Below, piece by piece: positions 1 through 64,000 of a DNA stretch of 64,000 nucleotides (positions within the stretch are counted from its first letter, which is position 1; every line of letters begins with the position of its first letter). The translations under genes were made by a program, and so were the position numbers. The notes below the pieces were generated by a model that made no database searches, was not told where the DNA came from, and saw only the letters and a list, made by a program, of their open reading frames with translations. Origin of the DNA: Methanotrichaceae archaeon (lineage in GTDB: Archaea; Halobacteriota; Methanosarcinia; Methanotrichales; Methanotrichaceae); NCBI GenBank assembly GCA_963803145.1, contig CAWDLW010000016.1, positions 78,239-142,238 on the forward strand, given 5' to 3'.

Positions 1-1
1 T

Positions 2-790
2 AGATACTACGTATATCCCATAATTTACGACACAGGTTATAATCCAGTAGATACAGTTACCTGGGCCATCATTCTCGGGATAGCGGTTCTAGGCTTGATC
101 AGGCTCTTTCGCAAGCTGGACCTTCGTATGGATGAAGGTCTCATTCTATATACTCTGCCATATATATTCGCAGGCTCAAGCCTTAGGGTGATCGAGGATA
201 CTGGGCTGGTAGCACCTCCTTGGAGATATCTTCTTATAACGCCTTTGATCTACTTCCTGGTCTTCATGGTGACATTCACATCACTACTACTAAACAGGAA
301 GATCTTTGGAAAGGATTTCTATAAAGGATATGCTGCAATCGGTATTATCTGGACAATCCTCAATATCTCAGCCTTAGCAGCAATAGGCTTCAAAAATGCC
401 TGGGTAATCGTACTCATCTTCGGCTTAGGCTCGGGCTTTGCCGGATCGTTATACATTCTAAGACTGGGAGTCCCATGGCTGGGGTTCCTAGATGATAATT
501 ATAACATGATGATAATTTATGCTCATATGCTTGATGCCAGCTCAACCTACATCGGAGTTGACTGGTTCGGATACTACGAGAAGCATGTAGTTCCAACCTT
601 TATTATCAACCTGACAGGAACTGCAGCAATAATGTATCCATTGAAGCTGCTGGTGCTGCTGCCTGCTCTGAGCATGATCGATAAGAGCTTGGGAGATCCA
701 TCGCTCAGAAACCTAGCGAAGCTTGTCCTTATAACATTAGGCTTAGCTCCTGCAGTAAGGAACACCCTGCGCCTTGCCTTGGGAATTTGA
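2..790 (+). CDS. DUF63 family membrane protein (5'-partial)
   Basis: Frame is open from base 2 (RYYVYPIIYDTGYNPVDT...); multi-TM; motifs H-x-LDA-S-T and YYEKHV. Confidence 0.8.
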   Translation, partial: RYYVYPIIYDTGYNPVDTVTWAIILGIAVLGLIRLFRKLDLRMDEGLILYTLPYIFAGSSLRVIEDTGLVAPPWRYLLITPLIYFLVFMVTFTSLLLNRKIFGKDFYKGYAAIGIIWTILNISALAAIGFKNAWVIVLIFGLGSGFAGSLYILRLGVPWLGFLDDNYNMMIIYAHMLDASSTYIGVDWFGYYEKHVVPTFIINLTGTAAIMYPLKLLVLLPALSMIDKSLGDPSLRNLAKLVLITLGLAPAVRNTLRLALGI

Positions 791-815
791 ATGAGGATAA
801 GAGAAGCGCAGAATT

Positions 816-2633
816 TTATTCTGCGTTCGCTCTCTGGATCTCAATCTTATCGCCTTGTTTCAGTCTTCTCAATATTTGCTTGGCCATTTCTGAAGATTTG
901 GCGACCTTGATGTCGCCCTTGCGGCCGACAGTTGCGGTGAATATAAGATCGCCACCTACGTAAACATCCACAGGTTCGCCCATGCACTCGTTCAGCCAGA
1001 TAATGATATGTCTTGTGGTCTCCTCCACTTTGGGAACAAGTTCTCCCTCACAGGCATCCTCGCGAGTGCGAACATCTATATGCATACCAAGGGTCTTCTC
1101 TATCTGCTCGATGTTGCGACCTGATTTCCCTATGACTTTGGCGGCATCTTGCTGAGGAACATGGATCACGGCGCTTGAATCTGTGAGCATTTGAACATCG
1201 ACGGGCCCTCGAACATGATGGGCAATCTCCTTCTCTATCTCCCGCGATGCCAGTTTCCAAGAGGGCTTATGGGGCATCATCTTCACTGGCATAACCACGA
1301 TCTGCTCGCCATAGGTATACATTTCATACTCGGCAACGCCAGTCTCAAAATCCTTTACGACAATAACTGGCCTCGCCAAATCGACCTCCGTCATGCCTGC
1401 AGGGACCTTAACGACGAACTCGATATCATAAACCTTTGTGACCTCACCCTTCTCTATAAAGATCACAGTATCCACGACCTGAGGTATCATGCCAAGCTCG
1501 ATTCGGCCCAGTAGGCGCTGCAAGGCATCTATCGGCTTATTGGCATGAACAACTCCTATCATTCCCACGCCTGCAAGCCGCATATCTGCGAAGACGCGGA
1601 AGTCGTTGGTCTTCCTGACCTCATCGTAGATTGTATAATCTGGACGAACGAGCAGTAGTATGTCTGCGGATGCCTCCATGCTGCCTTCAAGAGGGCCATA
1701 TTGCGTGATCTCAGGAGGAACCTGTAGGTCCCGTGGAGATTCAAGGGTCTTTACAACGTAATTACACTTCAGCAGGTACTCGGCTACACCTGCGGCGAAA
1801 GTTGATTTCCCTGAGCCCGGCGGCCCTGCGATGAGAAGACCTCGCTGGCTTGATCTTAGGCGCTCCTTCAGCTCTGCGCTATGTTTGTAGGAATCAAGAT
1901 CGACCTTTGCGACAGGCCGCACCGCTGTTATTTCCAGGCCATCTGAGAAGGGTGGCTTCGTTATGGCTATCCTCATCGTCCCAAGCTGGATGACTGACGC
2001 GCCCATCTTCTCGATTTCCACAGAGCCATCAGGATCGACCTTCACTCTTTCGAAGATCTCTCTGGAGACGTCTCGAAGCTCTTTATCGCTAAGTGGCTTA
2101 TCACCCAAACGGACCAAGCTGAAATCCCCGACTTTCCCTCGCTTGGCCATTGGAACTGCGCCTTCCTTAAGGTGAACGGAGAGCGTATCCTCTGTAAAGT
2201 ACCTCTCAAGGGAGATTGGCTTGATAGCCTCTCTTTGTGGGCGCACATACTCAACATTGAGGCCCATCGCCTGTGCGACCCTATACTGGACCTGATCGCT
2301 TGTCATAAATGAGGCGCCAAGCTCAAGGGCTACATCCCTTATCATAGCGTCTATCTCGCCGCCTCCTGCGAGCTTAATCTGATCTAGGTTCGGCCTGATT
2401 CCAACATACTCAAGCTCAATTTTTCCGGACTTTGCAAGCTCAGATAGCCTCCTGAGTTCCTCAAGCCCTTTAAGGCCCGTTTCCCTTCCATGATTTGCCT
2501 GTGCCTCAAGCTCTGCTACGACTGCCTCAGGGATTACGATTCTCCTTCCTAGAAGATCGCCTGCTTTTACCCTGGCAGATATCCTGCCGTCTATAACTAC
2601 GCTGGTATCTGGCACCAATTGTTGCGCCATCAT
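816..2633 (-). CDS. PIN-domain ATPase with C-terminal KH domain (PINA/MJ1533 family)
   Basis: N-terminal PIN (VPDTSVVID), Walker A GPPGSGKST, YDEVR, KH GxxG motif VIGKSG. Confidence 0.9.
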   Translation of the reverse strand: MMAQQLVPDTSVVIDGRISARVKAGDLLGRRIVIPEAVVAELEAQANHGRETGLKGLEELRRLSELAKSGKIELEYVGIRPNLDQIKLAGGGEIDAMIRDVALELGASFMTSDQVQYRVAQAMGLNVEYVRPQREAIKPISLERYFTEDTLSVHLKEGAVPMAKRGKVGDFSLVRLGDKPLSDKELRDVSREIFERVKVDPDGSVEIEKMGASVIQLGTMRIAITKPPFSDGLEITAVRPVAKVDLDSYKHSAELKERLRSSQRGLLIAGPPGSGKSTFAAGVAEYLLKCNYVVKTLESPRDLQVPPEITQYGPLEGSMEASADILLLVRPDYTIYDEVRKTNDFRVFADMRLAGVGMIGVVHANKPIDALQRLLGRIELGMIPQVVDTVIFIEKGEVTKVYDIEFVVKVPAGMTEVDLARPVIVVKDFETGVAEYEMYTYGEQIVVMPVKMMPHKPSWKLASREIEKEIAHHVRGPVDVQMLTDSSAVIHVPQQDAAKVIGKSGRNIEQIEKTLGMHIDVRTREDACEGELVPKVEETTRHIIIWLNECMGEPVDVYVGGDLIFTATVGRKGDIKVAKSSEMAKQILRRLKQGDKIEIQRANAE

Positions 2634-2682
2634 CTATAACATCCTTTTAATTATCAATTTATCCATTAAGTCTAAAATAAAG

Positions 2683-3366
2683 CTAGAGATATACTATATC
2701 CATCTTTCGCTTTTTAGCAATCCATTCCAGAATATAGTCTATATCCATTTGTCGCCTGATCTGTTTGTTCGCTGCTATGAACAAGATTGGCCTCTCCTTA
2801 AGAACACCTGTAATCTTCTGAGATGCCAGAGGCCCGAATCCAGGGTCAAGCCTCCTGAGAATACAAAGTTTCAGATCGCTCGGCGTAAAGGTTCCATCCA
2901 ATTCATATCCGAACTCTATACAAATGTTTCCGGGCTTCTGGCTCATTCTAAAAGATGCTTTATAGCTGGCAAAGCGTTTCTTATCATACAGCTTTCTATC
3001 TTCGAACGCTGGCTTGAGATCCTCATCGAGGATTGCATTAGCAAGGCTTTCTAGATCCTTCTGGGCCTTTTGAGAGTACTCTGTGCAGCCTGCCATCTTG
3101 AGAGTTCCTAATCGATCCAAAGAAAGCCTATTGGCATGGCAATAATCGCAGCTATCAATGGTACAGAGATCATCTAATGTAGGGAATGAAGATAGAGCAT
3201 AATTATCGCAACCTTTGCATTTTATGCTTACTATAGTCCTCTTGTCGAGGAAAGGCATTATACCCTCGAGGGCTGCTAATGCTTCTATGGCGCCTGGATC
3301 TAACTGTCCCTCAAGGCATCTTTTGATATCTTCTATGGCGATAAGTAGCTCATTGTCCTTTTCCAT
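2683..3366 (-). CDS. hypothetical protein with CxxC pairs
   Basis: 227-aa ORF with CKGC and CDYC; family not recognised. Confidence 0.6.
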   Translation of the reverse strand: MEKDNELLIAIEDIKRCLEGQLDPGAIEALAALEGIMPFLDKRTIVSIKCKGCDNYALSSFPTLDDLCTIDSCDYCHANRLSLDRLGTLKMAGCTEYSQKAQKDLESLANAILDEDLKPAFEDRKLYDKKRFASYKASFRMSQKPGNICIEFGYELDGTFTPSDLKLCILRRLDPGFGPLASQKITGVLKERPILFIAANKQIRRQMDIDYILEWIAKKRKMDIVYL

Positions 3367-3515
3367 GTATTATCCTTCAGCATAATAGCTCTGCCTTTGG
3401 CAAATATGAACCTTAACGTAGCACATGATCTTACATAAAAACCTGCCGTGACTCCGAAAAATCTATATCTTCACCTATCCTCCTCGCGGAGAAGAGGAAA
3501 GAGGAGGTCAGCCTG

Positions 3516-4052
3516 TTGAAAGAGATTCGAATACACGGCCGTGGAGGTCAGGGATCTGTTACTGCGGCCGAATTGATAGCCATTGCAGCCTTTGAGGATA
3601 AAAAATTTTCGCAGGCATTCCCCGCATTTGGAGTTGAGCGGAGGGGCGCGCCAGTAATGGCCTTTGCAAGAATTGCCGATAGGCCAATCAGAATAAGAAG
3701 CCAGATCTATGAGCCGGACTATGTTGTCGTCCAGGACGTCACGCTGTTAGATGTGGTCAACGTCGCCAGCGGCCTTAAGCCCGATGGCAAGATAATAATA
3801 AACACCGATAGACCCAAGGAGAATCTGAAGCTCAGTACAAAGGCCGAGGTTGTGACAATAGATGCCACAAGGATCGCTATGGATATCCTGGGAAGGCCGA
3901 TTGTAAATACAACTATGCTGGGGGCATTCTGCGGTGCCACAAAGGAGGTCGGCCTAGATAGCCTGAATAAGGCGATCTTGGAGAGATTTAAGGGAGAGCT
4001 TGGCAGGAAGAACCTGCTTGCGATAAAGACCGCTTATGAGAGGGTTTCCTGA
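3516..4052 (+). CDS. porC: pyruvate:ferredoxin oxidoreductase gamma subunit
   Basis: [11 protein letters not shown] and [10 protein letters not shown] motifs. Confidence 0.95.
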
Positions 4053-4384
4053 TGCAGGAACTGAAGGCAGGCAAATTGGTTAGGCCGGGCAGCACCGCTG
4101 ATACTAAAACGGGTGCCTGGCGGACATTCGTACCGGAGGTCGAACACAAAAATTGCATAAAATGCAGCCTCTGTGAGATCTACTGCCCTGAGGGCAGCGT
4201 ACATCAGGTTCAAACAGGAGATGTTGAGACACTAACAAAGCTTGGGTACACGACGGAACAGCAGAAGTCGCTGCCCAAGAATGAGGTGGTCTTCCTCCCG
4301 GACCTGAACTATTGCAAAGGATGTGGAATTTGCGCAAATGAATGCCCGCGAAAAGCAATAACCATGGTCCTGGAGGAGAAATAA
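4052..4384 (+). CDS. porD: pyruvate:ferredoxin oxidoreductase delta subunit (2x4Fe-4S)
   Basis: KTGAWR, CxxCxxCxxxCP twice. Confidence 0.95.
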   Translation: MQELKAGKLVRPGSTADTKTGAWRTFVPEVEHKNCIKCSLCEIYCPEGSVHQVQTGDVETLTKLGYTTEQQKSLPKNEVVFLPDLNYCKGCGICANECPRKAITMVLEEK

Positions 4385-5560
4385 ATGATGAAGGTTGTTG
4401 AAGGTTCGTATGCTATTGCTCATGCGGTCATGTGCTGCTTGCCGGATGTTATTTCAGCATATCCGATAACGCCTCAGACGCATATCGTTGAGCATCTCTC
4501 ACAGCTGGTTGCGGATGGCGAGCTCAATAGCGAGTTTCTGACGGTCGATTCTGAGTTCTCAGCGCTCTCGGTACTCGTAGGTGCAAGCGCGATGGGTGCC
4601 AGGTGCTACTCTTCGACTACAAGCCAGGGACTTGCGCTGATGTACGAGGTCCTTTATAACGTCTCAGGCATGCGGCTGCCGATAGTCATGACTGTAGCAA
4701 ACCGTGCGCTTGGTGCGCCGCTTAACATCTGGAATGACCAGCAGGATTCGATAGGTGCACGCGATGTCGGATGGCTGCAGATCTATGCGGAAAATGTCCA
4801 AGAGGCCGCGGATGCCACGCCTCAGGCGTATAAAATATGCGAGGACCCTGATATACTGACTCCAATAATGGTCTGCATGGATGGCTTCATCCTGACTCAT
4901 GTCTACGAGCCGGTAGAGCTTCTTGATAAAGATGCTATCAAGGGATTTCTGCCTGATTTTAAGCCCGCTAATATTCTAGACCCAGCCAATCCCATAACCT
5001 TTGGAGCATTCGCAGATCCCTCGACGTATACTGAGTTCAGGTATCAACAGTATGAGGCGCAGAAGCGTGCTCTTGTGAAGATAGAAAATGTCGCAAAGGA
5101 GTTCGGCGAGACCTTCGGAAGGTACTACGGAGGCCTCATAGACACTTACAGGTCAGATGATGCTGATATAGTAATAGTGACACTTGGGTCCGTTATAGGC
5201 ACCATCAAGGATGCAATAGATCAGATGAGATCCGATGGTTTAGCGGTCGGACTTGTCAAAGTGAGATGCTATAGACCCTTCCCTGTAGAGGCGCTTAGAA
5301 AGGCGCTGAAGGATGCGAGCGTTATCGCAGTTCTTGAAAAGGATGTATCGATAGGAAATGAGGCAGGGCTTCTGGTAGACCTGAAGGCTGCATTCTATAA
5401 CAGCAAGATAAGAATACCCATCATAGGCTTCACCGCAGGCTTAGGCGGCAGAGACATAACTGTCAATGACATAAGGAAGATGGTTGATAAGGCTGCTGCA
5501 GCTCGCAAAGGAATAGAGCATGAGTTCGAGTTTCTCACTTTGAGAACGGAGATCCTTTAG
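4385..5560 (+). CDS. porA: pyruvate:ferredoxin oxidoreductase alpha subunit
   Basis: AYPITPQT, TTSQGL, GLGGRD. Confidence 0.95.
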   Translation: MMKVVEGSYAIAHAVMCCLPDVISAYPITPQTHIVEHLSQLVADGELNSEFLTVDSEFSALSVLVGASAMGARCYSSTTSQGLALMYEVLYNVSGMRLPIVMTVANRALGAPLNIWNDQQDSIGARDVGWLQIYAENVQEAADATPQAYKICEDPDILTPIMVCMDGFILTHVYEPVELLDKDAIKGFLPDFKPANILDPANPITFGAFADPSTYTEFRYQQYEAQKRALVKIENVAKEFGETFGRYYGGLIDTYRSDDADIVIVTLGSVIGTIKDAIDQMRSDGLAVGLVKVRCYRPFPVEALRKALKDASVIAVLEKDVSIGNEAGLLVDLKAAFYNSKIRIPIIGFTAGLGGRDITVNDIRKMVDKAAAARKGIEHEFEFLTLRTEIL

Positions 5561-5571
5561 GAGGACTTAAT

Positions 5572-6447
5572 ATGGAAACTTCACTGCTTGCACCTGGACA
5601 TAGGGCATGCGCAGGATGTGCCATGCCTACGGCGATCAAGCTTGTCTTAGATGCTTCAGGCCCAAACACAATCGTAGCCTCGCCGACTAGCTGTCTTGAG
5701 GTCACTACAACGCCCTTCCCAGAGAGCGCCTGGTGTGTCCCATGGATTCATTCGTTGTTCGAGAATGCCGCAGCTGTTGCATCCGGGGTCGAAGTAATGC
5801 TGAAGCGAAGGTGCCAAGATACCAATGTAATAGTGATTGGCGGAGATGGAAGCACATTCGATATAGGCATGGGCTCAAACTCAGGAATGTTCGAACGCGG
5901 CCACAAGATCCTCTACGTCTGCTACGATAATGAAGCCTACATGAATACTGGAGTTCAGCGCAGCGGGTCGACTCCTTTCTGCGCTAATACAACTACTACT
6001 CCCGCGGGACAACGAAGTATGGGCAATCCCAGGCCCAAGAAGGACATGCCAGCCATAGCGTTGGCACATAAGGTACCATATGTCGCTACAGCATCGATCG
6101 CATATCCGGTTGATTTGAGAAAGAAGGTAAAACGTGCCCTGGAGACACAAGGGCCGTCATACATACAGATAAACGCGCCATGTATTACAGGCTGGACCTT
6201 CGAGGCCGGCACAACCGTCGAGATTGCCAGAGCAGCCGTGGAAACGGGGCTATGGCCTCTGCTTGAGTGGATGAATGGAAATCTAACGGAAGTAAAGAAG
6301 ATCCGCAGGCCAAAGCCTGTTGAGGATTATCTCAAGCTGCAGGGCAGATACAAGCATCTGTTCAAGAAGGCTGAGGGTGCGAACGATATAAAGGATATTC
6401 AGATGATCGCTACTGAGAACATAGCCAAGTACAAATTGGTTGATTAG
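5572..6447 (+). CDS. porB: pyruvate:ferredoxin oxidoreductase beta subunit
   Basis: GHRACAGC, TPP motif GGDG...DNEAYMNTG. Confidence 0.95.
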   Translation: METSLLAPGHRACAGCAMPTAIKLVLDASGPNTIVASPTSCLEVTTTPFPESAWCVPWIHSLFENAAAVASGVEVMLKRRCQDTNVIVIGGDGSTFDIGMGSNSGMFERGHKILYVCYDNEAYMNTGVQRSGSTPFCANTTTTPAGQRSMGNPRPKKDMPAIALAHKVPYVATASIAYPVDLRKKVKRALETQGPSYIQINAPCITGWTFEAGTTVEIARAAVETGLWPLLEWMNGNLTEVKKIRRPKPVEDYLKLQGRYKHLFKKAEGANDIKDIQMIATENIAKYKLVD

Positions 6448-6449
6448 GC

Positions 6450-7085
6450 ATGTACATTGGCCGGATAGTAATAGTAGGCAAAGCCTACGGATATGCTTGG
6501 GCAGGATACAGGGTATCCTCCCGCTCATTTCCCAACCGCCGTGCGGCAATACGTGGCAGAAGCGTAATTGTCTCGCCCATAAACTCATCGGATCTTGCAA
6601 AGAACCCCTATATCGCATACAATTGCATAAGGACGGGAAAGGACTTTGCAGTTGTTGCAAATGGAACACAGGCTGACATGATCTTTGAGAAGATCGAAGA
6701 TGGAGCAAGGCCAATAGAAGCCATTGCATTGAGCCTTGTAGCCTATGGATATGAGCGCGATGATTTTGATACGCCTCGCCTGGCAGGGGCTGTTCGGGGG
6801 GATATTGCCTGGCTCGGAATAGCAAAGAAAGATGAGTTCCGCTTTAAGGAGTTTCGCTTGGATGATGGCGATGCTATTATGGTCGCCACTTACGAAAAGG
6901 CTGATTTCGAGCCGGTCGTTGTCACAGGCAAAAATGCAACCGAAATAGCAGAATATGCCTTTGAGCTGCCATTTGAGAAGCCTGTATGTTCTGCAGCTGC
7001 TTTTGCAACAGGTGCATCCAAAGATCAGGGATTCGAGCTTGCTGTCTACAATCCGGCCTCATGGAGGGTGAATTATGGAAATTAA
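6450..7085 (+). CDS. purO: archaeal IMP cyclohydrolase
   Basis: MYIGR, YRVSSRSFPNR, NPYIAYNC, TPRLAG. Confidence 0.92.
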   Translation: MYIGRIVIVGKAYGYAWAGYRVSSRSFPNRRAAIRGRSVIVSPINSSDLAKNPYIAYNCIRTGKDFAVVANGTQADMIFEKIEDGARPIEAIALSLVAYGYERDDFDTPRLAGAVRGDIAWLGIAKKDEFRFKEFRLDDGDAIMVATYEKADFEPVVVTGKNATEIAEYAFELPFEKPVCSAAAFATGASKDQGFELAVYNPASWRVNYGN

Positions 7086-7965
7086 TGGCGTTCAGATTGA
7101 TGATACATTTGCCGAGGCATTTCCAATAAAGATTGGAAGGGTGCTGGTAACGGCGATAAGTGAGCGATGGGCGGTCGCGGCTGCACGTGAAGCGACAGGC
7201 TTTGGAACCTCGGTCATAGGATGCCCCGCTGAAGCAGGTATTGAAAGCATTGCCAGCGCTAGCGAGACGCCTGACGGGAGGCCAGGAGCTTACATCCAGA
7301 TCTGCAACATGGGCTTCAAGAACCTTGAGAATTCACTGCTTTACCGCATAGGCCAGTGCGTGCTGACAGCACCCACAACTGCTGTATTCAACGGCTTGCC
7401 AGACGCTCAGAAGCAGTTCGATACCGGCAAGAAGCTGAGCTTCTTTGGAGATGGCTATCAGAAGCAGATCGATTATCTGGGCAGGAAGTTCTGGAAGATA
7501 CCGATCATGTCGGGCGAGTTTCTGATAGAGGAGAACATAGGCGCAGTGGATGGAATCGCAGGCGGGAACTTCTACATACTTGCGGACAATCAAGCTGCGG
7601 CTTTAACTGCGGCTGAGATTGCAGTGGATGAGATCAATAAGCTTGCGGGAACAATAACGCCGTTCCCAGGTGGAGTCGTTGCCAGTGGATCGAAGGTCGG
7701 ATCGAAGTATAAGTTCTTGAAGGCGTCAACAAACACATCCTATTGCCCATCTCTGAGGGAGGATGGAATATGCGCTCTGCCTGAGGAGATCAAGTCCGGC
7801 TACGAGATTGTAATCAATGGTCTCAACCGCGAGGCAATTGAGCAGTCCATGAGGGCTGGGATAAAGGCTGCCTGTACAGTTCCAGGAGTAGTCAAGATAA
7901 CAGCAGCAAACTTTGGCGGAAAGCTGGGGCCTCATCAGTTCAATCTGCAGAAGATATTGGGGTAG
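7075..7965 (+). CDS. ftr: formylmethanofuran:tetrahydromethanopterin N-formyltransferase
   Basis: INGVQIDDTFAEAF, ETPDGRPG, FPGGVVASGSKVGS. Confidence 0.95.
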   Translation: MEINGVQIDDTFAEAFPIKIGRVLVTAISERWAVAAAREATGFGTSVIGCPAEAGIESIASASETPDGRPGAYIQICNMGFKNLENSLLYRIGQCVLTAPTTAVFNGLPDAQKQFDTGKKLSFFGDGYQKQIDYLGRKFWKIPIMSGEFLIEENIGAVDGIAGGNFYILADNQAAALTAAEIAVDEINKLAGTITPFPGGVVASGSKVGSKYKFLKASTNTSYCPSLREDGICALPEEIKSGYEIVINGLNREAIEQSMRAGIKAACTVPGVVKITAANFGGKLGPHQFNLQKILG

Positions 7966-8102
7966 ATAGGCCCAGTTTTCTATTTTTTGCATGCGATTGT
8001 GTTAATTTTAGCGTAATATCCTCAAGCTCTGCTAATGTGATATAACGACCGGCAGAAAGTGTAAACTGCATGATGCCCATCTCTTTAATAAAGAGGCAGG
8101 TT

Positions 8103-8390
8103 ATGAGCGACCAAATTGAAGCAGTGCGCGAAAAGATAATCGATGTTTTGCACAGGAATGATGTCAAAAGGGCATCGTTCTTCGGATCAATCGTTAGAGG
8201 CGAGATGACGGAGGAGAGCGATGTCGATATACTGGTCGAGTTTGAGGGCAGAAAGAGTCTCCTGGATCTTGCCCATCTGAAGAACGACCTTGAGGACACT
8301 ATCAACAGGCGGGTGGATATCCTTACCTACAAATCGCTGCATCCCCGTCTCAAAGATAGAATTCTGGCCGAGCAGGTCCCGATAATATGA
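8103..8390 (+). CDS. minimal nucleotidyltransferase (MNT/MntA-type antitoxin)
   Basis: FGSIVRGE...SDVDILV motif, about 95 aa. Confidence 0.88.
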   Translation: MSDQIEAVREKIIDVLHRNDVKRASFFGSIVRGEMTEESDVDILVEFEGRKSLLDLAHLKNDLEDTINRRVDILTYKSLHPRLKDRILAEQVPII

Positions 8391-8455
8391 AGAAAGACCC
8401 CGCGGTCTTCATCGGTCATATAATGGACAGCATTGAGCCCATAGAGAAACCCTAA
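8387..8455 (+). pseudogene. truncated HEPN/DUF86 toxin remnant
   Basis: ATGA overlap with the MNT stop; MKKDPAVFIGHIMDSIEPIEKP* resembles DUF86 N-termini and stops after 22 aa. Confidence 0.65.
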
Positions 8456-8504
8456 TGGGATTGCCAAGGTACGATTGGGAGATGCTTGAGAGAGATGGAT
8501 GTAG

Positions 8505-9473
8505 ATGTGCACTCAAAAGATTGGGGATATATGCATATTTGGCGTCGGGGGTGTTGGCGGCTATTTTGGAGGCAAGATAGCATACAGCCTGAGCCGGGAT
8601 TATGACCATCAGTTTCAGGTCTCCTTTATAGCACGGGGGCCTCATAAGGAAGAAATTATTAAGAGAGGCCTGATTTTAAATACCGCTGAAGAGGGAAGCC
8701 TAGTCTGTCGACCCACTTTGATCACAGATGACCTCAGCTCAATTCCTAAAGCAGATTTGATCCTTCTTTGTGTAAAAAGCTATGATCTCAAGCCTGCCCT
8801 TGCTCAGATAGCATGCAACATGAAAGAGGAGTCTGTTATAATTCCCTTGCTTAATGGTGTGGATATCTACGAGAGGATACGAGCCGTGATAAGCTCAGGT
8901 TTAGTCTTCCCGGCCTGCGTATATATCGGATCCCATATCGAATCCCTGGGGGTGATCTCACAGGCAGGAGGCGATGGAGTTATTCTCATCGGTCCCGATC
9001 CAAATAGCCCCAATGTCTTCCCTAAGAATGTGCTCGATCTGTTCAATGATACAGGCATCAAATGCCGGTGGACTGAGAACCCCTATATAGCTATCTGGGA
9101 AAAATTCATCTTCATCTCTTCCTTCGGGCTGGTTACGGCCAGCACTGGCAAAGCCATCAACGAGGTGTTATCAGATAAGAATCTCCTGCAAGAGGTCACA
9201 GGAATTATGCATGAATCGATTGATATCGCCCTGAGGAAAGGGATCGAACTGCCAGAGGATATAGAAAAGAGAACTCTGGAGAAGGCGAGAGGATTTCCCC
9301 CTGGCACAAAGACCTCGTTCCAGAGGGATATTGAGCAGAAGGGTGCAAGAAATGAGGGTGATATATTCGGTGGGGCGATCCTCAGATTGGGAGCGCGATA
9401 TGGGGTGCCGACTCCGATTACGCGCCGTGTCTATGGCCAAATTGTGCAGAAGTTAACTGCCATCGGGGATTAG
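8505..9473 (+). CDS. panE: 2-dehydropantoate 2-reductase (ApbA/PanE family)
   Basis: GVGGVGGYFG, VKSYD, LLNGV, WEKFIF, TSFQRD. Confidence 0.85.
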   Translation: MCTQKIGDICIFGVGGVGGYFGGKIAYSLSRDYDHQFQVSFIARGPHKEEIIKRGLILNTAEEGSLVCRPTLITDDLSSIPKADLILLCVKSYDLKPALAQIACNMKEESVIIPLLNGVDIYERIRAVISSGLVFPACVYIGSHIESLGVISQAGGDGVILIGPDPNSPNVFPKNVLDLFNDTGIKCRWTENPYIAIWEKFIFISSFGLVTASTGKAINEVLSDKNLLQEVTGIMHESIDIALRKGIELPEDIEKRTLEKARGFPPGTKTSFQRDIEQKGARNEGDIFGGAILRLGARYGVPTPITRRVYGQIVQKLTAIGD

Positions 9474-9740
9474 CTTGATATTGCCAGACACTGCAGCCTA
9501 AGTCAAGTCTCTGAAACACATCGATTTCCAATAGATGAGATAAATATAATTGGCAATCAAATCTCTTCTGCATTGGGGGCAGAAGGATTTCTAGGTGTTC
9601 TTTACGGCATCTGCGATGCCAGCAGTTTTGAACGGATTCATGAATTAGTGGAAGACTTACTTCCTTCTTCCCAATCACAAATGCCATAAATCGTGCAGTA
9701 GATTTACAAAGATTGCTCTTATACCTCGCTCAATCTTTGA

Positions 9741-10520
9741 TCACCTGGGCGGGAAATTCCTGGGATCTATCACAAACCAAGCGCCATCAATTCCCTGACC
9801 TTTGGCACCCCCCGGCATAGTATCATTTATATAGCGATATAGCGGCCATCCCTTATACGCTATCTGCTTCATGCCATTCGCGCTTGTAAATGTCGTGAAA
9901 TCCGATTGGTTTAGTCCAGGCATAACTGTGATCACTGGTGTATAGAACGGTCTCCATACTTTAAGACAGGTGCCTATGCAGCTACTGATGCCGTTCCCAC
10001 GAAGATCCCCTTTGAAGTAATAAAGTGCAGTGCCGTTTCTGTCTGCCAGGAATTCGCTCAAGTTAGTGCTATTGTATATGTTTATACTATAATTGTATAT
10101 GCTTATGCCATAAATGCCGCTGTTTACATTTTTTTCAGACGATTGTGTCAGATTCTTCCCCTCAAAGGTTGCATTATTATCTGTCGGTGGAGCTATTTGT
10201 TTCTTGCTCAGGATGGAGGCATTCGAGTTTATCGGCAATTCCGATTGTTTTTGTTTCTCAATAGATCCATTGGGGGCAGCCTGTGAATTCTGTGGACTCA
10301 GCAGCATATTCTCTTCCAGGGTTGCATTTATATCTCCTGAGAAATCCAATCTTTGCTCTCCCTCAGGTGGAGCCGGAGGCGCTGGTAAGGGCTCTAGCTG
10401 GATATTCTCATTATCATTAGGCAGCGGTTGAGCATTAGCCATGCACTGCATATATCCAAAGGAGAAAATGATCGCAGCTAGAACTATTGCCATTTGAGCC
10501 ATTTTAGACCGCATCCACAT
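9741..10520 (-). CDS. secreted protein with COG4315/Lipoprotein_15-type repeats
   Basis: Signal peptide; G.ALY.F.GD...C.G.C...W.P and Q.AYKGWPLY motifs. Confidence 0.75.
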   Translation of the reverse strand: MWMRSKMAQMAIVLAAIIFSFGYMQCMANAQPLPNDNENIQLEPLPAPPAPPEGEQRLDFSGDINATLEENMLLSPQNSQAAPNGSIEKQKQSELPINSNASILSKKQIAPPTDNNATFEGKNLTQSSEKNVNSGIYGISIYNYSINIYNSTNLSEFLADRNGTALYYFKGDLRGNGISSCIGTCLKVWRPFYTPVITVMPGLNQSDFTTFTSANGMKQIAYKGWPLYRYINDTMPGGAKGQGIDGAWFVIDPRNFPPR

Positions 10521-10703
10521 GCTAAATCACACAGAACTTATACACCCTTTAAATTTTTAAAGGTTTGCTTTCCTAGGGCTAACCTGGCAATGGACGTACT
10601 CAAGGATAGCAGTGCTCAACAATAGCAGCAATATTAGCTTATTAGCGGCTGGCATACGCTTATCAATTGGGCATGCGAAAGCCTGAGACCAGAGGTAAAG
10701 AAG

Positions 10704-11204
10704 ATGCCGGCAAAAGAGATTGAGGAGATGTGCAATAAGATCATTAAATGGCTCAATGAGGAGGGGATTTTCAAGGAGAGAATCAAAGATGAAAATTTGC
10801 AGTTTCATGTTGCTGTAGAGTTTCCCTCTGGCTCCGGGCGCCATCTTAGCGTTATCCAGCCCAAGAACAGGGAGGACATGATAGTTGTCCTGAGCAGAAT
10901 AATGCTTGCTGATGTTCATAAGCTTGCCCTTCAGGCCATGCCCAGAAAGGAGCGCATCAAGCTTCTGTGGAATATGCGCTATGCACTGCTCTTCCAGGAG
11001 TCGAGCTTCGAGATGCAGCCCGGGGGCGAGAGCTTGGAGGGCATCCAGTTCACGCGTGAGATCTATTACGACGGCTTGACGAAGAACAAGCTTATGGAGG
11101 CAATGAGGGAGAACTTCAAATGCGAGCTTTTTGTTGTTTGGAAATTCCAAGAGGTATTCGGCGATAAACCCGGGCCAGGGCCTGCAGAATCGATGTACTG
11201 CTAG
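10704..11204 (+). CDS. DUF2299 family protein
   Basis: IxxWLxEEG start and IYYDGLTKNKLM motif. Confidence 0.75.
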   Translation: MPAKEIEEMCNKIIKWLNEEGIFKERIKDENLQFHVAVEFPSGSGRHLSVIQPKNREDMIVVLSRIMLADVHKLALQAMPRKERIKLLWNMRYALLFQESSFEMQPGGESLEGIQFTREIYYDGLTKNKLMEAMRENFKCELFVVWKFQEVFGDKPGPGPAESMYC

Positions 11205-11257
11205 CTGTTACCACAATCGCATTATTGCTCGTAAAAAAAGAAAAGAGGGACCTTCCG

Positions 11258-11971
11258 CTAGCTTATCTCGTAGGTCATGGATATGCTTGCGGTAACCTCC
11301 ATCTGGCCAGGTAGGACTGGTGTTGGGGCTGCTGCAGACACTAAATCATATCTGGCTGCAGGTGTGGCGTAGCTATATCCTCCTGATATCTCAAGCACGC
11401 GTCCAAGCTTCACGCCCGCTGCGTTGGCCATGATCTGGGCCTTTCTCTGAGCATCCTCTATCGCTAGCACAAGAGCCCTATCCATCTGAGGCTTTGAATC
11501 CCTAAGCTGGAAGCTGATGCTCTGAACATTGTTCGAGCCTGCAGCTGTGGCGGCATCGAGAATCTTTCCCACTCCCTGGGTATTGTTAGTCATCACAGTG
11601 ACTTGGTTTGTTGCAACGAACTCTGGTGGCTTTGTTGCATTTCCAGTTACGGTTATTGTTGACTGATCATTTGTTGTGGGCAGGGATAGGCTGTAGGTGC
11701 TTGTCTGGATATTGGATTTATTTATTCCTGCAGTAAGTAGTGCATTTATGGTCTTATTCATAAGCTCGGCATTCTGGGTGGCTGCAACTGAGGCGCTTAT
11801 GTTCCTTGTCTCCACACCCAAGACAATTATCGCCTGATCTGGAGCTGCATCAACTTTGCCATCGCCCTGGATTATAATCTTAGATGCATTGTTGATATCA
11901 GCCGCAGACCCTGTAGAGACAATAGCCATGAGCAGCACTGATCCTAAAAGCATTATGCAAAATCCTTTCAT
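11258..11971 (-). CDS. SIMPL (DUF541) domain protein
   Basis: Signal peptide; G.GKV.AAPD, A..KA..MA.AAGVKLG. Confidence 0.85.
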   Translation of the reverse strand: MKGFCIMLLGSVLLMAIVSTGSAADINNASKIIIQGDGKVDAAPDQAIIVLGVETRNISASVAATQNAELMNKTINALLTAGINKSNIQTSTYSLSLPTTNDQSTITVTGNATKPPEFVATNQVTVMTNNTQGVGKILDAATAAGSNNVQSISFQLRDSKPQMDRALVLAIEDAQRKAQIMANAAGVKLGRVLEISGGYSYATPAARYDLVSAAAPTPVLPGQMEVTASISMTYEIS

Positions 11972-12071
11972 AATTTTTCCCACTAATTGAGTGTGCTCAA
12001 ACATTCATAAGGATTATGGTAGGATGCGCAAGATATAATAAAAAAGTGTGGTCGTTGTTATCCTATTACTA

Positions 12072-12752
12072 TCATGCTATCTCATAGGTCACAATCACAT
12101 AGGACGTAACATCTACCATTCCCGGCTGAGCCATGCTGATATTAGGATATGCTCCATAATCGGATATATCCACTACCTTTCCAATACTCACGCCTGCAGC
12201 GCTTGCCTCTGCTTCTGCGTTCTCTCTCGCGTTTTGCACGGCACTCTTTTTGGCCTCAGCAATTGCATTCTTGGGATTGCTCAGGCTGTAGCCCGTAACT
12301 GAAGCATCTGCGCCTGTTGATTTGGCAGCATTGATGACATCGTTTATTCTTTCCTGATCGGTTGTATTGATTTTGACTGATGCTGACCTAACAACCTTGT
12401 TGGCTGAGCTGGATGTAACGTCGCAAATCGAGGTGTTATTGACCAGTCTACAGACTTTGCCACTCGATTCGAAGCTTGAAGTGCTACTTGCCTGTCCTGA
12501 GAGTATATCCTGCTTATTCACTCCAGCGGCAGCAATTGCATCCTCCGCTCTGTTCAGCTTATTCTGGGCATCAGCTGTTGCCAGAGTGGCATTCTGGTTA
12601 TTGCTTTCAGCGCTCACAGTGATAATAGTAACATCTGCAGGCACCGTCACAGTTCCCTCTCCATTTGCTGAAACCGTATTTTGTGCTACACAGGCCGAGA
12701 CGGCAAGAACTATGATTCCACATAGGATGGCTAATGTTCTCACAATCTTCAT
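12072..12752 (-). CDS. SIMPL (DUF541) domain protein, tandem paralog
   Basis: GEGTVTVPAD and AAGVSIGKVVDIS; similar to the neighbouring gene. Confidence 0.8.
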   Translation of the reverse strand: MKIVRTLAILCGIIVLAVSACVAQNTVSANGEGTVTVPADVTIITVSAESNNQNATLATADAQNKLNRAEDAIAAAGVNKQDILSGQASSTSSFESSGKVCRLVNNTSICDVTSSSANKVVRSASVKINTTDQERINDVINAAKSTGADASVTGYSLSNPKNAIAEAKKSAVQNARENAEAEASAAGVSIGKVVDISDYGAYPNISMAQPGMVDVTSYVIVTYEIA

Positions 12753-12954
12753 GATATTCCCCCGGTAGTTGGTATGTATTGATGGTATTAAAGCAGTCGG
12801 TTCGAGTAGGAACTCGAGTCCGGCAAGATTTTATTTGGATTATTTCAAGTTTCGTTTTACTTTAAGTTTTATTTAAATTATGAACTGAACCACAAAATAC
12901 TATGATTCTCAGGCGGCTTTAACCATACGAAGAATAAGAATGATCAATGCAAGC

Positions 12955-13806
12955 TTACTGTATGCGTTTGGTTTTTGCCTTTGTGAAAATACGGCATTTC
13001 AAGTTGACAGGGATGAATAGGTTTAAGTGCATCAGCAAAAGCTCAGCTCTCCCCAGGAAGAGGTACCCAGAATCGTTTAATGCAAAATGGAATTTAGATA
13101 GGATGCTCGCCTGTGTCTCTGCGTTGAAGTACATCAGTGTGTTTCTGCATATCAAGAGGTCCAGATGCGGTATTATAGCATCCTGCGTCAGATTATGCCG
13201 CCCGAAGATCACAGATCTCCGAAGATCTGGCCTAACGATGAATGTGCCTCCTATAATTTGGAAGTATTTGTCTCTTAGCGCTGTGGGCACTTTCTCCAGG
13301 TCATTCATCGTGTAGCTTGCATGGCGCGCCTGAGCTAAGGCTGCTTCATCTATATCTGTAGCAAAGATCTTGACATCATCCTTGAATCTTCTCTCGCCTA
13401 AGAGTTCGGCCATAAGCATCGCTATGGTATATGCCTCCTCACCTGTAGCACAGCCTGTAGACCATATTCTAATGGGATCGTCCTCATTTTTCGATGAGAT
13501 TATCTTAGGCAGTGATTCCTTTGCCAGGTACTCCCATGCCTCCTTATCTCTGAAGAAGGATGTGATGTTAATCAGAATAGTATTGAATAGTTCTTGAAAC
13601 TCATTCGGATGATTCTCTAGGCAGCTCTTGTAATCAGAGATGTCGGAGATGTTGATGATCTGCATACGTCTGCGAATGCGTCTTGCCAGGCTCTCTCGCT
13701 TATAGCCTGTAAAATCGAAGCCACGATTGTGCTTTATGTAATCTAGCAGGGCCTCTAGCTTTTTCTTGTAATCCTCATCTTCTTTGGCTATTTCCCTGGA
13801 GCTCAT
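12955..13806 (-). CDS. cheR: CheR-type protein-glutamate O-methyltransferase
   Basis: GFDFTGYK, INITSFFRD, IWSTGCATGEEAY, CRNTLMYF. Confidence 0.9.
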   Translation of the reverse strand: MSSREIAKEDEDYKKKLEALLDYIKHNRGFDFTGYKRESLARRIRRRMQIINISDISDYKSCLENHPNEFQELFNTILINITSFFRDKEAWEYLAKESLPKIISSKNEDDPIRIWSTGCATGEEAYTIAMLMAELLGERRFKDDVKIFATDIDEAALAQARHASYTMNDLEKVPTALRDKYFQIIGGTFIVRPDLRRSVIFGRHNLTQDAIIPHLDLLICRNTLMYFNAETQASILSKFHFALNDSGYLFLGRAELLLMHLNLFIPVNLKCRIFTKAKTKRIQ

Positions 13807-14166
13807 ATCTATAGATCCTTGATCACAAATGCTATGAGAGCTGTAGATGCTTCATCTGGCAGAAGACCGAAACAGATTGATTGGGCACCGTATAGCTGCA
13901 GATTACATCCTCGAGAGTTTTGTAATCACCTTTTCTTTCCGGTTTCTATATCGTCCATCTAATTTGTATTCTACATGCTCATAGCTCTATTGCTGTCCGG
14001 GGAGGACAGAACGGTGGCTATAGCCCTATTAGAGTATCAACAATGCTTGAGTTTCGCGAGGCAAGACATTTTGCTCCAGGTCCCATTCGATTCTCTAAAA
14101 TATACTCAGAATTAGATTTTGGCCTCAACCATCAGCTTTAACTCCACGACTCGCTTGCATCCGATT

Positions 14167-14967
14167 ATGAGTAAGATCGGAAAATCCATCAGGTTAGAGC
14201 GTATCATTGATCGAAAGACGAGGCGGACGGTCATAGTTCCGATGGATCATGGTATATCAGTGGGACCAATTGATGGGCTGATCGATATGCCTGCGACTGT
14301 AAACAAAGTTGCTGAGGGTGGAGCAAATGCTGTTCTTGGCCATATGGGGCTGCCGATGCACGGCCACAGAGGCTACGGCAGAGATATAGGCCTAATAATT
14401 CACCTCTCTGCATCATCATCGCTCAGCCCAGATCCCAACCATAAGGTCCTTGTGACGAGAGTGGAGGATGCAATAAGGGTAGGCGCAGATGCAGTCAGCA
14501 TTCATGTCAATATCGGTGCTGAAGATGAGGCTGAGATGCTAAGGGATCTGGGCAGAACTGCAAGAACATGCGATCTCTGGGGGATTCCATTGATTGCAAT
14601 GATGTATCCGCGAGGGACAAAGGTGAAATCCGAGCACAGCGTGGAGTATGTGAAGCTTGCAGCACGCATAGGCTCTGAGCTCGGTGCAGATATAATCAAG
14701 ACCAATTATACAGGCTCTCCCGAGACCTTCAAAGAGGTCGTGAGAGGATGCAATGCTCCAGTCGTGATCGCAGGTGGTCCGAAGATGAACACAGAGAGGG
14801 ATCTATTGCAGATGGTTTATGATGCTCTGGGCGTTGGAGCTGCAGGAGTGGCTATTGGCCGAAACATATTCCAGGCCGAGAACCCCACGCTCCTTGTGAG
14901 GAAGCTCAGCTCAATAGTCCACAAGGGGTACACTGTGGAAGAGGCTGAAGGTATCAAGCTGGATTAA
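14167..14967 (+). CDS. aroA': 2-amino-3,7-dideoxy-D-threo-hept-6-ulosonate synthase (class I aldolase family)
   Basis: [36 protein letters not shown]. Confidence 0.85.
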
Positions 14968-15236
14968 CGGCATGTGCCATCAAAGGCAACATACCTCTAT
15001 CTTTATCAGCCTTGATGGTCTTACTTAAGATATTTCCAGCCTTATCAAAAGACGGTCCAATCTGCATTATATTTAGCATTGTTATCTATCTTACCTTATA
15101 TCCGCTATAGCGTCATCGCAAGCATATATTTCCATTGCTCTCTTCTATTAGAAAATCGTACAGAGGAAGAAATAAATAACATCATATACAAATCTGTAAA
15201 GGGATTTGCAATTTTACCATAACCCGGAGTAAGAAC

Positions 15237-15542
15237 ATGAATGAGAAAGAGAATAACCAATTGATGGTAGGAGTTTGCCCGAGCTGCGGAAAGCCATTCA
15301 GAATCGAAAAGGAAAGCGGCGGAGAGGAGTGGAGATATTGTGCAGATGTCTGCATGAACCCTGCTGCGATACCTACGGGAGTTAGGCTCCAGGCCGATCA
15401 GGCAACATACCATTACATAGATGGAAACATGAATGAGTTCAAACGTGATGAATATATTAAAGTTCACGGCATAGATCCATTGCCCATATGGGAAGCGATC
15501 GAGAAATGGCGTGAAGAGCAGATCAAGAAGTGGAAGATGTAA
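15237..15542 (+). CDS. hypothetical protein with CxxC
   Basis: 101-aa ORF with CPSCGK; upstream GGAG. Confidence 0.65.
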   Translation: MNEKENNQLMVGVCPSCGKPFRIEKESGGEEWRYCADVCMNPAAIPTGVRLQADQATYHYIDGNMNEFKRDEYIKVHGIDPLPIWEAIEKWREEQIKKWKM

Positions 15543-15685
15543 GTATATTGGACATCATTGACGAGTTGTGCTTAAAGATTTGTGCTTATAAAAGGCGCAA
15601 TCTTAACATCTATTTTCATTTTTTCTGCTTTATCGTCCTGCTGCGGACAAGCTAAATATACATTCTATAGATACAGCTTCATGAA

Positions 15686-16012
15686 ATGGAAGCATAAACT
15701 ATAGAAGAATAGGGATCGCAATAGCTCAGGGAGCCATCTTCGGCATAATATGCGTATATGGAACGATGAATAGTGTACTGCTATCGCCCATTATCCTCGC
15801 GACTATTCTATATGATAGAATTCTCTTAGGCATAGTGATAGGAATCGCCTATGGTCTAAATCTTCATCCTATTATCAGGTGTGGAGCTCTTGTAGCCATT
15901 GTGAGCTTTGGCATAACCATTCCCGTCAGGCGTTGCAGGCGGTGCACTTCTCTTGGGTGCAGGAATCATCTACGGGGGCATAATAGACCTGATTGCTGCA
16001 AAGTTTTTTAAG
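15686..16012 (+). pseudogene. frameshifted small membrane protein
   Basis: Hydrophobic reading NYRRIGIAIAQGAIFGIIC... has no in-frame start; the natural-looking C-terminus (GAGIIYGGIIDLIAAKFF) lies in another frame after about 15922. Confidence 0.55.
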
Positions 16013-16152
16013 ATTAATATTCTTATAATATTTACCGATTCATAATCCAATAATTGGTCTTTAAGATAACGGTCTTCTTGTATACAGTGGTTACGTCTGC
16101 GTAATGATATCGACCGCAAGGTATATCCACTTCATGCAATATATGAGGAAGC

Positions 16153-16839
16153 ATGAGATATATAGCCCTTATAGCACTTACCCTGATATCAGCAGCCATG
16201 TTGGCAGTTCTGGTGGAAGGCCAGGATGCAGACAGCTGGTTTGCCCAATCGGCACGGGATTACTCCAATGGCTCTTATGCGGTCGCACTTCAGGATATAA
16301 ACAGGTACTTAGGGCAGAACTCTACGGATGCGAACGGCTGGAGTTTAAAGGGATTGATCCAGATAAAGCTGAAAAAGAATGAAGATGCCTTAAACAGCTT
16401 CGATAAGGTGACTGAGCTTGACAGCTCCAATGCTCAAGCATGGAATGATAAGGGTCTGTTACAGGGCGCGCTTGGAAAAAATGATGACGCTATTGAGTCT
16501 ATCGACATGGCACTGGAGCTCAACCCAAAGAGCGCAAGCACCTGGTATAACAAGGGACTTGTGCTGGAAAACATGGGAAGATATAACGAGTCTGTAGATG
16601 CTCTTAACAATGCAACCAAGATAGATAGCTCACTTGTTCAGGCATGGACTGAAGAGGGAAAGATACTGAAGGCCGGAGGGGACTATGAGGATGCCCTCAA
16701 GTGTTTCGATAAAGCGACACAGCTGCAGCCCAGAAACAAAGATGCTTGGAATGCAAAGGGCGATGTTCTCACAGCCCTTGGCCAAAGTGACGAGGCAAAG
16801 GTGGCCTATGGGATGGCCGGGAAAACTAATGTCAAATAA
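16153..16839 (+). CDS. secreted tetratricopeptide-repeat protein
   Basis: Signal peptide followed by several W..KG...A...FDKA TPR units. Confidence 0.9.
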   Translation: MRYIALIALTLISAAMLAVLVEGQDADSWFAQSARDYSNGSYAVALQDINRYLGQNSTDANGWSLKGLIQIKLKKNEDALNSFDKVTELDSSNAQAWNDKGLLQGALGKNDDAIESIDMALELNPKSASTWYNKGLVLENMGRYNESVDALNNATKIDSSLVQAWTEEGKILKAGGDYEDALKCFDKATQLQPRNKDAWNAKGDVLTALGQSDEAKVAYGMAGKTNVK

Positions 16840-17216
16840 TTTTTATAACATATTTTTATTTCAGCGTTACAGCGCTGGTTGAATGAAATTGCATTAAACT
16901 AGTAAGCGATATCGGGGGATAGTTATTAAGAAGTAACCAAACGATCTCTTTTCTTCACCCGATGTTCGTTGGCGTAAATGGGCACAAAATCTTTGATGCT
17001 AACATTAAAGGGCTCTTCCGCATAGGTTCTGGGCAAGGTTTGTAGCGTTGATATTAATGTGTAATTTGAATCAGCCTCGCATTTATCCCTCCTGGATTTC
17101 CGATTTTCGGTTTGGTTAGCAGTAAGTTGATAGCTAATAGATTCATGGGTATGGTGGCAATAGAGAAAAATTCCGCGACCTTAACGTTCTGGAATAGGTT
17201 AATGAGGAATCTTATA

Positions 17217-17510
17217 CTACCTCGTTATGTCCGATGTTTTTTGATCCCTCAGCTTATTGATCTCCTGCTCAGCCTGTGCTTTGACAACAAATGTTCCGTA
17301 ATGGGGCTTGACTATAGGAAATATGAGATCCGAATCCTCTATCGCTAAAGCTATTGGAGGAACTCCCACTAGGTAGCAGTCCTTTAAGACCTTATACCCG
17401 GGCTGAACATAATAGACCTCCTTGAAGTTCCTCTGGATAAACTCCCTGGCATCCTTAAAGGTAGCTCCTTCAAGGAGCACGTCGTGTTTTATATTATCTA
17501 TGCATTTCAT
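17217..17510 (-). CDS. DUF1894 domain protein (methanogen family)
   Basis: PGYK, GVPPIA, IFPIVKPHYGTF. Confidence 0.8.
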   Translation of the reverse strand: MKCIDNIKHDVLLEGATFKDAREFIQRNFKEVYYVQPGYKVLKDCYLVGVPPIALAIEDSDLIFPIVKPHYGTFVVKAQAEQEINKLRDQKTSDITR

Positions 17511-17609
17511 ATCTGGCAGGCTCTATAGCATTGCATCGATCACAATCGGAATTATTATAGAACTAGGCAGGTAATCTATATCAAGTTATGTCACCCGAGA
17601 TAAGGCAGA

Positions 17610-18515
17610 ATGAAATGCATCCGGTGTGACGAGAATGCCATAGTTTCGCAAAGATATTCGGGCAAGCACCTATGTGGTAGCCATTTCATAGAGGACTTCG
17701 ACAAAAGGGTCGAGGAAACGCTGGAAAAAAGGCTTATGATAACGCAAGGTGATCGAATAGCTGTTGCTGTGAGTGGTGGGAAGGATAGTACAGCCCTCCT
17801 GTATGCTCTGAATAAAATTCTGATAGGCAAGGGCACGAGGATCTTTGCGATAACCGTAGATGAAGGAATAAATGGCTATAGAGATGATACGATAAGATCC
17901 GCTGAAAGGATTGCAGAAGACCTCGGAATTGAGCATAAGATCGTCTCATTCAGAGACTTGTACGGCTTTGATCTGGATGAGATTATCGAAGGAAAAGAGG
18001 CGGCTCCGTGTACTTACTGCGGAGTGTTTAGAAAGAATGCACTGAATAGAACCGCGAAGCGGATGAGTGCTACAAAAGTGGCAACCGGCCACAATCTCGA
18101 CGATGAAGCTCAATCAGTTTTGATGAACTACATGAAAGGCGACATTGAGCGTCTGATGAGGTTCAGACCCAGGCGTATTCAGCCAGGGCTTGTCCCTAGG
18201 ATCAAGCCTTTTCGCGAGATCCTCGAGAAAGAGACAGCCCTTTACTGCATGATCAATGGGATCTATGCAGAGTCACGTGAGTGCCCTTATGCCAAGCTGT
18301 CGTTAAGGGCCGATGTCAGAGATATGATAAACAGGCTCGAAAACCTCTATCCGGGGACGAAGCATTCGGTTTTGAAGGGTTTTGAAAAGGTAACGGAGCT
18401 TGCTGGCAGCGAATGGACTCAGATGGATCTGGCATCATGTGGGATCTGCGGCGAGCCGTGTGTCAAGGATGTCTGCAAGGCATGTGAGCTGCTGGGCAAG
18501 CTGAAGGGTGCTTAG
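17610..18515 (+). CDS. ncsA: tRNA 2-thiolation protein (TIGR00269, NcsA/TtuA family)
   Basis: N-terminal Zn finger, PP-loop SGGKDS, CTYCGVFR, TGHNLDDE, C-terminal Zn finger. Confidence 0.85.
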   Translation: MKCIRCDENAIVSQRYSGKHLCGSHFIEDFDKRVEETLEKRLMITQGDRIAVAVSGGKDSTALLYALNKILIGKGTRIFAITVDEGINGYRDDTIRSAERIAEDLGIEHKIVSFRDLYGFDLDEIIEGKEAAPCTYCGVFRKNALNRTAKRMSATKVATGHNLDDEAQSVLMNYMKGDIERLMRFRPRRIQPGLVPRIKPFREILEKETALYCMINGIYAESRECPYAKLSLRADVRDMINRLENLYPGTKHSVLKGFEKVTELAGSEWTQMDLASCGICGEPCVKDVCKACELLGKLKGA

Positions 18516-18554
18516 TGTATCTAGCGATCTCCTTCCCAGCTAGGGCTTCCTGCT

Positions 18555-19397
18555 TCAAAGAACACCTTCGGGTTTATCCACAGGCTTGATCCCACTGACT
18601 TTTATGCTAGATATCGAACCTTCGACCTCTTTTAGCTGTCCTTCAGACACCATCAAGCCCTCCAAAATTCTACCGCCTATTGGATCGTTAGCCACACAGT
18701 CTAATGGGAAAATTGATTCATCGACCACAGAGACCTCCTTAAACCCGGCTGATTTAATGGCATCCAGGTACTTATCCTTCATCAAGGCGCCTGAGATGCA
18801 GCCGACATATGCTTCGACCGATTCTCTTACGAATCCCGGCAGTTTCTTGAGTAAAACGATATCCGATACCATTAGCCTTCCACCTGGTTTAAGCACCCTG
18901 AATGCCTCTTTGAATGCTCTCTCCTTACTCGGCACCAGATTGATGACGCAGTTGGAGATTATTACATCGATGGAATTATCCTCGACAGGCAATTTTTCAA
19001 TCTCTCCCTGTCTGAATTCCACGTTCTTGTAGCCTCCTTTCAGGGCGTTGGCTCTCGCCTGTGCCAACATCTCTGCAGTCATGTCAACCCCTATGACCTT
19101 ACCATTCGGACCTACCTTATTTGAAGCCAGGAAACAGTCGAAACCTGCACCTGATCCAAGATCGAGAACAGTCTCTCCATCTTTAATCGATGCAAGGGCA
19201 GTCGGGTTGCCACAGCCTAGTCCCAAGTTTGATCCTGAAGGCACCGCCTGCATTTCCTCATCAGTGTAGCCGATTCTCTTGCTGATCTCCTTGGGCTTAG
19301 CGGTTCCACAGCATCCTACTGAACAGCAGCTGTCGTTCTGGTTTGCAGCTCGGGCATATTTCTCCCTTACCACCTTCTTTATCTCTTGCTCATTCAT
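18555..19397 (-). CDS. arsM: arsenite S-adenosylmethionine methyltransferase
   Basis: N-terminal CC pairs, LGLGCGNP, LDLGSGAGFD, SNCVINL, GCISGA. Confidence 0.93.
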   Translation of the reverse strand: MNEQEIKKVVREKYARAANQNDSCCSVGCCGTAKPKEISKRIGYTDEEMQAVPSGSNLGLGCGNPTALASIKDGETVLDLGSGAGFDCFLASNKVGPNGKVIGVDMTAEMLAQARANALKGGYKNVEFRQGEIEKLPVEDNSIDVIISNCVINLVPSKERAFKEAFRVLKPGGRLMVSDIVLLKKLPGFVRESVEAYVGCISGALMKDKYLDAIKSAGFKEVSVVDESIFPLDCVANDPIGGRILEGLMVSEGQLKEVEGSISSIKVSGIKPVDKPEGVL

Positions 19398-19463
19398 GTT
19401 TCCACCTTTTATCTAAAATATTTAATATGATTTTTATCAAAATGTACCTATCTGACTACAATA

Positions 19464-19739
19464 TTATCTCTTGAAAATTTCATCCATAACTGGCCCGAGC
19501 ATCGACTTTACCATGCCCTCAAGCTCTTCGACCTTGATCAGAGAGAGACAGCAGATCTTTCCATTTCTCTCCATGCTCACCACTGCCAATTTATCTCCAG
19601 GCTTTATCTTTGCCTTTTCTCTGATATCCTTGGGAAGAACCATCTGTCCCCTTTCATCCACAGTTACTATCGATTCCACTTTGCAGCAGCTCATTATGCC
19701 AGGCGTGCAGCACTGTTCCATCTCATTTTCAGCGGTCAT
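19464..19739 (-). CDS. AbrB/MazE-like DNA-binding protein, HgcC (hgcAB-associated) type
   Basis: CC-KVESIVTVDERGQMVLPK core with three vicinal Cys pairs. Confidence 0.8.
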   Translation of the reverse strand: MTAENEMEQCCTPGIMSCCKVESIVTVDERGQMVLPKDIREKAKIKPGDKLAVVSMERNGKICCLSLIKVEELEGMVKSMLGPVMDEIFKR

Positions 19740-19766
19740 ATCATACTCCAAGCCACCATTGCATTC

Positions 19767-19807
19767 TCTGAGAATTTAAACTTTTCTGATAAATCCGTAT
19801 ATTCTGA
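19767..19807. promoter_or_regulatory. phased TCTGA direct repeats, putative operator
   Basis: TCTGA at 19767, 19785 and 19803 (exact 18-bp spacing), plus TCCGT at 19794, immediately upstream of the AbrB-like gene. Confidence 0.5.
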
Positions 19808-19867
19808 CAAAAAGGGATGTTCAATTTAAAATGGAATATCGGCTCTTAGGCGTAAGGCAATGGAAAG

Positions 19868-20315
19868 CTACTGGAACGTTTTGACTATCCATTCCCTTAT
19901 TTCATCTCTCACTTGCCTGAAGACTTTGAGCTGTTCATCCTCTGAACCTTCTGCGGTGCTCGGATCTTTAAAAGTCTTATGGACGGTCTTTTTGGCTGCC
20001 GGAGCTGTAGCTGGAGCCTTAAGGCTTATCCCGCAAATCGGGCACGCTTCTTTGGCCTTATCGCAAACTGTGACCGCCAGGTCGAATAGAATGCCTCGAT
20101 ACTCGTCCATTGTTTTCGAGTGCAGGCCAGATATATCGATGCCAATTTCATTCATGACCTCAACAGCGCGAGGGTCAATCCGCGTTGCTTCAATCCCTGC
20201 ACTATAGGCTTCATACCGATCTCCATACAAAGTCCTCAGCAATCCTTCCGCCATTTGAGATCTGGCAGAGTTGTGGAAACACAGAAATAGGACTTTCTTT
20301 TGCCTCGAGCTTCAT
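19868..20315 (-). pseudogene. arsC: arsenate reductase (LMW-PTP family), frameshifted near the start
   Basis: P-loop KKVLFLCFHNSARSQMAE is out of frame with the ATG at 20315 (one extra A in GCAAAAGAAA; span 448 nt); TVCD, ACP and DP motifs are intact. Confidence 0.85.
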
Positions 20316-20346
20316 ATTTCGATGTCATATATCCCACACTTACACA

Positions 20347-20964
20347 TTATACTCGTCCAGCTCTATTGGTTACAGTGTTTAGTCTATACAAGCTCTGCCG
20401 AGCATCCGGGAAGTAAAAGCACTCCTTGATTAGACTTTCCTCTTTTAGCTTGACCAATGCATATCTGACTGTGTTGGTATGTAGATGGGTCTTGCTTATG
20501 AGATCCTTCAGTGTCAGAGGGCCGTCAGATGCTAGGATATCAAAGACCTGCTTTGCCGAAGGCGGCAGATACTCTATCACATCCAGGTCAGGCGGTCCTG
20601 TAGCATCAAAATTGGCCTGAGAGGAAGCCGGATACGCGATTTTATTAACAGAGCGCGAAGAACTTGTAGAGAGGCTCTCCTGACCATATGAGCTGGAACT
20701 GCCCTTGCCAAAGTAAGAGTGGCCTGAGTTAGACGCCTCTATGATGGAGTACAACGAAACCTGACAGGTAGATCCTTGGGACGGAGGAGAATTTTGACAT
20801 TTGCCACTACAGTTCATTGCGTGAGAGCACTTAAAACCCCCTGACATGAGTGGGCAGCTATTTTCGATATGTACTTGTACCTGAGGGAGTGCAGGGGCCG
20901 GGGCTACAAGGATGCATAGAACTGCTAACGCTGCAAGCCATCTTATGATCTTAATCTCACTCAC
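20347..20964 (-). CDS. signal-peptide/Cys-rich protein with C-terminal winged helix (archaeal MarR-like)
   Basis: Hydrophobic N-terminus; C-terminal LPPSAKQVF...TVRYAL..L...DARQSLY. Confidence 0.75.
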   Translation of the reverse strand: MSEIKIIRWLAALAVLCILVAPAPALPQVQVHIENSCPLMSGGFKCSHAMNCSGKCQNSPPSQGSTCQVSLYSIIEASNSGHSYFGKGSSSSYGQESLSTSSSRSVNKIAYPASSQANFDATGPPDLDVIEYLPPSAKQVFDILASDGPLTLKDLISKTHLHTNTVRYALVKLKEESLIKECFYFPDARQSLYRLNTVTNRAGRV

Positions 20965-21306
20965 CTCCGTTCCCTTCTTAATGATCTACGATTGCAAGTT
21001 CCTCTCTAAAGATGATCCCCAATATATAAAGAGCCATCTGAGCTCCTGAACTGCTTAATATGCCCTGGGCTTTGATAAAGCCAATACTTTGTAATATCCA
21101 TCGGCGATGTAGTCTCTAGGACTATTTATCCCAAGGCATTTGTGCTTAATGAATATACTATCGCATCAAAAAAGAAATAGCTACAAACAATTAATCACAA
21201 ATTACATCATAATTCGTTCCAAGTCACCATCAACGTTTGTGCAAACCTAAATCGTCATATGCCTGTTATGTATTGTATCTCAATGTAAAAAAGATGAAGT
21301 GATTTC

Positions 21307-21912
21307 GTGATAAGATCAAAATTCATTTTGGCTTCTATGACTATAGCTCTTATGCTAGTTGTGGCATGTTTGGCTTCTAATGCAGCTGCGCAATCGTGTA
21401 GCGGATGTACGCAATCATCATGCCCCTATTCGCAAGAGTGGAACGCGAAGAGCTTTTTGGAGGATACGCCAACAGAAACCGGCCTCAGTGCCACTGGAGA
21501 GAACGCTATTAGAGATTCGGATAAATCAAACAGCTCTATAGATGTGCCAGCGCTAAGCGTTGATCTGAAGAATGCAAGTGCCGAGCCTAATCCAGTGAAC
21601 TTAGGACGCCCTGTTAGAATCACCGCAGTTCTCAGTGAAAACTCTGCAATCACGAATGTGAGCAATATGGCAGCTTACGCGATCATCAGAAATTCTGTCG
21701 GCATACAGGTCGGCAATGTAAACCTAGAGCACACCTCTGGAAATGAATATGACGGCGTCTGGAACGCCAGTATTGCAACAGGAACCTACAATGCCGCTAT
21801 AATGGCATCTGCATCAGGCGTATCCAAGACATTTGATAATGCCATGCAGATTGAGGTAATCGGCTCTGATAACACCACAGGAAACACGCGCACCTACAAA
21901 AAGCTGGGATGA
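21307..21912 (+). CDS. secreted protein with CxxC N-terminus and Ig-like C-terminal domain
   Basis: Signal peptide, CSGC; C-terminal domain aligns with that of 42753-44150. Confidence 0.75.
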   Translation: MIRSKFILASMTIALMLVVACLASNAAAQSCSGCTQSSCPYSQEWNAKSFLEDTPTETGLSATGENAIRDSDKSNSSIDVPALSVDLKNASAEPNPVNLGRPVRITAVLSENSAITNVSNMAAYAIIRNSVGIQVGNVNLEHTSGNEYDGVWNASIATGTYNAAIMASASGVSKTFDNAMQIEVIGSDNTTGNTRTYKKLG

Positions 21913-21936
21913 TGCTGGCTGGGGGTTTACTCATAT

Positions 21937-23226
21937 ATGATCAGTTACGCGCTGAAGGAATTAAGGAATAGGAAAAAGAAATATTTCCTAAATATAATGG
22001 TAATTGGCCTCGTCGTGGTTCTGCTCATCACTCTAAATTCCTTGGGCATTGCATTTAAAGAAGCATCGAAGCTGCCCTTTGAGAACATCCACAGCAGCAT
22101 AATCGTTCAGAGGAGCGGGAACGTCCCGGTGAACACATCTGGCGCAGTCACCCCTTGCTCACTTGCTCCCATAAATGGCGAGTACTTATCACAGATAAAC
22201 AAAATTAGCGGGGTGAAGGGGATATCCTACGGGCTGTTTCTGTGGGCATTCGATAAAGACAACTTCAAACGCGTCCTCGGAGTGAACTGGAGTGATGATC
22301 GAGGCAAAATGATCGGGTCGGAGCTGATCGAGGGGTCTTTGCCGCAGTCCGACTCTGATGCATTAGTTGAGAGAGGCTATGCGCAGCAGCACGGATTAAA
22401 ACTTAACCAAAAAATGAAAGTATCCGGAACCGATTTTACTATATCGGGCATCGTCGAGACTTCGGGAAAAGACGTTGTGTCCTCGGATGTTTTCGTCAAC
22501 CTGAGCTCAGCTCAAATCATGGCTTACAACTCAAAGAATCTCCAGGACACTGAGAAATTTAATAAAGGCGACATTAATATAATCTTTGTAGATGCTGACC
22601 AGACGAACGTAAAGGAAGTGACAGATAACCTGAAGGCACTTTTCAGCTCGTCTCCCTCAAACGGCGGGAAGACGCCAACGGGCCAGACCACAGGTGCCTT
22701 CAGCATCTATACGCCGGAATCGTTCGAGAGCCAGATATCATCGCTTTTCTTGATATCGGATAAACTGATATTAACCGTCTCGCTGGTGGCTTTGATCGGC
22801 GCTGTGCTGATCGTCATTAAAAGCATGAGTCACGCGCTCATGGAAAGAAGGAAGGAATTTGGCATAATGAAGGCAGTTGGCTTCAGGAGCAGGGACATAC
22901 GGAATGAGGTCGCTGCTGAGACGCTTCTCCAGGCCTTAATAGGGTACGGAATCGGGATCGTGATGTCTTTAATCGCTATATTTGCACTGGCAAAAACCAC
23001 CGTGTCGATAGCCATACCTTGGGAAATGAGCCCCTATCCACATTTCCTCACATCGGACCCGAACCTCATAGCTCCAGTACAGACGTATCCCTTCCCTATC
23101 AAGTTCGAGGTGGTGTACTCGGCAGAAGTATTGATAGCAGTCTTCGCAATCAGCCTTCTGACGGTATTGGTCTTGAACAGATACATAAATGGGCTTAATG
23201 CCATGGAGGTGCTAAGGTATGAGTGA
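21937..23226 (+). CDS. ABC transporter permease, FtsX/MacB type
   Basis: One TM, a large external domain, then three TM; ERRKEFGIMKAVG. Confidence 0.88.
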   Translation: MISYALKELRNRKKKYFLNIMVIGLVVVLLITLNSLGIAFKEASKLPFENIHSSIIVQRSGNVPVNTSGAVTPCSLAPINGEYLSQINKISGVKGISYGLFLWAFDKDNFKRVLGVNWSDDRGKMIGSELIEGSLPQSDSDALVERGYAQQHGLKLNQKMKVSGTDFTISGIVETSGKDVVSSDVFVNLSSAQIMAYNSKNLQDTEKFNKGDINIIFVDADQTNVKEVTDNLKALFSSSPSNGGKTPTGQTTGAFSIYTPESFESQISSLFLISDKLILTVSLVALIGAVLIVIKSMSHALMERRKEFGIMKAVGFRSRDIRNEVAAETLLQALIGYGIGIVMSLIAIFALAKTTVSIAIPWEMSPYPHFLTSDPNLIAPVQTYPFPIKFEVVYSAEVLIAVFAISLLTVLVLNRYINGLNAMEVLRYE

Positions 23227-23884
23227 GATAATTATCGCAAATAATCTGTCCAAAACACTGGGCGATGTCAAGGCGGTCAGCGCCGTCTCCCTCGATGTGA
23301 GAAAGGGCGATTTCCTCGCCATTCAGGGATCGTCGGGATCGGGGAAGACAACGCTATTGAGCCTTCTGTCAGGACTTGATAGGGCAGACGCTGGAGAGAT
23401 CACGTTCGGTGGAGAAGATATCACCTCCATGAGCGAAGATGAACTTGCCCTGTTCAGAAGAAAAAACGTGGGTATCGTTTTTCAATCGTACAACCTGATA
23501 CCGACTCTGAACGTCCTTGAGAACATCGCCCTGCCTTTATTCCCGGAGAGTGGAAATAAAAAAGAGATGTTTGAAGGAGCAAAAACGGTTGCAGAGAGCG
23601 TAGGGTTAAGCCAGCGCCTGAATCACTATCCGAACGAACTGTCGGGTGGTGAGCAGCAGAGAGTGGCGATCGCTAGAGCATTGATCAATGACCCAAAGGT
23701 CATCTTTGCAGATGAGCCTACGGGAAACCTTGACTCTGAGACGGGCCGGAAGATGATGGATCTCCTGAAGAGCCTCAACAAAGAGAAGGGTGTGACAATT
23801 GTCATGGTCACCCATGATAACGGCCTGGCAAAAGAGGCTGATAGATTGATAGAAATAAAAGATGGAGTGGTAACAAATGAGTAA
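23219..23884 (+). CDS. ABC transporter ATP-binding protein (LolD/MacB type)
   Basis: GSSGSGKTT, LSGGEQQRV, ADEPTGNLD. Confidence 0.95.
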   Translation: MSEIIIANNLSKTLGDVKAVSAVSLDVRKGDFLAIQGSSGSGKTTLLSLLSGLDRADAGEITFGGEDITSMSEDELALFRRKNVGIVFQSYNLIPTLNVLENIALPLFPESGNKKEMFEGAKTVAESVGLSQRLNHYPNELSGGEQQRVAIARALINDPKVIFADEPTGNLDSETGRKMMDLLKSLNKEKGVTIVMVTHDNGLAKEADRLIEIKDGVVTNE

Positions 23885-24281
23885 AAAGATTTTAGCAGTA
23901 TGTGTCCTGTGCCTATTATCCTTGACATGTGGGGCGGTAGCGACCTCGACAGATAAGGTGAATATCGATGTAGCGGGAATGATAAATCACGGCCCAATGC
24001 AGCCGACCGTCACAGCGATAAAAGAAGTGACCTCTAAGTATGGCGATAATGTGACCGTGAACTGGATAGACATCACGACCGATGCAGGCCAGAAGTGGGT
24101 CCAGGATTGCGGCCTGACAGCGCACATGAACATTCTCATAAATGGATATTACAAGTATACGCTGGACGGAAAGGAAGTGACCTTCCAATGGTTTGAAGGC
24201 CAATACTGGACCAAAGAAGATTTGGATGCCGTAATCAACGATGTTCTGAGCAACAATGGCAAGGCGACACCCATAAGCTGA
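23877..24281 (+). CDS. secreted thioredoxin-fold-like protein lacking CxxC
   Basis: Signal peptide; NHGPMQPT at the position where a Trx active site would be (fold is inferred). Confidence 0.6.
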   Translation: MSKKILAVCVLCLLSLTCGAVATSTDKVNIDVAGMINHGPMQPTVTAIKEVTSKYGDNVTVNWIDITTDAGQKWVQDCGLTAHMNILINGYYKYTLDGKEVTFQWFEGQYWTKEDLDAVINDVLSNNGKATPIS

Positions 24282-24306
24282 GCAATTGAAACGTGGAGAC
24301 AGATTA

Positions 24307-25485
24307 ATGTACATCCCATATATTTTTAAGGAGATGTTCCGGAGGAAGTCCAGAACGCTGACCAATGTGCTGACAATCGCGGTAATTATTGCAATGCTCC
24401 TCTCAGTTACCGCCATCATGAACGCTTACACCTCCGCCATCTATCTCCCGTTCAAAGACGTTGGTTCTGATATAATACTCCAGAAATCATATAACACGAC
24501 GAACTTGACCTCGGGGATAAGATTGCCCTTTGAGAAAGGGACTTTTAGCGATAATGAGATAGCAAGCATCTCAACTCTTCGCCATGTTCAGGATATCTCA
24601 AGATCTCTTGTGCTATGGGACTTTAACAAAAAAGGGTTTACATCGATAGAAGGCATTAAAACAGACAGCTTCACGGGCAAAAAGCTCAGTTCCTGGGTTA
24701 CTAAAGGCAGGTTCATAAATGCCAGTGACAACAATAAGGCCGTCTTGGAAAGCCACTTCGCCAAGTTCAATCACCTGAAGGTTGGTGATAATATATCCTT
24801 GGGGAGCAAGACTTTCAAGGTCGTAGGCATATTGACAATAGGTGAAGGAAGCCCCATATTCGCGAACAATATATATATAAAATCATCGGACGCTCAAAAT
24901 ATCAGCGGCATAAAAGAATACGATCAGTTATATTTAAAGATAGACGATATCTCCAATGAGGAAGCGGTGAAAGAGGAAATCAGTCGGATCGACCCCACGA
25001 TAACTGCTATCTCCGGGAACTACATCTCAGCGTCACTCAGTAACGTATTGAGCATATATGGCACGTTCTATTGGGTTGGCGTGGGTGTTATGGCTCTGAT
25101 AGCCATTCTGGTGCTGTTTAAGGTTAATGCGATGGCGCTTCTTGAAAGGAGAAGGGATATCGCAATACTGCAATCTGTTGGGTGGACGAAGAAGGAGATA
25201 ACCAAACAGATTCTCTATGAGACATCTATGCAAACAATGTTGGGATTTGTCCTGGGAACTATCGCCAGCATTGCAGTTATATCCTTCCTTGAGACCGTCA
25301 GCATTCAGAGCACCTCTACGGGTCTGGAGAGCACTCCTACAACAATAACAATGCCATTAACTCTTTCCTCAAGCATCATAGCAGATTACCTTGGCGTGAT
25401 TATTGTAATCTCTCTCCTAGTATCGTATCTGCTGGCGAGGAAAATAGCAGCGATCAAGCCATCAGAGAACCTGAGGAGTATGTAA
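24307..25485 (+). CDS. ABC transporter permease, FtsX/MacB type
   Basis: Same topology as 21937-23226; ERRRDIAILQSVGW. Confidence 0.88.
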   Translation: MYIPYIFKEMFRRKSRTLTNVLTIAVIIAMLLSVTAIMNAYTSAIYLPFKDVGSDIILQKSYNTTNLTSGIRLPFEKGTFSDNEIASISTLRHVQDISRSLVLWDFNKKGFTSIEGIKTDSFTGKKLSSWVTKGRFINASDNNKAVLESHFAKFNHLKVGDNISLGSKTFKVVGILTIGEGSPIFANNIYIKSSDAQNISGIKEYDQLYLKIDDISNEEAVKEEISRIDPTITAISGNYISASLSNVLSIYGTFYWVGVGVMALIAILVLFKVNAMALLERRRDIAILQSVGWTKKEITKQILYETSMQTMLGFVLGTIASIAVISFLETVSIQSTSTGLESTPTTITMPLTLSSSIIADYLGVIIVISLLVSYLLARKIAAIKPSENLRSM

Positions 25486-25750
25486 ATGAATGTATCCCTT
25501 TGTGCTATTGGACGTTGTGAGGATCGCCATGCCCTCTAAGCCGTTACGGGCAAGTGCGACATGGCCTTAGATCCTTTTCGCGCGCTAGCTATCTTTAGTT
25601 AGCTATTAGCAGTCGATATTTCTACGATCCCCAACACATTTTACAGCAAATTCGGTTCAATACCTATTAAACTGCTTTAGGAAACTAGAAATGCTTCCAG
25701 ATTGAAGTATTCCTTGACATTTAGTACGCCCTACGAAATGTCAGTTAAGC

Positions 25751-25785
25751 AGCAACAGGGTGACTTTCAGCGTTTCCCTGTTGTT
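25751..25785. terminator. hairpin downstream of the RHH gene
   Basis: AGCAACAGGG...CCCTGTTGTT inverted repeat. Confidence 0.4.
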
Positions 25786-25788
25786 CGC

Positions 25789-25944
25789 TTATCTTCTGAC
25801 ATCTTCTTTCATCAATTGCGTTAAGGCATATGCAATTGCATGGCTGCGCGTAGCAAACCTATTTTCTTCGATTTCTTTATCCATCCACTTTAATTGATCA
25901 TCATCTACTGTGATGGATATCTGGACTTTCTTTTTCGCAGTCAT
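25789..25944 (-). CDS. ribbon-helix-helix (CopG/MetJ-like) protein, 51 aa, absent from the ORF track
   Basis: MTAKKKVQISITVDDDQLKWMDKEIEENRFATRSHAIAYALTQLMKEDVRR. Confidence 0.8.
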   Translation of the reverse strand: MTAKKKVQISITVDDDQLKWMDKEIEENRFATRSHAIAYALTQLMKEDVRR

Positions 25945-26035
25945 ATTGCATCTCTATAAATGATATAGCATAAATACTTTGCTTATTGGATAAGTATTTA
26001 TAGGATAGAATCCTATGGGGTGATGGGTGTACTAA

Positions 26036-26317
26036 ATGTATGGAAAAACAACCTTTGAGTATGAGCTAGAACCCCTAGCAGCAGAGCTAATTGAGCGCAA
26101 TCCAATGGGCTTTTTAAGTGAGGTTGAATTTGGCTGGCCCTGTATAATAGCAATCCATGTCCTGGAGAGCAGTTGTCTGGATACACCCAAGGTAATTATC
26201 CAATGCTCCTCTCAGAAGATCAGAGCTTTTGAGACCGCCTGTCGGAGGGCGAAGGCCGCATGCATGCAATTCAGATCTCCTGTGAGCGCTCCGTCCACAG
26301 CTGCGAAGGCGATCTAA
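26036..26317 (+). CDS. hypothetical protein
   Basis: 93-aa ORF divergent from the RHH gene and abutting the next ORF. Confidence 0.55.
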   Translation: MYGKTTFEYELEPLAAELIERNPMGFLSEVEFGWPCIIAIHVLESSCLDTPKVIIQCSSQKIRAFETACRRAKAACMQFRSPVSAPSTAAKAI

Positions 26318-26881
26318 GTGGCTGCCCCCAACCTTTCTGAAAACATAGTGCTGATAGCAACCGATTCAGTAACTACAGGCATGTTATCAGGGCTGAGCAT
26401 GGCGCTGGACGAGCTTCATCCCATGGCAGCCAAGATTGCCGATTTGAAAAAGGATACTCTGGAAAAAGAGGCAGCAGTCTTGAAAGCGATCCTGGAAAAG
26501 GTCACACCACTGGTGCCCCTGTTGAGTACGGACTATGAGCAATGTTACCGCCGAAAGATAGTCATTCTGACCAGAGAAGAAAGGATACAGTTTGAGAAGG
26601 GTCTAGGTTTTTTCAGCGAGTACAAGCTAATCCTCTATGAGAACGGCCGGTTGGTAAGGATGCATCGCTATGGCGAATGGTCGGAAAGTCCGCGCCTGGG
26701 ATGGGAAAATATCGATGAGGATAAGCTTACACCCGAGGCAGCTATAACCGCATTCGGTCTCACGGCTATTTCAGAGGGCTTGATAAAGGTTCTTGGCAAC
26801 GCCTCATCAATAGTTATCATTAAAGAGGAGCTTGAAGGCAGGCTCTCAGCTTTAACCATGGCCCTGGAGGCTCTACTGTGA
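26318..26881 (+). CDS. hypothetical protein
   Basis: 187-aa ORF; family not recognised. Confidence 0.65.
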   Translation: MAAPNLSENIVLIATDSVTTGMLSGLSMALDELHPMAAKIADLKKDTLEKEAAVLKAILEKVTPLVPLLSTDYEQCYRRKIVILTREERIQFEKGLGFFSEYKLILYENGRLVRMHRYGEWSESPRLGWENIDEDKLTPEAAITAFGLTAISEGLIKVLGNASSIVIIKEELEGRLSALTMALEALL

Positions 26882-27458
26882 GGCAGTGGCAAATGCCAAC
26901 GAATAAATGGGCGATAAAATAGCTATGTTGGTCTACCTATATTGAGTTGTTGAACATCGTCTTTGTACCTTTGTATGGGAGGTAATCTTGAAAGTACATG
27001 AAGCCCAAAAACGCTCTTTGTGCCTTGCTATGAAAAACATTCGATTATCGCCAGCAGGCGATCATTTTTCGTTCTTCAGGCGCGATTCAACACCTACCTG
27101 AGAATCATAGTGTTTTGTGTGGTACGAAAATGGTCCCTATCCTGGGACTATTTTCATCTTCAGGGGTGACAGCCAGGTCATGAACGTTTCTTTGTGGTGA
27201 ATCTCGTTTAGCCTCGCTGCCAACCAAACGGACAGCATTCAATTACAAAGGACATGAAGGACGCACAAAGAAATATTCAATTTGGTTTTGGGATGACCTC
27301 ATTTCTAAGATCTCCCATTTCACGGCAAATTCAGCTCACTACCAAGCTTGATCTCAAGCCCCTATCGAAAGGTTTATAGCCATATACTATAATGGTTAAG
27401 TAGAATACTTGAATATTCAAGGATTATCCTGTGCGAAGGTCATAACCTGCCTGAACGA

Positions 27459-27746
27459 ATGAAGAGCATTCGAAAGTATATCCATGCACTGCACTGCCCT
27501 ACTCGATGGGATATCATAGACTGCATCGGCACTGGCCAGAAAAGCTCAAAGGAGATCTACGATGATCTAAAACTTGGCGAGGCTGGAATAAGTCCTGCCG
27601 GGCTTTACTATCATCTTTCAGCTCTTCGAAAGGCTGGGATCATCGAGGTAGCATCCTTTCGAGAGACGCAGGGCGGCATACCTGAGAAGGTATGGAAACT
27701 GAAGACTACAAAGATTGTAATTGATCTGTTGGAAGAAAAAGAGTAG
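27459..27746 (+). CDS. ArsR-like winged-helix regulator
   Basis: ALHCPTRWDII...LYYHLSALRKAGII. Confidence 0.8.
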   Translation: MKSIRKYIHALHCPTRWDIIDCIGTGQKSSKEIYDDLKLGEAGISPAGLYYHLSALRKAGIIEVASFRETQGGIPEKVWKLKTTKIVIDLLEEKE

Positions 27747-27803
27747 CTCAGCGACTAGATGTATCTAGCTAAAGCTATCCAAGACTCAAGGAGGTAAGCA
27801 AAA

Positions 27804-28136
27804 ATGAAGGAAAAAGCCAGGCCGTTTAAGTTCACCGAAGCTCTCGGTGAAGAAATAAACACTCCATTTGGGAAGCTGGCATCGGAGATATTCAAAGATG
27901 GAGCACTATCCGCAAAAGACAAAGCTATTATCGCAGTAGCATGCGCAGTTGCGGTTAAATGCGAGTATTGCGCCAAGGTACAAAAAGAACATGCGTTGAT
28001 GGCTGGTGCTAAAAGAGAAGAACTTCTAGAGGCTGCAGCAGTTGCAGGGCTGGTACGCATGGGCTCTGGATTCCAAATTGCATCGTCGCTTTTAGACAAT
28101 GCAGAAAGTGGGAATGAATGCCGGAATTGCGGATAG
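27804..28136 (+). CDS. carboxymuconolactone decarboxylase/AhpD-like protein
   Basis: [12 protein letters not shown]...CEYC...A...GA.REEL. Confidence 0.85.
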
Positions 28137-28221
28137 TAAGAGATGCAGGAATTAGTGTAGCAACATTAAATTATTTTAAATAATTAATATATCTGGTAGA
28201 AATAAATTGGGGTGAGAAGAT

Positions 28222-28440
28222 ATGTGTTGTGGAGAAGAAATGCATGGGCACCATGCAGGGCACATGGGCCACGGCGCTCATCATAAGGGTATGGCACACG
28301 GCATGTGCGACTGTGGCTGTGGAGGACGGAGATTCCTGAGCAAGAAGGAAAGAATGGAGATGCTTGAAGAGTATAGCGAATCTCTCAAGTGCGAGCTGGA
28401 AGGTGTTGAGGAAGAGCTGAAAGAACTCAGAGGTGAGTAA
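28222..28440 (+). CDS. small His/Cys-rich protein with coiled-coil tail (DUF5320-like)
   Basis: MCCGEEMHGHHAGHMGHGAHH...CDCGCG RRFLSKKE..LEEY. Confidence 0.75.
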   Translation: MCCGEEMHGHHAGHMGHGAHHKGMAHGMCDCGCGGRRFLSKKERMEMLEEYSESLKCELEGVEEELKELRGE

Positions 28441-28482
28441 GCGGATCACTTGATCCGCCAATTATTATTTAATAGAGGAATT

Positions 28483-29472
28483 ATGACAACCAGGTTGGAC
28501 CTGATCAGCGATCCTGCGATTCAAGTCACCGATTTGACGAAGCGTTATGGTGATTTCCTTGCCGTCGACCATCTTTGCTTTCAGGTCCAAAAAGGCGAGA
28601 TCTTCGGCTTCCTGGGCCCAAATGGCTCAGGGAAGACCACCACCATCAGGATGCTTGTTGGACTATCGAAACCAACGGAAGGCAGAGCCAGCATCTTGGG
28701 TCATGATGTCCTTTCTAACATAACCGAGGCCAAAAGATACATGGGTGTGGTCCCCGACATTTCCAACCTGTATGATGAACTCTCTGCCAGAAATAACCTG
28801 CTATTTATGGCCAAGCTCTACGGAGTCCCGCGTGACCAGCGCGAATCGAAGGCCGACGAACTCCTGAAAATTTTCGGCCTCTACGAACAAAGAAACGACC
28901 GTTTCGATACATTCTCCCGTGGCATGAAGCGTGCCTTGACCATCGCAGCAGCCCTGATACACAGCCCGAAGATCCTATTTCTGGATGAGCCTACAACCGG
29001 GCTGGATGTAGTGGCGGCTCGTTCCCTTCGCAACCTGATATCCAATCTGCATAGCCAGGGCCTGACCATCTTCCTCACAACCCATTACCTTGAGGAGGCG
29101 GATCTTTTGTGTGATCGCATCGCCATTTTGGTCAAGGGCAAGATCGTAAAGATCGGTACTCCTGAAGAATTAAAGCACCTGACAGAAGAGAGATCGGTGA
29201 TAGAGATCACCTTTACCGAGGGTATACGTGCCCGGATGGAGGAACTATCTGGCAGGATTCCTGGAACGAAAATAATTGTCCTGGAAGATAATAAAGTGCG
29301 TATTTATGGCGGCGATCCTCCCAGTATATTCGAAGAAGTCTCGCAGTTTGCAAAAGATACGGGGATAGGGCTGGAATTGGTTAATAGCATAAGACCAAGT
29401 CTGGAAGACGCATTCATGAGAATAACCGGCTTGAGCCCCGTTGTTATGGCCATTGAGAAAGGGGGCAAGTAA
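28483..29472 (+). CDS. ABC exporter ATP-binding protein (DrrA-like)
   Basis: GPNGSGKTT, FSRGMKR, LDEPTTGLD, TTHYLEEA. Confidence 0.93.
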   Translation: MTTRLDLISDPAIQVTDLTKRYGDFLAVDHLCFQVQKGEIFGFLGPNGSGKTTTIRMLVGLSKPTEGRASILGHDVLSNITEAKRYMGVVPDISNLYDELSARNNLLFMAKLYGVPRDQRESKADELLKIFGLYEQRNDRFDTFSRGMKRALTIAAALIHSPKILFLDEPTTGLDVVAARSLRNLISNLHSQGLTIFLTTHYLEEADLLCDRIAILVKGKIVKIGTPEELKHLTEERSVIEITFTEGIRARMEELSGRIPGTKIIVLEDNKVRIYGGDPPSIFEEVSQFAKDTGIGLELVNSIRPSLEDAFMRITGLSPVVMAIEKGGK

Positions 29473-29473
29473 G

Positions 29474-30202
29474 ATGTGGCAAGATGAGCTGCGGGGGATT
29501 TATTACATTGCCCTGAAGGATATGAGGACCTACTATTTCAAACCGCCCGCAGTAAGCTGGGGAGTCATCTTCCCAGTTGTCTGGATTCTGGCCTTCTATC
29601 TGAGGAACCCCAGAAACTTCGAAGATCTTATTCCTGGCCTGATCGCCATGACAATCCTATTCAGCACTACCGCTGCCGAAGCAGTGGTCATAAACTTCGA
29701 GCTGAAGCTGGGGTCACTTGAGAGACTCTTGCTGGCGCCCATAAGTATAGCTTCGGTGCTCATCGGCAAAGTCCTTGGAGGTTTTATATTTGGACTTTTG
29801 ATGACGATAATAGTGACTTCAGTCTCGATACTCTATCTTGGGCTTCATCCGAACATTCTTGCGCTAGCCGCAATCGCAATTCCCTCGCTGCTCGTCTTCT
29901 CTTCTATGGGCGCATTCTTCAGTGTCGCTGTGAAAGAGGTATTCGAGGCCCAGACTTTGCTCAATCTGCCAAGGTTCATAATGATCTTCCTTTGCGGCGT
30001 TGTTTATCCTATATCGGCCATGCCCGGATGGTTGCAATACCTTGCTCGCCTTCTGCCACTCACATATACCGTTGATGGCCTGCGCAGATCATTCTCACTC
30101 AGTTCGAACTCTTCGATATTCATAGATCTGCTTGTACTTATCGGATACTTTTTGATTCTCATTATTCCAGCGATAAAGCTATTGAACAAGAAGTTTGAAT
30201 GA
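29474..30202 (+). CDS. ABC-2 type permease
   Basis: About six TM; LERLLLAP, LPLTY..DGLR. Confidence 0.9.
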   Translation: MWQDELRGIYYIALKDMRTYYFKPPAVSWGVIFPVVWILAFYLRNPRNFEDLIPGLIAMTILFSTTAAEAVVINFELKLGSLERLLLAPISIASVLIGKVLGGFIFGLLMTIIVTSVSILYLGLHPNILALAAIAIPSLLVFSSMGAFFSVAVKEVFEAQTLLNLPRFIMIFLCGVVYPISAMPGWLQYLARLLPLTYTVDGLRRSFSLSSNSSIFIDLLVLIGYFLILIIPAIKLLNKKFE

Positions 30203-30246
30203 AGAGTGTCTGATTTCGTCTCTACAAAGGCTAAAAAGCAAGATAT

Positions 30247-30266
30247 ATATCGTCTTATGGCGATAT
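30247..30266. promoter_or_regulatory. putative ArsR operator ATATCG-N8-CGATAT
   Basis: Perfect 6-bp inverted repeat next to a TATA-like run upstream of arsR; related sites at 35333 and 39733. Confidence 0.6.
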
Positions 30267-30302
30267 GTTTATATTTGAATATGTCTCTATATCAGATCAA
30301 TC

Positions 30303-30641
30303 ATGGCTCAAACATCAGTCTCGGATTTGCGGGTGAAGGTCCTGAGTGCCTTATCGGACCCTACCCGTCTGGAGATAATCGAATATCTCAGACCTGGGGA
30401 GAGGTGCGTCTGCGAAATCATTCCGGCTTTTCAGCGGTCCCAGTCCACCATTTCTAAACACCTGAATATCCTCTACGATGCAGGCATCCTCGATCGCCGA
30501 ATAGATGGAAAGAAAACTCTCTACAGCATAAAAGATCCTCAGGTTTTCGAGATTATCAAAGCGGTAGATGCCCTGGCTTTGAGACAGATCTCCAACTTGG
30601 CTGAGGCAGGAAAGATTCTGGAAAAATCCCTATGTAAGTAA
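30303..30641 (+). CDS. arsR: ArsR/SmtB family regulator
   Basis: ALSDPTRL, ERCVCEI, SQSTISKHL. Confidence 0.9.
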   Translation: MAQTSVSDLRVKVLSALSDPTRLEIIEYLRPGERCVCEIIPAFQRSQSTISKHLNILYDAGILDRRIDGKKTLYSIKDPQVFEIIKAVDALALRQISNLAEAGKILEKSLCK

Positions 30642-30653
30642 GAAGCTGATCCT

Positions 30654-31772
30654 ATGGTTACATACATTCAAATGTTTATGCCTGCTCTTCAGGCCGGGAT
30701 TACAACTCTGCTCGGGTACCTCTCAGCACACGTTTTGACCTGCCTGGTGCCGGCATTCTTTATCGCTGGGGCAATAGCAGCACTGCTGCAGAAGGAGACT
30801 GTGCTGAAATACTTCGGGGCGGGTGCTCCCAAGTGGCTTTGTTACTCAGTTGCCGCCACTTCGGGAACTATCCTGGCGGTCTGCAGCTGTACCATACTTC
30901 CCATGTTTGCGGGCATAGAGAAGAAAGGCGCTGGTATCGGTCCTGCTACCGCCTTTCTCTTCTCAGGCCCTGCAATCAACTTGCTGGCGATTGTGCTCAC
31001 TGCAAGAGTGCTGGGCGTGGATATCGGCATTGCCAGAGCAGTAGCTGCCGTCTCCATGTCTGTGGTCATCGGTCTGATCATGGCGGCTATATTCGAAAGA
31101 AGCCCGCCGAAATGCGAGGTAGAGCCGGGAAAAGATTCTATCGTGACTGCCAATCCTGCACAAGCGACTGAAGATACGGGAGGACATGGCGGTCTAAAGC
31201 ACAAGTCGATATTGTTGCTGGTGCTTCTGATCGGAGTGCTTCTCTCAGCCACGTCATCACTGCAGTTCGCGCTGAAATGGATGATAGTGGCAGCTTTCGT
31301 ACTGGCGTCCGCTTATATACTGAAAAGACACTTCTCCGATGATGAGCGGAGCATCTTCTTCAGTGAAACATGGGACCTCGCGAAGAAGATCTTCCCCCTC
31401 CTGATCGTAGGGACGTTCATTACAGGCGTGATTGGTTATTTCCTGCCTGTGGATCTGATCCGAGCGATATTCGGCTCGAACAGCTTCCTGGCCTGCTTCG
31501 TCGCCTCGATCGTAGGTGCACTGCTCTATATGCCGACCCTTTTGGAGATACCCATAGTCGGGACGCTCTTTGGGTACAGCACCGGAGTAACCGCTCCAGG
31601 TCCGGCTCTGGCCCTACTGCTTTCGGGACCATCTCTGAGCCTCCCGAGCATGATAGTGATCATGAGGGTGATAGGCCCGAAAAAAGGAGGCGCTTACATC
31701 ATCCTTGTAGTGATTATCTCGACATTGGTTGGAATGCTATACGGATCGATTGTAGGATATAAAATTGTTTAA
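30654..31772 (+). CDS. ArsP/DUF318 permease
   Basis: HVLTCLVPAFFIAGA, AVCSCTILP, FLFSGPAIN. Confidence 0.88.
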   Translation: MVTYIQMFMPALQAGITTLLGYLSAHVLTCLVPAFFIAGAIAALLQKETVLKYFGAGAPKWLCYSVAATSGTILAVCSCTILPMFAGIEKKGAGIGPATAFLFSGPAINLLAIVLTARVLGVDIGIARAVAAVSMSVVIGLIMAAIFERSPPKCEVEPGKDSIVTANPAQATEDTGGHGGLKHKSILLLVLLIGVLLSATSSLQFALKWMIVAAFVLASAYILKRHFSDDERSIFFSETWDLAKKIFPLLIVGTFITGVIGYFLPVDLIRAIFGSNSFLACFVASIVGALLYMPTLLEIPIVGTLFGYSTGVTAPGPALALLLSGPSLSLPSMIVIMRVIGPKKGGAYIILVVIISTLVGMLYGSIVGYKIV

Positions 31773-31796
31773 AATTTGAAATTGAGGTGAAAGGTA

Positions 31797-32030
31797 ATGA
31801 AGATAGAGATCCTCGGAACAGGCTGTGCCAAGTGCAAAAGCCTGACGAAGAACGTAGAGAAGGCAGTTGCCGAGCTGGGCATCCAGGCGGAAGTTGTCAA
31901 GGTGGACAGCATTCAGGAGATCATGAACAGAGGAGTCATGATGACTCCTGCCCTTTATATTGACGGCCAATCCAAGATTGTCGGCAAAACGGCGACCGTG
32001 GATGAGATCAAGAAGATGCTGAAGAAGTGA
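31797..32030 (+). CDS. small redox-active disulfide protein (MTH895/TIGR00412 type)
   Basis: MKIEILGTGCAKC...VMMTPAL. Confidence 0.9.
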   Translation: MKIEILGTGCAKCKSLTKNVEKAVAELGIQAEVVKVDSIQEIMNRGVMMTPALYIDGQSKIVGKTATVDEIKKMLKK

Positions 32031-32039
32031 GGTTTATTC

Positions 32040-32423
32040 ATGGAAGAAAAGAAGACGTGTCTTTGCAGCAACTCGGATGTGCGCATTGTGGCATGCTCGG
32101 GTGCCTCAAATGTGGGCCAGATAGCGAATCAGGCAGCAATAGATCTGGCAAAAGAAAAAGTGGGCGGATTCTTCTGTCTGGCGGGAGTTGGAGCACATAT
32201 CAAAGGAATGGTCAAATCCGGGAAAGAGGCAGATTTGGTTATTGCAATAGACGGATGTCCTGTGCAGTGTGCAGCGAAGACTTTGCAGCATGCGGAGATT
32301 GAGCCTGCTGTACAGATTATTGTGACCGAACTGGGAATTGAAAAGTCCCACGATATCTCAGTCGATAAAAAGGATTGCTCGATTGTTGTTGAAAGGGTAA
32401 AAGAGGAAATTGGCAGTGAATAG
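32040..32423 (+). CDS. DGC-domain putative zinc-binding protein
   Basis: ACSGASNVGQ, CLAG, IDGCPVQCA. Confidence 0.88.
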   Translation: MEEKKTCLCSNSDVRIVACSGASNVGQIANQAAIDLAKEKVGGFFCLAGVGAHIKGMVKSGKEADLVIAIDGCPVQCAAKTLQHAEIEPAVQIIVTELGIEKSHDISVDKKDCSIVVERVKEEIGSE

Positions 32424-32470
32424 CTGAATTTGCTGAGCGCCTGAACTATAACGGAAAATTCAGACGCATT

Positions 32471-32503
32471 GAGTGGGGTGCCAGATTTTGCTGGCACTCA
32501 CTT
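32471..32503 (+). terminator. hairpin after the arsR-arsP-trx-DGC operon
   Basis: GAGTGGGGTGCCAG / CTGGCACTCACTT stem. Confidence 0.5.
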
Positions 32504-32547
32504 ACAATGAGTTATGGGTACATTGACCATATTAGTTTCGCTTTTTA

Positions 32548-32632
32548 TAGTTAATCCTCTAGCTTTTTGCACTAAGAAATCGCTCTACCCAGGGCTTTGA
32601 ATATCCATCTTTTTTAAATCAATGATTAACTA
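32548..32632 (-). mobile_element. 85-bp MITE derived from the IS630 element at 51978-53060
   Basis: TA-flanked; about 68 bp match the reverse complement of the IS right end, and CAATGATTAACTA matches the IS left end. Confidence 0.9.
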
Positions 32633-32726
32633 TATATAATATCTTAATAAAAGCCCTTTCTGGCGGATTATCCGATAAAATGCAATTACGGCAAATAATT
32701 TATACAGCTGGAGCCCATTATCAATT

Positions 32727-33365
32727 ATGGCAGATTTTAAAAAAGTCGACATCCCGCAGGGAGTCTGGGACTTCCATGGACATCTCTGTCCGTTCATGCC
32801 GATCGGGTACCGGATGGGACAGGTCGCCATGCGGGAACTGGGCGTTTCGCACATCGGGGATCACGGCGCATTCGGCCTCTCCGAAATGGGCGTCGGCCAC
32901 CCGCAGACCTGCATGATCGACGGGTTCATGGCAGTCACCGGCTGCACGTATGGGAAACTCATGATGGAGCGGCTCAATTATGGGAAGGTCGCCTGTCTTC
33001 TTGTTGTTCCGGGGAAGGGCGCGGTCCGCGTATACCTGAAATCGGAGTTCCAGGACGCTCTTGGCAAGCAGGAATTCTTCGTGTACCGGAAGAAAGGGAT
33101 CGAGCCCTCGCAGATACCGTCAGACGTTGTGAAAAACGTGGTGGATGTAGTCCTGACAGCACAAGAATCAGAGATGTTCACAGTCACCAAACTGCCGGAT
33201 TACACATTCAGCCGCCTTAAAGGCTCCTTTGCCAAGACGAAGTGCAGCAAATGCGGCGAGTACGTCTTCGAGCGCTACGTGCGGATGGTGGACGGTAAGC
33301 CTGAGTGCATTCCCTGCTCGGGTTATGACCAGACCTGGGTGAATGTCCTGAAAGGCACACAGTAA
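32727..33365 (+). CDS. FmdE family protein with C-terminal zinc finger
   Basis: FHGHLCP, C.IDG...TGCTYGK, CSKCGE...CIPC. Confidence 0.88.
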   Translation: MADFKKVDIPQGVWDFHGHLCPFMPIGYRMGQVAMRELGVSHIGDHGAFGLSEMGVGHPQTCMIDGFMAVTGCTYGKLMMERLNYGKVACLLVVPGKGAVRVYLKSEFQDALGKQEFFVYRKKGIEPSQIPSDVVKNVVDVVLTAQESEMFTVTKLPDYTFSRLKGSFAKTKCSKCGEYVFERYVRMVDGKPECIPCSGYDQTWVNVLKGTQ

Positions 33366-33376
33366 ACCGGTGAATC

Positions 33377-34150
33377 ATGGACAGCACCCTCCTGATCGCA
33401 ATCGCTGCGGTCTTCATAGTCTCCATTATTTTCTCGATGTTCGGCCAGGGCGGCGGATCGCTCTACACCCCCATTCTCTTTCTGTTAGGGTACGCGGCGC
33501 TGACTTCGATCTCAACCTCGCTCACACTCAATCTCATCACTGCGCTGTCCGCATCGATCGTGTACTACCGGTCAAACCTCGTAGACATCCGGTTCGCGTT
33601 CTTCTTCGTACCGGGTATCTGCCTCGGTGCTTTCCTTGGCGGGGTGATGGCCGCGCTCATTAATCCCGCGATCCTGATGTGGCTGTTCGTCGTCTTTCTT
33701 CTCGGTGCAGGAGGGCGAATGGTCTACACGTACTGGGAGAAGGCATCACCCGAAGGTACCTGCCCAGTACAATTTTCCAAAGGGATGTACGCCCTCATCG
33801 TGATCTTCAGCTTTTTTGTCGGCATCATATCCGGTCTGCTTGGTGTCGGCGGTGGCATCCTCATCGTGCCGTTTCTGATATTCCTCTGTCGCTACCCGAC
33901 GAAAAATTCTGCAGGCGTGGTGAGTTTCATCGTCATCTTCTCATCGCTGTTCGGTGTCTTCGGGCACCTGACTAGCGGCGGTTTCGATATTCCCCTGATT
34001 CTCGGCTGTGCGGTTGCGGTCTTTGTCGGAGCAACGATTGGAGCACGAAGCATGGTGAAGATTCAAAGCGGGTATATTAAGGCGGGATTCGGTGTGATCC
34101 TCTGGGTATTTGCGATTCAGCTTATTCTCAAGCTGATGCATATTTTTTAA
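33377..34150 (+). CDS. TauE/SafE (TSUP) family transporter
   Basis: Two G.GGG...P repeats, about eight TM. Confidence 0.88.
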   Translation: MDSTLLIAIAAVFIVSIIFSMFGQGGGSLYTPILFLLGYAALTSISTSLTLNLITALSASIVYYRSNLVDIRFAFFFVPGICLGAFLGGVMAALINPAILMWLFVVFLLGAGGRMVYTYWEKASPEGTCPVQFSKGMYALIVIFSFFVGIISGLLGVGGGILIVPFLIFLCRYPTKNSAGVVSFIVIFSSLFGVFGHLTSGGFDIPLILGCAVAVFVGATIGARSMVKIQSGYIKAGFGVILWVFAIQLILKLMHIF

Positions 34151-34250
34151 TATTTTTTGCATTAGTTTCAAGTATCTTTATTGAGAAATGAGGATAAAAT
34201 GATATTTAAAGATATATCAATATCGAAAAGACGGAAGGTCTAGTATAACA

Positions 34251-34532
34251 TCATCTCTGGCCGAAAGACTCCTTCACCACTTCGGTCAGAATGGGACCTG
34301 CCTGGTCAATCACGTTAGCTTCATAGAGCCACCCCTTGCGCTCGGGAAGAACGCCGGTCACCATTATGGCTTTGCTCTCGTATTCGACTAGGCTAATCTC
34401 GTGGGAGGCCACCAGCTCTTCAGCTATGGATGCTGGCCTGGCTATGCGAGTCAGCTTGACTGTACAACATTGATGGCGCGGTGTTAAAATCGCGAACCGA
34501 CCGTCCTGTACTATGCCTAAAAATTTATCCAT
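34251..34532 (-). CDS. hypothetical protein
   Basis: 93-aa ORF preceded by GGAG; contains a CC pair. Confidence 0.6.
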   Translation of the reverse strand: MDKFLGIVQDGRFAILTPRHQCCTVKLTRIARPASIAEELVASHEISLVEYESKAIMVTGVLPERKGWLYEANVIDQAGPILTEVVKESFGQR

Positions 34533-34669
34533 TTCAATCGCTCCTTGGGATTGCACTTATATATTTAGCTATGTAATAGCTGCTATTCCTAATTAAATAT
34601 CTTTTGATGGATGAGTTAAAAAACAGTTATAAAATTTATCTGTGTCCAAAAGCTTTATAAAAGAATGCT

Positions 34670-35050
34670 GTGGAGGTTCAGCACATCCTAGTTTTCGGCG
34701 TAGGCATGATTTAGGCAACTTTCTGCTTTGCCTCGTTGAGTATATTGCTGTCAGTTTACCCTCCCACAGACGTGCCTGCCACAGTGATGATGCTCTCCTC
34801 GCTGGTGAGATTTCCCCTGGTCTTCATAAGCGGCGTCTTTCTTCCCGTAGAGGAGCTGCCCGCTTGGGGAAGGGCAATTTCATCTGTTTCACCTCTGACA
34901 TATTTCATAGACCTTGCGAGATACTCAACTATGGGCATAAGCTTTTACTCCGTTCCAATTGATCTGGCAGTTCTAGTGCTGTTCACCATACTCATCCTAC
35001 TGATATCCATAAAGCTCCATGAAAGATTTCTGCCTCAGCGGCTGTCCTAG
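34670..35050 (+). pseudogene. 3' fragment of a second ABC-2 permease
   Basis: VEVQHILVFGVGMI*ATFCFASL...FISGVFLP...SPLTY; in-frame TAG at 34712; no 5' half. Confidence 0.75.
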
Positions 35051-35369
35051 GCAAGAGGTACAATTTTGCTTAGAAGGCCGCCAAAAGTCCTCTTATCTGG
35101 GATACTTCATCATAGAGCAGGCGGTTTCCCACTACCATTTTATTCATGGATTCGATAACGCATCGGCATTTATTGATATGTCTTCGAGTTTCTTATCCTA
35201 TCTGTCTAACCATATTTTTAGCATATTGCTTTTTAAATTTCCTGCGCTACCAATTTTATACCTAAATTACCAAATTTTTCCATCAAAAATCAGCATTTAA
35301 GGTTATAATCCTAAATTATCCGTAATCCTTATATATCGGCGAAGATTGATACGTTATCAGTGAAAAGCT

Positions 35370-35657
35370 ATGTTAGACAAAATCATCGGAAAAGGCAACA
35401 GTGGTTGTGGCTGCTGCGGTTCACGAATTGTCAGTATGCGACAGGTTAACGTTGGCGGTCATAGCGTGGGAATAGCAGGTATGGATGAAACATTCCAGGA
35501 GTACTTCAAAAAGGGGAAGGAGCCAGAGGATTCCACAGCGAATGAGCTGTTGGAAGATCTGAAGAAGCTTAATTTCATCGCCGAGGGCACTGAGGGTATG
35601 TATAAGAAGGCATTCTTGGAGGAGTACAAGAGATATTACGGTGTCAGGAAGATTTGA
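35370..35657 (+). CDS. small CGCC-containing hypothetical protein
   Basis: GCGCCG...VGIAG...NFI...Y..A.LEEY; leads the arsR-arsP operon. Confidence 0.7.
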   Translation: MLDKIIGKGNSGCGCCGSRIVSMRQVNVGGHSVGIAGMDETFQEYFKKGKEPEDSTANELLEDLKKLNFIAEGTEGMYKKAFLEEYKRYYGVRKI

Positions 35658-35660
35658 GAG

Positions 35661-36089
35661 GTGATGCTAATATCGCCCGATAACGAGACTTATGATGACT
35701 CGGATATCGATGAGGATGCAATATGCACTCTCGCGAGGCTCATCGGCGATTCAACTAAAGCCAGGATGAGGGCCAGGAAGCTCTCTTCTTTGATGAACCG
35801 GATTGAGATAGAAACCACTGAAGAAGATATCGAAGTTTTCAAGGCTATAGCTGATCCCTGTCGCTTCAAGATTCTGAAGCTTCTCATTGAGGGAGAGCTC
35901 TGCGTCTGCGAGATTATGACCGCATTAAAAAAGCCTCAATCCTCCACTTCTCACCATTTATCCATCATGAAGGAGGCCGGACTGGTCAAAGAACGCAGAG
36001 ACGGCAAATGGTCCTATTATCGGATTGCAGATGGAGCGGTGATAGAGATAGTCAGAGAGGCTGAGGCCTTGAAGAAAAATAGAGCTTGA
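35661..36089 (+). CDS. arsR: ArsR/SmtB family regulator with N-terminal extension
   Basis: FKAIADPCR, ELCVCEI, QSSTSHHL, GKWSYY. Confidence 0.9.
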   Translation: MMLISPDNETYDDSDIDEDAICTLARLIGDSTKARMRARKLSSLMNRIEIETTEEDIEVFKAIADPCRFKILKLLIEGELCVCEIMTALKKPQSSTSHHLSIMKEAGLVKERRDGKWSYYRIADGAVIEIVREAEALKKNRA

Positions 36090-37003
36090 AGGAAAAAGAG
36101 ATGTTATGGGATAACTTAATTGTTGCAGCGAATTTCTTTCTGGAAATCGCTGTAGAGTTGATGGTTTTATTCATAGGCATAACCTTCCTGGTGGGATTGA
36201 TCCAGGAATATGTCTCAGATGAAACCATCAAAAGAGCCCTGGGTGGGCGTCGTAAAATCTTGGGCAGCATCCTTGGAGCAGGATTTGGGGCCCTCACACC
36301 ATTCTGTTCCTGCTCGACCATACCCCTGCTACTGGGGATGCTGAACGCCGGTGTGCCTTTTGCGTCTGCCATGTCGTTCCTGTTTGCATCGCCCCTATTG
36401 AACCCGGTAATCCTCTCTCTGTTCGTGATATTGATGGGGTGGAAAGTGGCAGCCCTATACTTTGCGGTCACTTTCATAGGCTCGATTATCATAGCCCTTA
36501 TCCTCGATGAGCTGGGATTTGCAGGCCAGGTCAAACCAGTGGCTGCCATAAGAAACAACGGTTGTGGCTGCCATCAGGGCTCGGATCTTAAGTCGCGGGT
36601 AGGCAGGTCTGCTGTATTTGCCAAAAACCTTTTCCTGCAGCTCATGCCGTACCTCCTAATAGGCGCTGGAATCGGTGCCTTCATCCACGGCTTTGTTCCC
36701 ACAGATGTGATCTCCCGAGTGGCAGGACCAAATAATCCCTTCGCCATTCCAGTAGCTGCAGCAATTGGGGTGCCCATTTACATAAGAGCTGAGACTATGA
36801 TACCCATAGGCCTCGCCCTCATAGAGAAGGGAATGTCCGTAGGTGCCGTCCTAGCACTCGTCATCGGAGGTGCTGGTGCGAGCATTCCTGAGCTGACGCT
36901 TCTTTCGGCCATATTCGAGAAGAAGATGCTGGCAGCCTTCGTGGTCACCATCTTCGTCATAGCTGTGGCTGCGGGTTACCTGGCCAACATGCTGGTTACC
37001 TGA
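36086..37003 (+). CDS. ArsP/DUF318 permease
   Basis: TPFCSCSTIP, FLFASPLLNP, GAGASIPE. Confidence 0.9.
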   Translation: MKEKEMLWDNLIVAANFFLEIAVELMVLFIGITFLVGLIQEYVSDETIKRALGGRRKILGSILGAGFGALTPFCSCSTIPLLLGMLNAGVPFASAMSFLFASPLLNPVILSLFVILMGWKVAALYFAVTFIGSIIIALILDELGFAGQVKPVAAIRNNGCGCHQGSDLKSRVGRSAVFAKNLFLQLMPYLLIGAGIGAFIHGFVPTDVISRVAGPNNPFAIPVAAAIGVPIYIRAETMIPIGLALIEKGMSVGAVLALVIGGAGASIPELTLLSAIFEKKMLAAFVVTIFVIAVAAGYLANMLVT

Positions 37004-37030
37004 TGGAAACAAAGAGGGAAAAGAAAAACT

Positions 37031-37315
37031 ATGGATATGCAGGGACGAAAAGAAATCCTAGAGGAGGTAGATAGTCTCTGTACCCTTCACGAAAAGATCA
37101 CACAATCTTCAGAGTGCAGGGAGTTTAACCACCGCACTGCTCTCCTTCTGCAGAGGCTGGAAGACGAAGGCTATACTCGGCTGGCGGATAGAGCCATGTA
37201 CCTCCTATCATACTGCAACCCAAAGGATCTCTCTCAGTGTGACAGCATCCAGCGTGCCAAAGACGCCCTGGAGAGATTAAGGGATCTGGCCAGAGAGAGC
37301 CTGGCAAAAGATTGA
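37031..37315 (+). CDS. hypothetical helical protein
   Basis: 94-aa ORF co-oriented after arsP, four Cys. Confidence 0.55.
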   Translation: MDMQGRKEILEEVDSLCTLHEKITQSSECREFNHRTALLLQRLEDEGYTRLADRAMYLLSYCNPKDLSQCDSIQRAKDALERLRDLARESLAKD

Positions 37316-37426
37316 TAAGAGTACTGATTGTTGGCCTGAGATCGGAAAAAGATGGGCGGGAGAATTTTCTATCTCAAATGTTATACGCGGTTAATGAGGC
37401 ATCTAACCTCTCGCACACGAGTCCAC

Positions 37427-38836
37427 TCACCAGAGCTTGAACCCAAAATATCTCACTGCGTAGATCAGGCCGATCAGTATCACCGCCAGCCCAAAGAGCT
37501 TTGTGACCCACTTTCCCATAGAGATATATTTTTCTCCTATCTCTCCCCCGACCGCTCTGGAGAAAGTCGCTATAGGAATCACTGGCACCCCGTGACCAAT
37601 GCCAAAGACAAATAGCATCATTCCTCCTGCCAGGGGCGTCACGTTCTGGGAGATGAGCCAGATGAGCACTGGGAAGACTAGTGAGACGGCACAGGGAGCC
37701 CAGCCAAGAGCAAAGAATATGCCCAATGTGAATGCTCCTATGAAGGCTGAGTACTTAAAAAGATCCATAGAGAAGTGAACGAGCCTCTCCATAATGCCCT
37801 TCTCCGCCGGAGGATCATCTGGATCGGCCTTATGGAAGGAAAGAGATGATCTTACTGGCTCGATGATCTCTCCAATGGGCTTGATGATATTTACTCCAAG
37901 AATGATCATCAACAGGCCTGCCGCCAGGTCGAAGAATTGCGCCTGACGGATGAAGACCCCTATATCCGACAGGAACAGCCCGACCACGAAGAAAACCAGT
38001 GCCATTCCCATGGTGAATGCCACGCCTATCATGAACCCTTCCTTCGAGGCAGAGGCGCTCTTTTTCAGGTACTCCTCCTTTCTGCGGGAGGTCATAACGT
38101 AGGAGAACATGGCAAGCAACAGTGCCACAGAACACGGCGATAAAGAGGTTATAATTCCTAGGAACAGCATTCCCAGGTAGGTCACACTACGACTCGGCAT
38201 CACGCCTGTGCTGTTGAACCCCGCTCCTGTCGTCTCCCCTCGTTCTATGCCTTTTATTTTGCTGTAGAGCGAATCGGCGCTCTGTATGCCATCAATTTCG
38301 CCCTTGCCGAGCTGATAGACATGATATACGCTCGCTATCTGCCCTTCTTTATTGATCAAGATCAGAGTGGGATTTGCAAAACCTCCTTCTAAGGTCGAGT
38401 AGTCGATATACTTGCTGGTGAGTGGGTAGGGCTCAAAATCCTCAATCCACGGCCAGCTCACATTAATATTCCACCAGGATTCGGCTAGAGATTTTCCATC
38501 CTTGGAGTAAGGAGACTTTCTAACATTCAGAGTTACTATCTCTATGCCTGGGTCTTTCTGCTTCAGCTTCGCCAGCTCTTCAGTCTGAGATTTAAGAGCG
38601 TGCTCGCATTCCCTGCACAACGGATTTTCTATGTTCGTTATATGCAGAAGTACAACCTCTCCTCTGTAATCGCTCAGCGATATGGAATTGCCGTTGATAT
38701 CGACGGCATGAAAATCAGGAGCTAAGGCTGCCTCTTGCGACAATCCTGAAAAAGAACTGCAGAAAATTATACAGCCGACAATGATAAAAAGAATAAGAGA
38801 TCCTGTAATCTGGGATTTATCGATCTTCAGAGGCAT
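37427..38836 (-). CDS. redoxin domain fused to CcdA/DsbD-type transmembrane domain
   Basis: APDF...LSDYRG, CREC; SLSPCS and LGWAPCA catalytic Cys motifs. Confidence 0.85.
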   Translation of the reverse strand: MPLKIDKSQITGSLILFIIVGCIIFCSSFSGLSQEAALAPDFHAVDINGNSISLSDYRGEVVLLHITNIENPLCRECEHALKSQTEELAKLKQKDPGIEIVTLNVRKSPYSKDGKSLAESWWNINVSWPWIEDFEPYPLTSKYIDYSTLEGGFANPTLILINKEGQIASVYHVYQLGKGEIDGIQSADSLYSKIKGIERGETTGAGFNSTGVMPSRSVTYLGMLFLGIITSLSPCSVALLLAMFSYVMTSRRKEEYLKKSASASKEGFMIGVAFTMGMALVFFVVGLFLSDIGVFIRQAQFFDLAAGLLMIILGVNIIKPIGEIIEPVRSSLSFHKADPDDPPAEKGIMERLVHFSMDLFKYSAFIGAFTLGIFFALGWAPCAVSLVFPVLIWLISQNVTPLAGGMMLFVFGIGHGVPVIPIATFSRAVGGEIGEKYISMGKWVTKLFGLAVILIGLIYAVRYFGFKLW

Positions 38837-38857
38837 TTCAAAATCCCTTATCCGGGT

Positions 38858-39415
38858 CTAGTTTTTCCAGCCTGCGGAATTTGAATCGTAGTAGCTTATT
38901 GCATCCTTGACGTAATCCTCAATCCAAGCTTTGCCGGTGACATCCTCAGTGCTGTGCCATACAGGCTGGACTTTCCCATTTGAATCGGGCGCGAGAGTTA
39001 CTATTATTGTCATTGGCACGTAGGTGACGCCGCCATTCGGGTCGTACGCCTGGAGAGCCTGCTCAGCTCTTGCATCGCTTCCATCAGCCGGAATATCGTA
39101 ATAGGTGAACTTATTTCCATACTCTTTCACAACCTCTGCCATGGCATCGGTTTGAGGCTTGCAGTAATCGCAACCCTTGTGAACGTAAACGACTACAGGC
39201 TTGCTCTTGAGAGCATCAAGCACCCATGAAGGATGATTGACCTCTGAGCCGAAACCAGGAGATTGAGAGGGATATGTGGTCCACCAATCATCATTTCCTG
39301 ATCCAACTGAATGCTCAAAGCTTGGCGAACCGGAAACTGCCATGCAAATTGCTAGTACAGCTATTGTAAATAACGATGCTGCAAAACATAATTTATTAGA
39401 TAATCCCATTAACAC
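38858..39415 (-). CDS. secreted thioredoxin-family protein
   Basis: Signal peptide, CDYC, cis-Pro VP. Confidence 0.8.
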   Translation of the reverse strand: MLMGLSNKLCFAASLFTIAVLAICMAVSGSPSFEHSVGSGNDDWWTTYPSQSPGFGSEVNHPSWVLDALKSKPVVVYVHKGCDYCKPQTDAMAEVVKEYGNKFTYYDIPADGSDARAEQALQAYDPNGGVTYVPMTIIVTLAPDSNGKVQPVWHSTEDVTGKAWIEDYVKDAISYYDSNSAGWKN

Positions 39416-39856
39416 TCCCCGTTTATCTTTCCATATTTCCTGAAATCTCCCTCACCAACCAATTCTTTTAAGGAGTTAAGGAGGCATCATCATATATCCG
39501 AACTTCTGTAATTCCTCTGTCGTATTCTTCTATACTAATTATTTAATTCTTTAATTTGCTAAAGCATTCTAGAGCAATCATATTTATGGCTTTCGGATTG
39601 AAAGGTATTTGCCTCGATAAACCTTTTAATAATAGATAGCGATTTTTATGATGTCCTAAGACTCAATGTGATACAAATTGATGATTATTTCTCTGACATA
39701 GTAGAAAAATAGGAAATAGGCAAAATGTTTATATATCGAGATACATTGATGTGTTGTAACAGATAGAGCATTACTAAAGAAAAGGAAAAATTTCGTAAAT
39801 ACCCGATAGCCAATACTTAACATGGATATAGTGACACCAAATTTAAAATAGCTGGG

Positions 39857-40048
39857 ATGAGCGATAATATTACAGGAAGAAAAAAGAGTTTAGAGCCTAT
39901 GAAATGCGATGTCTGTGGCAATGAGGGCGTATCCTTTCTCAAAGTAAACCATAGAGTTCTTGGAAGCATAAAGATCTGCCGTAATTGCTTCGAAAAGGAG
40001 CGCCTTAATCTAATTCCCCAAAAAGGCGGGTGCTCATGTTGCAGCTGA
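39857..40048 (+). CDS. small zinc-finger protein with CSCC tail
   Basis: CDVC...CRNC...GGCSCCS; overlaps arsR. Confidence 0.65.
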   Translation: MSDNITGRKKSLEPMKCDVCGNEGVSFLKVNHRVLGSIKICRNCFEKERLNLIPQKGGCSCCS

Positions 40049-40452
40049 ATGACGAGTGCGATAATGAAGCTGATGATGGCAAAGATGCCATTTGCAGTAT
40101 GACAAGGCTAATCGGCGACCCTGAAAAAGCCAGAGAGAAGGTGAAAAAGCTTCGTGCTCTTATGAAGAAGCTAGATTCGGATAGCGCTGATTTGGAAGTG
40201 GAAATCTTCAAGGCGGCAGCAGATCCATGCAGGCTTAAAATTCTAAAGCTTCTGAGGGATGGAGAGCTCTGTGTCTGTGAGATAATGACCGCACTGGACA
40301 GACCCCAGTCCTCAACATCTCATCATCTATCTATACTAAAAGATGCGGGACTTATTAAAGAGCGCAAGGAGGGCAAATGGTCTCGATATCGTCTATCTGA
40401 CGGGGCAGTCATTGAGATGCTTAACCAGGTTAGGCTTCTGAGGGATAAATGA
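40030..40452 (+). CDS. arsR: ArsR/SmtB regulator, paralog of 35661-36089
   Basis: DAIC, ADPCR, ELCVCEIMTAL, QSSTSHHL shared with the paralog. Confidence 0.9.
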   Translation: MLMLQLNDECDNEADDGKDAICSMTRLIGDPEKAREKVKKLRALMKKLDSDSADLEVEIFKAAADPCRLKILKLLRDGELCVCEIMTALDRPQSSTSHHLSILKDAGLIKERKEGKWSRYRLSDGAVIEMLNQVRLLRDK

Positions 40453-41223
40453 CATTCATGTTTTAATAGAGAGGATATCGGCTTAGCTCGCTATTTACAT
40501 TGCTATCATTTAACTCTAAAACTATACCTCGATTGGGCGATTCAGCCATCAAAGTATCGTTTGTAACTATGAGAGCCATTCCTGTGCCAATTGATGCTAA
40601 CAAAGCAATCAGAGTAAAATATACTATTGTATGCATTCCGCTCCGTCCTTTTATAATTACTCTAAAGACTTGATATATCAAATCATATTGAGCCTATGTT
40701 CTATGATAAGTTATTTACAGTGTAAAATATTTAAAACTGATGTATGCTAGAACTCTGATAATTATATACAGTATCTTTTCATAGCAATTGAGATCAAGAA
40801 AATTAATACCATTATGCCATTTATCAAGGATCATCAATGTAAGAATTTCTATGGCAAGAATCATTAGAATTATAAGCTCTGATATCTATATGCGCGCATA
40901 TCCACATGTATAATTATGTCGTTCCCATTTAATCCTCAAATATTATATAAGCGTACAAATGTTGATCATAGATTATCGATCAGAAAAGTGGTCCTATATG
41001 AATGGCACTAGATAGCGATAAGGGATTCAAATGAATGTCCAATTAAAGTAATTTCCAGTAAATATTGCAGTTACAATTAAAACATCCTTAACTACCGTAT
41101 TGATGACATTTTCTTAATCTAATTTCCATTTATTTTATTAAAGAGTTGGGCTAAATTAGTGTTTGTGTTTCGCTAAATTTCCTAGACCTTGCGAAACATT
41201 TGGGAAAGATAAGGAGGAATGCT

Positions 41224-42156
41224 ATGAAAACTCTTATAGAACTAGCCATAGGCTTCCTGCTGCTGGTGTCAGCGGCTGCAGCCACGGGAAACTGGAACTG
41301 CGAGAATGTTAATATTTATCAGGAGGCAATTGGAAACTGTATCACAGGCGATGTCAATTTAGCCCAGATAACAGATGCATCGTCGTTTGTCTTCGGCTCC
41401 AACAATGAAGTAGACCAGTGCATGAGCCTCAGCGCCGATGCTAACTGCCTGACAGGCGTTGGAGAACAGACTAACCTCATACAAAGAGGCGATCTGACCG
41501 GCAATGCAACAGGCTGCAACAACGATCTCGATCAGGGAATCGATTTCAGTGCCTACACCAACTGCCTGACGGATAGCAACATGACTCAGTGGGGCATGCA
41601 GGTTGGAGAGGCAATCGGTAGCTGTAACGAGTTTGATCAGTACGCTGCAGCCGATGCCTGTAATAACGCTCTGACAATGAGCGATCAGAAGCAGATATCA
41701 GACTTCAATGTATGCGCTACGGGCGACAACAACTATGTCGATCAGTGTCTCTACCAGGAAGCTTCGGATAACTGTTTGACAAGCTCAGCACTCTGGCAGC
41801 AGACCGCTAAGACAGCCGATATTCTTGGATGCGATAATAGTGTCTACCAGGATAACAACCTCCAGTTTGCAGATTATAACTGCCTGACAGGCTCAGTATT
41901 GAACCAGGTAATCTGCGAGAATGCTCAGGTAACTGGCAGCGGTAACGAGGTTGATCAGGGATCTTGTAACGCTATTGAGACTGATGCCAACTTCAACTGC
42001 ATGACCAATGCAGAAATGCTGCAGTCCATTAACAGCAATGCCGTCTTAGCTGGATGCAATAACTATGTTGATCATGAAATTTACTTCAACACAGATTGCA
42101 ACTCCCTAACAGGCGGAATGCTGACACAGATGTCCACAGTCAACAGCAACGATTAA
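41224..42156 (+). CDS. secreted Asn/Gln/Cys-rich tandem-repeat (beta-solenoid-like) protein
   Basis: Signal peptide plus seven repeats of 34-39 aa, consensus GxxNxVDQx8NCLTxxxLxQ. Confidence 0.85.
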   Translation: MKTLIELAIGFLLLVSAAAATGNWNCENVNIYQEAIGNCITGDVNLAQITDASSFVFGSNNEVDQCMSLSADANCLTGVGEQTNLIQRGDLTGNATGCNNDLDQGIDFSAYTNCLTDSNMTQWGMQVGEAIGSCNEFDQYAAADACNNALTMSDQKQISDFNVCATGDNNYVDQCLYQEASDNCLTSSALWQQTAKTADILGCDNSVYQDNNLQFADYNCLTGSVLNQVICENAQVTGSGNEVDQGSCNAIETDANFNCMTNAEMLQSINSNAVLAGCNNYVDHEIYFNTDCNSLTGGMLTQMSTVNSND

Positions 42157-42166
42157 ATCTGAAGCA

Positions 42167-42191
42167 AAAGGCGAGAGTTCCTCTTGCCTTT
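42167..42191 (+). terminator. hairpin after the repeat-protein gene
   Basis: AAAGGCGAGAG-TTC-CTCTTGCCTTT followed by a T-rich stretch. Confidence 0.55.
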
Positions 42192-42393
42192 GAAATTTTA
42201 TTGGATGGTACTAATATTGCTTGCCTCCCATCTCTCAAACCCAACTGGGCTGCGGACAGGAAGCCAGTATTCTCTGTAACAACCCTGCCGGTAGCCTGGT
42301 TGAATTTTTGTTTTTCGGAAATATATAATTTGATTTTATCGAAATTATCGTGAAACGCTAAGTTCATATATGCGCATATTAGAATCTGAATGA

Positions 42394-42756
42394 ATGAATC
42401 GGATGGAAGGATACATTGAGCTATTTAAAGCGCTTTCAGATGAGACACGCCTGAAACTAATAGTCTTGCTTTACAAGAGAGAGTTTTGCGTCTGTCAAAT
42501 CGAGGCTGCTTTGGGCATCTCTCAAACAAAAGCTTCTCGACACCTTGCTATTTTGAGACGTGCAGGATTGTTAAAAGCCAGGCGGAATGGTCTGTGGGTA
42601 TATTATACTCTTGATGTGCCGGATGACAAATTTGAAGCTGGCTTATTCGAAAATCTCTCCGATTCCTTGTCTACCGAGCTAATCTCTATGGTAGACCGAG
42701 CTAAAAAGAAAGTTTGTACAACTCAATTAGCCCCTTCATGCGGGGAAACTACATGA
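42394..42756 (+). CDS. arsR: ArsR/SmtB family regulator
   Basis: FKALSDETRL, EFCVCQI, SQTKASRHL. Confidence 0.9.
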   Translation: MNRMEGYIELFKALSDETRLKLIVLLYKREFCVCQIEAALGISQTKASRHLAILRRAGLLKARRNGLWVYYTLDVPDDKFEAGLFENLSDSLSTELISMVDRAKKKVCTTQLAPSCGETT

Positions 42757-44150
42757 TACGCTCAAAAATTCTCTTTATTATTATAGCCGTAGCTTTACTC
42801 GCCTTTACGGTTGCTGCAGTCCCAAATGCCAGTGCAGATGAATGCAAAAACTGTATCTCCTCCGAAGACGGGACTCAAATTGGATTGAATAACCCAGAAA
42901 CCGGATCTAACGCGGCTGAAGACAGCACTAACAATGTTCCTGAAAACAGTGCCGCTTTGAAGCAGCGCGGCAGCTTCACAGAGATGCTGGTGCCAATTTC
43001 AGGCATATCCAGCTCAGATATCATTCTGGATGTAAGCCCAAATGCTAGTGAGTATATTGAAGGCGCGATCTATATCCCATACACCAAATTCTATACAGAA
43101 GGAGGAGACCTAAGATCAGTATCAGAGATCTCCAAGGATCTTGGAGATGCAGGGATTGCTCATGATGACTCTGTTATAGTTTACGGCGAGTGCCTTCCTT
43201 GTGGTGGGGGTCCTTCAACTGCAACCTACGTTTACTGGGTGCTGAAGTACCTTGGCCATGATAAGGTAAAGGTGTTCGACGGTGGTATCAAGGATTGGAG
43301 AGCTGCCGGGCTTCCAACGGAGGCTGAACCGAAGACACTGCCAAAGACCAACTATATCCCTTCCATCAAGCCGAATCTTCTCGCCGCCTATGACTATGTT
43401 AAAAATGGCAATGCCCAGATAATAGATGCAAGAACACCTGAGGAGTATAATGTTAGCTCTATACCAGAGTCCATCAATATGCCTTATGATAAGGTTCTGA
43501 ATGGAAGCAAGATCAATGATAAGGTTGCCCTAACAGATCTGTTCATAGGATTGAACAAAGATAAGCCGGTAGTCGTTTACACCAATACGGGTGTCAAGGC
43601 ATCATTGCTCTGGTTTGCACTGGAGCTTGAAGGCTATGATGCAAGGATTTACTCGTGGGCAGACTGGTTTGCAAACCAGCCGAAGCTGGATATCAGCCTT
43701 AAGGATGCAAGTGCTGACCCCAATCCAGCAAATCCTGGAAATGCTGTCATGATCACTGCAACATTCGGCGAAGGTAATAGGACTAGTTTTGGCTCGAATG
43801 CTTCAGACAATGAGGCTGTGCCCCCCAACGAAGTGAAGCTTACAACCAAGGGATGTGCAAACTGTGGTTTCGGAGGCTTTCCCAAGCCTGACACATCGGG
43901 CGGAATAGCCAAGATTGGCGATACCTATCGAAAAGCATCGGATAATACGCTCAATTGCACTGCAACTATTACTAACTCCGCTGGCAAAGAGGTAGGCGAA
44001 GTTAAGATGCGTCAGGTTTCTGGAGATGAATACGCAGGTATCTGGACAGCCAGCGTCCCTGCAGGAGTTTATAGCATGAGTTTGGTCGCCTCGGCATCCG
44101 GTACATCCAAAACCTTCAGAGATGCGCTAGAGCTAAGGATAATCAATTAG
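42753..44150 (+). CDS. exported tandem-rhodanese protein with Ig-like C-terminal domain
   Basis: Signal peptide; two rhodanese domains (IEGAI, FDGG..DW, IIDART.EY); ATGA coupling to arsR. Confidence 0.85.
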   Translation: MIRSKILFIIIAVALLAFTVAAVPNASADECKNCISSEDGTQIGLNNPETGSNAAEDSTNNVPENSAALKQRGSFTEMLVPISGISSSDIILDVSPNASEYIEGAIYIPYTKFYTEGGDLRSVSEISKDLGDAGIAHDDSVIVYGECLPCGGGPSTATYVYWVLKYLGHDKVKVFDGGIKDWRAAGLPTEAEPKTLPKTNYIPSIKPNLLAAYDYVKNGNAQIIDARTPEEYNVSSIPESINMPYDKVLNGSKINDKVALTDLFIGLNKDKPVVVYTNTGVKASLLWFALELEGYDARIYSWADWFANQPKLDISLKDASADPNPANPGNAVMITATFGEGNRTSFGSNASDNEAVPPNEVKLTTKGCANCGFGGFPKPDTSGGIAKIGDTYRKASDNTLNCTATITNSAGKEVGEVKMRQVSGDEYAGIWTASVPAGVYSMSLVASASGTSKTFRDALELRIIN

Positions 44151-44207
44151 GGCCATGAGAACATCAAGTAATAAGAACATAGATAGATCAGAAGAGGGGA
44201 GTATACA

Positions 44208-45296
44208 ATGACGGATGGGATAAGCAAAGGTCTAGACTTCCTATCCAGATTTTTAACCGTATGGATCTTCGCAGCGATGATTTTAGGCATCGCAATAGGC
44301 TATTTTGCTCCAGGCATAACAAAATTCATACTGAGCCTTCAGGTCGGCACAACATCAATTCCCATAGCAATCGGCCTGATATTGATGATGTATCCGCCCC
44401 TTGCCAAGGTGAAGTACGAGGATCTGGGCACCGTTTTTGGAGATAAGAAGGTTCTAGCACTCTCCCTAACTCAAAATTGGATTGTTGGTCCACTGCTCAT
44501 GTTTGCTCTGGCAGTAATATTCCTGCGTGATTATCCCCATCTGATGTACGGCCTGATCCTGATTGGTCTTGCTCGATGCATTGCCATGGTCATAGTCTGG
44601 AATGAGCTTGCCTGTGGATGTACTGAGTACTGCGCTGGTTTAGTGGGGCTGAACTCAGTATTCCAGGTATTTCTGTATTCAGTCTACGCATACATATTCA
44701 TCACAATCTTGCCAGCCTGGCTTGGTGTGGCGGCTGGAACAGCCGTTAACGTCACAATAGCCCAGATAGCGGAGAGCGTCTTCATCTACCTGGGGATTCC
44801 ATTCCTTGCAGGAATTATCACCAGGTACACGCTGATAAGGGCAAAGGGCAAGGGCTGGTATGAGACACAATTCATTCCCAGGATCTCTCCGATCACGCTA
44901 ATTGCGCTGCTCTTCACAATCGTTGTGATGTTCTCCCTCAAAGGAGGGTACATCGTGGAGCTACCTCTGGACGTGGTAAGAGTTGCCATTCCTCTGATCA
45001 TCTATTTCCTGATCATGTTCTCTTCCAGCTTCTACATGTCATACAAGCTGGGAGTGAACTACGAGAATACGGCCGCACTATCATTCACCGCTGCCAGCAA
45101 CAACTTCGAGCTGGCGATAGCCGTGGCAGTGGCCGTTTTTGGCATCGCTTCACAGGAGGCATTTGCTGCTGTAATTGGACCTCTCATTGAGGTTCCAGTG
45201 CTCATCTCTCTTGTGAATGTTGCATTGAAGCTGAGGGATAGGTACTACCCCGGTGCACCTGAAAAGATATTTTGTGAAAAGGATGTAGGAAGGTGA
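44208..45296 (+). CDS. acr3: Acr3 arsenite efflux transporter
   Basis: [40 protein letters not shown]. Confidence 0.95.
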
Positions 45297-45301
45297 GATA
45301 A

Positions 45302-46099
45302 ATGGCAGGATCGCCCGCTAATGTAAAGCTCGTAAGCAATGCCATGGCCAATGTCACGAGAAGAAAGATCATGGTCATGCTTGTGGAAGGGGATAGGAAA
45401 CGTGAGGATATCGAAAAGGCTGCAGGAGCCTCCATGCTTGACTACCATTTGCAGATGCTGCAACAGGCTGGATTGGTCTCAATAAAGGACGAAATTGTAT
45501 CACTCACGGATTTCGGCAAAAACTTCATGGAATCAAAAACTGAAAAGCCCGCAGAGGCCAAATGGGATCTTGCAGGCACAAAGCCCATTGAGATCGCCGA
45601 GGTCAGGCAGCTTCTGCCCTGCATAGCAGACAAAACAAAGTTCAGAATAATCTCCAGAGTTGAGCCGCCGTTAGGCGGAGCTCTCAAGCTTCTGGAGCCA
45701 TTGTTTCCCAGGGCCAGATATTCCGAGAAGATAGGGGCGCTGATTATCCAGAGGGGAAATATCTTGATTACAGCCTATTCGACTGGAAATGTCACTATGA
45801 CCATGATCAGTAGCGAGGACGAGGCGAAACAGATTCTGGACGATCTGAAGAGAAAAATCAACGAAGCAATAGCCAAAGGCGTCACTCCTGTGCCCCGAGA
45901 GAAGATCAAGGTAGATCATACGGAGATCTACGAGTATCTGCCCAAGACCAACTGCAAGATCTGCGGAGATCAGAGCTGTTATACCTTTGCGATAAGGCTG
46001 ATGGGCAGGGAGACCACGCTGGACAAATGTACCCCATTGTTGGACCCCAAATATGCTACTAACCTCGAGCATCTGAGGGCATTGCTGGAGTACATCTGA
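45302..46099 (+). CDS. ArsR-type HTH fused to an (Fe-S)-binding domain
   Basis: N-terminal HTH (LDYHL..L), PCIAD, C-terminal LPKTNCKICG...C..FA...C.P. Confidence 0.8.
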   Translation: MAGSPANVKLVSNAMANVTRRKIMVMLVEGDRKREDIEKAAGASMLDYHLQMLQQAGLVSIKDEIVSLTDFGKNFMESKTEKPAEAKWDLAGTKPIEIAEVRQLLPCIADKTKFRIISRVEPPLGGALKLLEPLFPRARYSEKIGALIIQRGNILITAYSTGNVTMTMISSEDEAKQILDDLKRKINEAIAKGVTPVPREKIKVDHTEIYEYLPKTNCKICGDQSCYTFAIRLMGRETTLDKCTPLLDPKYATNLEHLRALLEYI

Positions 46100-46101
46100 A
46101 G

Positions 46102-46467
46102 ATGAAGACTATTACCATCATTCTCACGGATGGTCCGTATATCTCGGAATATGCAGAGATTGCCTGCAAGATCGCAAAGGCTGCTTTGAAGAAGTATAAT
46201 GTAAATATCTTCCTCTATCTGGATGGAGTGCACATTCCAAAGATTGGCCAGGAACCTGCGTTCTTCGCAGACATTGGGGCGCTTTTCCAGGAGCTAGCCA
46301 GTGAGGGGGCAAGGATCGAGGCATGCCCGAGATGTGCCAATGCACGCGGCTATCATGCGGCAGAAGGCATATGTGAAGACTATCTGCCAGGGATCAAGAT
46401 CACTAGCCTTTACAGTCTGGCGCAGATGCTTAAGGAGACCGACAAAGTGGTGGCTCTATCAAGATGA
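46102..46467 (+). CDS. DsrE/TusD-like sulfur relay protein
   Basis: GPY, FLYLDGV, ACPRCANARG (conserved Cys). Confidence 0.85.
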   Translation: MKTITIILTDGPYISEYAEIACKIAKAALKKYNVNIFLYLDGVHIPKIGQEPAFFADIGALFQELASEGARIEACPRCANARGYHAAEGICEDYLPGIKITSLYSLAQMLKETDKVVALSR

Positions 46468-46805
46468 GATCTATCTTCTATCTTTTGGATGTGGCACCTT
46501 ATGGCAGCGAAAAGGCATTTGGCTCGCTCAATGCTGCTGTAGTGAGCATCGGAATGGACATAGTTGTAGGTCTCTATGCCGATGGTGTCTACCTTGCTCT
46601 TGCAGGCCAGAACAGCAGAGCTTTGGGAGTTCCCAATCTCTCCGATATAATTTACGCGTATCCCGAGATCAATGTCTTAGCCCATGAGCCTTCGCTGGTA
46701 GAGCGAGGTCTTTTTGACCAGGGATTGATCGAGAGGGTGGAGCTCGTCGATGAGAATATGTTCTTGGAGGCGATCCTGGCATCGGATTCCATAATATTAT
46801 TGTGA
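46464..46805 (+). CDS. DsrF/TusC-like protein
   Basis: APYGSE, ADGVY.A..GQ, SLVERG. Confidence 0.8.
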   Translation: MRSIFYLLDVAPYGSEKAFGSLNAAVVSIGMDIVVGLYADGVYLALAGQNSRALGVPNLSDIIYAYPEINVLAHEPSLVERGLFDQGLIERVELVDENMFLEAILASDSIILL

Positions 46806-46815
46806 GGCATTAGAA

Positions 46816-47145
46816 ATGGATAGTGGCAGACTTCTCAATGAGTCTTATAGTCCCAAAATGGATGTTTTCCTCCTGACCAAGCCCCCGAAAAGCGATCGGG
46901 CCAGGATATGCCTGCAACTGATAGTGCGATCGGAAAATGCCGTTCTGTACCTTGCAGGAGACGGAGTTTATAATTTGTTAGATGAGGCATTCAAAGTCCT
47001 GCCAAGGGAGAGGTTCTTTGCCTGCAAGGAGGATCTGGAGGCAAGAGGCGTTCAACCTGGGGGGATATTGACCACATCGAGCGATTTCTATGAAATGCTG
47101 GTAGAGGATATAATGTCAGATGGAAATAGAATCTATACGTTTTAA
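46816..47145 (+). CDS. DsrH/TusB-like protein
   Basis: LYLAGDGVY, KEDLEARG. Confidence 0.85.
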   Translation: MDSGRLLNESYSPKMDVFLLTKPPKSDRARICLQLIVRSENAVLYLAGDGVYNLLDEAFKVLPRERFFACKEDLEARGVQPGGILTTSSDFYEMLVEDIMSDGNRIYTF

Positions 47146-47357
47146 CAAATGCAGGAGCAAAAAGCATTGATAGCAGAAGCGGTTCTTATTCTGTCACCAC
47201 GGCTAACTTAATTTTAAATTGAATCATACCTGCAAACAAAACAATTATAATTTATAATTTAGATAGATCGCGAAAAGATTATATAAGCTATCTCCCATGT
47301 CCTCAATGGTTGATGCCTTATGATAATGATCCAAGAAGACCACAGGTGAGGATTTAA

Positions 47358-47954
47358 ATGGATTATTTATTAATTGCATCATTGTGGATAGCATACTGTT
47401 TACTTCATAGCTTTTTAGTCAGCACCAGCTTTACAAATCAGCTGACTCGTTTATTGAAGAATTATTATGCCTTTTACAGGATTTTCTTTGTATCTTTTTC
47501 ATTGGCTCTACTTATTCCTTTAATTAGATATACCGATCAATTCGATAGTAATATAATTATAACTTATGGCCCACCTTGGAACATTGTACGATATATACTT
47601 CTTTTGGGTTCTTTATCCATGTTCTTCTGGGCTTTTTTCTTCGATTATGATTCTCTATCGTTTTTTGGCATTCGCCAAATACTAAACTTTGGGAAGGAGA
47701 AGAAAATAAATCCTTCCGAGGATTTGAAAAGGGATGGATTATTGGGAGTCGTAAGACATCCGATGTATTTTGCTTTAATAATTGCTTTATGGTGCACTAC
47801 ATTCACGATGACTGGTATAATGGTAAATACAATATTAACAGCTTATGTTATTATGGGAACAATTCTTGAAGAAAAGAAACTTGTGTTAGAATTCGGTGAT
47901 ACATACGTCAAATATCAACAGGAAGTGCCAATGTTGATTCCGTTTACTAAGTGA
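47358..47954 (+). CDS. membrane S/O-methyltransferase, ICMT/NnrU/MddA-like
   Basis: LHS, VRHPMY, EEKKL..FG..Y..Y...VPMLIP; AT-rich. Confidence 0.8.
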   Translation: MDYLLIASLWIAYCLLHSFLVSTSFTNQLTRLLKNYYAFYRIFFVSFSLALLIPLIRYTDQFDSNIIITYGPPWNIVRYILLLGSLSMFFWAFFFDYDSLSFFGIRQILNFGKEKKINPSEDLKRDGLLGVVRHPMYFALIIALWCTTFTMTGIMVNTILTAYVIMGTILEEKKLVLEFGDTYVKYQQEVPMLIPFTK

Positions 47955-48179
47955 AAGGTTATATAGCTCACATTTTGGTAGGAGACGGGATCAATAATTT
48001 GTTGGATAGGGCATTCGAAGCCCTGCTGACGAAGTGGTTTTGCCTGAAGAAGGATCTCGTAGGCAAATGATGAAAGAAATCCCATTCACAGAGGATCGCT
48101 CAAATATTATGCCGTGGGGATAGACGAATAATTGAAATCCTTTCATGCTCATCCTGCAGCCAATAAATGAGGATCTAAA

Positions 48180-49253
48180 ATGAAAGTCTTAGCTCTCAAT
48201 AGCAGTCTTCGCCAGGATGGCGAGAGCAGAACTGAGCTGATGCTGAGTCACCTGGTCAAAGGTATGCGTGAAGCCGGAGCCGAGGTCGAGGTTGTTAACC
48301 TTCGTGATAAGACGATCCACTATTGCATGGGCTGCTTCTCCTGCGATACCATAACGCCTGGGCAGTGCATCATCCAGGACGACATGACCCGGGAGCTCTA
48401 TCCCAAGTGGCTTGCCAGTGACCTTTGCATCTACGCGACTCCTCTCTTCCACTGGACCTTGAACGCCCCCATGAAGGCCTTCATAGAGCGCACATGGCCC
48501 GTGATGGAGCCCTTCTTTGTCCAGGCAGCCGATGGCAGATGGGTCCATCCCATACGCCACGAGCCCCCAAAGGCAGTTGTTTTGTCTGTAGCCGGTTTTG
48601 CCGAGAGCTGGATCTTTGAGTCCCTCTCTCATTACGCCAACTTCCTCTGGGGCAGAAGAGGGAAGCTGGTTGCTGAGATTTATCGTCCTGGTGCAATGTT
48701 CATGACCAGCCTTGGCCCTGAGAAGCTGGCCGATATCCTGGGAGCCACGGAGCAGGCAGGGCGAGAGCTGGTTCTAAATAACTGCGTTCTTCCTGAGACT
48801 TTAGCCCGCATACAGCAACCCCTTGCTGATCTGGATATCATTGCCAAGGCTGCAAATATGTTCTGGAGGACCTGCATAGATGAAGGGGTAAATCCCAAAG
48901 CCTTCGGCGAAAGGGTGAGGATCCCGCGTCCCCATTCCCTGGACGATTATCTGACCTTAATGCAGCTGGCCTTTTCAGCCAAAGGCGCCGGTGATACTAA
49001 CGCTGTGGTGCAATTCGAGTTCATGGGCGAGACTGGGATGACTGGGGGTGACTGCCACATCGTCATCGATAAAGGGACGATACGGACTGGCATGGGAAAA
49101 GCATCCCAACCGGACGTCGTAGTCAGGGCTCCTTTTGAGCTGTGGATGGATATAATCTCGGGAAAGGCTAATCCAGTGCAGATGTTCATGGATGGGAAGT
49201 GCAGCGCTGAGGGAGACTTATCCCTGCTAATGAAGATGAGCCAATGGTTCTGA
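48180..49253 (+). CDS. flavodoxin-like (iron-sulfur flavoprotein/FMN reductase) fused to SCP2 domain
   Basis: NSSLR...T, CMGCFSC...C, TPLF; C-terminal MFMDGK...EGD. Confidence 0.85.
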   Translation: MKVLALNSSLRQDGESRTELMLSHLVKGMREAGAEVEVVNLRDKTIHYCMGCFSCDTITPGQCIIQDDMTRELYPKWLASDLCIYATPLFHWTLNAPMKAFIERTWPVMEPFFVQAADGRWVHPIRHEPPKAVVLSVAGFAESWIFESLSHYANFLWGRRGKLVAEIYRPGAMFMTSLGPEKLADILGATEQAGRELVLNNCVLPETLARIQQPLADLDIIAKAANMFWRTCIDEGVNPKAFGERVRIPRPHSLDDYLTLMQLAFSAKGAGDTNAVVQFEFMGETGMTGGDCHIVIDKGTIRTGMGKASQPDVVVRAPFELWMDIISGKANPVQMFMDGKCSAEGDLSLLMKMSQWF

Positions 49254-49353
49254 TTATCACCTCTAATTCCTATTTCTTCCTTTGTTTTGTCCAAAACGTG
49301 ATACCCCGTAGCCTGCCGAGGATAGGACAAAGAGAATTGGTATCAAATCTTAG

Positions 49354-49410
49354 GCCCAACATGGTAATCAGTGGCGAATATAGCAAATCGTCGGGATCAT
49401 TTTGTTAGGG
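49354..49410 (-). other. attC-like site
   Basis: Minus strand CCCTAAC (contains the stop)...GTTGGGC, 57 bp; L boxes degenerate. Confidence 0.6.
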
Positions 49411-50205
49411 CTTAACTGCAGACGCCCTGTTCCAATAGAAATACGCCGAAGCATATGGATTCATCCTCAAGTTATCAAGTTCAGCAATTGCTGCTTGAAT
49501 AAGCGATTCCGAGACGCCAAATGATAGCAAATGTGCCTCAGCTCCTTTAATGATCTCTATAGAGTTCACTATCCATGGATCAAATGTAGGCATGTCATAA
49601 TGATGCACTTCAGGTCCAATCGATAAACTGATTGAGCGGAATCCGGCTTGTTTTAGAAGGCTGAATAGTTTCTTGCCGATCTCGGCATCTCCCCCAATAT
49701 GCGATTGCAGATCTGCAAACTTTCCCAGCATCAGAGAATATGAGGGGCAATCAGGGTACAGAGCGGTGATAAGAATGTTGTTTTCTTGAATAAAGAGCCT
49801 GCCCCTTGTCTTCAGGACCCGGAACATCTCCCTCAAAGCGGTTGCTGGATCTGTCACATGTTCTAAGACGTATCGGCAATAGACAATATCAAATGAGCAC
49901 TCCTTAATATTAAGCGATAATGCATCGCCTTTAAGGAACGTCAAGTATGGTGTTTTTGAAAAGCTCGCTCTGGCTTTCTCTATCTGTTCTGGAGCAATTT
50001 CTATGCCGGTTATGATGGCGCCGGGAAAGCGTGTGGCGACAGAGTTCGTGAGGATGCCCAGGCCAGACCCAACTTCCAGTACCGAGTCCCCAGGTTTGAT
50101 TTCCAGGAAGTCTAGGAACGATGCGTTGGTCAGGTCATTGAGCAATGACAGACGTGCTTGCTCTTCAGGGCATGTTCCATGTATGTATGTTGGTTTTTGC
50201 GTCAT
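49405..50205 (-). CDS. class I SAM-dependent methyltransferase (cassette)
   Basis: VLEVGSGLG, FDIVYCRYVLEH. Confidence 0.9.
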   Translation of the reverse strand: MTQKPTYIHGTCPEEQARLSLLNDLTNASFLDFLEIKPGDSVLEVGSGLGILTNSVATRFPGAIITGIEIAPEQIEKARASFSKTPYLTFLKGDALSLNIKECSFDIVYCRYVLEHVTDPATALREMFRVLKTRGRLFIQENNILITALYPDCPSYSLMLGKFADLQSHIGGDAEIGKKLFSLLKQAGFRSISLSIGPEVHHYDMPTFDPWIVNSIEIIKGAEAHLLSFGVSESLIQAAIAELDNLRMNPYASAYFYWNRASAVKP

Positions 50206-50245
50206 CTTTTCACTTTTGCCCTGATGCTAAGCTCAACTATCTGGC

Positions 50246-50312
50246 GGCCAACGAGATTGTGAACCTGAACACGTTATCTGTCGCCGTGATCAAGTATAGC
50301 GACTCGCTATGC
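50246..50312 (-). other. attC-like site
   Basis: GCATAGC (contains the stop)...ACTTGATCACG/CGTGTTCAGGT stem...GTTGGCC, 67 bp. Confidence 0.7.
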
Positions 50313-51059
50313 CCTGATTGCTTGCAATACAAGTATGACAACTCCAGCAGCGAATGAGATAATGAATGCAATAATGATTCCCCATTGGATTCGTTCCAAG
50401 TGCTTGAAGCGAGCTTTTCCCTGGCCGATCGAAAACACTGCATGGGGGAAGAACAAATCGCGAAAGCGGTTCAGCGCGATTCCTATTGCGAGCAGTAAAG
50501 CGATACCGCCGTAAACCACTAACTGGGCTAGGGCCGAGTTACTTGAATCCACCTCCTTTGAGCTATCGACTGGTAACCATTTGAATGCAACAACAATGAG
50601 CAGGATGGACCAGAGAATGAAGTATGCGAGGACTGCGATGGATACAAAATCGACCCGGTACAATACGGTATACCATGGCTGCATGCCTGTGATAAGATCG
50701 AGTACGTCCGCGCGTAAGAGTGATACAATGTCGTCAGAGGCTTCAAAATCAAGCGAAATCCCCTTCCAACGCGAACCAGACAAATCAATCGTTGCTCGTT
50801 TCTTCAAATCATCAGAGTGAGAGGAGATGCGGAGGCGCTGTATTTCCTTTCCCTTGGCATTTTCAAACGCATCCAGCTTTTCGATTGTCGTGAACATTCG
50901 AGCCACACCATCCGCGCAATCTGCTCGAATCTCCAAGTTACCGATTCGGTCCGACAGTAGGCTGGCCAACTTCTTTAATTCATCCTCACCAGCGACAAAT
51001 GCCTGAGGTAGTTCGACAGAGTAGTGGGCGTCCACTAGTATCACCCCTCTGGACTTCAT
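50307..51059 (-). CDS. hypothetical membrane protein (cassette)
   Basis: Soluble N-domain plus three TM; true start must follow the attC (51059 or GTG at 51035). Confidence 0.75.
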   Translation of the reverse strand: MKSRGVILVDAHYSVELPQAFVAGEDELKKLASLLSDRIGNLEIRADCADGVARMFTTIEKLDAFENAKGKEIQRLRISSHSDDLKKRATIDLSGSRWKGISLDFEASDDIVSLLRADVLDLITGMQPWYTVLYRVDFVSIAVLAYFILWSILLIVVAFKWLPVDSSKEVDSSNSALAQLVVYGGIALLLAIGIALNRFRDLFFPHAVFSIGQGKARFKHLERIQWGIIIAFIISFAAGVVILVLQAIRA

Positions 51060-51060
51060 G

Positions 51061-51118
51061 GCATAACGATTGGAATAACCGGCGACCAAAAGTCGTCCGG
51101 TAGCCTCCTTAGTTAAGC
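51061..51118 (-). other. attC-like site
   Basis: GCTTAAC...ACCGGACGAC-TTTTG-GTCGCCGGT...GTTATGC, 58 bp. Confidence 0.8.
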
Positions 51119-52043
51119 TATTTGTAAGTCCTTTGAATGTTTCTATCGCCATGTTCGCTCACAATAAAGATATTGTGGCGTGTAAACGCAGAGGATCTCA
51201 CTGCATTTAGGGGCAGCTCCATCATCAATTTTCGCTTCTGGCGAACAGCTTTATGTTGAATTTCTGAGTTCTTGAGATTGCTGATCATGTTCATGCCATA
51301 CTTGGTTCTAAACTGTTTATCTAAATGGCGTAGTATGACGCAAATGAAGCTGTCACAACCAAATCAGCAATTGACTTTAGAGTTCACCATCCTTTAACAA
51401 TTCTTGATTCGGTATCCGATGTAGGATTTCGATTTGAGACCATCATCATCTTGGCAACCGGGGCATGTTTTCTTATTTTTTTGTGTATGCAATGCAGAGG
51501 CGATAACTTACCCCCGCAGGAAGTGATTAGCTTCATGGAAAATGCGTTGTCTTTGCAGTTCTATAGTATCATTAAAGTGCATGGTCGGCAACTTTGATCG
51601 TAGTAGCTCTTACTTTCGTTTCTCCATAAACACGAGTCGGACATTGGGCGACAAATCTTCCTCACGGTACTCTCGATATCCAAGCCTATGGTAGAGCCGG
51701 ATATTATTAATGCTTTTGACGCCCGTGAACAACTCAAATCGTTCTGCGTGGGGAAAGGCTGCTTCTAATCCCATGAGCAAGGTCCCGATCCTTTTTCCCT
51801 GGTAGTCCGGGTGAACGATAAGCCTGCCGACTTGGCAAGTGCCCGAATCGAGGGAGGCTCTCACTGAACCGATGATCTTATCCGCATACACCGTCTTCAG
51901 AAAGACTTTAGTTTCAAACTCAGACGTAATCTCAGGAAGGGTCTCGGTGAGAGGCGGGATAGTCCAGTCATCATTTATAGTTAATCATTGAGCTTATTGC
52001 CCTATAGATACATTTAATAATTAATGCGTGAAAATACATAGGC

Positions 52044-52541
52044 ATGGGTAGAAAACCTATAATAATTAGGCATATATCAAAGATAGACCTTGATAAATTA
52101 TATAAAAAAGAGACTGATCTAAGGATTAAGGAACGGTTATTGGCAATAATACATTTATATGAAGGGAAAAACGTATATGAGGTAGCTGATATTTTAAAAA
52201 GGGGCGAGAGGACAATAAAATATTGGTTAAGCAGATGGAATAATCATGGCTATAATGGATTGACACCAAAGAATAGAAATGGCAAAAAGCCAAAGATGTC
52301 TCTTGATGAATGGGATAGAGTTATTAAAGAAATTGAAGACAAAGGAATGACGATAAAAGACGTATTAAAATATGTAAGGGATACAAGAGGTATAGATTTT
52401 TCATATAAATATGGCTGGCGAATTTTAAGAGTAGTGAAAAAAGTTAAGTATGGGAAACCATACATCAGAAATGAAAAGAGGCCTGCAGATGCAGAAAGTT
52501 TTTTAAAAAAGGATAAAATCAGTGCTGACCACTGTTACTGA
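52044..52541 (+). CDS. IS630 transposase orfA (HTH)
   Basis: ERLLAI..LY.G, W..RWN..G..GL, KPY. Confidence 0.9.
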   Translation: MGRKPIIIRHISKIDLDKLYKKETDLRIKERLLAIIHLYEGKNVYEVADILKRGERTIKYWLSRWNNHGYNGLTPKNRNGKKPKMSLDEWDRVIKEIEDKGMTIKDVLKYVRDTRGIDFSYKYGWRILRVVKKVKYGKPYIRNEKRPADAESFLKKDKISADHCY

Positions 52542-53049
52542 TCCTGTTATAGGATTTCTTGATGAAAGCTCTTTACAACAGCGCCCTAATACACGTAGAG
52601 TCTTAAACACTCATTTAATAAATTATAAACCTGGAAAGGTTAGATCAAGAACTATTTTTGGATTTATAGCATTAAATGGCAATGATGAGGTTATGGTTTC
52701 CAACTCCTCTAAGAAGGAAGCGTTGATGGCATTTGCTCAAAATATAAGAAATAATAATATTATGAGGCCAATTTGTATACTTTTAGATAATGCTAGAATT
52801 CATTTGGCCAAGAAATTTAGAAAACTAGCTGAGGAAATCGATATTCACTTAATTTATAATATCCCCTATTCACCAGATTTGAATCCTATAGAATTCGGTT
52901 GGAAGGATTTCAAAAGAGAGATCGCCAAATACACTGATTTCGATGAAGCTATTATAGCTAGCCAAGATTGCGCTTTAGAAATATTTTATTCCAAAAAGGA
53001 TGGATATTCAAAGTCCTGGGTGGAGCGATTTCTTAGTGCAAAAAGCTAG
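52522..53049 (+). CDS. IS630 transposase orfB (DDE)
   Basis: FLDES, LDNARIH, PYSPDLNPIE. Confidence 0.92.
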   Translation: MLTTVTDPVIGFLDESSLQQRPNTRRVLNTHLINYKPGKVRSRTIFGFIALNGNDEVMVSNSSKKEALMAFAQNIRNNNIMRPICILLDNARIHLAKKFRKLAEEIDIHLIYNIPYSPDLNPIEFGWKDFKREIAKYTDFDEAIIASQDCALEIFYSKKDGYSKSWVERFLSAKS

Positions 53050-53197
53050 GAGATTAACTATAGTTCTGCTTCGCTTTGGTATGCCACCTTCTGCAATGCC
53101 AAAATTTCACCGGCATCATCAGGAGTTGCTTGAACTATGGAGATGTCCATACATTCCTCTAAGCGCCGCATTCCGCTGGACTATCGAAGTGCGTCCA

Positions 53198-53263
53198 GTG
53201 TAACAAAGAGCTAACCAGGAGTGGCCCGAAATAGCCACAATCCAGTTCAGAGCCCTGTAATGC
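53198..53263 (-). other. attC-like site, followed by a second partial hairpin (53163-53200)
   Basis: GCATTAC...AACTGGATTGTGGC/GCCACTCCTGGTT...GTTACAC, 66 bp, starting just after the stop codon. Confidence 0.75.
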
Positions 53264-53264
53264 A

Positions 53265-53783
53265 TCATCTATTCTTCAAACACTCCTCGATTACCTGCTG
53301 GTGTTTGGCCACGTAATTGCAGCTAGGCTCTTCGCCGCACTTTCGACATTTCAAGTCGTAGATGGAATTGATGGTTTGGCATCGTGGGCAGGCATAGTTT
53401 TCCCTAATTTCCCTGAGCCATTGTTTATAACCAACAGACTTGATTCGTTCAAGATTGGCCCAAAGCTCGATCCGATGAGGCATTGCAGATTGAAACTGTT
53501 TCAGGTCATCGCAGGGATAATCTTCACATTCGCTGCAAAAGTCGATGCCACGTTCAGCCGCGCAAGCGAACATCTTGCATTTCTCGCAATAAGGCGGCCT
53601 CTTGTCCGACCGGCATCCATAGCATTTGCTCTCTTCCTCCGAAATATGCAATTGCGCTGCAAGCCTTTTGAGCCTTTCAGGATCTTCAGCGGTGGAAATG
53701 AACAACGAGCACGCCTCACAGTAAAGGCCACATACAGCTGCGAGTTTCTTGTCTAATTCTCCAGAGTGATCTTCTTTTTGCAT
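53265..53783 (-). CDS. DUF3795 family Cys-rich protein (cassette)
   Basis: CGLYCEAC, CYGCRS, FCSEC.DYPC, terminal Zn ribbon. Confidence 0.88.
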   Translation of the reverse strand: MQKEDHSGELDKKLAAVCGLYCEACSLFISTAEDPERLKRLAAQLHISEEESKCYGCRSDKRPPYCEKCKMFACAAERGIDFCSECEDYPCDDLKQFQSAMPHRIELWANLERIKSVGYKQWLREIRENYACPRCQTINSIYDLKCRKCGEEPSCNYVAKHQQVIEECLKNR

Positions 53784-53841
53784 GACAACCTCACCATCAT
53801 TTACTGATGCATGCTTTTGTTCTTCTGTTACATAAAATCGC

Positions 53842-53892
53842 ACATAACCTAGGCCTGACTACTCGCGGCAGCGTTCGATGCGCTGGTTTGGC
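53842..53892 (-). other. attC-like site (degenerate)
   Basis: GCCAAAC CAGCG CATCGAAC...GTTATGT, 51 bp. Confidence 0.6.
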
Positions 53893-53900
53893 GTCTCCTG

Positions 53901-54281
53901 TTATTTCTGCCTATAGGTTGCTCTGAACCAATGCACTTGAGGCTCTCGTTGTCCAAGTAATACTCGAAATGGAGTTCGACGAGACAGACATCCCTTCAAC
54001 TCCTTGCTCTGGACACACTGTCTAACCTCGCAATGGGACTTCCTACCGCCTTGCTGGCACGGAGCTGGACAGCGAAGCTCCTTAATTTGATGCAAGACTG
54101 ATAAGAATATGGGATAGTCTTCGAATTCCTTATGTTGTGCAGATTTGAGTTCCGCGTAATGATCGAACTGTAATTGTTCTAGGATCTGATCAAGTCTGTC
54201 TACCAGCGCGAAAAGCTCCTCGCATGAAGGTATGCAGTCTGCGCAACAGAGACCGCAATAGGCTGTTAGCTTTTCATCCAT
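53901..54281 (-). pseudogene. DUF3795 family protein, C-terminus apparently disrupted
   Basis: YCGLCCADC...CEVRQC; the expected C.EC motif is lost after KGC. Confidence 0.7.
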
Positions 54282-54299
54282 ATTTCCTTGTTCCTGCTC

Positions 54300-54367
54300 A
54301 GGCAACACGAGCTACAAGTCACCACCATCAGGACTGATGCGCCGTCCCATTTAAACGGTGGTTGTGC
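54300..54367 (-). other. attC-like site (degenerate)
   Basis: GACGCACAAC is complementary to the cassette start ATTGGGCGTC (8/10); ends GTTGCCT. Confidence 0.6.
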
Positions 54368-54375
54368 GTCGCTAT

Positions 54376-54912
54376 TTACTCGCCTGCCAGTTCTTTGATT
54401 TTGCAAACTGTTCTCCAATTGCGATCAGTCATCGTCACACCTAGCAGCCTTTCGGAATTTGCCGCGAGCTTGGACCGACCTACTCCATCGGGTGCATGTA
54501 GATAAAACACCTCGTCGGTCAGATAAAATCGTTCATTTTCCGTCCTAAGATTATTGAGTTTTTCTAGGTCAGGGTTCTTGGGTGCTGAAGCCAGAAAGCC
54601 AAGATGCAAATTGCTGGGGTCAGTTACTGCATCCGGAAATGGGTTTTTCGCAATTGCCCTGTCTATTGCTTCGAGTCCAAGAATCAGAACCTGGGATTCA
54701 AAGCCATGGCGGTTCTTGATTGCAGCAGCCAACTGTTTGGAGAGCTGCAAAGAATTCCCTTCTTCGCTCTGAAATACAGCATTGCCGCTTTGAATATATG
54801 TTCTGGCTCTTTTCGCGCCAATGTCTTTCAGAATGGCAACGAGCCCATTCATTGGCAAAGAGTTCTTTCCTCCCACATTGATGCCTCTGAAAAGGGCGAT
54901 GTAAGTATTCAT
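54376..54912 (-). CDS. DUF1697 family protein (cassette)
   Basis: YIALFRGINVGG, TYIQSGN, T.RNWRTV. Confidence 0.92.
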   Translation of the reverse strand: MNTYIALFRGINVGGKNSLPMNGLVAILKDIGAKRARTYIQSGNAVFQSEEGNSLQLSKQLAAAIKNRHGFESQVLILGLEAIDRAIAKNPFPDAVTDPSNLHLGFLASAPKNPDLEKLNNLRTENERFYLTDEVFYLHAPDGVGRSKLAANSERLLGVTMTDRNWRTVCKIKELAGE

Positions 54913-54942
54913 TCGATCACCATTTGAAGCATACCACTAGAC

Positions 54943-55003
54943 GCCCAATGGGAAACTTACTCTGAGTCTGCTGTTTGGGCGATCAGGCATACCATTATTG
55001 GGC
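54943..55003 (-). other. attC-like site with AAT/ATT variant cores
   Basis: ACGCCCAAT...ATTGGGCGT perfectly complementary ends, 61 bp. Confidence 0.55.
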
Positions 55004-55013
55004 GTATCCATTC

Positions 55014-55075
55014 ATCGAACTTCTGCAGTTTCGGAGCGACCTGTTTCTGGCATTCACTAGAAAATATTGTTATGC
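55014..55075 (-). other. attC-like site (degenerate)
   Basis: GCATAAC (complements the cassette start GTTATG at 56442)...GTTCGAT, 62 bp. Confidence 0.55.
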
Positions 55076-55094
55076 ATCACTTTGCCTTCTGAAC

Positions 55095-56411
55095 CTATGT
55101 CTCGTCTTGTGTCTTCTCTGCAACAGGCGGTGATGGGAATACGACCCGACCAGTAGATGAGAGCAGTGTTTGCCGACATGCTCGTGCATACTCAACATCA
55201 GGATTGCTAACGAGATATTGCACAGGCCAAAAGAGATCCGGCGTAAAAACCAATGCTGTGGAGAAAGTGGTCGCAGCCTTATGGCACTTCTCGGTGAATG
55301 GATCAGACCGCTCGCTTAGGGGCTGAAGGCGGAAACCATTTCCGAAGAGCACAGGCTTTGCAGGTGCAGTGACGCTTTCTCGCTGCCAATCCTCCTGTAT
55401 GTTCATCGATAGCTGCCTGAGCTTATCAATGTTGATTGCCTTATTATCCTTCCCTTCGGCTTCGCCGATGAGTCGACCTTCCTCTGATTCGAATACAACA
55501 TCAAATTCTGAGTCCGATTCTTTGAAGGGCGCAGCTGTAAAGCCAAGCAAGCGAAGCGCTTCAATAATCACGTTCTCTAGTGGTTTTCCCTTCTCGAATA
55601 GAAGGCGTCGGCAGGTGCCTGCGGACCGCAACTCTTCGACGATCTTCTCTTTCTGCTTCTGTGCCTCTTCGACTTTCCGCTCAGCTTTAAGTAGCCGAAC
55701 TCGCAATGATGACTCCATGCCGAGCTCAAACCTAGGCTCAATAGCCCAAACAGGCTCAGGCGTGACTTCAGACGAACTTCGCAGTGCCTTGTCAAGTGCG
55801 ACAACCGTTGACACCATACGACCCGCGAATTTCTTTGCAGCAGGAGTCCAATACTGTTCCCCCTCTCTTTCCTTTGAGAAGTTATCGGGCTTAAAATCGA
55901 CATCCGGTAGCAACAATAGCGTTCCTGCTGATGACTTGCTCCGATAGAGTGCACCTACGGTCTTCTCTCCTGTGCGGGTCACGATACATGCCGGAACTTT
56001 AGGGTCAGTGAGGATGACCTTGTACTGCGAGACACTTTCGAACTCGGTCCAATAAGGCGAGAGAATATCTGCGCAGCGTGCCGACAGTTTCATGGAGCTT
56101 CCAATGGATATTACAGGCGACAGATTAACAGGAATAGCTTGATAGTTGCTTTCCCCTCGTGACTCGTTGGGACTCGGAAGAAAGACGATTACTGTCTTAC
56201 CAGTCTCCATAGCTTGCTGGATTTCCCTCCTCCAATGATCACACGAGGCTTTTCGCTCACCATGAATATCAATGAAGTCGAAGTTACTAATTTGAGGCTT
56301 GAAGAGGACAATGTCCCAATCGAGAAGGGATGGCTTTGACCAAAAGCTCTCGCACTCTGTATCTGGCGAGGCCAGTTCAAGACCTATTGTCAATATCCGT
56401 CTCGCACTCAT
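55095..56411 (-). CDS. hypothetical protein with coiled coil and C-terminal PD-(D/E)XK-like domain (cassette)
   Basis: LE..I...L..LGF, EFDVVF...IGEAEGKD; GGAGGT RBS after the attC. Confidence 0.75.
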   Translation of the reverse strand: MSARRILTIGLELASPDTECESFWSKPSLLDWDIVLFKPQISNFDFIDIHGERKASCDHWRREIQQAMETGKTVIVFLPSPNESRGESNYQAIPVNLSPVISIGSSMKLSARCADILSPYWTEFESVSQYKVILTDPKVPACIVTRTGEKTVGALYRSKSSAGTLLLLPDVDFKPDNFSKEREGEQYWTPAAKKFAGRMVSTVVALDKALRSSSEVTPEPVWAIEPRFELGMESSLRVRLLKAERKVEEAQKQKEKIVEELRSAGTCRRLLFEKGKPLENVIIEALRLLGFTAAPFKESDSEFDVVFESEEGRLIGEAEGKDNKAINIDKLRQLSMNIQEDWQRESVTAPAKPVLFGNGFRLQPLSERSDPFTEKCHKAATTFSTALVFTPDLFWPVQYLVSNPDVEYARACRQTLLSSTGRVVFPSPPVAEKTQDET

Positions 56412-56435
56412 ACTAGAATGGTGACCTCCTGTAAT

Positions 56436-56493
56436 TCATAACGATGTGCATCACTAATGGCTAAAAGCCATCCAGTGGCTGCCTAGATTAGGC
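56436..56493 (-). other. attC-like site homologous to 51061-51118
   Basis: GCCTAAT...ACTGGATGGC-TTTTA-GCCATTAGT...GTTATGA, 58 bp. Confidence 0.8.
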
Positions 56494-56882
56494 TGTCTGT
56501 AAGACCTTTGAACGTTTCTATCGTCACGTATTCCGATAATAAAGACATTGCGGCCTATGGTACGGAGTATCACACAGCATTCAGGTAGATACAACTTTCT
56601 TTTTCAACGGCTAACAGATGGATATCCTTTTCAGCGTAAGAAGGAACCGTTCATCTTATTCCTATCAACCTTATCGTCAGAGTTTCCAAAGCATTCCCCC
56701 AGCGAGGGGTTAGGGGTAGCCCGCGCGGCGACTGAGCGCGCTATAAGGCCGCTAGTTCTAGCTCCAAAAGTGATTATATTTTTGAATTATATAATAGCCA
56801 GTCATTATATCATGAAGAACTGATTTGGGTCGCGATCAGCCTCCGAAACATCCCCAATTCAATGAACGATATGCTTAATTAT

Positions 56883-56898
56883 TTGAACGATCGTTCAA
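56883..56898. promoter_or_regulatory. perfect palindrome, putative toxin-antitoxin operator
   Basis: TTGAACGATCGTTCAA, with an extra half-site TGAACGAT at 56863. Confidence 0.6.
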
Positions 56899-56914
56899 TT
56901 TTTTGGTGTATTAG

Positions 56915-57448
56915 TTGAGAAATCCCGTGGGCTTCAGAGTGCTTGAGTTGTTTTTGATTCATCCTTCCTTAGAGATCCACCTCAATGAGCTTGCCAGAAA
57001 CTTAGATATCGCTCGTGGAAGCGCCAAGAGCTACTGCGATGCCTTTGTAAATGAAGGCCTGATCCTGGAGAGTTCAAAAGGCAACCTCCGGCTTTTTAGA
57101 TTGAATAGGGACGATTTCGCTGTTAGAGAAATTATGAAGGCCTACTATCTTTTAAAGCTCAAGCATCTAGGCATTGAGCACCTGGCTGAAGGCTGCACAT
57201 CTCTGGCAATTTATGGCAGCTTTGCTCGAGGGGACATTGATGAGCGAAGTGATCTCGACCTCCTGGTGATTGGCGAGGATGGAAGCGTTGACCGAGATAA
57301 AGTCATGAAACTCCAAGATGCTCTGGGAAGAGAGGTCCAGCTGACTCTCCTGCCATATTACAGATGGGAGACCATGAAAAAGGAAGGAGATAGGTTTGCA
57401 GAGAGCGTCTTGAGGAAACACGTCCTTGTGAGCGGTGTTGAGCTATGA
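56915..57448 (+). CDS. wHTH-MNT nucleotidyltransferase (antitoxin)
   Basis: N-terminal HTH; YGSFARG...SDLDLLVIG. Confidence 0.88.
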   Translation: MRNPVGFRVLELFLIHPSLEIHLNELARNLDIARGSAKSYCDAFVNEGLILESSKGNLRLFRLNRDDFAVREIMKAYYLLKLKHLGIEHLAEGCTSLAIYGSFARGDIDERSDLDLLVIGEDGSVDRDKVMKLQDALGREVQLTLLPYYRWETMKKEGDRFAESVLRKHVLVSGVEL

Positions 57449-57867
57449 GGTTCGAAGAATGTCTCGATAAAGGCCTTATCAAGAAAGATCCCTTGGCTAG
57501 CGAGAGGGTTGAAAGCTCTCTAATGATTGCAGAGAGATTTCTCAGATCTTCAAATCGCAACCTGGAGATTGATGAATATGAGATGGCCGAGATGGCAGCC
57601 TACAATAGCGCATTTCATGCTGCCAGGGCTTTGCTCTTTGCGAAAGGGTATACAGAACGCAGCCATTTTTGCCTCGGTATCGCTCTTAGAGGTCTGTACA
57701 GAGGAAAGATCGCCGATCTTCTCAAAACCTTCGATAAAATCAGGCTATCAAGACATAATGTTCAATACGGTGGAGCGCTCGTCACCGAAGACGAGGCAGT
57801 GTTTGTAATAGATTTTGCGCGGGATTTCCTGGTTGTAGCCAAGACGGAGCTTTTGGCATCCAAATGA
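57445..57867 (+). CDS. HEPN domain protein
   Basis: AY..AFHAARALL...G...SH, R..VQY; ATGA coupling to the MNT gene. Confidence 0.88.
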   Translation: MRFEECLDKGLIKKDPLASERVESSLMIAERFLRSSNRNLEIDEYEMAEMAAYNSAFHAARALLFAKGYTERSHFCLGIALRGLYRGKIADLLKTFDKIRLSRHNVQYGGALVTEDEAVFVIDFARDFLVVAKTELLASK

Positions 57868-57938
57868 TCTGAGAGACTTCTGAAGACTCTTCTTTTCTCA
57901 CTCATGCTCTCTATGTCGATATGCCCCAATTTTTGGAT

Positions 57939-58004
57939 TGCCGCAGGGTTTCCAGAAAAGACTCCGGATGTAAAAGCATCGACCTGGTAAATGGGTATCC
58001 TCAT
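57939..58004 (-). pseudogene. PhzF family 5' fragment
   Basis: MRIPIYQVDAFTSGVFSGNPAA, after which similarity ends. Confidence 0.8.
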
Positions 58005-58058
58005 CTTTGTTCTCCAATCTTTTCGTTTCTAATGAATTACCATTGTTTTTTCTAGCTC

Positions 58059-58895
58059 TCAAGCCAAACTCTGGCATTCAGGACAATAATAGCAAGCTCC
58101 GCCCAAGTAGGCCATCTTCTCGACCTTCATCCCACACTCAGGACAAGGCTGTCCCACCGCAATCTTGTCCATTATGCGCTTGTACTTGCCCGGATTCCCG
58201 TATAGATCCGTTTCATCATTTCTGCCGCCCAGCCGTATCGCTTCGGCCACAGTTTCAACAATGGCTTGATGCATGTTTTTAATCTGAGTCCTGCTCAAGC
58301 CTGATATGGGCCGTTTTGGATGGAGCTTCGTCTTGAACATAATATCCTGAGCGATCGAGTTCCCAAGTCCAGGTATCAGCTGATCCTGGGTGAGCAGTCC
58401 TTTAACAGATCTGCTTCCTTTTTTTGTACATTCCTCGATGAGAGCTGAAAGGTATGCCGGGCTGAACTCCGGATCAACCGGAGTGGTCCGCATGCCTTTG
58501 ATGTATTGCCGTTCTAGCTCCTCTCCTTCCTCATAAAGTTCCATTGCGCCCCACATTTGAGTGGTTGCTGATAGGGAGCTACCATCATCGAAATGCAGTG
58601 AAAGATGATACTTTTTCGGCAGCTGTGATTCCGAATCATGCAGGATAATCTTGCCGCCGCACTCTCCAAATACAAGCACGTAGCCTGGCTGGATAGGGAT
58701 GAATAGCCATCTTCCTTTGCAGTAGGCTAATCCTATGGTCTTTCCTTTGACAATAGCAGCAAACTCATCTGGCTTCCTGTTATACCAGACGAACTTATGC
58801 GGAGAGTTGCCTAAGGTTCCATTGGCGATACGCTTGCCTGAAAGGCTTTCAGCCATCTGGCGAGCCAAGGTAACATACTCCGGGAGTTCAAACAT
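58059..58895 (-). CDS. Fpg/Nei-family DNA glycosylase-like protein
   Basis: M(F)ELPE, H2TH LL.QD..PGLGN, Zn finger CPECG...CPECQ. Confidence 0.88.
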   Translation of the reverse strand: MFELPEYVTLARQMAESLSGKRIANGTLGNSPHKFVWYNRKPDEFAAIVKGKTIGLAYCKGRWLFIPIQPGYVLVFGECGGKIILHDSESQLPKKYHLSLHFDDGSSLSATTQMWGAMELYEEGEELERQYIKGMRTTPVDPEFSPAYLSALIEECTKKGSRSVKGLLTQDQLIPGLGNSIAQDIMFKTKLHPKRPISGLSRTQIKNMHQAIVETVAEAIRLGGRNDETDLYGNPGKYKRIMDKIAVGQPCPECGMKVEKMAYLGGACYYCPECQSLA

Positions 58896-58912
58896 GCGAG
58901 TTTCTCCTCTGC

Positions 58913-59551
58913 TTAATCTGATATCTTTCGACCAACCATGAGAAATATGGAGAATCGCCTCATCTCGCCACTATTGCTTGGCTTCACCATTTCTGCAGCA
59001 CTTATATTCCGAACGTCAACAAATCCCGCTTTCGTGAAGACCTCTTGCAGAGCAGCCCGATCAAACCCGAAATGAAATACGCCGGTATTGTCTTCATGAA
59101 ATTGACCATCATCCAAGTCTAAGTCAGCAATGCACAGATAACCACCAGGGGCAGTGACTTTATAGAATTGAGCGAAGAGAGGTTCTATCTCCTTTATATG
59201 GTGAAGGGTCATATTGCTTAAAACAAGATCATAATTCCCCGTCAGAAGATCGCCCTTGTCAAGATCGATGAGTACGGTTCTAACTCTGTTCAGCCTCTGC
59301 TTGGCGATTTTAGCATTAAATATGTTGAGCATCCCCTGCGAACTGTCTACCCCTATGACAGAACGGACTAGCGGCTGTAGTCTGAGAGCCAGCAGTCCTG
59401 TGCCGCAGCCGAAGTCCATAATATCCATTTCTGGTGTCAAAGCAATCTCTTTCAATATCGCATGGGCAACATCATCCGCCAGTTTGGCCCTTGCAGGATT
59501 TTCGTCCCAGGAAGCTGCCTCCTTATCAAAGTCCCGTTTTTCAGTGTTCAT
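58913..59551 (-). CDS. class I SAM-dependent methyltransferase
   Basis: FD..A..WD, MDFGCGTG, MTLHH, H.GF. Confidence 0.9.
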   Translation of the reverse strand: MNTEKRDFDKEAASWDENPARAKLADDVAHAILKEIALTPEMDIMDFGCGTGLLALRLQPLVRSVIGVDSSQGMLNIFNAKIAKQRLNRVRTVLIDLDKGDLLTGNYDLVLSNMTLHHIKEIEPLFAQFYKVTAPGGYLCIADLDLDDGQFHEDNTGVFHFGFDRAALQEVFTKAGFVDVRNISAAEMVKPSNSGEMRRFSIFLMVGRKISD

Positions 59552-59646
59552 GATATTTTGCTCCTTGGTTAAATGATGAGGAAATAGAGCCAATGCAGTT
59601 CCGTAGCGATGTTGAATATGGCTAAGTCACCTTCAATTCCATATTC

Positions 59647-59705
59647 TTACCACTTCATTGATCATGTGCTGCCGTAAGCCGTCAACCTGCATCCGCTTGT
59701 TTGTA
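59647..59705 (-). other. attC-like site (R' degenerate)
   Basis: TACAAAC AAGCG GATGCAG...TGATC just after the SDR stop. Confidence 0.6.
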
Positions 59706-59711
59706 GCCTTT

Positions 59712-60473
59712 TTATCGCATGAATAATCCGCCATCTACAAAGAAATTCTGCCCAGTGATGTACTTCCCCGTTTCCACCAGAAAGAGCATCATCGAGGCAA
59801 TATCCTCGGGATTTCCCAATCTTGCCATTGGAATATCTTGTTCGTAACGTTCTCGATTGTGCGTATCATCAAACTGATATCGCTTTCGCAGTTCCTCTGT
59901 ATCTATCCGCCCCGGCGTTACGGTATTTACCCGAATATTGGGGGCTAATTCCATTGCCATACACTTTGTTAACGCCAATATACCTGCTCTAGCACTGCAA
60001 TAGTTCGCACCGTTCTTCCGTCCCTTCACGGCCGTCACCGCACCAATATTGATAATGTTACCAGCTTTACCCCTATATCGTCGGGCAAATTCTTGTGAGC
60101 ACATGAAAGTCCCGTTCAGTATGGTTGATACTACCGTATCCCATTCATCATCTGACATTTCCATAAAGGGCTTATCCCGATTGACACCAGCATTATTGAT
60201 AAGAACATCCATCCTTCCAAATTTCTGATAGGCTTGCTCAAATAGGGATTGAACTTCAGCTCGATAGCGAACATCCGCCTGAATGGCTACTGCCTGGGCT
60301 GCGTTCCAATCATGCAACAAGGAGTCAGCAAACCTGGCAGCTTGTTCGGCTCCACGACGATGATTCAGCACTATGGCATAACCTGCACGAGCAAAAGCTT
60401 GGGCAGTTGCTCGACCAATGTCGCTTAGTGCTCCGGTGATTAGTATGACTTTTACATCCGCAGTGTTGAACAT
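59712..60473 (-). CDS. short-chain dehydrogenase/reductase (FabG-like)
   Basis: ITGA...IG, NNAG, YCSAR (Lys replaced by Arg), ITGQ...VDGG. Confidence 0.9.
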   Translation of the reverse strand: MFNTADVKVILITGALSDIGRATAQAFARAGYAIVLNHRRGAEQAARFADSLLHDWNAAQAVAIQADVRYRAEVQSLFEQAYQKFGRMDVLINNAGVNRDKPFMEMSDDEWDTVVSTILNGTFMCSQEFARRYRGKAGNIINIGAVTAVKGRKNGANYCSARAGILALTKCMAMELAPNIRVNTVTPGRIDTEELRKRYQFDDTHNRERYEQDIPMARLGNPEDIASMMLFLVETGKYITGQNFFVDGGLFMR

Positions 60474-60615
60474 TATCAGTCGCCTCTCATTGAATTGGCA
60501 TTTGAAGGCCACCAATTGCGAGTTGAGCAGAACCCCCTCGGGCGCATTGCTGTATTGAACTACTTCCTGCCAATAATCTAGCTCCCTCACTCTATTAACT
60601 GCAACTGCCTCGCGA

Positions 60616-60657
60616 TTGCTTGAACTATGAAGATGTCCATAAATTCCTCTAAGCGCC
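60616..60657 (-). repeat. second copy of the GNAT cassette head (first copy 53126-53167)
   Basis: 40/42 identical; includes the RBS and MDI(S/F)IVQA. Confidence 0.9.
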
Positions 60658-60730
60658 AACGTTACTCCTGAGCATTCCTAGTGAGGCCGTCCGCGATATT
60701 GCTGGGATATGCTCCGGCAGATTGTTCGGT
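60654..60730 (-). other. attC site (best preserved)
   Basis: ACCGAAC AATCT GCCGGAGCAT...ATGCTCAGG AGTAAC GTTGGCG, 77 bp; GCACCGAAC perfectly complements the cassette start GTTCGGTGC at 61617. Confidence 0.85.
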
Positions 60731-61594
60731 GCCTCTGTGATTTCTTCGGATGCCCCACTGAAAGGTCTTTGGAAGTTTCCCCGGTCTGACCCAGAGGACA
60801 GCACCATCCTTTAGGCTAAATTCATACTCCCACGGTTTGGCGTCTTTGGGCCTTGGCGTGATGTCCGCTGGCAGGTACGGCTTGACGGCTAGATGTTCGA
60901 CCCAATGAGGTTCGGTGATCTCAAAACTCGTCCATCCCAAACCAGCATCACAGAGCTGCCAGAGGGTTCCATCCTGCATCTCGAAAACGAGGGGCTTTCT
61001 TCCATCCGGCAAATCGAACTCCCATACCCGAACAAGACGTTGCTTTTGCTTCAGTTTCTTATTTCGTTCCTTTACTACATCCTTGCCCGGGAGGGGTTCC
61101 ATGCCCTCGCCTGAAAGGATTAGCGCAAAGGAGGCCTGAAGAATGTCATCTGTAATGCCAAGTTCATTTTGTCTATTGTGAGACCACGCAGTTGTTTCCT
61201 CATCCAACCGGCTGAAGATTGCAGCGTAGCCGTCAAGTTCTTCAATGAGTTGCTGAATGTTCTCAGCCCGAAACATCAGCTGCGCTCGGTCGAACCAAAA
61301 ATGATGGGCAAGGAAGTTCCTTTTCTCTCGCACTTCTTCCAATCGGGTCGAATACTCGGCTGGAATCCTGCCAGCCAGTTCGGTGATAACCTGGCCAAGG
61401 GTCAGGGAGAACGCATTGGCGAGGTGTTCCTCGACGCGTGGACGTGTGATCATATCCCTCTGTGGGAGATCGGACATCGCCAGGATAATGCACAGCTCGC
61501 GGTGCAGGACTTCGCTATAATAGTAGGCGAGACCAAAGCGTGCGTACATTTCCCGCACGAGATCTTCGGTTGGCTCATTGGTGACAACCATCAC
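60662..61594 (-). CDS. hypothetical protein with HEPN-like Rx4H motif (cassette)
   Basis: TLGQ.I..L...KRNFLAHH; the ORF reads into the attC. Confidence 0.75.
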   Translation of the reverse strand: MMVVTNEPTEDLVREMYARFGLAYYYSEVLHRELCIILAMSDLPQRDMITRPRVEEHLANAFSLTLGQVITELAGRIPAEYSTRLEEVREKRNFLAHHFWFDRAQLMFRAENIQQLIEELDGYAAIFSRLDEETTAWSHNRQNELGITDDILQASFALILSGEGMEPLPGKDVVKERNKKLKQKQRLVRVWEFDLPDGRKPLVFEMQDGTLWQLCDAGLGWTSFEITEPHWVEHLAVKPYLPADITPRPKDAKPWEYEFSLKDGAVLWVRPGKLPKTFQWGIRRNHRGTEQSAGAYPSNIADGLTRNAQE

Positions 61595-61610
61595 TGTCCT
61601 CTCTTATTGC

Positions 61611-61662
61611 ACCGAACGCGGCACGGCAGCAGCCTGCGCCCGGCTGCATGCGCTGGTTATAA
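61611..61662 (-). other. attC-like site
   Basis: TTATAAC CAGCG CATGCAGCC...GGCTGCTGC...GTTCGGT, 52 bp; the stop of an upstream ORF fragment lies in R''. Confidence 0.75.
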
Positions 61663-61837
61663 GGCTATTCTATGTTGTTGCTTCCTAATCTGCTTGACCT
61701 TTTCCCATAATAAATTTACCTGCAAAATATTCTTCTGTATTTGTCTGTCTTCTTCCACAATCCAGAAATCAAGCCCGACCTTCTTGATGTAGCAGGGATT
61801 GTATAATTTTGTATTGTGTGAATAATGATCGGCCATA

Positions 61838-64000
61838 TCAGCCATTGGTATGTCCGACAGTTGCTTCACACTTGCCCTCACCATAAGGCGTTCTGGCGCT
61901 CCGCGGGAAAAACGCATCGCGCAGTCTCCAGACGGCTTCCATCGTAAGGGCTTCGCCGTCAAAGATGATCTTGAGACTCTCTTTGTCCTCTCGGTTCATC
62001 AGGTAGTTTGTCACGTTCATCCAGCGGATTATTCCTCCATCGGTTCGTTCGTCAGTCTGGCGGACGACGAGATATACATCCACAGGAATACTGATCCAAT
62101 ATTCCAGGTGACGGTCGTTCTTCACGTCGAAGACTTCTCGGCCGTCTCTCTGGCGCGTCCGCGAGTAGTAATTGCCACTCTTAAGTTGCACGTAGATCTT
62201 CTTCCCGCTCGGCTGGCCGTCGTTGTCCTTGAATTCCACCTCGCCATCGATACCGTAATCGAACTTGCTTACCTGGCGGAAAACCTGGTTCGCCTCTCCA
62301 CAAATAGCCATCATGTGGCCGATTAGGATTTGTTCCAGCGCATGTTTGTCGAGTTCCCACGTGGCCGTCTTCTCCATGGACAAGATCTTTTGTGCTACCG
62401 GATCGCTCTTCAGGCGCAGCTCGATGAAGTCAATAAGATCGACCTCGGTGCGGCACTTCTGACAGACAATCGTTTTCTGACCATCGGCGAGCAGTTCCTG
62501 AATTAGCTCCAAGTCCTTGAAGGGTCGACCGCATTCGTTGCAGATATACCGCCGGTCACGGCTTACGTTGCAGGCGTATCGGGCAAGGTGCTGATGGACA
62601 TATTCGATGAATACCGCCTTCAACTCATCCGAAACATCCTTGTCGAAATATAGGCTGATCGTGGCTTCACCTTCGCCTTGCTTATGGGTTAGCTTCAGCC
62701 CAAGCGAGTCCTTTTTTGGTGACACAAACTCCGCCGCATTTCGCCAAAGCTCTTTATGCTTGAATTCGTGGCTGTACCATAAGCGCACCACTAGCGTCGT
62801 CCAGATCGTCTGCCACTCGCCGTTGAAGGTATAGGAGACGAAAATGTTTGGGTCGTGTGGAATATCCTTTTCGCGACGGTATTGTGAAGGAAAGACCAAT
62901 TCTCGGCCCTGTGGCGTCTCTTCAGCAATGCATAGCGAGTGATCGAGAAACGTCTGCACCATTGCCCGCAGCAGCAGTTCTTCGTCCGGTCGAGGCAGCC
63001 GATCGACGCCCGTGAAGTCAAAGTCCGGCTTGTAGATGTCTGCCTCCAGCACGCAGCCTATCTCGTCCAGATGGGTGCGGGCGGCGCGGATGATCGCCCC
63101 AGCGTAGCCGTTCATTAATTCGGGATGTAGCAGCACCAGGTCACCGAACTTCAGCGGAAGAGCTAAGCCCTGATTGGACAGCAGGGTCACCGCCGTTCGA
63201 ACTTCGGACTCGCCGACCCGCTCTCCCGGTAGGGCCTGCTCCAGACGTTGCCTTAACTCTACGAATCGCAGCAGTCGGATGTCGGCCGAATCACGCATCT
63301 TCAGCAGGGCGCTCTTTAGCTCGGCCAGAAGCCGCGTCGTGGCGGTCCACGGCAGTGTCTCCCAGGGGATGCTATTGGCAATAAGCTGCTTCAGCTTCGA
63401 GGGTTGTCCCTCGTTCCCCCTGTCCGAGCAGTTCTCTCCTGTCTTGGCGCTAGTGTCCAGCCAGTTGGCGAAGTGGTTTTCTTGGGCAAATCGTTCGATC
63501 TTGGCGTTGCTGATCTTCTTGCCCCCGACATCGACCTGGGAGAAGATCAGGAGCCGGGCAGTCTCGCGTTTCGCTTCTTGGTTGCTGGCGGTATCGAGTG
63601 CCTTAAGCCAGTCGCCGGCCTCGGCAAAGGGGTCGTCCTTCTGCGGGTTAATCAGCAGCAGGGCTAGCGCGGTCTCGTCGAGGAACAGCCGGTGGATCAG
63701 ACGGTAGTCTTCCTGCCCAGCCAGGTCCCAGAGCAGGGCCTCTCGGTCAAGGGTGGCATCAGGAGGCAGCAGAAGCGCCAGCGGCCAGACGTTCATGCCG
63801 TGGGTACGGTCTTTCACCACGTACTCATCTTCAACCAACCGATATGCCAGCGATGTCTTGCCGACTGCGCCTTCGCCGAGCAACACGACCTTGGCGTTTA
63901 CATAACGGCGCGTAGGTTCGGCCGCCGGAGCTGCGCGACCGCCAGTGAAGCGATAGATGTATATTGCGAATTGTGATTTTGCAGAGCCAATCAGTAATCT
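61838..64000 (-). CDS. Roc-COR GTPase with zinc ribbon and C-terminal DUF4365-like nuclease domain (5'-partial)
   Basis: GEGAVGKTS, WDLAGQ, TSAKTG; CNEC...CQKC; DYGIDGEVE...VQLKSG; frame open to base 64000. Confidence 0.85.
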   Translation of the reverse strand, partial: RLLIGSAKSQFAIYIYRFTGGRAAPAAEPTRRYVNAKVVLLGEGAVGKTSLAYRLVEDEYVVKDRTHGMNVWPLALLLPPDATLDREALLWDLAGQEDYRLIHRLFLDETALALLLINPQKDDPFAEAGDWLKALDTASNQEAKRETARLLIFSQVDVGGKKISNAKIERFAQENHFANWLDTSAKTGENCSDRGNEGQPSKLKQLIANSIPWETLPWTATTRLLAELKSALLKMRDSADIRLLRFVELRQRLEQALPGERVGESEVRTAVTLLSNQGLALPLKFGDLVLLHPELMNGYAGAIIRAARTHLDEIGCVLEADIYKPDFDFTGVDRLPRPDEELLLRAMVQTFLDHSLCIAEETPQGRELVFPSQYRREKDIPHDPNIFVSYTFNGEWQTIWTTLVVRLWYSHEFKHKELWRNAAEFVSPKKDSLGLKLTHKQGEGEATISLYFDKDVSDELKAVFIEYVHQHLARYACNVSRDRRYICNECGRPFKDLELIQELLADGQKTIVCQKCRTEVDLIDFIELRLKSDPVAQKILSMEKTATWELDKHALEQILIGHMMAICGEANQVFRQVSKFDYGIDGEVEFKDNDGQPSGKKIYVQLKSGNYYSRTRQRDGREVFDVKNDRHLEYWISIPVDVYLVVRQTDERTDGGIIRWMNVTNYLMNREDKESLKIIFDGEALTMEAVWRLRDAFFPRSARTPYGEGKCEATVGHTNG

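Follow-up and report, generated by a model that had tools for sequence, protein, structure and literature searches.

A probable integrase-free integron cassette cluster of bacterial type on a methanogen chromosome

The DNA analysed here, referred to as the window, is a stretch of 64,000 nucleotides from the genome (G000) of a methanogen, probably of the family Methanotrichaceae. The host is an archaeon: the window carries genes matching PorA_Arch (555.9 bits), the formylmethanofuran-H4MPT formyltransferase Ftr (439.9 bits) and an archaeal ATPase, mcrA was found on contig C15 of the genome, and window positions 44-49 kb showed 84-92% identity and synteny with a 2.2-Mb contig of a same-genus genome, the sister species G002. 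The FMN reductase/SCP2 gene of this flank is 92% identical to G002 at the nucleotide level, with synteny continuing onward. From position 49353 to 64000, the minus strand carries an array of genes and hairpin sites (Table 1), and the window end, which is also the contig end, falls inside it. The array genes had been described as co-oriented, and this holds for most of them, the exceptions, on the plus strand, being the two ORFs of the IS630 element (52044-53049) and, at 56915-57867, the MNT-HEPN pair. The frame of the GTPase/DUF4365 gene is open to the contig end; its GC content is 0.52-0.60, and its PADLOC matches were weak. The adjoining 59-aa ORF gave no family match above cut-off. The methyltransferase and Fpg/Nei genes lie 17 nt apart with no site between them; this pair is also adjacent in genome G016, and the Fpg gene is also present in the arrays of genome G206 and locus L032. 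The site H region is a paralogue of that of site C (51215-51040), with 81% column identity.

Table 1. Features of the array and its flank, in window coordinates (z, minimum-energy fold against shuffled sequences).
Feature	Position	Strand	Remarks
FMN reductase/SCP2 gene	48180-49253	+	Conserved chromosomal flank, convergent on array end
SAM methyltransferase (50205-49405) with site A	49353-50252	-	Last array unit; own ends 4/8 complementary; missing from G002
Site A	49411-49353	-	R boxes paired; z -1.78
Cassette of 250-aa membrane protein (51059-50307) with site B	50245-51067	-	Verified cassette
Site B	50313-50245	-	R'' core mutated at one base; z -2.04
Decayed DUF3795-family gene (~51555-51129) with site C	51060-51555	-	
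Site C	51119-51060	-	Best attC-like fold of the array; R boxes paired, z -2.97
GNAT acetyltransferase cassette (53150-53061 and 51975-51610)	51603-53215	-	Split by IS; 7-nt R'' remnant 51609-51603
IS630-family IS (HTH ORF 52044-52541, DDE ORF 52522-53049)	51976-53060	+	GC 0.32; TA target duplication
DUF3795 gene (53783-53265) with site D	53208-53783	-	Missing from G002
Site D	53254-53208	-	R boxes paired with 3-nt bulge; z -3.69
Short DUF3795-like gene (54281-53901) with site E	53840-54281	-	C-terminally truncated relative to G002
Site E	53895-53840	-	z -0.36
DUF1697 gene (54912-54376) with site F	54299-54949	-	Ends 8/10 complementary
Site F	54370-54299	-	Fold not attC-like; z +0.52
Site G2	54984-54940	-	45-nt hairpin, 7-bp R-like stem, R' begins ATT; R boxes paired, z -3.16
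438-aa ORF (56411-55095) with site G1	55013-56442	-	Own ends 8/10 complementary (by eye)
Site G1	55078-55013	-	Weak site; z +0.48
3' remnant of DUF3795-family gene with site H	56435-56605	-	Paralogue of site C region
Site H	56494-56435	-	R'' core mutated; z -3.17
Dispersed repeat copy, ~130-150 nt	56616-56792		104 BLAST rows in G000
MNT (nucleotidyltransferase) and HEPN toxin-antitoxin-like pair	56915-57867	+	Opposite orientation; array invader
SAM methyltransferase (59551-58913) and Fpg/Nei glycosylase (58895-58059)	58059-59551	-	Two-gene unit
Short-chain dehydrogenase (SDR) gene (60473-59712) with site I	59587-60473	-	
Site I	59708-59587	-	Long imperfect hairpin, poorly attC-like; z -0.40
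5'-end remnant of GNAT cassette, 42 nt	60616-60657	-	Directly behind R' of J; 88% to G002 GNAT 5' end
Cassette of 309-aa ORF (61591-60662) with attC J	60653-61617	-	Verified cassette; ORF runs through attC
Site J	60733-60653	-	attC of 309-aa cassette; R boxes paired in fold
Site K	61664-61609	-	R boxes unpaired, z +0.87; R' (61617-61609) is 5' end of 309-aa cassette
59-aa ORF	61657-61836	-	Overlaps stop of GTPase gene; own stop within R'' of site K
Ras-like GTPase and DUF4365 (restriction-endonuclease-like) gene	61838-63886	-	Most proximal unit in view

In bacteria, an integron array is a stack of mostly promoterless cassettes of one or two genes, and the integron integrase inserts and excises them by acting on the folded bottom strand of attC. 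The preliminary description of the window had proposed a partly eroded array of such cassettes, pointing to attC-like hairpins, stop codons within R'' and complementary cassette ends. All 12 hairpins were present, the positions given being the low-coordinate ends of sites that run R''...R' on the minus strand. In the reanalysis, this end differed at two sites, D (53208 vs 53198) and I (59587 vs 59647). The stop codons fell within R'' in all three cases named (49407-49405, 50309-50307 and 61659-61657), and the three pairs of complementary ends, read by eye, were all borne out: 61617-61609 and 60732-60724 agreed at 9/9 positions, 51067-51060 and 50313-50306 at 7/8, and 54949-54940 and 54370-54361 at 8/10. 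The bottom strands were then evaluated as minimum-energy DNA folds, with z calculated against shuffled sequences. The R boxes were paired in five of the 12 sites (J, G2, D, C and A) and unpaired in seven, while z reached -2 or lower in five (H, G2, D, C and B) and was positive at K, G1 and F. About half of the sites are, by this prediction, unlike attC in their fold, and sites I, G1, F and E are without independent support. A generic scan for AAC...GTT hairpins returned 10 matches in the array when 7.1 were expected from the genome. Consensus R'' motifs lay near the stop in 4/10 array genes against 444/3527 genes elsewhere (one-sided Fisher p 0.029), and consensus R' motifs upstream in 4/10 against 928/3527 (p 0.26). 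Since R-box pairings and low z values were few and the hairpin and motif enrichment weak, the sequence pattern alone is only weakly above chance. A home-made covariance model, built from three bacterial attCs only, matched its own seeds alone (that of locus L020 twice, once through an overlapping locus), and at E ≤ 10 it missed the other bona fide bacterial sites and every site of the window, so that it counts neither for nor against the array.

The comparison with homologous loci gave a different kind of evidence. We collected 28 loci related to the 309-aa unit, three of them archaeal (87-91% identity) and 25 bacterial (30-69%). In four bacterial loci (L020, L033, L034 and L035), the cassette's own 5' end was perfectly complementary to its own R'' over 9-11 nt (by eye), and the R'' of the window was also read by eye in L018 and L019. 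The boundary at site K is homologous to the boundaries of bacterial cassettes. In L020, the 309-aa homologue occupies the first cassette position, with a 5'-truncated IntI about 200 nt upstream that scored 284 bits with TIGR02249 (cut-off 265), and IntI was over cut-off in 5/7 bacterial genomes holding a 309-aa homologue. For the membrane protein, three metagenome loci with 73-74% amino acid identity had an 8-nt 5' end identical to that of the window and a canonical R''; the attC upstream was different in each, indicating that this cassette occurs in more than one array, with the same cut point in each. Thus, bacterial or metagenomic homologues of both units, with 60-74% identity, occur in canonical cassettes with the same ends, the opposite of homologues that are never cassette-borne, which the preliminary description had named as fatal to its proposal. 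At least these two units are shown to be bona fide bacterial-type cassettes now residing in an archaeal lineage, and the proposal of a partly eroded array stands, with the caveats given above for the sites. The GNAT and DUF3795-family units, judged against relatives, are cassettes as well: G206 has an intact GNAT cassette with canonical ends, loci L017 and L032 carry an intact one behind the attC corresponding to J, and relatives retain more canonical sites, e.g., behind the G206 GNAT gene. No homologue residing in a cassette was demonstrated for the units of the SDR, methyltransferase/Fpg, DUF1697 and distal methyltransferase genes. In one of 301 genomes of the phylum Desulfobacterota, a strong attC-like hairpin preceded a 39% homologue of the 438-aa protein. 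Distant DUF1697 homologues (34%) in the integron-bearing bacteria G033 and G210 were ordinary genes and not cassette-borne.

The decisive evidence for the integron-cassette reading is comparative, the motif and fold statistics being weak by themselves. Those statistics would fit an ordinary variable genomic island, with hairpins that resemble terminators or arose by chance and have no relation to one another, the integron look having been picked by eye: the generic scan was not enriched, the motif tests were weak and, for half of the sites, shuffled sequences fold just as well. Such an island is nonetheless very improbable, given that two units have exactly the cassette boundaries of their homologues in arrays of bacteria or metagenomes, in one case beside an IntI, that relatives have canonical sites at orthologous positions, and that the three-copy family of sites C and H shows compensatory changes in 5/19 pairs, with 89% of cells paired against 19-55% after sliding the partners. 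A bacterial contaminant or chimeric join in this metagenome-assembled genome is less credible still. The genome is rated 6.77% contaminated, parts of the array are above its mean GC and the nearest non-archaeal homologues are bacterial, but G002 has units in common with the array at this locus of its 2.2-Mb contig, where they adjoin archaeal flanks, a Methanotrichaceae genome has related arrays within a contig of 880 kb, flank and array are joined on metagenome contigs, and G000's own IS630 is inserted in the array. Bacterial-type cassettes in a methanogen chromosome show gene import across domains. In a protein tree, the four archaeal 309-aa copies formed one clade (100/100), nested with one Lentisphaerae and one Desulfobacteraceae copy (98/94), and import would have run from bacteria to archaea. 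The gene has a patchy distribution, being present in 4/105 genomes of the family and in neither of the two other genomes of the same genus.

Among the relatives, G002 is without the window segments 49263-51616 and 53183-53988, and in G206 and L032, both the cassette order and the chromosomal site are different. Metagenome contigs showed that one sediment sample contains both G000-like and G002-like forms, and that forms with and without the DUF3795/site D unit are present. The integrase crossover point is between the G and TT of R'. The breakpoints between G000 and G002 were not at G|TT and held replacement sequence (105-106 and 192 letters), so these differences are not clean integrase events. 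G206 has the 309-aa gene without its 5' R'. Three array genes gave dN/dS values of 0.14-0.31, and the intact array genes tested are under purifying selection. Synonymous divergence (dS) from G206 was 0.135, 0.49 and 0.70 for array genes, whereas the three core genes tested were saturated (pS 0.69-0.78). Cassette genes are, therefore, far less diverged than core genes across genera, and this points to an exchange more recent than the separation of the genera; archaeal genera may have swapped cassettes among themselves.

In this genome, rated 99.3% complete, the IntI-specific model TIGR02249 found nothing over cut-off (best 48.8 bits) on any of the 51 contigs, an absence that rests on an assembly whose array runs off the contig end. 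None of 201 genomes of the class, 99 of them from the family, and none of three relatives with the same cassette was over cut-off. The G002 and G206 arrays lie inside very long contigs, and no IntI was detected among the ORFs scanned over 18 kb in G002 or among the 10 ORFs scanned, out of those listed over 36 kb, in G206. Because IntI was found in none of the assembly, the class genomes and the same-cassette relatives, the array is in all likelihood a CALIN, i.e., an integron attC cluster without an integrase, here on a methanogen's chromosome. A complete active integron, with intI and attI just past the contig end and unassembled, would account for a contig ending inside the array, for cassettes pointing away from that end, where attI is expected, for an R'-like motif close to it (63906-63900, by eye) and for the very young cassette with dS 0.135; it is unlikely, as the searches of this genome, its class and its relatives, including the ORFs scanned on the long contigs, returned no IntI over cut-off and several R cores are mutated. 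Somewhat less probable is a non-classical integron-like system, in which an archaeal Xer-type recombinase without the IntI domain moves the cassettes. One tyrosine recombinase, Xer-like and not IntI, was found among the ORFs scanned in G002, about 4 kb from the array (181 bits with the XerA model, below the cut-off of 220), and genera without IntI seem to have passed cassettes from one to another. Yet this recombinase has no counterpart near the G000 or G206 arrays, the closest match to it in G000 has 39% identity and lies on another contig, the duplicated C-terminal fragment found next to it suggests that it belongs to its own integrated element, and the verified cassettes have classical ends, one homologue lying beside a classical IntI.

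As a CALIN, the array belongs to a kind of element already described and adds a new host, a methanogen. Six IntIs and 539 attCs were reported in 75 archaeal MAGs (Ghaly et al. 2022, Sci Adv, PMC9668308), and as presented there, these integrons and CALINs resemble the present array in their short, mostly co-directional ORFs between attC sites, in mostly being without IntI, in having addiction modules among the cassettes, and in their links to the cassettes of bacteria. Hosts named in that paper include Asgardarchaeota, Hadarchaeota, Hydrothermoarchaeota, Korarchaeia, Nanoarchaeota, Aenigmatarchaeota, Thermoproteota and Methanobacteriota; neither Methanotrichaceae, the probable family of the present host, nor Methanosarcinales is among these. 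Compared with the elements it describes, many of the present sites are perhaps too eroded for the standard model to call, and the array was traced over several species of one family and dated by synonymous divergence. The IntegronFinder definition quoted in that paper asks for two or more attCs spaced by less than 4 kb and for the lack of an integrase. It agrees with the several attC-like sites less than 4 kb apart and the missing IntI found here, although membership is normally decided by the IntegronFinder covariance model, whereas our assignment comes from attC-like sites and cassette comparison. The sedentary chromosomal integrons of environmental bacteria of the Nitrospirota, Chloroflexota, Acidobacteriota and Desulfobacterota (L018-L042) share with the array the cassette gene family, its 5' end and R'', and an attC architecture of R box, spacer, L box with extrahelical bases and variable loop, of which the L020 attC is a textbook example. 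Unlike in the present array, the AAC and GTT cores of these bacterial sites are still canonical, and IntI was over cut-off in 5/7 bacterial genomes tested but in none of the archaeal genomes searched here.

Today the array is decaying and for the most part immobilised, as shown by the missing IntI in the assembly, the mutated R cores, the invasion by IS630 and MNT-HEPN and the scattered gene remnants, and it would not be recombining at present. The IS630 element has eight further copies in G000 with 100% identity, and the empty-site joint without it (51975>53061) was seen in 4/4 metagenome runs. The MNT-HEPN pair is located elsewhere in the G002 genome. The dispersed repeat has many copies in relatives, and in metagenome contigs it appeared at high depth with loose ends.

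The genes of the minus strand from 63886 down to 49405 form one run that, with the attC-like hairpins between them, very probably represents a partly eroded integron cassette array of the classical type without integrase (a CALIN) in a methanogen chromosome. The run begins with a Ras-like GTPase/DUF4365 gene, a 59-aa ORF, the gene of a 309-aa protein, a short-chain dehydrogenase, and a methyltransferase together with Fpg/Nei, and continues with a 438-aa protein, DUF1697, two DUF3795 genes, a GNAT acetyltransferase, a 250-aa membrane protein, and another methyltransferase, all on the minus strand. It is broken by two insertions on the opposite strand, an IS630-family element and an MNT-HEPN pair, whose coordinates are listed in the table.

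Insertions and other features of the array region
Feature	Coordinates	Strand	Remarks
IS630-family element	51976-53060	+	splits GNAT gene at TA; GC 0.32
MNT-HEPN pair	56915-57867	+	matches PADLOC candidate families PDC-M05A, PDC-M05B
Ras/Roc-like GTPase + DUF4365 nuclease-like domain, 682-aa fusion	61838-63886	-	GC up to 0.60, unusually high
Dispersed repeat, ~130-150 nt	56616-56792		core 56683-56743 GC-rich, hairpin-forming

The twelve attC-like sites of the preliminary description (named K, J, I, H, G1, G2, F, E, D, C, B, and A along the minus strand) were all present at the array, and the three stop codons placed inside R'', the core box at the attC start, were confirmed in every case. When the cores were compared with the consensus R'' = RYYYAAC and R' = GTTRRRY, exact AAC and GTT cores were found in seven of the 12 sites; AAC is present in K, J, G1, F, E, D, C, and A and missing from B and H, and R' begins with ATT, not GTT, in I and G2. 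Enrichment relative to the rest of the genome was weak: a consensus R'' lies near the stop of 4/10 array genes vs 444/3527 genes elsewhere (p 0.029), and a consensus R' lies upstream of 4/10 vs 928/3527 (p 0.26). Folding gave a mixed picture: in minimum-energy DNA folds of the bottom strand, the R boxes were paired in five sites (J, G2, D, C, and A), with an internal loop and bulged bases visible in C and J, and were unpaired in the other seven. Compared with shuffled sequences, five of the 12 folds reached z <= -2, and the z values of K, G1, and F were positive. A whole-genome scan for AAC...GTT hairpins was not discriminating, with 10 matches in the array vs 7.1 expected. The site pattern by itself is thus not strong.

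Covariance-based searches gave little further information. Rfam, which holds no attC family, had no match in the window at the gathering threshold and none at E <= 1 between 49 and 64 kb. Our own covariance model, R1, seeded with three bacterial attCs of one type, recovered only its seeds at E <= 10; it missed every window site and also the other bacterial attCs, so that its positive controls failed and it says nothing about the window sites. Repeat finding, aimed at attC arrays, detected no repeat family in the stretches covered beside the full-length IntIs (integron integrases) of three genomes (G033, G035, and G031). Apart from the C/H pair, the host genome had no further copies of the sites. 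Sites C and H and a copy in G206, a genome of another genus with a related array, are paralogues, each joining the 3' part of a DUF3795-family gene to an attC. Compensatory changes were found in 5/19 pairs of this family, and 89% of cells were paired vs 19-55% in slid controls, the structure having been taken from one of the three aligned sequences and hence being biased in its favour.

The ends of the individual units were also compared; a crossover at G|TT makes the 5' end of a cassette, which comes from the upstream R', complementary to its own R''. Read by eye, the three complementary end pairs claimed earlier were as described, and five units in all matched at 9/9, 7/8, 8/10, 8/10, and 7/8 positions, the last with one base missing; the distal methyltransferase unit matched at 4/8, also by eye. 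In the 309-aa unit, both ends are kept, 61617-61609 being the exact reverse complement of 60732-60724.

Identical boundaries in other arrays or beside IntI were demonstrated for two units, those of the 309-aa protein and the 250-aa membrane protein. A search of the species-genome collection gave 28 loci related to the 309-aa protein, and its bacterial homologues sit in canonical cassettes. In four of these loci (L020, L033, L034, and L035), the first 9-11 nt after the upstream G|TT match the reverse complement of the unit's own R'' without a mismatch, and in two more (L018 and L019), the R'' sequence equals that of the window's 309-aa unit, both comparisons being made by eye. The L020 homologue is the first cassette after a 5'-truncated IntI, which scored 284 bits with the integron integrase model TIGR02249 (cut-off 265). 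The attC downstream of this copy folds into a hairpin of textbook form, in which the R and L boxes pair, bases bulge out, and the spacer is asymmetric. IntI above the cut-off was found in 5/7 bacterial genomes with a 309-aa homologue. In the protein tree, with a midpoint root used for drawing only, the four copies from archaea group together (100/100), nested with one Lentisphaerae and one Desulfobacteraceae copy (98/94), and phyla are intermixed in the bacterial part. The row of locus L021 is unreliable; this copy is split over two frames, with five stops in a single frame, so its long branch is an artefact, and it was excluded from the dN/dS analysis.

For the 250-aa membrane protein, three metagenomic relatives with 73-74% identity were found, whose cassette starts with the same 8 nt as in the window (51067-51060) and has a canonical R'' at its end; in the window R'' (50313-50306), one core base is changed. 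The upstream attCs differ among these loci, so that one and the same cassette was inserted, with an unchanged cut point, into separate arrays. Support for cassette-borne relatives was partial for two other units, those of the 438-aa protein and GNAT. In 301 genomes from the phylum to which G035, a Desulfobacteraceae genome, belongs, the 438-aa protein had one relative (39% identity), with a strong attC-like hairpin in front, a 7-nt own-end match, and a downstream site that folds poorly, and the GNAT cassette ends are intact in G206. DUF1697 homologues were sought in five integron-bearing bacterial genomes, giving two matches at 34% identity, neither in cassettes.

The contig that carries the array is archaeal. 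Profile searches of the window detected archaeal PorA (555.9 bits vs a cut-off of 550), and the window also encodes PorB, an archaeal ATPase, and, with 439.9 bits, formylmethanofuran-H4MPT formyltransferase. The assembly comprises 4.13 Mb in 51 contigs, with 99.3% completeness and 6.8% contamination, and mcrA was found on its contig C15. Among relatives with a name, those closest to the array genes come from MAGs of Methanotrichaceae, Methanothrix sp., and Methanosarcinales, and a family-level search located two of these places, at G189:C1:664133 and in G048, in genus g2 of the window's family. Judging from these names, the host is most likely a Methanotrichaceae member outside the family's large genus. 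The window covers positions 78239-142238 of contig C16, and the contig stops at its last base. The end of contig C13 was considered as the continuation of the array and rejected, with no recombinase family found there.

In G002, a genome of the same genus, the array occupies the same place without the stretches corresponding to 49263-51616 and 53183-53988, and its GNAT gene is free of the IS. The breakpoints between the two genomes lie off G|TT and carry replacement letters, and are therefore not clean integrase events. Both array forms were found among contigs from one sediment sample, the metagenome evidence coming from four DNA runs of that sample with shares of 0.06-0.15, whose contigs leave parts such as 49.6-51.2 and 60.8-64 kb without cover and thus uninformative; no RNA run was listed. 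The arrays of G206 and of the L032 genome differ in order and lie between homologues of the window genes at 45302-46099 and 44208-45296. In G206 (C1, ~658-672 kb; loci L073 and L074), the flanking genes encode an ArsR-like/Fe-S regulator and an SBF-family transporter; these are adjacent in the window, indicating that the whole array is at a different chromosomal site in G206. In G002, a single open frame of 338 aa runs through the DUF3795-like gene, the decayed intervening site, and the GNAT gene (L015, 2269-3285). This genome also lacks, in otherwise syntenic surroundings, a stretch of GC 0.35 at 47149-48157 with the gene of an NnrU/PEMT-like membrane protein (47358-47954).

No integron integrase was detected in the host. 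The best TIGR02249 score in its 51 contigs was 48.8 bits vs the cut-off of 265, with no match on the array's own contig (C16), and the cut-off was exceeded in 0/201 genomes of the class, 99 of them from the family, and in 0/3 relatives carrying the 309-aa cassette. Across the class genomes, every TIGR02249 match leaves out the segment of the model that is specific to IntI. The contig stops inside the array, on the side where an attI would be expected. Ten G206 ORFs, nine inside the array, were scanned; among them are genes for glyoxalase, DJ-1/PfpI, TIR, GNAT, methyltransferase, and a caspase-helicase protein, and none matched an integrase family. An Xer-like recombinase lies 4 kb from the G002 array and has no counterpart near the arrays of the host or G206. 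Its last 39 residues recur, 85% identical, ~800 nt away (L015 on G002:C1, gene at 7241-8212, copy at 6336-6452), an arrangement that resembles the edge of an integrated element.

The divergence of the array genes was compared with that of the chromosome. Between the host and G206, synonymous differences were saturated in three core genes (pS 0.69-0.78), and the dS values of the array genes for the 309-aa protein, Fpg, and GNAT were 0.135, 0.49, and 0.70, respectively. The 309-aa gene was found in 4/105 family genomes and in 0/2 other genomes of the window's genus. From these data, we infer that the cassettes entered these genera after their split and at differing times, and the unequal ages argue for unit-by-unit transfer. 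The dN/dS of the three array genes was 0.14-0.31, suggesting that these genes have been kept functional. That bacterial-type attC cassettes are still exchanged among Methanotrichaceae genera without a classical integron integrase seems rather unlikely; the lead for this reading is the gap in synonymous divergence between the host and G206. If they were, attC hairpins would be the substrate of an unrecognised archaeal recombinase, or bacterial partners living in the same sediments and granules would use their integrons to shuttle cassettes in and out of archaeal DNA.

Methanotrichaceae, i.e., Methanothrix and its relatives, rank with the chief methanogens that live on acetate in sediments, wetlands, and digesters. 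The array illustrates a specific path for bacterial accessory genes into this major methanogen lineage, where they are then held under selection; they include genes for methyltransferases, acetyltransferases, and a DNA glycosylase as well as defence-like genes. The kind of element is already known, archaeal integrons being described by Ghaly et al. 2022 (PMC9668308), and the window's host lineage is not among the archaea named in the passages covered. The titles and abstract openings of the papers found on integrons and Methanothrix contained no report of integrons in these archaea. To the 2022 report, the array adds a traceable multi-species case in which cassettes are dated and decay can be seen at several stages, and it raises the question of cassette movement where no integron integrase is found.

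Several further features of the region were observed. The IS630-family element has eight more identical copies listed in the host genome, and the empty site is present in contigs from one sediment sample. The GTPase/DUF4365 fusion, a possible defence gene, gave weak PADLOC matches to models of Argonaute-associated nucleases. The dispersed repeat, which may be a MITE or a small RNA, had no Rfam match; it gave 104 BLAST rows in the host genome and has numerous copies in relatives. One metagenomic run contained, in a single contig with a 37-nt side, a joint from 60614 to 56495, which would bring the dehydrogenase leader right behind the DUF3795-family remnant. A 42-nt remnant of a second GNAT copy lies directly behind R' of site J. 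The same MNT-HEPN pair is carried at another place by the sister genome G002. Beside this insertion, the start of a short minus-strand ORF (58004-57935) resembles positions 1-17 of the PhzF family at a sub-threshold E of 0.087, and this ORF may be a truncated cassette gene.
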